This document shows, piece after piece, positions 1 through 20,000 of a DNA stretch of 20,000 bases. Source of the stretch: an uncultured virus (IMG/VR IMGVR_UViG_3300002835_000128). Lineage: Duplodnaviria; Heunggongvirae; Uroviricota; Caudoviricetes. The DNA lies in the IMG/VR virus record IMGVR_UViG_3300002835_000128; one strand, written 5' to 3'. Every line of letters starts with the position of its first letter. Within the stretch, counting starts at the first letter, position 1. A model generated the notes under the pieces. It searched no databases and had not been told where the DNA came from. It saw nothing but the letters and a program-made list of their open reading frames with translations. The position numbers were made by a program, and so were the translations under genes.

Positions 1-36
1 CAGACTTGCCTTCAAATCTTGAGAAACGTAAGCCAT
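1..36 (-). CDS. 5' end of a hypothetical protein running off the window (MAYVSQDLKASL...)
   Basis: ATG at 36 just after the stop of the upstream ORF, GAGAGG SD-like sequence upstream, frame open to the window edge. Confidence 0.6.
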   Translation of the reverse strand, partial: MAYVSQDLKASL

Positions 37-38
37 AA

Positions 39-239
39 TTAACCTCTCACTTGAACAATTTCAGAATGATTCAAAATAACCCGTTCACGGATGGCTCCGT
101 AAACATTAATCGGGCTGTCTAATACTACATGATGCGAAACCTCTCCACCATATTTGACCCTTGAAAGGTCTACCGTACCAGAAACAGTAATGTCATTCAT
201 ATACATTCCGACAACTTGCATACCTTCAAGATTCCACAT
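39..239 (-). CDS. hypothetical phage protein
   Basis: ORF track 39..257; ATG at 239 (MWNLEG) preferred because it lies downstream of the promoter at 270-297 with a GAGAG SD-like sequence. Confidence 0.75.
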   Translation of the reverse strand: MWNLEGMQVVGMYMNDITVSGTVDLSRVKYGGEVSHHVVLDSPINVYGAIRERVILNHSEIVQVRG

Positions 240-269
240 AATTCGCTCTCTAATCAATCAACAAAGACC

Positions 270-318
270 ATTATACAGATTTAGGCAGGAATGTCAAGCC
301 TGTTGTTTTTCTGCAACA
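270..318 (-). promoter_or_regulatory. sigma70-type promoter with upstream TGTTG-N8-CAACA palindrome
   Basis: TTGACA (297-292), 16 nt, TATAAT (275-270); palindrome at 301-318. Confidence 0.85.
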
Positions 319-710
319 GCCTTAACATGTGAACAAGTCCTGCGATATCCAAAACCCGTACAATTGCAATTATAGAAATTTCCTGAAATGTTGTAAGAAA
401 CGTAATATTCTTTACCTTTTGATAAGACTTTGAAATTACGTATATTTGCGGATTTGACAAGTTGCGGTTTCTGCAACTTTTCTTCTTGATAATCTTTTGG
501 TATCAATTTTGATAATGCAGGATTTTTAACTTCGATAAACTTTCGATAACGCTTATCAAAATCCCAACCATTTTTCAATTTGACAATTTCGCCTGTTGTT
601 TCATTTGCAAAGGCGATAACCTTGTTTTTCGGACTTATCAAATAGGTATGATTGCAAACTTGATAATCGCAACCTGACCAGTCCGTAACTTCCTGTAGAA
701 TTTTAAACAT
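294..710 (-). CDS. SWIM zinc-finger domain protein
   Basis: C-terminal YNCNCTGFGYRRTCSHV fits CxC...CxH; ATG at 710 preferred because 725 lies inside the promoter. Confidence 0.75.
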   Translation of the reverse strand: MFKILQEVTDWSGCDYQVCNHTYLISPKNKVIAFANETTGEIVKLKNGWDFDKRYRKFIEVKNPALSKLIPKDYQEEKLQKPQLVKSANIRNFKVLSKGKEYYVSYNISGNFYNCNCTGFGYRRTCSHVKAVAEKQQA

Positions 711-716
711 GCCACT

Positions 717-768
717 ATTGTACACTAACCAATGGCATTGTCAAGGGGGCTGTTGTATTTTTACAACA
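717..768 (-). promoter_or_regulatory. sigma70-type promoter with upstream TGTTG-N8-CAACA palindrome
   Basis: TTGACA (744-739), 16 nt, TACAAT (722-717); palindrome at 751-768. Confidence 0.85.
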
Positions 769-945
769 TTATCCCTTCAACAATTGTTGGCTACTTTCAG
801 TACGCATATCTTCCTCAAAATCCTGTAAATTTAAACGTGCTAATTCTGAGCGTAGGCTGTCTAATTGAACCTTATCGATATTGGACTCAGCTATCTTTGC
901 TTCTAGCTCAATGATTCGTTTTTTGATTTGATCTCTATACGACAT
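769..945 (-). CDS. small coiled-coil hypothetical protein, 58 aa (MSYRDQIKKRIIELEAKIAES...QQLLKG)
   Basis: Hand-translated, below the ORF-track cutoff; GAGGAG SD; overlaps the end of the upstream ORF. Confidence 0.75.
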   Translation of the reverse strand: MSYRDQIKKRIIELEAKIAESNIDKVQLDSLRSELARLNLQDFEEDMRTESSQQLLKG

Positions 946-1084
946 TTTCTTTCTCCTCTCGCATCAAACGATAAAAAGATTTATCGTGGTGCTTTTGTTT
1001 TTTAGAACCTTGACCTTCACGTTCTTGGTTCTTTCTAAATTTAGTTTTTTGTGTCTTTTCTATTTTTTTACCGCCAGTAAACAT
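935..1084 (-). CDS. small basic hypothetical protein, 49 aa (MFTGGKKIEKTQKTKFRKN...)
   Basis: Hand-translated; GAGGGAG SD directly after the clpP stop; fills the intergenic gap. Confidence 0.7.
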   Translation of the reverse strand: MFTGGKKIEKTQKTKFRKNQEREGQGSKKQKHHDKSFYRLMREEKENVV

Positions 1085-1093
1085 ACGCTCCCT

Positions 1094-1654
1094 CTAAAAG
1101 ATATCGTCAGCGACACCCAATTCTACAAGTTCATCAGCCGTAAGCCAAACATCAGTAGGACATAAAAGCTTACTTTTGATTGTTCTTGCATCCAACTCTG
1201 TACACTCTTCCAAGATTTTAATCATTCTATTATTCACCAATTCATTTTCACGAATTGATGCTTTAAGGTCATGGTATTTTCCGGAATGTTCATTACTAAA
1301 CTGATGGCATAAAATAGTTGTATTTTTACCAATCAATCTTTTTCCTTTATGACCAGCTGCAAAAATCAAAAATGCAGAAGAGCAAACAGAACCTATTCCA
1401 ATAGTTGTAATAGGATTGTTAGATTTTTTCATAACTTCAATTAAAGCAAAAGCGTCTGGCAAATTGCCTCCGTTGGAATTAATCATCAATTGAAGTTCTT
1501 TATTTGTACCAGAAAGATTCTCATGTATTATCCACTTTATCACTTCGGCTGTGTTTTGTTCATCTATATCGCCGTAAAGATAATGTATGTGATTTTTTAA
1601 AAGAGTGTTTTGAATTTTTTCCACAACACCTATCGAATCATCATCCTTTTTCAT
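1094..1654 (-). CDS. clpP: ClpP-like protease subunit
   Basis: YLYGDI, INSNGG, catalytic Ser in GSVCSSA, His in ILCHQ, Asp in TDVWLTADE, ending GVADDI. Confidence 0.9.
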   Translation of the reverse strand: MKKDDDSIGVVEKIQNTLLKNHIHYLYGDIDEQNTAEVIKWIIHENLSGTNKELQLMINSNGGNLPDAFALIEVMKKSNNPITTIGIGSVCSSAFLIFAAGHKGKRLIGKNTTILCHQFSNEHSGKYHDLKASIRENELVNNRMIKILEECTELDARTIKSKLLCPTDVWLTADELVELGVADDIF

Positions 1655-2594
1655 TTTTGTGCCAAAGTCTCGCCGTTTGAATTATGTCGGTTAAAGTATA
1701 TTTTGGTTGATATTGAATAGTTTGTTCTGCTAACGATATGTCGGCTACTAACCTGGGAGGGTCGCCTGGGCGGCGAGAGTGAAAATTGATTTTTATGTTT
1801 TCTTTTGTAAGTTCTTTTACCTTGTTTACTACTTCCAAAACGGATTGACCTTTACCTGTTCCTAGGTTCATAGTAATTGAATCTTTTCCTTCAAAAAGGT
1901 ATTCAGCCGCTTTCAAATGCGCTGTTGATACATCGTTTACATGCACATAATCACGAATACAGGTCCCATCTGGTGTATTGTAATCGTTTCCATATATCTT
2001 AATCATATTTAGATTTTGCAATATTTTTGGAATCAGATGTGTTTCTGGTTCGTGATCTTCACCTATTAAACCAGATTCATCAGCGCCAGCTAGATTGAAA
2101 TATCTGAATATCACATGTTTGATGTCTGAATTTCGAATTGATATTTCTGAGCAGTATTTACTAGCCGCATAGGGATTGTTATCTGGATTTAGTGGAGATT
2201 TTTCAGTGAGTGGTTCTTCACTCGATCTGTACAATCCAGCAGTTGATGAATAAATTATTTTATCGACTTTGAAGTTTCTCATCACCTCTAAAACGACAGA
2301 GGTTCCTGCAGCGTTGTTTAAAAAATACTTTGATGGAAAAGAAACGGATTCTGCTATGTCTATTAAACCAGCAAGGTGAAAAACCACATCAACATCTGGA
2401 GCCAACCAGAAAGAATGAGTTAATTCCTTTTTGTTACAAACATCACCGCAAAAGGAATGATTCCAGTATGGATGGGTAGGTTTCTTAATATCAAAAACGG
2501 AAACAGTCCATCCATTTTCAATTAACATCTTGCATAGATGAGAACCAAGATAACCGAAACCTCCGGTCACGAAAGCAGATTTTGATTTAGCCAT
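1641..2594 (-). CDS. galE: UDP-glucose 4-epimerase (extended SDR family)
   Basis: VTGGFGYLGSH, HLAG, YSSTA, NPYAASK, RYFNLAGA, ETHLIP, TPDGTCIRDYVHV, NLGTGKG, RRPGDPP. Confidence 0.92.
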   Translation of the reverse strand: MAKSKSAFVTGGFGYLGSHLCKMLIENGWTVSVFDIKKPTHPYWNHSFCGDVCNKKELTHSFWLAPDVDVVFHLAGLIDIAESVSFPSKYFLNNAAGTSVVLEVMRNFKVDKIIYSSTAGLYRSSEEPLTEKSPLNPDNNPYAASKYCSEISIRNSDIKHVIFRYFNLAGADESGLIGEDHEPETHLIPKILQNLNMIKIYGNDYNTPDGTCIRDYVHVNDVSTAHLKAAEYLFEGKDSITMNLGTGKGQSVLEVVNKVKELTKENIKINFHSRRPGDPPRLVADISLAEQTIQYQPKYTLTDIIQTARLWHKNEKG

Positions 2595-3084
2595 CACGTT
2601 CAGATAATATTGGATGTTTTATCGGCCAGTATATTCCATATCTATCATCGTTCCACTTGATGGTAAACTGTGTTGACCTTTCATAATGAGCGTCCAGTTT
2701 ATAACTGAATACACATTCATCAGACATTACCAAATGAGCATTACCACATCCAGGTGGAACTAAAACTTGGTGTTTGTTTCGATCTGATAAAGTAAAAGAT
2801 ATCCATTGATTGAATGTTTTGGAATCTTCTCTTTTATCAAGAACAACAAAGTAAATAGTTCCATACAAGCACGATATCAATTTAGTTGTTCTAGAATCTC
2901 CATGAATGCCACGAAGCACATGTTTACGAGAAGTTGAAATACTATCTACCACAAAAGATTCTGTTATACCATCATGATGATATTCAAACTTATTGAACGA
3001 TTCAAAGTTTGTGCCACGAAAATCTTCATGCACAACTGGCTTAATTAATTTAACACCAGATATTTCAGTATCTTCAACTATCAT
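2587..3084 (-). CDS. rmlC: dTDP-4-dehydrorhamnose 3,5-epimerase (cupin)
   Basis: HEDFRG, VLRGIH, KLISCLYG, VPPGCGNAH, YK, IKWND, WP...ILSERD. Confidence 0.9.
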   Translation of the reverse strand: MIVEDTEISGVKLIKPVVHEDFRGTNFESFNKFEYHHDGITESFVVDSISTSRKHVLRGIHGDSRTTKLISCLYGTIYFVVLDKREDSKTFNQWISFTLSDRNKHQVLVPPGCGNAHLVMSDECVFSYKLDAHYERSTQFTIKWNDDRYGIYWPIKHPILSERDG

Positions 3085-3833
3085 TTCAAAATTCTTAGAC
3101 CAGGAGCAATCTCTACCTTAGTGTAATTACTTTCTTTTTTCCAAGGAAAATCTTCTCCATATTTTTCTTGCATAACAGAATTTCCGTTGTCGAAAAATTC
3201 TTTATTTACAGAATTAGGATTTCCATCTAAACGATAACACAAAGAATGTTTATTTGTGCAATCATATCGGGTGAAGTGTGTTTTTAATGTTTGGAAAAAC
3301 TGTCTATCGGCGCCCCACTGGCCGTACCAAGCATGCCCAATCCTAACAGCAACATCACGACGAATAGCAAAACTTGAGGTATCAATATGGAATACCGAAT
3401 CATTAAAATATACAGGCCATTTACCAAGCGATTCACAGTTGTCCTCACAAATGTAGTTACCATCTTTATCATAGATTTTTCTTAAAGAGTATGCCCAGTC
3501 ATTTCCTTGTTGAATCTTCTGTACAAGGTTCTCAACATGATTAGGCTCGATCCAATTGTCCTCATCGAGATAACATATAACATCAGCATTAACAAGAAAG
3601 CTACATGCAGCATATACACGATGACCATACCAACCTTTTCCAACATTTTCTTCAAGACGGATCGTTTTGATCTTTGATGCGCCTTCAAGTTGATGCCAAA
3701 TTTTACTTTCATATTCTCTACCATCAAGAAAAAGATAATGAACTAAATCTTCATGTGTTTGCGAATCAACAGATTGAATACAATCACTTAGTGTCTTTGC
3801 TCCGATTGTTGGAGTTACTACTGCTACTTTCAT
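3081..3833 (-). CDS. glycosyltransferase family 2
   Basis: VAVVTPT, IQSVDSQT, acidic YLDEDNW motif, ADRQFF. Confidence 0.85.
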   Translation of the reverse strand: MKVAVVTPTIGAKTLSDCIQSVDSQTHEDLVHYLFLDGREYESKIWHQLEGASKIKTIRLEENVGKGWYGHRVYAACSFLVNADVICYLDEDNWIEPNHVENLVQKIQQGNDWAYSLRKIYDKDGNYICEDNCESLGKWPVYFNDSVFHIDTSSFAIRRDVAVRIGHAWYGQWGADRQFFQTLKTHFTRYDCTNKHSLCYRLDGNPNSVNKEFFDNGNSVMQEKYGEDFPWKKESNYTKVEIAPGLRILK

Positions 3834-3933
3834 TTTTCACCTTTTTACCAAAAATTTTATCCCAGTTATCGTTGAATTTTTCACGGGGTATTTCAATAGG
3901 TCTAGGTTTTGAACCTTTTCCACCATCATTCAT
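3784..3933 (-). CDS. small hypothetical protein, 49 aa (MNDGGKGSKPRPIEIPREKFNDNWDKIFGKK...)
   Basis: Hand-translated; GAGG SD; fills the gap between the cytidylyltransferase and GT2 genes. Confidence 0.65.
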   Translation of the reverse strand: MNDGGKGSKPRPIEIPREKFNDNWDKIFGKKVKNESSSSNSNNRSKDTK

Positions 3934-4366
3934 TCCATTTCCTCAATAACCAAGATGATGAATTTCTTTTGTCACTGCCACCAACTCCATATACAAACTT
4001 AACTCCCTGAACTTTTATTTCTGCATTGTTCGATTCGTTTCTATCTCCACCATTTGCAAAAATGATTTCTAAAGGAATATAAATCGGCATAATTTTTTTG
4101 TAGTGTCCCATAACCGATTCGATTAATTCACAAGCGCTATCGTCAGAATCATCAAATTCCCACACTTCATCAATCCATTTGATTGATTCTAGAACAACTT
4201 TTCTTTCTTTTAGTGGCATGAATGGTTTACCTTTTTTGCGGGTTAACCATTCATCTGAATTTACACCAACAATGAGTTTGTCACCAAGACCAGCTGCCTC
4301 ACGAAAAAGTGCTATGTGGCCAGAATGTACAGGATCAAAACCACCAGAAACAATGACAATTTTCAT
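3926..4366 (-). CDS. cytidylyltransferase-family nucleotidyltransferase (TagD/RfaE-like)
   Basis: SGGFDPVHSGH (HxGH motif), VGVNSDEWLTRKKG, ANGGDR, NSSS. Confidence 0.9.
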   Translation of the reverse strand: MKIVIVSGGFDPVHSGHIALFREAAGLGDKLIVGVNSDEWLTRKKGKPFMPLKERKVVLESIKWIDEVWEFDDSDDSACELIESVMGHYKKIMPIYIPLEIIFANGGDRNESNNAEIKVQGVKFVYGVGGSDKRNSSSWLLRKWNE

Positions 4367-4367
4367 T

Positions 4368-4790
4368 TTATTTTCCGTATGCTTCTTCTAAGATTTTTTC
4401 GGTGAGAAATTTAATACTCAAATCTTTCTTAATCATCTTAACCAAGAGAATTGCTTCATCTTTGTGTAAAGATTCCAGTAAGACAAGAATATCTTGTGTT
4501 TGTTTTTTCCCAGTATAACCAGCCGGCCTTTTTGGATGATTCTTGATAAACTTGTATAGTTTTGGAACTTCGATATGTAGGTAAGAATAATTCAGACCAG
4601 CGGGTTCTGGCGCCGGCCTGTATTTTTCTGGTAAAACAACATCAAACTCTATTTGTGGGTCGAAACAATATCTAAGAAATTCACGGAACCTTTCGTGACC
4701 ATATTCTCTCAATACTGCAATTTTATCCGCTCGAGTTTTAGCTTCATCAAACTCTTGTAGGATTTCGGTATATAATTTATTTTTTAGCAT
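4368..4790 (-). CDS. conserved T4-like phage hypothetical protein
   Basis: 140-aa ORF coupled to rnh; LLESLHKDEAILL resembles proteins recalled next to rnh in T4-like phages. Confidence 0.8.
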   Translation of the reverse strand: MLKNKLYTEILQEFDEAKTRADKIAVLREYGHERFREFLRYCFDPQIEFDVVLPEKYRPAPEPAGLNYSYLHIEVPKLYKFIKNHPKRPAGYTGKKQTQDILVLLESLHKDEAILLVKMIKKDLSIKFLTEKILEEAYGK

Positions 4791-5638
4791 TAGAATTCAT
4801 CAATCACTTCAATTAAGTTTTTTAGGCGGTTTTCAATCATGTAGGTCATGAACCTCTGTTTAGAATTAGCCTTTGTGTTTTCAAAGCTATCTAGTATCGA
4901 TTCTTTCAGACTTCCGGGTATTTTAGTTAAATCAATTAGCGTTTCATTACGTGAAAAATTACGAAGCATTTCTTCATTACAAAAATCTACTGGTGCTTGA
5001 TTCATCCACTTGATAATTTTTTCCTCAGTAATTGGTCGTTGTCGGCCACCAGAAACAAAAACATCATCGTTTGAGAGAATGTTTGGAATACCATCACCTT
5101 TATCACCACGAATAATCAATTGTTTAAGTTGTGCGGCAGGAAAGGGTTCTTTGATATATTTTTTCAGAATAGGAGAAAATTGTTCAACATTAGGAAACTT
5201 TTGTAGTTGAGCAAAATCCTTATCTGAAGAAAGAATCATAACTTTCTGTGAAGCAGAATATTTCATCGTCAAAACAGCAATGATATCATCCGCTTCGCAT
5301 GTATCAACATCAATCACTTTGTATGGAGAATAATCTTTTAGCTCTTGTTTGATTTTGGCAAGACAGTCAAAGATCGTAGCCCAATCGTGACCAGATGATT
5401 CACGAATTTTTTTTCTACTTGCTTTATAATTAGGAAAAATCTCACGGCGCCAGTATTTTTTGTTGTCGCAGGCAATGACAACTTCTGGCCCATGAGATTC
5501 TTTGAACTTTTTTACATAAGTTCGAATGGTATTCAAAATCATGTGGCGAACAAGGTTCTCTTCAACTTGTGTTTTTGAGGAACCAATCTGTTCCATGAGA
5601 TTGGAAATTGCAACTTGGTTGAAATCGAAAATTATCAT
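4790..5638 (-). CDS. rnh: T4-like RNase H / 5'-3' exonuclease
   Basis: IIFDFNQ, YWRREIFPNYKASR, EADDII, SSDKDFAQL, GDKGDGIPN, RNETLIDL. Confidence 0.93.
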   Translation of the reverse strand: MIIFDFNQVAISNLMEQIGSSKTQVEENLVRHMILNTIRTYVKKFKESHGPEVVIACDNKKYWRREIFPNYKASRKKIRESSGHDWATIFDCLAKIKQELKDYSPYKVIDVDTCEADDIIAVLTMKYSASQKVMILSSDKDFAQLQKFPNVEQFSPILKKYIKEPFPAAQLKQLIIRGDKGDGIPNILSNDDVFVSGGRQRPITEEKIIKWMNQAPVDFCNEEMLRNFSRNETLIDLTKIPGSLKESILDSFENTKANSKQRFMTYMIENRLKNLIEVIDEF

Positions 5639-5644
5639 GAGGAA

Positions 5645-5676
5645 ATTATATCACTATTTTAATGATAAAGAGGCAA
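5645..5676 (-). promoter_or_regulatory. possible extended -10 promoter for rnh
   Basis: TGaTATAAT (5653-5645) lies 6 nt before the ATG; TTGCCT sits at an atypical 20-nt spacing. Confidence 0.5.
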
Positions 5677-5678
5677 TA

Positions 5679-6110
5679 TTATTCGTATGTTTTTTTATGT
5701 ATTTCTGTTATTAGATTGTATATAAACCCATGATCTAATTCGGTAGAATTGTTATCTTCAAATGGGATAACTTCCACTTCATCGTTTTCTAAATCGTACC
5801 AAGCCCAAATGCAAACTTCTTCCTTTGGTCTATGTATCAGAGCCCAAGGAGTTAGTTCATGTGGTGGAAACTCTTCCGTCAAAGAATTCTTATGTATAAA
5901 AACGGCAAAAGACATCATATTTGGATTCGAGTTTTCTTCGTTGGTATCTTCATCATATCCGTAACCATCAAATATGATTTTGACACCAAATGGAGAAAAC
6001 CCAGAATCATCACCAGGTTCAAACCATTCACCATCCATCGTATTGTAAAAGTAACGAACCCACTCTTCAATCATCGGAGAATAGTCACGTTCATCATCAA
6101 GATATATCAT
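5679..6110 (-). CDS. acidic hypothetical protein
   Basis: 143-aa ORF abutting the upstream gene, GGAG SD. Confidence 0.8.
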   Translation of the reverse strand: MIYLDDERDYSPMIEEWVRYFYNTMDGEWFEPGDDSGFSPFGVKIIFDGYGYDEDTNEENSNPNMMSFAVFIHKNSLTEEFPPHELTPWALIHRPKEEVCIWAWYDLENDEVEVIPFEDNNSTELDHGFIYNLITEIHKKTYE

Positions 6111-6962
6111 TTAAATCTCCACGTATTTTAGTTTAAATTCATCAGCACGAGCTTCATAGTTTATGTATCCTCTTGGATTACAAACAATGCGGGTTGTGCC
6201 AATCATGTAGTCGAAACTCTCATGCGTATGGCCATGAGTCCATAATTTAATCTGCCTACGGTCAAGAATATACTCATCCAAATTGCTACTGTATGCACCA
6301 TTTACGATAAACTCACTTTTGTATCGAGGATGTGTACTTGCTTTACTCGGAGCATGGTGGCCACAAACAACAACAGGCAAATTAGGATTCAATTCTAAAA
6401 TCTCATCCAGTTTACTGAGAAAAGCTTTATGGTCTTCCACAGAATCCTCTGGTATGAAATTGATATAATCCTTATCATCAGTTTTAATACCATTTTTAAC
6501 ACAATTAAAATCGTTCATTGTAAAACGAATCTGTGCAAGTGTAATTGGATCCTCACGGTTCATATCAGTCCATAATGTACCACCAAAGAAAAGAATACCA
6601 TTAATGATAGTCCATTCTTTGTCTAGGAAATACACATTGTGAAGATCACCAAAAGTCCCACGAATAGTCTTAGCACTTTTCTGAAAGTCTCCATGATAAT
6701 GTTCATGGTTACCCATGATAAGAATTACATGAGGGAATCTTTCCGAACAACGAACTACAAAATCATAATATTTTTTTGCACGTTCACGAACACTTTGTGT
6801 TGCAGGAATAATTGCACTTTCGTATTCATCATATACGAAATCGGTTAGCTCAGAGGCAATTAAAATATCTCCACTCAGAACCAATACATCAGCACCCTCA
6901 TCATTATGAAAGTCTAAATCTCCAAATTCCAAATGAAGGTCGGAACAGACAGCGATTTTCAT
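6111..6962 (-). CDS. calcineurin-like metallophosphoesterase
   Basis: SDLHLE, LSGDI, GNHEHY, HHAP, HGHTH, CNPRGY. Confidence 0.92.
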   Translation of the reverse strand: MKIAVCSDLHLEFGDLDFHNDEGADVLVLSGDILIASELTDFVYDEYESAIIPATQSVRERAKKYYDFVVRCSERFPHVILIMGNHEHYHGDFQKSAKTIRGTFGDLHNVYFLDKEWTIINGILFFGGTLWTDMNREDPITLAQIRFTMNDFNCVKNGIKTDDKDYINFIPEDSVEDHKAFLSKLDEILELNPNLPVVVCGHHAPSKASTHPRYKSEFIVNGAYSSNLDEYILDRRQIKLWTHGHTHESFDYMIGTTRIVCNPRGYINYEARADEFKLKYVEI

Positions 6963-8041
6963 TTGCTTACCTTTAATAAAATAGTATCTTCGTTTATTCT
7001 TCCAGTCAAAGCAGAAGGAACAGCTTTGATTCCGTCAATTACATTCCGAAGAAAAACTTTACCACCAGACATAACCTCTGGTATCGTCACTTCGGGTTTT
7101 CTAAGCTTTTTCTGAATAGATTTTGTTTCGTTAAAATTTTGTATCGTGGAACCTTTTACAGTTAAACCACCAGCATCTTCTGCATGATAACAACCTAGTT
7201 TTCTTGTTTTCGTATTATACACCCAAAGTTGCATAACACCAACAATCAATTTAGGTTCAACAGATTTAATCTTTAATTCTTCAAACTCAGCACAATACTT
7301 CATTTTACCGACAAGCTGTTCAGCAGTTTTTACTTTTCTCTTTCGAGGCTTTCTAGTCTTAGCTGCTTCACCAGTAACTTTACCACAATCTAGAATAATT
7401 TGGTCACAATAAGCAATTAGCTTCTTTAATTGTGTTTTTGTGAAGTTAGAATAACCTTCTTTTAAATCCTTATCATCGGTATTCATCACTTCATCAAATT
7501 CATTTCTTTTTTTCTTGAACTCTTCAAGAATCATTTTAACATGAACCGATTTTATATCAAGGGTGTTCATCACAGCATAAGGTGAAACATTTGCTTTAAA
7601 ATCTGTTTCGATTAATTGATCGATTTGTGATTCCAACTCAGCAATACATTCAGAAGATTTTTCTTTTATTCGGTCTTGAATGGTCACTTTATTTGAATCA
7701 TCGACCTTGACAATTACCTTAACTTTATTTTGTTCAAGTTTTTTCTTTACACTTTCAACCTCATCCTGAAACCAATTTCTGTATTGAATTGGTAATTCGC
7801 CCCCATTCAAAAGTATTCTACAAACAAAACCAAAAGTTGGAGATTTTCCATCTAAAGCATCTTCAGCATTTAGTTTTAATTTTTTCTTAAAATAGTCCGA
7901 AGCATATTTGTATGAATCTTTTGTAACTTTATTTTGAGCATACCAAGATAAAGTTTTCATTAAGTCCAAATTAGTGAGCTCACCATTGAACTTTGGCTCA
8001 TTACCTGCAAAAACAGAATTAGCATCCAATATTCTAGCCAT
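6959..8041 (-). CDS. conserved phage hypothetical protein, Lys-rich, 360 aa
   Basis: Long ORF overlapping both neighbours; no catalytic motif recognised. Confidence 0.85.
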   Translation of the reverse strand: MARILDANSVFAGNEPKFNGELTNLDLMKTLSWYAQNKVTKDSYKYASDYFKKKLKLNAEDALDGKSPTFGFVCRILLNGGELPIQYRNWFQDEVESVKKKLEQNKVKVIVKVDDSNKVTIQDRIKEKSSECIAELESQIDQLIETDFKANVSPYAVMNTLDIKSVHVKMILEEFKKKRNEFDEVMNTDDKDLKEGYSNFTKTQLKKLIAYCDQIILDCGKVTGEAAKTRKPRKRKVKTAEQLVGKMKYCAEFEELKIKSVEPKLIVGVMQLWVYNTKTRKLGCYHAEDAGGLTVKGSTIQNFNETKSIQKKLRKPEVTIPEVMSGGKVFLRNVIDGIKAVPSALTGRINEDTILLKVSK

Positions 8042-8309
8042 TTTTATTTCCTATAATGTCCGAAAAAGAAAAGTTTTTGCCTTGTTTGAGTAAACATATG
8101 CCATCATCGGTTTCAATATATTTGTGAGATAAAGCCCTGGCAACATCCATAGCATCCGAGAGGCTATCATGAACCTCTGCATTTCCAAAGCAATCTTTTA
8201 CACCTTCGCCTTCTAACTCTCCAAAAAGATTAACAAATTCGTAATATTTCTTGGAGTAAATTACCCTGTATCCGTCTAATGTTTCTAAAATGTAAATACC
8301 GTCTGACAT
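8034..8309 (-). CDS. hypothetical phage protein
   Basis: GGAGGAG SD, downstream of the promoter at 8333-8361. Confidence 0.8.
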   Translation of the reverse strand: MSDGIYILETLDGYRVIYSKKYYEFVNLFGELEGEGVKDCFGNAEVHDSLSDAMDVARALSHKYIETDDGICLLKQGKNFSFSDIIGNKNG

Positions 8310-8332
8310 TACTCCTCCACAAAAGAATTACA

Positions 8333-8361
8333 ATAATAACACACTCCAACGGGTTTGTCAA
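8333..8361 (-). promoter_or_regulatory. sigma70-type promoter
   Basis: TTGACA (8361-8356), 17 nt, TATTAT (8338-8333). Confidence 0.75.
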
Positions 8362-8382
8362 CCTTGTTTTTTTGATACTTTA

Positions 8383-8493
8383 GATAAATAGTGGTTGTTA
8401 TCAACCCTTTAACAGGAAGAAATGTACCACAAAAAGCGGGCAGTTTTCCCCCTTTTTGTTATGCAACATATCGCCTTTCTAGGGAGGCGATAA
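8383..8493 (+). promoter_or_regulatory. structured 5' leader with an SD-sequestering hairpin, after a possible T4 late-like promoter
   Basis: gATAAATA at 8383-8390; stems ACAAAAAG/CTTTTTGT and TATCGCCT/AGGCGATA, the latter covering GGGAGG. Confidence 0.5.
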
Positions 8494-9279
8494 TTGGATC
8501 CACTAACACTATTTGCACTGGCAAACGGTGCGGTCGCTGCTGTCAAAAAAGGTTGCGAGCTATACAAAGAAATAGCTAGCGCAGCAGGTGACGTAAAGGG
8601 TGTCCTCAAAGACCTAGAAGAGCAGTTTAACTCCCGCCATAAAGATAATCCTCCAACAGTTGCTGAGCGAAATCAGTACATCGAAGAAAAAAATCGAGTA
8701 ATAGAATTAAGCAAGCAGCAGCCTAATGATATTTACACAACCATTGGTGAAGAGCTTGGTGTTTATTTTGAAAATTATGCCAAATGTACCGCCATCTTTG
8801 AAGAAGAAGAAAAAAACGCACAGGAGGTTTATACTGGAGAAACAAGTCTAGGGAAAAGAGCATTGCAAAGAGTATTGATGCAGACCCGACTGGCAGCTAT
8901 GGAAGCTGAATTACGTGAACTCATGGTATACAACTGTCCTTCTGAACTAGGAGACCTATACACCCGTGTGTTCGCCATGATGGAAAAGATGAAGAAGGAA
9001 CAAACGGTTGCATGGGCTAAAAAAAGAGCAGAAGATAAAATATCAGAAGCAAGGAAAAGAAAAAGAATAAACAAAATCAGATGTGAAGCATGGAAATACG
9101 GACTAACTCTCGCTTTCACTCTTTACATTATTTGGTTAATTTGGGCTATTGTTCAAGTAAGAATAGAAGTTTATCCTGAACTTGGCCGCTGCTTGATACC
9201 AAAAGGAACATGGCCATATCAACACTATAATAATTTAAAATGGGTTGATTGTGAAATCAAGCCGCCTTCAGAGCTATAA
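8494..9279 (+). CDS. helical/coiled-coil protein with a C-terminal transmembrane segment
   Basis: 261-aa ORF, TTG start with GGGAGG SD; hydrophobic LTLAFTLYIIWLIWAIV; only credible plus-strand gene. Confidence 0.85.
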   Translation: MDPLTLFALANGAVAAVKKGCELYKEIASAAGDVKGVLKDLEEQFNSRHKDNPPTVAERNQYIEEKNRVIELSKQQPNDIYTTIGEELGVYFENYAKCTAIFEEEEKNAQEVYTGETSLGKRALQRVLMQTRLAAMEAELRELMVYNCPSELGDLYTRVFAMMEKMKKEQTVAWAKKRAEDKISEARKRKRINKIRCEAWKYGLTLAFTLYIIWLIWAIVQVRIEVYPELGRCLIPKGTWPYQHYNNLKWVDCEIKPPSEL

Positions 9280-9982
9280 ATTCAGCTTCAGGAATTCTTG
9301 TTCTAGTATTTCTACTGCCAAGTAAAACAACAATTCTTCTACCAACTCTAGTATCTAGCATCATCACGATACAACCACCAGCAGGATTAGTAAAACCCGT
9401 TTTACTTACAATAAAATGATGACGATGACCAATGATTGGATTGGTGTTGTGAACGACAGTCCATTTTTTCTTTTTAGTTTTAATTTTTAGATTTGATGTT
9501 TGACTAGCCTCTACGATTTCAGGATACTTTTCTGCTTCTTTAACTAGTCTAATCAAATCTTTTGCTGAACTGATATTGTTTCTGCTTAAACCAGTTGAAT
9601 CATCAAATGATGTATCACACATACCAAGTTTCATTGCTTTACGATTCATCGATTCGATACAAGCATTCCATCCGCCAGGATAAAACTTACATAACAATGC
9701 AGCTGAACGATTGTCAGATTTAACCAAAGACAACTGGATCATTTGCCTTCTTGTCAAATTAACTTTATCTAATTTTTCATCTAGGTTGGAATTTGAATCG
9801 AGAACCACCATAGCAGTCATTAGTTTTGTAATGCTTGCTATCGGCCTTTTTGATTCGATGTTTTGTTGGTCGATAATATTACCTTCTCCGTCAGTGACAA
9901 GCCAACTTTTAGCTGTCACTTGAATTGCTATGCTATTCGTAGAAAATAATAGTATGAAAAAGAATAGGATTTTTCTTAACAT
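9257..9982 (-). CDS. peptidase S11 family D-Ala-D-Ala carboxy/endopeptidase (PbpG-like) with signal peptide
   Basis: SxxK (ASITK), SxN (KSDN) and KTG (SKTGFT) motifs; signal peptide MLRKILFFFILLFSTNSIA. Confidence 0.9.
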   Translation of the reverse strand: MLRKILFFFILLFSTNSIAIQVTAKSWLVTDGEGNIIDQQNIESKRPIASITKLMTAMVVLDSNSNLDEKLDKVNLTRRQMIQLSLVKSDNRSAALLCKFYPGGWNACIESMNRKAMKLGMCDTSFDDSTGLSRNNISSAKDLIRLVKEAEKYPEIVEASQTSNLKIKTKKKKWTVVHNTNPIIGHRHHFIVSKTGFTNPAGGCIVMMLDTRVGRRIVVLLGSRNTRTRIPEAEFIALKAA

Positions 9983-9995
9983 TTGGTTATATATT

Positions 9996-10070
9996 TGGTC
10001 CGCCCGCCAGGAATCGAACCTGGATTAGAAGCTTAGAAGGCTACTGTATTTTCCATTATACGACAGGCAG
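9996..10070 (-). tRNA. tRNA-Arg(TCT)
   Basis: Cloverleaf, anticodon loop CTTCTAA, encoded CCA. Confidence 0.92.
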
Positions 10071-10075
10071 ATAAT

Positions 10076-10152
10076 TGGTGGGCTGTGCAGGACTTGAACC
10101 CGCACTCAACCGATTATGAGTCGGCTGCTTTGACCATTTAAGCTAACAGCCC
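10076..10152 (-). tRNA. tRNA with CAT anticodon, probably Ile2 (lysidine type)
   Basis: GCCGA-CTCATAA-TCGGT; resembles bacterial tRNA-Ile2; CCA. Confidence 0.8.
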
Positions 10153-10157
10153 ATTAC

Positions 10158-10243
10158 TGGTGCGAGAAGAGGGATTTGAACCCTCAATCCCTTACGGGCG
10201 TTGGATTTTAAGTCCAAAGTGTATACCGTTCCACCATTCTCGC
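10158..10243 (-). tRNA. tRNA-Leu(TAA)
   Basis: Loop CTTAAAA, long variable arm, CCA. Confidence 0.93.
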
Positions 10244-10246
10244 TAT

Positions 10247-10320
10247 TGGTGCCTCGGGACAGAATCGAACTGCCGTGGCCGCTTTGTAAGAGCGGAGTTC
10301 TACCATTAAACTACCGAGGC
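10247..10320 (-). tRNA. tRNA-Val(TAC)
   Basis: CCGCT-CTTACAA-AGCGG, CCA. Confidence 0.92.
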
Positions 10321-10328
10321 TTTAATTC

Positions 10329-10404
10329 TGGGGTGTCTTACCGGTATCGATCCGGTACTGAAAGTTCCACAGACTTTCGTGCAGGCCACTACACTAAAGA
10401 CACC
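10329..10404 (-). tRNA. tRNA-His(GTG)
   Basis: Loop CTGTGGA, G-1:C73, atypical T-loop ATCGATA, CCA. Confidence 0.9.
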
Positions 10405-10406
10405 AT

Positions 10407-10483
10407 TGGAGCAGTTATCCAGATTCGAACTGGAACCCAAACCTTGGCAAGGTCTTGTGCTAACCATTAAACACCATAACTGC
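10407..10483 (-). tRNA. tRNA-Gly(GCC)
   Basis: Loop TTGCCAA, U73, CCA; first G shared with the upstream TAG stop. Confidence 0.92.
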
Positions 10484-10773
10484 TAAGTAATATTGAAAGA
10501 AACTGACTTGATTGAATCCCAACGGAAAGAACGCCATCCGGATGCTTCTACGTCCCATACTGCTAAAGCATCACCAGACTTTTTCTTGGTCTCCTGACTG
10601 ACCGATTCAATTTGAAATGCAGGAATAAAATCTTCCTGTAGTGTACACCTCATAACACGCTCAGTGCCATCTTTTTTCGTAAAAGTGACTTCGACAACTT
10701 CGTTTTGAAGCATTGTTTTGAGCCACTGACGACCAGTAACAGCATCTGTACTCTCACCAACGAAAACATTCAT
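10483..10773 (-). CDS. WYL_2/DUF2693-like SH3/Sm-fold protein
   Basis: VVEVTFTKKDGTERVMRCTL...VWDVEASGWRSFRWDSI; GAGG SD. Confidence 0.8.
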   Translation of the reverse strand: MNVFVGESTDAVTGRQWLKTMLQNEVVEVTFTKKDGTERVMRCTLQEDFIPAFQIESVSQETKKKSGDALAVWDVEASGWRSFRWDSIKSVSFNIT

Positions 10774-10794
10774 GTTTTACCTCATTATGTTAAA

Positions 10795-10869
10795 TGGAGC
10801 GGGTGACAGGGATCGAACCTGCGACGAACAGCTTGGAAGGCTGACACTCTACCACTGAGTTACACCCGC
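10795..10869 (-). tRNA. tRNA-Gly(TCC)
   Basis: Loop CTTCCAA, U73, CCA. Confidence 0.95.
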
Positions 10870-10874
10870 ATACT

Positions 10875-11345
10875 TTATGCTGCAAGACTTTTGTATCTAT
10901 CTGCTGCATATGAAGCTGCAAAAGCTTTTGGCTTAATCATAGGAACAACATTACACATACCTTTAATATAACCAATCGCCTCATTAATTACTATACTAGA
11001 ATTGTACATCTGATTTGGATTAATGTCAAGGTGAACTTCGATATCATTCTCAATTACTTCCGCTAATTTCAGATACATTTCGGCAACTTTGTAAACCTCA
11101 TTCATTAACCTCATTCTAGGTTTGAATCTATTCTGGTCATAATCACGCTCACGAATAACTTCACCAAAAATCTTACAACCATTATTGCCATTAATATGGA
11201 CTACAGCGGCAATGATATAGTCGGCATACCAAACATCATTTACTCGAATTCTTTCTGAATCACAACCAAGATAAATTTTAGTTTCTGGTCCACACGAATC
11301 AATAAATTCTTTTACTTTAAGAACATCGATTGGTTTATTGTACAT
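10875..11345 (-). CDS. RNase H-like YkuK (DUF458) family protein
   Basis: IYLGCDS, RLMNEV, EVHLDIN, IKPKAFAASYAADR. Confidence 0.82.
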   Translation of the reverse strand: MYNKPIDVLKVKEFIDSCGPETKIYLGCDSERIRVNDVWYADYIIAAVVHINGNNGCKIFGEVIRERDYDQNRFKPRMRLMNEVYKVAEMYLKLAEVIENDIEVHLDINPNQMYNSSIVINEAIGYIKGMCNVVPMIKPKAFAASYAADRYKSLAA

Positions 11346-11367
11346 TCTAAACTCGCTTTCTTTTTAT

Positions 11368-11441
11368 TGGCCTCGATGTACGGACTCGAACCGCAACTAA
11401 CAGTTTTGGAGACTGCTGTGCTGCCATTACACCACACCGAG
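11368..11441 (-). tRNA. tRNA-Trp(CCA)
   Basis: GCAGT-CTCCAAA-ACTGT, G73, CCA. Confidence 0.92.
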
Positions 11442-11447
11442 ATTGAT

Positions 11448-11523
11448 TGGCCGGTCTTGAGAGAATCGAACTCCCACCTGCGGGTCCGTAGCCCGCCGTA
11501 ATCATCCATTTTACTAAAGACCG
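11448..11523 (-). tRNA. tRNA-Arg(ACG)
   Basis: GCGGG-CTACGGA-CCCGC, CCA. Confidence 0.92.
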
Positions 11524-11526
11524 AAT

Positions 11527-11603
11527 TGGTGCGCCAGGAGAGATTTGAACTCTCAAAATTATGCTTCTAAGGCATACACGTATACCAGTTCCGTCACCGG
11601 CGC
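11527..11603 (-). tRNA. tRNA-Leu(TAG) with short variable loop
   Basis: TATGC-CTTAGAA-GCATA, 77 nt, A73, CCA. Confidence 0.88.
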
Positions 11604-11607
11604 TTAT

Positions 11608-11681
11608 TGGTCCTTCCGAATGGTAACGATCCACTGTCTATCGATTATCAATCGATTGCTCTACCTTTGAGCTACGGAAGG
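11608..11681 (-). tRNA. tRNA-Ile(GAT)
   Basis: ATCGA-TTGATAA-TCGAT, atypical T-loop ATCGTTA, CCA. Confidence 0.88.
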
Positions 11682-11682
11682 A

Positions 11683-11762
11683 TGGTGGAGAATATCGGAC
11701 TCGAACCGATCTGAATATCCGCATTGCAAGTGCGGCGACCACCCCAGGCAGTCCCATTCCCC
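11683..11762 (-). tRNA. tRNA-Ala(TGC)
   Basis: Loop CTTGCAA, G3:U70 pair, CCA. Confidence 0.9.
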
Positions 11763-11767
11763 CAAAA

Positions 11768-11841
11768 TGGTCTCGGTAGGAAGAATCGAACTTCCGCCAC
11801 ATGCTCCCAAAGCACGTATGATACCATTTCACCATACCGAG
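11768..11841 (-). tRNA. tRNA-Pro(TGG)
   Basis: CGTGC-TTTGGGA-GCATG, CCA. Confidence 0.93.
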
Positions 11842-11847
11842 TTTAAA

Positions 11848-11921
11848 TGGTGCCCGTTGACAGAATCGAACTGCCAATTCCGGGTTACAAAGCCGGAGTT
11901 ATACCATTTAACTAAACGGGC
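11848..11921 (-). tRNA. tRNA-Thr(TGT)
   Basis: Loop TTTGTAA, GCC acceptor start, CCA. Confidence 0.92.
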
Positions 11922-11930
11922 TTAAAAAAT

Positions 11931-12005
11931 TGGTAGAAGCGGAGGGACTTGAACCCACACAGCACACCGTATGAAGGTGCTGCACTACCATTATGCTACG
12001 CTTCT
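11931..12005 (-). tRNA. tRNA-Met(CAT), probably elongator
   Basis: GCACC-TTCATAC-GGTGT, CCA. Confidence 0.85.
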
Positions 12006-12022
12006 ATCGCCTCACACGCTAC

Positions 12023-12104
12023 TGGTGGGTTGAGTAGGGATCGAACCTACTTGCCGAAGCCACGGGGTTACAGCCCGCTGCCCTACCATTAGAGCATTCA
12101 ACCC
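12023..12104 (-). tRNA. tRNA-Tyr(GTA)
   Basis: Loop CTGTAAC, variable arm with UUCG loop, CCA. Confidence 0.92.
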
Positions 12105-12109
12105 ATAAC

Positions 12110-12187
12110 TGGCTGTGAGCATTGGATTCGAACCAATCTATTTCTGATTAACAGTCAGACCCGCCTCACCTAGAACGGTAGCCCACA
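12110..12187 (-). tRNA. tRNA-Asn(GTT)
   Basis: TCTGA-CTGTTAA-TCAGA, G73, CCA. Confidence 0.9.
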
Positions 12188-12194
12188 ATAATAC

Positions 12195-12271
12195 TGGTTG
12201 CGGAGTCTTGGATTCGAACCAAGGATCTTCAGTTTATGAGACTGACGGGATGACCACTTCCCTAACCCGCA
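12195..12271 (-). tRNA. tRNA-Met(CAT), initiator-like but atypical
   Basis: TGCGGG...CCGCAACCA ends resemble fMet tRNA; anticodon stem TCAGT/ACTGA lacks the three G:C pairs. Confidence 0.78.
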
Positions 12272-12278
12272 ATAATAC

Positions 12279-12356
12279 TGGCGACATGTACGGGATTCGA
12301 ACCCGTGGTCTCCGCCGTGACAGGGCGGCGCATTAGGCCAACTATGCTAACATGCC
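12279..12356 (-). tRNA. tRNA-Asp(GTC)
   Basis: CCGCC-CTGTCAC-GGCGG, G73, CCA. Confidence 0.95.
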
Positions 12357-12365
12357 ATAATCTTT

Positions 12366-12439
12366 TGGCAGGGGATGTAAGGATCGAACTTACGACCTCG
12401 GAATCAAAATCCGGTGTGATACCATTTCACCAATCCCCA
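12366..12439 (-). tRNA. tRNA-Gln(TTG)
   Basis: Loop TTTTGAT, G73, CCA. Confidence 0.92.
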
Positions 12440-12443
12440 ACAA

Positions 12444-12516
12444 ACCATTTAGAAACACACTCGTACCCGCCAGAGAATCTAATTCATACCCGGCAGAAAG
12501 TGTACTTTTAGATGGT
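12444..12516 (-). ncRNA. long bulged hairpin in the Lys-Gln spacer
   Basis: Nested stems ACCATCTAAAAGTACACTT/GAGTGTGTTTCTAAATGGT, CTGCCGG/CTGGCGG, GAAT/ATTC. Confidence 0.45.
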
Positions 12517-12588
12517 GGGGCCACAGGGATTCGAACCCTGACCTGACGGATTAAAAGTCCGCTGTCTTAACCGTTTGACTATAGCCCC
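12513..12588 (-). tRNA. tRNA-Lys(TTT)
   Basis: GCGGA-CTTTTAA-TCCGT, CCA. Confidence 0.95.
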
Positions 12589-12617
12589 TCTATCTTACCA
12601 CTCTTGTCACTGTCCAT
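12579..12617 (-). CDS. 12-codon mini-ORF MDSDKSGKIEGL ending inside tRNA-Lys
   Basis: AAGGAG SD upstream; ATG lies within a GTCCAT-T-ATGGAC inverted repeat. Confidence 0.35.
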   Translation of the reverse strand: MDSDKSGKIEGL

Positions 12618-12630
12618 AATGGACTCTCCT

Positions 12631-12822
12631 TTATTTTACAAAAAACCCTAATTCATTTGAATGATACAATCGAACACTTTGATTCAGTTTTACAATTTTA
12701 TATTCTTTACCACCCAACAGAGAATAACCTCGTTGGAAAAACTTTGCTTCTTTCATACCAATTGCAATTTTTTCTCCCACTTTATACTTATTGAAACGAC
12801 CAATGTAACGATTCGTATTCAT
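12631..12822 (-). CDS. small basic hypothetical protein
   Basis: 63-aa ORF with GGAG SD filling a tRNA spacer. Confidence 0.7.
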   Translation of the reverse strand: MNTNRYIGRFNKYKVGEKIAIGMKEAKFFQRGYSLLGGKEYKIVKLNQSVRLYHSNELGFFVK

Positions 12823-12844
12823 ATCATCTCCAATAATTTAATTG

Positions 12845-12920
12845 TGGTACACCCAACGGGATTCGAACCCGTGTTACTGCCTTGAAAGGGCAATGTCCTA
12901 GGCCTCTAGACGATGGGTGC
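12845..12920 (-). tRNA. tRNA-Glu(TTC)
   Basis: TTGCC-CTTTCAA-GGCAG, D-arm TCGTCTAGAGGCCTAGGAC, CCA. Confidence 0.94.
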
Positions 12921-12930
12921 ATAAGCCTAA

Positions 12931-13046
12931 AATTTAGAACTAACAAGGAACTGACTGTTACATGATGCAGAAGTCATTGCCGCATCAAACCCTTGCTAAA
13001 CTCTTTTCAGAGAACGGATCGCTCATTTCCGTTTTATTTCTAAATT
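12931..13046 (-). ncRNA. candidate multi-stem structured RNA with pseudoknot
   Basis: 9-bp closing stem AATTTAGAA/TTCTAAATT enclosing four helices; loop TGACT complementary to downstream AGTCA. Confidence 0.6.
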
Positions 13047-13057
13047 GTTAAAGAAAC
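13042..13057 (-). promoter_or_regulatory. rrn-type boxA antitermination element
   Basis: GTTTCTTTAACAATTT compared with E. coli rrn leader TGCTCTTTAACAATTT; just downstream of a promoter. Confidence 0.7.
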
Positions 13058-13074
13058 TCAACTACAGAAACATC

Positions 13075-13125
13075 ATTGTATCAGCACTCAATCGTTTTGT
13101 CAAGCGCTGTTGCCGATTTACAACA
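13075..13125 (-). promoter_or_regulatory. internal sigma70-type promoter of the tRNA array with TGTTG-N8-CAACA palindrome
   Basis: TTGACA (13103-13098), 17 nt, TACAAT (13080-13075); palindrome at 13108-13125. Confidence 0.85.
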
Positions 13126-13141
13126 TTATCAAAATAACAAC

Positions 13142-13218
13142 TGGAGCAACGGGTCGGATTCGAACCGACGAACAACAGTTTTGCAGACTGCGCCATTAGG
13201 CCTCTCTGGTACCGTTGC
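13142..13218 (-). tRNA. tRNA-Cys(GCA)
   Basis: GCAGT-CTGCAAA-ACTGT, U73, CCA. Confidence 0.93.
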
Positions 13219-13224
13219 ATTACT

Positions 13225-13314
13225 TGGTCCTTCGGTGTGGAATCGAACCACATCCTGGGTCTTATCTGGACAAATGCTTATAAGGCATCCTGCTCTACCA
13301 TGAGCTACCGAAGG
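13225..13314 (-). tRNA. tRNA-Ile(TAT) with ~20-nt variable region
   Basis: GATGC-CTTATAA-GCATT, acceptor CCTTCGG/CCGAAGG, A73, CCA, 90 nt. Confidence 0.82.
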
Positions 13315-13377
13315 TTATTCTTTTATACCTCGATACAACAGAAAAAATATGACAACTATCACTATTGCAGCCATCAT
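13315..13377 (-). CDS. 20-aa single-TM micropeptide MMAAIVIVVIFFLLYRGIKE
   Basis: Hand-translated; GAGGAG SD; stop codon abuts the 5' end of tRNA-Ile(TAT). Confidence 0.6.
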   Translation of the reverse strand: MMAAIVIVVIFFLLYRGIKE

Positions 13378-13396
13378 ATTTTCTCCTCTCTTTAAA

Positions 13397-13488
13397 TGGT
13401 GGAGATAGTTGGATTCGAACCAACGGATCAGATTTCTCCAATCGACGGTTTAGCAAACCGCTGCCTTAAGCCACTCAGCCATATCTCC
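13397..13488 (-). tRNA. tRNA-Ser(GCT)
   Basis: Loop TTGCTAA, long variable arm, CCA. Confidence 0.94.
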
Positions 13489-13501
13489 TACAAATACAAA
13501 C

Positions 13502-13589
13502 TGGCGGAAGCGGTGAGATTCGAACTCACGAACAGTTTCCCGTTGCTGGTTTTCAAGACCAGTGCCTTCAACCACTCGGCCACACTTCC
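13502..13589 (-). tRNA. tRNA-Ser(TGA)
   Basis: Loop CTTGAAA, long variable arm, G73, CCA. Confidence 0.95.
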
Positions 13590-13596
13590 AAAAATT

Positions 13597-13672
13597 TGGT
13601 GCAACCTAGTCGAATCGAACGACTTTCAACGGCTCTTCAGACCGCCGCTATGACCACATCAGCTAAGGTTGC
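13597..13672 (-). tRNA. tRNA-Phe(GAA)
   Basis: GCGGT-CTGAAGA-GCCGT, CCA. Confidence 0.9.
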
Positions 13673-13682
13673 ATTACAAACC

Positions 13683-13719
13683 AAAAACAAAAACCCCCGA
13701 TTTTTTAGGTCGGGGGTTT
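13683..13719 (-). terminator. intrinsic terminator (candidate attenuator) immediately upstream of the first tRNA
   Basis: AAACCCCCGA-cctaaaaaa-TCGGGGGTTT followed by TTGTTTTT. Confidence 0.88.
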
Positions 13720-13762
13720 ATGTATTGGGTCTGTTACTCTTAAAATCTATACACAATCCCCC
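13712..13762 (-). promoter_or_regulatory. antiterminator helix competing with the terminator
   Basis: GGGGGATTGTGTAT (13762-13749) pairs with ATACATAAACCCCC (13725-13712) at 13 of 14 positions. Confidence 0.75.
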
Positions 13763-13875
13763 ATTGTTCCTGTAAAGCCTTCATCACCATTTTTCTGGAG
13801 GCGATAAGCGACAGGCCAAATTGAATTTGGTCTGTGGGAACAAATGCTTGTCGTTATGTGTAGTGAATTTTTCAT
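13747..13875 (-). CDS. 42-aa candidate attenuator leader peptide MKNSLHITTSICSHRPNSIWPVAYRLQKNGDEGFTGTMGDCV
   Basis: Hand-translated; lies between promoter and terminator; contains all 20 amino acids; last codons form the antiterminator 5' arm. Confidence 0.75.
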   Translation of the reverse strand: MKNSLHITTSICSHRPNSIWPVAYRLQKNGDEGFTGTMGDCV

Positions 13876-13884
13876 AGTTTTTAG

Positions 13885-13913
13885 ATTATACTCCATTATA
13901 TAGGCTTTGTCAA
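13885..13913 (-). promoter_or_regulatory. consensus sigma70 promoter heading the tRNA array
   Basis: TTGACA (13913-13908), 17 nt, TATAAT (13890-13885). Confidence 0.9.
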
Positions 13914-13921
13914 GCGTTTTT

Positions 13922-15496
13922 TTAGGTATTTTTAGATTTTTTTATCAACTTATCCTGCACTATCAGGAAGTCTAAACTAGTTGTTGTCAAAATGTCAAGA
14001 GCATCTTTAACGGTAGTAATCATTGGATTACCATTCACATTAAAAGAGGTGTTCAACAAAATATTCATTGATCCAAGCAATTCGTAAAGAAAACTGTTCT
14101 GCTCTTTTTTCACCGTTTGAATTCTTGCCGTTCCATCAACATGGGTAATCGATGGATATTTTTCTCTATACTCAATTCGAACTTTTGGTGAAAATGACAT
14201 GAATCTGGACTCATAATCAAATTCAAAATACTTGTTTCTATCTTCGAATCTCACAACTGGAGCAAATGGTCGAAACCATTCACGATTTTTTATCTTGTTT
14301 AACTTATCTTTCATTCCGGGAAAAGAAGGATCACAAATCATACTTCTATTTCCCAAAGCTCTTGGTCCAACTTCAGAATTACCTCGTATTACACCAAATA
14401 TGTTACCTTGTTTCAGTAAAAAAGAAACTTCATTCAAATCCAAATCTGTAACCTCATAATCCGATGCAAGTGAATCAAATTCGTTCAGGTCAAGTATCGG
14501 TGCACCACAATAGGTTACGTCAATTTGTTCATTTGGTACATTTACTAAAAATAACTGACCTAAAGATATGCCACTATCATCTACATTCGGCGGAACGAAA
14601 ACTTTGTTACCGTATTTTTTACGTATTTCTTCATTCAGTAGTACATTTAGTCCGCAACCACCTGATATGATGATAGGATCGTTGTCAACATAGGATTCTA
14701 CAAGTTTAAAAAATTCTTTTTCAAAAACAAATTGATTTGTTGCAGCCAAATCATACGCTAGTTGTCCCGAATACTGTTTACAAAAAGGATTTGCTTTAAA
14801 CTCCTCTTCGTTTACATGTTCCAGTCCTGTTGCAGACTTTAATTCGTTTAAACTGCCGGTTTTATAGAAATATGTGAATCCTTCAATCCATTCTTTTCTA
14901 ATTTTACCATAAGCAACTAAGCCCATGAGTTTACCAGCATAGCCAACCATGGGCTTTATTTTTCCACCTTGGTCCTTCTTTATATCTTCAAGTATAAATG
15001 AGATTTGTCTATAACATTTACCAAAAGAAGGGACTTCCAATCTTTTAATGTGCTCAATCAGTCCATCAAATTTATAAATGTTGAATCGACCATCATTTCC
15101 AGCGCCATCAAATGAAATGACTGTTCCTTTTGTATAAGGAGATTGATAGGCACTACAGGCTGCATGGGAAAGGTGATGGTCTAATAAAACATACTTTTTA
15201 GCATGAACTAATTTTTTGATTTCCTCAATTAATACCAATGTTTTAAATTGAACACGTAAAGTATGACCAGGAAAAGCACAAACATCGAAGGTTTCTCCGA
15301 TGCCGTAATGCGATTTCATTATTTTTAGTGAATCTGCTATAATTTTTATAGCTTCATCTTTTGAAACGCTGAGTAAACTGAAATATCTTTGTTTAACCAA
15401 CCTTTCAATTTCAAAAGTGTAATATTTTCCGTTTTTCTCGATACTAATTGAAGCGCCATGCTGAAAATAAAAAGAAATATTACACTTTTCGATCAT
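13922..15496 (-). CDS. O-carbamoyltransferase, NodU/CmcH/TobZ family
   Basis: DHHLSHA, DGAG, AGKLMGLVAYG, SGGCGLNV, EVGPRALGNRS, KNREWFRPFAP, HVDGTARIQTV, LNTSFN. Confidence 0.93.
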   Translation of the reverse strand: MIEKCNISFYFQHGASISIEKNGKYYTFEIERLVKQRYFSLLSVSKDEAIKIIADSLKIMKSHYGIGETFDVCAFPGHTLRVQFKTLVLIEEIKKLVHAKKYVLLDHHLSHAACSAYQSPYTKGTVISFDGAGNDGRFNIYKFDGLIEHIKRLEVPSFGKCYRQISFILEDIKKDQGGKIKPMVGYAGKLMGLVAYGKIRKEWIEGFTYFYKTGSLNELKSATGLEHVNEEEFKANPFCKQYSGQLAYDLAATNQFVFEKEFFKLVESYVDNDPIIISGGCGLNVLLNEEIRKKYGNKVFVPPNVDDSGISLGQLFLVNVPNEQIDVTYCGAPILDLNEFDSLASDYEVTDLDLNEVSFLLKQGNIFGVIRGNSEVGPRALGNRSMICDPSFPGMKDKLNKIKNREWFRPFAPVVRFEDRNKYFEFDYESRFMSFSPKVRIEYREKYPSITHVDGTARIQTVKKEQNSFLYELLGSMNILLNTSFNVNGNPMITTVKDALDILTTTSLDFLIVQDKLIKKSKNT

Positions 15497-15684
15497 TTTT
15501 CCTTTTTCTCAACATTTACTTCCGTTTTTTCACTTACAACATTGTGAAATACGGCAACTTTGAACGGTTTCCAATAACGACAAAATACATTGTTCAAAAA
15601 AAGTATCGATAATCCGAGAATAATCAAAGATACGCTAAGTAAGATTGATCCGGCTAGAAAAATTACAGCTGTTTCAATATTCAT
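15493..15684 (-). CDS. small membrane protein
   Basis: Long hydrophobic N-terminal segment; ATGA overlap with the carbamoyltransferase gene. Confidence 0.7.
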   Translation of the reverse strand: MNIETAVIFLAGSILLSVSLIILGLSILFLNNVFCRYWKPFKVAVFHNVVSEKTEVNVEKKEK

Positions 15685-15720
15685 CAATTGCAGTTCCGTT
15701 AAAAGTTAAAAAAATCAGTT

Positions 15721-16203
15721 TTACTCGTCATCACTTTCTTCCCAATCTTCGACCAGGTCGTAAAGGTTCCAATGTTCGATCAAATATTCAGGAATATCCT
15801 CTAAAGATTCAGGATTTCCACTTTCATACTCATATTCTTCAGATTCACCTTCATAAAATCTTCCGACAAATGACATTCCTTCTTCCAAAAATGAAGCATC
15901 AACATTAATGTCAGAATCATCTAGAAATTCATACAATTCTATCGGCGGTCCCCAAGGTGAATCGAACCAAAAATGAATTCCTTCATCATCCCTAGTCCAA
16001 TCTTGTGCATCACAGTTCCATTTACAACCCCAATTCTGTAAGGCCCATCCATACCACTCATCACCTTCAGCAATTTCTTGCGGAATAGGTCTAAAGAATG
16101 AAAACCATCCTTTTCCATTGTTTTCTTCCAAAAAGTTTTCAAAAGAATCTAAAACTTTTTCATCAGCATTAATTGTAATGGTATTATTGCACCAGTTGGG
16201 CAT
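15721..16203 (-). CDS. YubB/DUF1281-like (Api92-like) ferredoxin-fold protein
   Basis: MPNWCNN start, W...NWGCKWN, FDSPWGPP, EEGMSFVG. Confidence 0.75.
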   Translation of the reverse strand: MPNWCNNTITINADEKVLDSFENFLEENNGKGWFSFFRPIPQEIAEGDEWYGWALQNWGCKWNCDAQDWTRDDEGIHFWFDSPWGPPIELYEFLDDSDINVDASFLEEGMSFVGRFYEGESEEYEYESGNPESLEDIPEYLIEHWNLYDLVEDWEESDDE

Positions 16204-16207
16204 AAAA

Positions 16208-16579
16208 TTACTCCTGTTTTGTCTTAATATCAGATTCTTTGCTCATCGTAACAATGTTTTTCGTTTTTTTCAGGTAATTTTTGAACCATTTTGTCGATTT
16301 CGTTGTCTTTCTAAGTACACAACCACCTAATCTGCCGCCTACAAGGTTTCTAACATACACCAAAGGGTCAGAAAATATCGCCTCAAACGATTCATCGAAC
16401 TCCAGGACGCCATTATCGTTTACCTTAAAGAAGGCAATGTGATATTTGTCGCCCATTTGAGTGTGCTCTATCTTTTCACCTCGATCCCTTTTCTTTTGAA
16501 ACTCGAAAAATGACAACTGTAGCTCATCGTCATACTCTCCGGGCGTAAAAAAGAAGCCGTCAAAGTCAACTTTATTCAT
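16208..16579 (-). CDS. hypothetical phage protein
   Basis: 123-aa ORF with AGGAG SD. Confidence 0.8.
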   Translation of the reverse strand: MNKVDFDGFFFTPGEYDDELQLSFFEFQKKRDRGEKIEHTQMGDKYHIAFFKVNDNGVLEFDESFEAIFSDPLVYVRNLVGGRLGGCVLRKTTKSTKWFKNYLKKTKNIVTMSKESDIKTKQE

Positions 16580-16733
16580 TCGTAAACTCCTTTTGAATTA
16601 TTTTTTTGTTGGAATTACGATTATAATACTTTTTACTCTCAACAATTCTAATTCTGTATTTAGGACTCAACAAATCCTTCAATAGGAGGTTCCTTTGAGC
16701 TATTTTTTTTGATACTTTTTTGCATTTTTTCAT
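16572..16733 (-). CDS. small basic hypothetical protein
   Basis: RNLLLKDLLSPKYRIRIVESKKYYNR; internal ATG at 16733 preferred over the ORF-track start. Confidence 0.6.
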   Translation of the reverse strand: MKKCKKVSKKIAQRNLLLKDLLSPKYRIRIVESKKYYNRNSNKKIIQKEFTNE

Positions 16734-17160
16734 ATTTTTTGTCCAAGAGTCCAAAAACCTTGGCTGCCAAGACCTTTTCTTTTGACCAAGCATCAATTTC
16801 CCAAGGCAATTCATAATAGTTTACTCGACTTTTGATAACTCTTTTGCCTTTCCAGTAGGTCGAGCGACCTTTTTGTTCAATCTGGCCAGTCACGAACTGC
16901 TTAATGTGTACCATTTCGTGAGCCAAAATCTCGACCATACGCTCAAAATTCAACCGAGGGTCAAGTCCAAGTGCATAGCAACCCTTAATCAAGGGTACGG
17001 CCATACCATGAGCATTGTGTACATTGCGAATTTCTTTATTGGCAAAGACCAATAGATTGAATTTTTTCTTTTCAATCTTTAATTCACGAGCAAACAGCTC
17101 GATACACGCCTCGATTAAGTCCCGGCGGTCACTTTTCCGCATATCAAAAACGATTTCCAT
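16660..17160 (-). CDS. HExxH zinc metallopeptidase-like protein
   Basis: ILAHEMVHIKQ plus downstream PWEIDA. Confidence 0.8.
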   Translation of the reverse strand: MEIVFDMRKSDRRDLIEACIELFARELKIEKKKFNLLVFANKEIRNVHNAHGMAVPLIKGCYALGLDPRLNFERMVEILAHEMVHIKQFVTGQIEQKGRSTYWKGKRVIKSRVNYYELPWEIDAWSKEKVLAAKVFGLLDKKYEKMQKSIKKNSSKEPPIEGFVES

Positions 17161-17164
17161 AATT

Positions 17165-17476
17165 TTAAAATGTATTTAAGGTTGGAGAATACTTAGCAAT
17201 GAGCTCACGCTCCCTTTGATAAGCAGGTTTACGACCACGTACCACTTCAATCACACAATAATTTAGGCCTTCTGGCTGGTTTTCACGTAAAAAGTTATAG
17301 AGTTTCCAATTCTTAGATTCACATTTAGCTCTAGACCAATGTTTCTGAACACGTACTTTAACGGAACGTAGAAAAGCACGGCCGGTAGCAACAGTAAGCC
17401 CAATATAAGAATCACCAGTGTCCTCAGACCAAATCGAATATAAAACATAATTTCGGTCATTCCGCTTCTTACGCAT
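17165..17476 (-). CDS. stand-alone GIY-YIG nuclease-domain protein
   Basis: YVLY...SYIGLT, R..KH, conserved E in RERELI, PTLN. Confidence 0.75.
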   Translation of the reverse strand: MRKKRNDRNYVLYSIWSEDTGDSYIGLTVATGRAFLRSVKVRVQKHWSRAKCESKNWKLYNFLRENQPEGLNYCVIEVVRGRKPAYQRERELIAKYSPTLNTF

Positions 17477-17699
17477 TTTTAAAACCTAGGTTATACTCAA
17501 CCATTACCATTTTAGCGATATTGATATACTGCCTTGCAGCCTCAGTATCAAACTCAAGCATCTCCTGAGCATCCGACAGATAACTCGCCACGACCATACC
17601 AGGACCCGAAAGCTTCATACTAATTGAATTCTCAATTGATTCCAAAATCTGTGCCTTAGGGCCACCGTATGCTTGCATTTCCCATTCCAAATTACTCAT
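17469..17699 (-). CDS. hypothetical phage protein
   Basis: 76-aa ORF with AGGAG SD. Confidence 0.75.
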   Translation of the reverse strand: MSNLEWEMQAYGGPKAQILESIENSISMKLSGPGMVVASYLSDAQEMLEFDTEAARQYINIAKMVMVEYNLGFKNA

Positions 17700-17709
17700 T
17701 TCATCTCCT

Positions 17710-17982
17710 TTATTTCATCACAATCAGAGCCAACAGAATACTGTTAAAAAAGAATCCCACGGCGTTACTGATAATATACAATTTGTCATTCCGACCTAAT
17801 GCACGTACCAGAAACAGAAACAAGCCCGACCACACCATGAGCACCATACTCAGGGGTGGGAGCTTATCACTATACCCTAGAATCACACCAAGGCTCGTTG
17901 GCAGGGTTGCCGCATGGATCAGTACCATACCCACCCAACCGCAGGCCTCACTCAAATCAAATTTATCTTTTCTCTTAACCAT
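17710..17982 (-). CDS. three-TM membrane protein
   Basis: Three hydrophobic segments; ATG at 17982 preferred because 17997 lies inside the promoter. Confidence 0.75.
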   Translation of the reverse strand: MVKRKDKFDLSEACGWVGMVLIHAATLPTSLGVILGYSDKLPPLSMVLMVWSGLFLFLVRALGRNDKLYIISNAVGFFFNSILLALIVMK

Positions 17983-17988
17983 GTCTCC

Positions 17989-18016
17989 ATTATACACAAA
18001 TGGGCACGGTTGTCAA
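17989..18016 (-). promoter_or_regulatory. sigma70-type promoter
   Basis: TTGACA (18016-18011), 16 nt, TATAAT (17994-17989). Confidence 0.85.
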
Positions 18017-18109
18017 GGGCTTGTCAGAAAGTAAAGGAATGTTGCAAAAACCGCAAGGATTGTTAACCATTCGACAATTGTAAATTGTTTAACAATCCAA
18101 TAATAAAGT

Positions 18110-18274
18110 TTATATTTTGTCAAGGCCCTGTGGATCTTGTCCATTTTGTTTTTTCGCCTCATCTAAAACAGCCAGTAAATCATTCACCGGTATCTTATTC
18201 ATACCCCAATAATCCGAATAAATCACCGTGGCCGTATTGGCCTCTTTTTTCGGAAATGGGATAATATTACTCAT
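18110..18274 (-). CDS. small hypothetical protein (MSNIIPFPKK...)
   Basis: ATGA overlap with the upstream small ORF; shorter than the ORF-track call. Confidence 0.65.
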   Translation of the reverse strand: MSNIIPFPKKEANTATVIYSDYWGMNKIPVNDLLAVLDEAKKQNGQDPQGLDKI

Positions 18275-18420
18275 ACCACGCTCGCCATAAACGCCGCTGC
18301 ATTGGCCGCCGAGACCACCAAGGAAGACCATCCCAAGAAGTTCAGCTCTTCCATAAAATAATAATCCGCTGCCCGCCAAAAAACAACCGCACAGAAAAGA
18401 TTTACCATTAGCATTAACAT
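18271..18420 (-). CDS. 49-aa two-TM membrane protein (MLMLMVNLFCAVVFWRAADYY...)
   Basis: Hand-translated; AGGTG SD. Confidence 0.65.
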   Translation of the reverse strand: MLMLMVNLFCAVVFWRAADYYFMEELNFLGWSSLVVSAANAAAFMASVV

Positions 18421-18428
18421 TTTTTCAC

Positions 18429-18656
18429 CTAGGTAAAGAAAGTGTCCACGATCCTCGGCGCTTCCAAACCAGAGACCTCAAAGACCTGTGCCTTTGCCAC
18501 GGCCACCGAGATTTCCTCTTCATAGTCATTTCCATAGTAACACACCTCACGGAGTAAGTCAACACATTGACCCTCATTCTCCGCTACGGCCACCCATGAT
18601 CCACCATACTCGGAAGATGGAAATGGTACCCAATAATTTCCTACGTATAGATTCAT
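18429..18656 (-). CDS. hypothetical phage protein
   Basis: YWVPFPSSEYGG segment; AGGAG SD; TGATG coupling. Confidence 0.75.
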   Translation of the reverse strand: MNLYVGNYWVPFPSSEYGGSWVAVAENEGQCVDLLREVCYYGNDYEEEISVAVAKAQVFEVSGLEAPRIVDTFFT

Positions 18657-18805
18657 CAATCAATCTCCTTTTCTATATTCTTCTTGAGAAATACACGAGC
18701 AAATTCAACCTTGAATCCATCGATATCTCGCTTCATATCCTTCTGTGCCTCCTGAAAGGTAGTACAACCACAGAGGAAGATAGAAAATATAATTAAGCCT
18801 CTCAT
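18656..18805 (-). CDS. 49-aa putative lipoprotein (MRGLIIFSIFLCGCTTFQE...)
   Basis: Hand-translated; signal peptide with LCG-C lipobox-like motif. Confidence 0.65.
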   Translation of the reverse strand: MRGLIIFSIFLCGCTTFQEAQKDMKRDIDGFKVEFARVFLKKNIEKEID

Positions 18806-18806
18806 A

Positions 18807-19031
18807 TTAATCCAGTAGTGTCATGTAGGCCTTAGTATTATTCTCCAGAAACCAATCGATACCTTTACGGAGACCAATGTAATCACCGAGCATCTCGCAG
18901 CCTTTGAGATAATCATAGACGGCGACTTCCTCGGGGGTTAACATAATGGACTCACCGGAGAATGGGTTGCTCACAGAAACATTCTCAGTGTCGTAAACTT
19001 GAATTCCTGGGAAATCATTGAAAATAGACAT
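18807..19031 (-). CDS. hypothetical phage protein
   Basis: 74-aa ORF with AAGGA SD. Confidence 0.75.
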   Translation of the reverse strand: MSIFNDFPGIQVYDTENVSVSNPFSGESIMLTPEEVAVYDYLKGCEMLGDYIGLRKGIDWFLENNTKAYMTLLD

Positions 19032-19046
19032 AGTGTATCCTTAGAG

Positions 19047-19090
19047 TGTGGACAAAGAATGAACAAAGGGTGGACAAAGGGTGGACAGAG
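19047..19090. repeat. four tandem 11-bp imperfect repeats
   Basis: TGTGGACAAAG AATGAACAAAG GGTGGACAAAG GGTGGACAGAG. Confidence 0.8.
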
Positions 19091-19212
19091 ACTCCTGGAG
19101 GAATTCCTGGCCGGAAAAAATTTCTCTGAGACTTTTTGTGGGAGCAGCAAGGGATCCTTAAACAAAAGTAGACCTGCTTTAGAGGACTCCTTCCAACTGT
19201 TCCTGGCGCTTT

Positions 19213-19362
19213 TTACCCCACCTCTATTGGGCCATATATGGACTCCCACTCACTTGCAATCCAATCATAGGGTAGCTCAGTAAAGGCGGCCACCTCATCT
19301 ATACTATAGCCATCTTCGAGCATCTCCTGAGCCATTATTAGCTTATCTTTTAGCTTTCCCAT
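19213..19362 (-). CDS. 49-aa protein, possibly HTH-like (MGKLKDKLIMAQEMLEDGYSIDEVAAFTELPYDWI...)
   Basis: Hand-translated; GGGAG SD; G.SI.EVA..T.LP pattern. Confidence 0.65.
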   Translation of the reverse strand: MGKLKDKLIMAQEMLEDGYSIDEVAAFTELPYDWIASEWESIYGPIEVG

Positions 19363-19538
19363 TCATTCTCCCAATACCAAAGTCCATCATCATCACGGTC
19401 AGGTCCATGCCATCTTGGATCGGAGCCATACATCTCCTCGAGCATGGCATCATACTGAGCCTCCACCATGGCATCAATAGCTTCCTGAGCTAGCTCCTGG
19501 AGCTCTTGGTTAATCTCATCGAAACTGGACACCACCAT
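19350..19538 (-). CDS. small acidic hypothetical protein
   Basis: ATG at 19538 with AGGAG SD. Confidence 0.7.
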   Translation of the reverse strand: MVVSSFDEINQELQELAQEAIDAMVEAQYDAMLEEMYGSDPRWHGPDRDDDGLWYWENEWES

Positions 19539-19549
19539 TGTATCTCCTG

Positions 19550-19726
19550 TCAAGGTGTAGGTGAGGCAAACATACGGGCTCCATCTGACATAAAACGGCG
19601 AAGTTCAGCCCGAACCACAGAGGGGTACTCATCGATGTTATCCAAAATAAACTCTAAGGCACCTAAGGTATCATAGCCCCAGGAATCTTTCATGGAGTTC
19701 ACTTCGCTCATAAGGTTATCGTACAT
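19550..19726 (-). CDS. 58-aa hypothetical protein (MYDNLMSEVNSMKDSWG...)
   Basis: Hand-translated; AGGAG SD; TAATG coupling. Confidence 0.7.
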   Translation of the reverse strand: MYDNLMSEVNSMKDSWGYDTLGALEFILDNIDEYPSVVRAELRRFMSDGARMFASPTP

Positions 19727-19818
19727 TATACACTCCTATCCAGATAAGCATCATACACAATGTAAAGGCCACTTAGAATGGCCAGGGCACTGAAAATAAT
19801 ATCAATTGTTTCCATCAT
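19726..19818 (-). CDS. 30-aa single-TM micropeptide (MMETIDIIFSALAILSGLYIVYDAYLDRSV)
   Basis: Hand-translated; GGGGTG SD; coupled to both neighbours. Confidence 0.6.
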   Translation of the reverse strand: MMETIDIIFSALAILSGLYIVYDAYLDRSV

Positions 19819-19819
19819 A

Positions 19820-19900
19820 TCACCCCAAAGTAGTAACAGAACCGTGAGCCAGGTAGCCCCAGATTATCAAACCCGCAAATAGTATCAAAATCGCAATCAT
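19820..19900 (-). CDS. 26-aa single-TM micropeptide (MIAILILFAGLIIWGYLAHGSVTTLG)
   Basis: Hand-translated; GGAG SD; first gene after the promoter. Confidence 0.6.
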   Translation of the reverse strand: MIAILILFAGLIIWGYLAHGSVTTLG

Positions 19901-19931
19901 CTCAATCTCCAAATCATCTCATCACGGTGCC

Positions 19932-19960
19932 ATTATGGCAGAAAGGGAGGGTTTTGTCAA
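19932..19960 (-). promoter_or_regulatory. sigma70-type promoter
   Basis: TTGACA (19960-19955), 17 nt, CATAAT (19937-19932). Confidence 0.8.
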
Positions 19961-20000
19961 GCGATATTTTTTGTTATGAAAGTGATAACTCCCGAGCAGG

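Follow-up and report, generated by a model that had tools for sequence, protein, structure and literature searches.

Between the carbamoyltransferase gene and the tRNA genes of an uncultured large phage from lake water lies a 230-bp element made up of a promoter, a short open reading frame (ORF), and a terminator, which raises the question of what governs the transcription of the phage's own tRNAs. A first-pass annotation, made from the sequence alone, had interpreted this element as an attenuator whose leader peptide contains all 20 amino acids. Comparison with related phages supports that interpretation, in that the design is conserved, the completeness of the amino acid set is maintained, and the competing helix carries compensatory changes. 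We consider it probable that the element is a ribosome-mediated leader-peptide transcription attenuator, which heads the tRNA array and senses the decoding of almost any amino acid.

Genomic setting of the leader

The window (the whole 20,000-nt stretch of DNA analyzed here) encodes a head maturation protease, an exonuclease, sugar-nucleotide enzymes, and a carbamoyltransferase, and its DNA is present in freshwater and lake metagenome runs, with no RNA run among the sequencing runs listed for it. Contig L001 belongs to the same phage and ends inside the leader, and the nearest record (G001) covers window positions 1-8022 only. The carbamoyltransferase gene ends at 13922 and is directly followed by the promoter of the leader (Table 1). 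This promoter, annotated as TTGACA-17-TATAAT, was recovered at 13913-13885 on the minus strand, and it is the sole 12/12 match among 17 promoter-like sites in 9500-15500, a region for which shuffled sequences give 15.4 such sites. The terminator was likewise found in the fold at 13719-13683, and the first tRNA gene begins at 13672, about 10 nt past it as the first-pass annotation had stated. These 10 nt are too short for any other promoter.

Table 1 Coordinates of the leader elements and of the tRNA array in the window
Feature	Position	Strand	Remarks
-35 hexamer TTGACA	13908..13913	-	12/12 consensus match, 17-nt spacer
-10 hexamer TATAAT	13885..13890	-	Leader ATG 9 nt further on
Leader ORF, 42 codons plus TAG stop, no Shine-Dalgarno	13747..13875	-	ATG at 13875, stop 13749-13747
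Structured leader body, two hairpins closed by a 7-pair helix	13764..13843	-	Minimum free energy (MFE) fold
Antiterminator 5' arm, last ORF codons, ends at the first base of the stop codon	13749..13762	-	Reading and folding
Antiterminator 3' arm, overlaps the terminator 5' arm at 13719-13712	13712..13725	-	Reading and folding
Intrinsic terminator, stem-loop 13719-13691 plus T-rich tract to 13683	13683..13719	-	Present in MFE fold
tRNA-Phe (GAA), first gene past the terminator	13597..13672	-	10 nt from T tract
Array of 27 tRNA genes for all 20 amino acids, with 3 interspersed ORFs	9996..13672	-	Presumed regulated unit

Inside the array, a consensus scan allowing loops of up to 8 nt identified no terminator-like sites on the minus strand; with this limit, the scan also misses the window terminator itself, which has a 9-nt loop. 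Two additional promoter-like sites are present in the array, at 13103 and 11029, each with 11 of 12 matches. The first of these (13103-13075, in the stretch 12921-13103 of the minus strand) has an extended -10 element and is followed by about 150 nt without an assigned feature and then by tRNA-Glu, with no ORF or terminator pattern evident after the promoter. The array also includes an unusually long tRNA with anticodon TAT, called as tRNA-Ile (13225-13314, minus strand). Such TAT tRNAs (90-92 nt) are present as well in the related contig L020 (15887-15979, minus strand), where the only Rfam match is a weak tRNA-Sec-like one (31.7 bits versus a threshold of 47), and in the cultured Stenotrophomonas phage DLP_6 (L243, 6650-6741, plus strand), where the gene is annotated as tRNA-Ile-TAT. 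It looks like a tRNA with a long variable arm that reads AUA.

A leader ORF with all 20 amino acids

The 42-codon ORF described by the first-pass annotation is present as stated, although the program-made ORF list contains a 49-codon form in its place, beginning at an ATG at 13896 inside the promoter spacer. No Shine-Dalgarno sequence is visible before the leader ATG, and with a distance of 9 nt between the -10 box and this ATG, the 5' untranslated region is expected to comprise only about 2-3 nt. As annotated, the peptide contains all 20 amino acids, the last of them appearing for the first time at codon 34; this is about 14 nt ahead of the antiterminator arm. It has no amino acid runs and no enrichment of a single amino acid.

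Among the long ORFs of the clade, 161 of 10,027 windows of 42 residues (1.6%) contain all 20 amino acids. For 34-residue windows, a rate that the first-pass annotation had proposed to compute, the figure is 16 of 10,427 (0.15%). Random peptides of matched composition have completeness rates equal to those of the ORF windows. Since 1.6% of 42-residue windows are complete, the window peptide alone is unusual but not compelling. This rate is also what would speak for pure chance, in which a short open frame with all 20 amino acids would lie between a strong promoter and a terminator by coincidence, as would the promoter-like sites being as common as in shuffled sequences. The codons of the leader have no special match to the tRNAs of the phage, as 37 of 42 are wobble-readable by them, compared to 84% of 3889 codons in the phage genes, i.e., there is no enrichment over these genes. 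The tRNAs of the array also cover all 20 amino acids, so the amino acid match between leader and array is at the level of the whole set.

Competing helices ahead of the tRNA genes

The terminator of the window consists of a 10-pair stem with a 9-nt loop, followed by a T5-G-T5 tract. The annotated pairing of 13762-13749 with 13725-13712 at 13 of 14 positions was confirmed, and comprises 12 Watson-Crick pairs, one G-U pair, and one mismatch. Eight bases (13719-13712) are common to both helices, so the antiterminator and the terminator cannot coexist. When the 3' arm of the terminator is withheld from the fold, the antiterminator forms at -16.6 kcal/mol. The energy of the duplex is -15.1 kcal/mol, compared to a mean of -8.8 for shuffled arms (p 0.022). 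The full-length transcript has an MFE of -57.2 kcal/mol (z -3.9), a value that none of 200 shuffles equaled, and this fold includes the terminator. In the same fold, the antiterminator arm is taken up by pairing with the 5' part of the ORF, and the structured leader body (Table 1) is a possible pause or anti-antiterminator element.

The window therefore has a promoter-proximal ORF, a terminator before the first gene, a mutually exclusive antiterminator, and a stop codon beside its arm, all of which are expected of an attenuator. Runs of regulatory codons for a cognate amino acid, which are also expected, are absent.

A diverged homologue and natural variants

A diverged homologue of the leader, which we refer to as the G-group, was first seen in an IMG/VR contig that encodes a carbamoyltransferase 73% identical to that of the window, and more copies were found in metagenomes. 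Synteny with the carbamoyltransferase locus of that contig (L002) was rejected, because no tRNA follows the gene and the element is elsewhere on the contig. There, the G-group unit is located in a region of dispersed tRNA genes. Its promoter is followed, 10 nt past the -10 box, by the ATG of a 39-codon ORF, and then by an antiterminator and a terminator with a T5-G-T4 tract. From the features common to the window and G-group units, we built a pattern that was searched against viral contigs and metagenomes.

The G-group comprises 11 distinct ORFs of 38-39 codons, 10 of which contain all 20 amino acids and one 19 (it has no Cys), and the peptides are only 26-37% identical to that of the window. 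When residues were shuffled within alignment columns, a mean of 4.2 of 11 peptides were complete and none of 20,000 shuffles reached 10, a figure inflated by the relatedness of the sequences. Each of the three codon positions has about the same number of variable columns (17, 17, and 16 of 39), which argues that the peptide sequence itself is not what is conserved in the G-group. Both indels in the G-group ORFs are 3 nt long, and the loop after the stop codon differs in length by 1-3 nt. Residues present in a single copy shift rather than disappear; for Cys, for example, there are three positions, of which one is used. In 1.84 billion proteins, a profile search recovered seven further short G-like proteins, with 20, 19, 19, 19, 19, 18, and 20 kinds of amino acids (counted by eye from the conserved Met). 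Since these include proteins with 18-19 kinds, completeness is common but not absolute.

The antiterminator arm of the G-group stops 2 nt short of the stop codon, and that of the window reaches into this codon by one base. The ORF body of the G-group folds into a hairpin of its own, the antiterminator is the more stable default fold, and there is no clear anti-antiterminator. Judged from these predicted folds, the outcome without translation may differ between the window and G-group lineages. By reading, the G-group units are followed by a small Shine-Dalgarno-led ORF and then by a tRNA-like RNA, not directly by a tRNA. In L020, about 260 nt of GC-richer, apparently structured sequence (15980-16240, minus strand) is located between this small ORF and the tRNA-like gene, and it has no Rfam match at E<=0.1. 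A 24-codon ORF is present just upstream of the G-group leader in L020 (16706-16780, minus strand) as well as in L026 and L028, and we take it to resemble the PqqA precursor peptide of pyrroloquinoline quinone synthesis.

Two natural variants of the window phage were also recovered. The first (pieced together from two contigs, run X20) differs in the ORF by four amino acid changes and a net loss of 3 nt, and still contains 20 kinds of amino acids. In the second (one contig, depth 9.1), the sole Trp is replaced, leaving 19 kinds. A plus-strand A>G change at 13720 in the natural variants converts the G-U pair of the window antiterminator to G-C.

Recurrence of complete leaders before related tRNA arrays

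The tRNA array of the window contains a gene for a DUF458/RNase H-like protein (10875-11345), by means of which 80 related phage loci with arrays on the plus strand were gathered (63-78% identity). These loci were scanned, without regard to amino acid composition, for ATG-started ORFs of 25-60 codons with a stop no more than 80 nt before a hairpin-plus-T-tract terminator, and the resulting units were sorted by the presence or absence of a same-strand tRNA within 400 nt downstream. The 39 distinct peptides before tRNAs include 22 with 20 kinds of amino acids, four with 19, and six with 18. Among the units without a downstream tRNA, only 3 of 124 distinct peptides are complete, and at least one of these (in L237) is a true leader with its tRNA just past the 400-nt limit. 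When counted from the innermost ATG, 15 of 39 are complete before tRNAs and 1 of 124 without a tRNA.

A leader-like unit (an ORF of 31-44 codons and a terminator before tRNAs) is present in 36 of the 80 loci, L171 included, and is complete in 27 of these 36. No leader was found by these criteria in 44 of the 80; 17 of the 45 loci scored as having no leader, a count that has L171 among them, are truncated within 500 nt upstream of the first tRNA. Several of the complete leaders are short, at 31-34 codons. One or two amino acids (mostly Val) are found solely in the last five codons in 18 of 31 leaders; these codons lie on the antiterminator arm, which a ribosome stalled there would not free, and the strict reading of an all-amino-acid sensor is softened accordingly. 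Judged by eye, the lineages have little sequence in common beyond a few motifs; the window and the G-group, at 26-37%, are an example.

From these loci, the all-amino-acid leader family can be defined by a sigma-70-type promoter with an ATG 6-10 nt after the -10 box, an ORF of 31-44 codons with at least 18 kinds of amino acids, an antiterminator 5' arm at the end of the ORF, a terminator, and same-strand tRNAs downstream, and the window has every one of these features. The first-pass annotation had proposed to compare the regions upstream of related tRNA arrays, and had named homologous loci without the ORF or the antiterminator complementarity as an outcome that would count against its interpretation. 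Promoter, short ORF, antiterminator, and terminator are retained in the relatives, and all or nearly all of the 20 amino acids are kept despite divergence (22 of 39 versus 3 of 124), an outcome that favors the attenuator.

Covariation of the antiterminator and the start of the message

The best duplex between the end of the ORF and the 5' flank of the terminator was compared to that of shuffled arms, and the complementarity exceeds the shuffles (p<=0.05) in 25 of 32 high-diversity candidates, compared to 3 of 34 control units. For covariation, we aligned 17 sequences over their 3' regions, taken from the window, the G-group, and further lineages. Across this alignment, 85.7% of the cells of the 14-pair antiterminator are paired, and compensatory changes on both sides are present in 8 of the 14 pairs (shuffle mean 4.0; 0 of 500 shuffles as high), with a covariation score of 0.267 versus 0.135. 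When the partners are slid by 1-3 columns, pairing decreases to 23.6-58.2% of the cells. Covarying antiterminator pairs, which the first-pass annotation had suggested looking for, are thus present in the relatives.

These comparisons weigh heavily against chance. The design recurs in many diverged lineages, specifically before tRNA arrays (the 22 of 39 versus 3 of 124 given above), and the antiterminator covaries, leaving coincidence with a negligible probability; as far as comparative data allow, it is refuted.

In the four relatives scanned, the leader ATG is in each case located 6-7 nt after the -10 box of a promoter with 11-12 of 12 matches; the corresponding distance is 9 nt for the window and 7-10 nt for the G-group. 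This fixed spacing of the ATG, together with the missing Shine-Dalgarno sequence, is indicative of leaderless translation, and points to a leader mRNA that is leaderless or nearly so. It is also hard to explain for a non-coding RNA.

In several relatives, a second promoter-like site of the sigma-70 type is located between the terminator and the first tRNA (L163, 6238-6266; also L169, L172, L188, L199, L214, L230, and L235), in which case attenuated transcription would add to a basal level. Many of the loci L163-L242 also have a short conserved A/T-rich motif (GTTCTTTAAAAATTT-like) in the last ~40 nt before the first tRNA, which may be a processing or promoter-proximal signal.

The second promoter-like site is relevant to an explanation in which the element is an independent small gene, complete with promoter and terminator, whose product (a small structured RNA or a peptide of 42 residues) would act at another site, while the tRNAs are transcribed from other promoters or by unregulated leak-through. 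Besides the second promoter-like site of some relatives, the further promoter-like sites within the window array, the G-group copies that precede an ORF and no direct tRNA, and the unusually good folding of the leader RNA (z -3.9) are consistent with such a gene. A functional peptide should keep its sequence, however, and here the codon positions vary equally and completeness is kept instead, while nothing about a small RNA calls for an open frame, indels of 3 nt, or the full set of 20 amino acids. Further, the helix that competes with the terminator covaries, and in the window, the 10 nt before tRNA-Phe leave no room for another promoter. Given this evidence, we regard an independent small gene as improbable.

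Searches outside the family

Neither the leader nor the G-group element has a BLAST match in 50,697 phage records, and BLAST of the whole array region against phage records matched tRNA genes only. The exact terminator string has no match in viral contigs. In phage DLP_6, whose array protein is 56.5% identical to that of the window, no such leader is present in the 20 kb examined. Small coding sequences that end 7-10 nt before a tRNA gene are present in this genome (5046-5216, 5640-5852, 8124-8384, and 13275-13484), an arrangement unlike that of the window in that there is no terminator between. These searches thus turned up no cultured relative with the element.

The search pattern described above also caught Leu-rich leaders in GC-rich bacterial metagenome contigs (L033, L037, L043, L046, L049, L052, and L094; L041, L084, L105, and L107). 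By eye, these look like classical leader peptides with attenuators, and they constitute an accidental positive control for the pattern. Several tRNA-adjacent units of other uncultured phages (L024/L027/L075, L083, L090, L097, and L056/L100) were left out of the family since their amino acid diversity is ordinary (tail probabilities 0.04-0.78). In these, a short ORF with 14-18 kinds of amino acids in 21-39 codons ends at a G-run, and the G-run and a terminator are located immediately before a tRNA; they may be attenuators of another type.

Among Rfam families, only tRNA models pass the threshold, with Thr_leader at 22.4 bits versus a gathering threshold of 55 and rimP at 24.3 versus 47, and there is no T-box match at E<=1 in 13000-14200. 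These results bear on a switch independent of translation, in which the leader RNA would bind a tRNA or a protein directly, as a T-box does, and the open frame would be incidental. Antiterminator and terminator logic needs no ribosome, and the ORF body is strongly structured, both of which agree with a switch of this kind. The absence of a T-box match and of any Rfam family at threshold except tRNA is against it, and it leaves unexplained why the ATG keeps a distance of 6-9 nt from the -10 box, why the stop codon adjoins the arm, why the indels preserve the frame, and why the peptides are complete. A switch of this kind thus appears very unlikely, more so than the independent small gene.

A proposed decoding sensor for phage tRNA supply

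In the attenuator that we propose, the strong sigma-70-type promoter would start a nearly leaderless mRNA, of which the 42 codons sample all 20 amino acids. If the ORF is read smoothly to its stop codon, the ribosome would sit on the 5' arm of the antiterminator, the terminator would form, and the polymerase would stop before the tRNA genes. That a ribosome at the stop codon would cover this arm is in keeping with the known sizes of ribosome footprints. A ribosome delayed at an earlier codon for lack of a usable charged tRNA would allow the antiterminator to form, and transcription would then read through into the array. The same read-through would be predicted where no ribosome arrives in time. 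All 20 amino acids precede the arm, so a shortage of almost any usable tRNA would open the switch, and the lower the decoding capacity of the infected cell, the more the phage tRNAs would be transcribed. Translation of the leader ORF, the direction of the switch, and its physiological trigger, which might be starvation, cleavage of tRNAs by host defenses, or a general slowing of ribosomes, are what we infer from the anatomy of the element and its conservation.

One consideration is against an attenuator of this type, in that more tRNA is no remedy for true amino acid starvation. A tentative suggestion, which we consider possible yet doubtful, is that the leader is a sentinel of the whole tRNA pool, through which host anticodon nucleases and other tRNA-depleting defenses, by slowing the ribosome at the affected codon, would induce the phage's full set of replacement tRNAs. 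It would be an inducible counter-defense in which a single 42-codon ORF reports on all 20 amino acids.

If the proposed attenuator is correct, large phages use feedback from translation itself to set their tRNA supply, which would explain how a phage tRNA set responds to codon-usage mismatch or to host defenses that cleave tRNAs. The leader would be a compact and portable sensor of overall translation capacity. In this 230-bp element, textbook attenuation has apparently been rebuilt as a general decoding gauge, which includes every amino acid, keeps its completeness as the sequence drifts, and gates the phage tRNAs. The element makes the question of when and why phage tRNAs are expressed directly testable.

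Comparison with known systems

In full-text literature outside subscription journals, we found no description of a leader-peptide attenuator before tRNA genes, or of an all-amino-acid leader. To our knowledge, all described cases of leader-peptide attenuation concern operons linked to one amino acid or a few. T-box RNAs have no ORF and bind one specific uncharged tRNA directly. The window leader is like a T-box in that the state of the tRNA pool would set read-through into translation-related genes by means of competing helices, and is unlike it in having an ORF and no T-box match.

In the trpL, hisL, pheL, and leuL leaders and the pheST attenuator, the stop codon adjoins the antiterminator strand, and the first regulated gene begins shortly past the terminator. 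The window leader has the same geometry of stop codon, antiterminator, and terminator, and differs from them in that no single amino acid is enriched and no Rfam leader model is matched. PMC1183508 and PMC3082878 are papers on such systems.

The window leader can also be set beside multivalent leaders, in that it has a promoter-proximal short ORF and an antiterminator strand in common with the terminator, and in that the position of the ribosome would decide between the helices and more than one amino acid would be sensed, as in ilvGMEDA, ilvBN, and thr. The latter are multivalent leader-peptide attenuators of enterobacterial amino acid operons, in which runs of two or three cognate amino acids are present and biosynthetic enzymes are controlled. 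In contrast, the window leader has one to a few codons for each of the 20 amino acids and no runs, is (nearly) leaderless, and belongs to a phage, where the genes that it would control are those for tRNAs.
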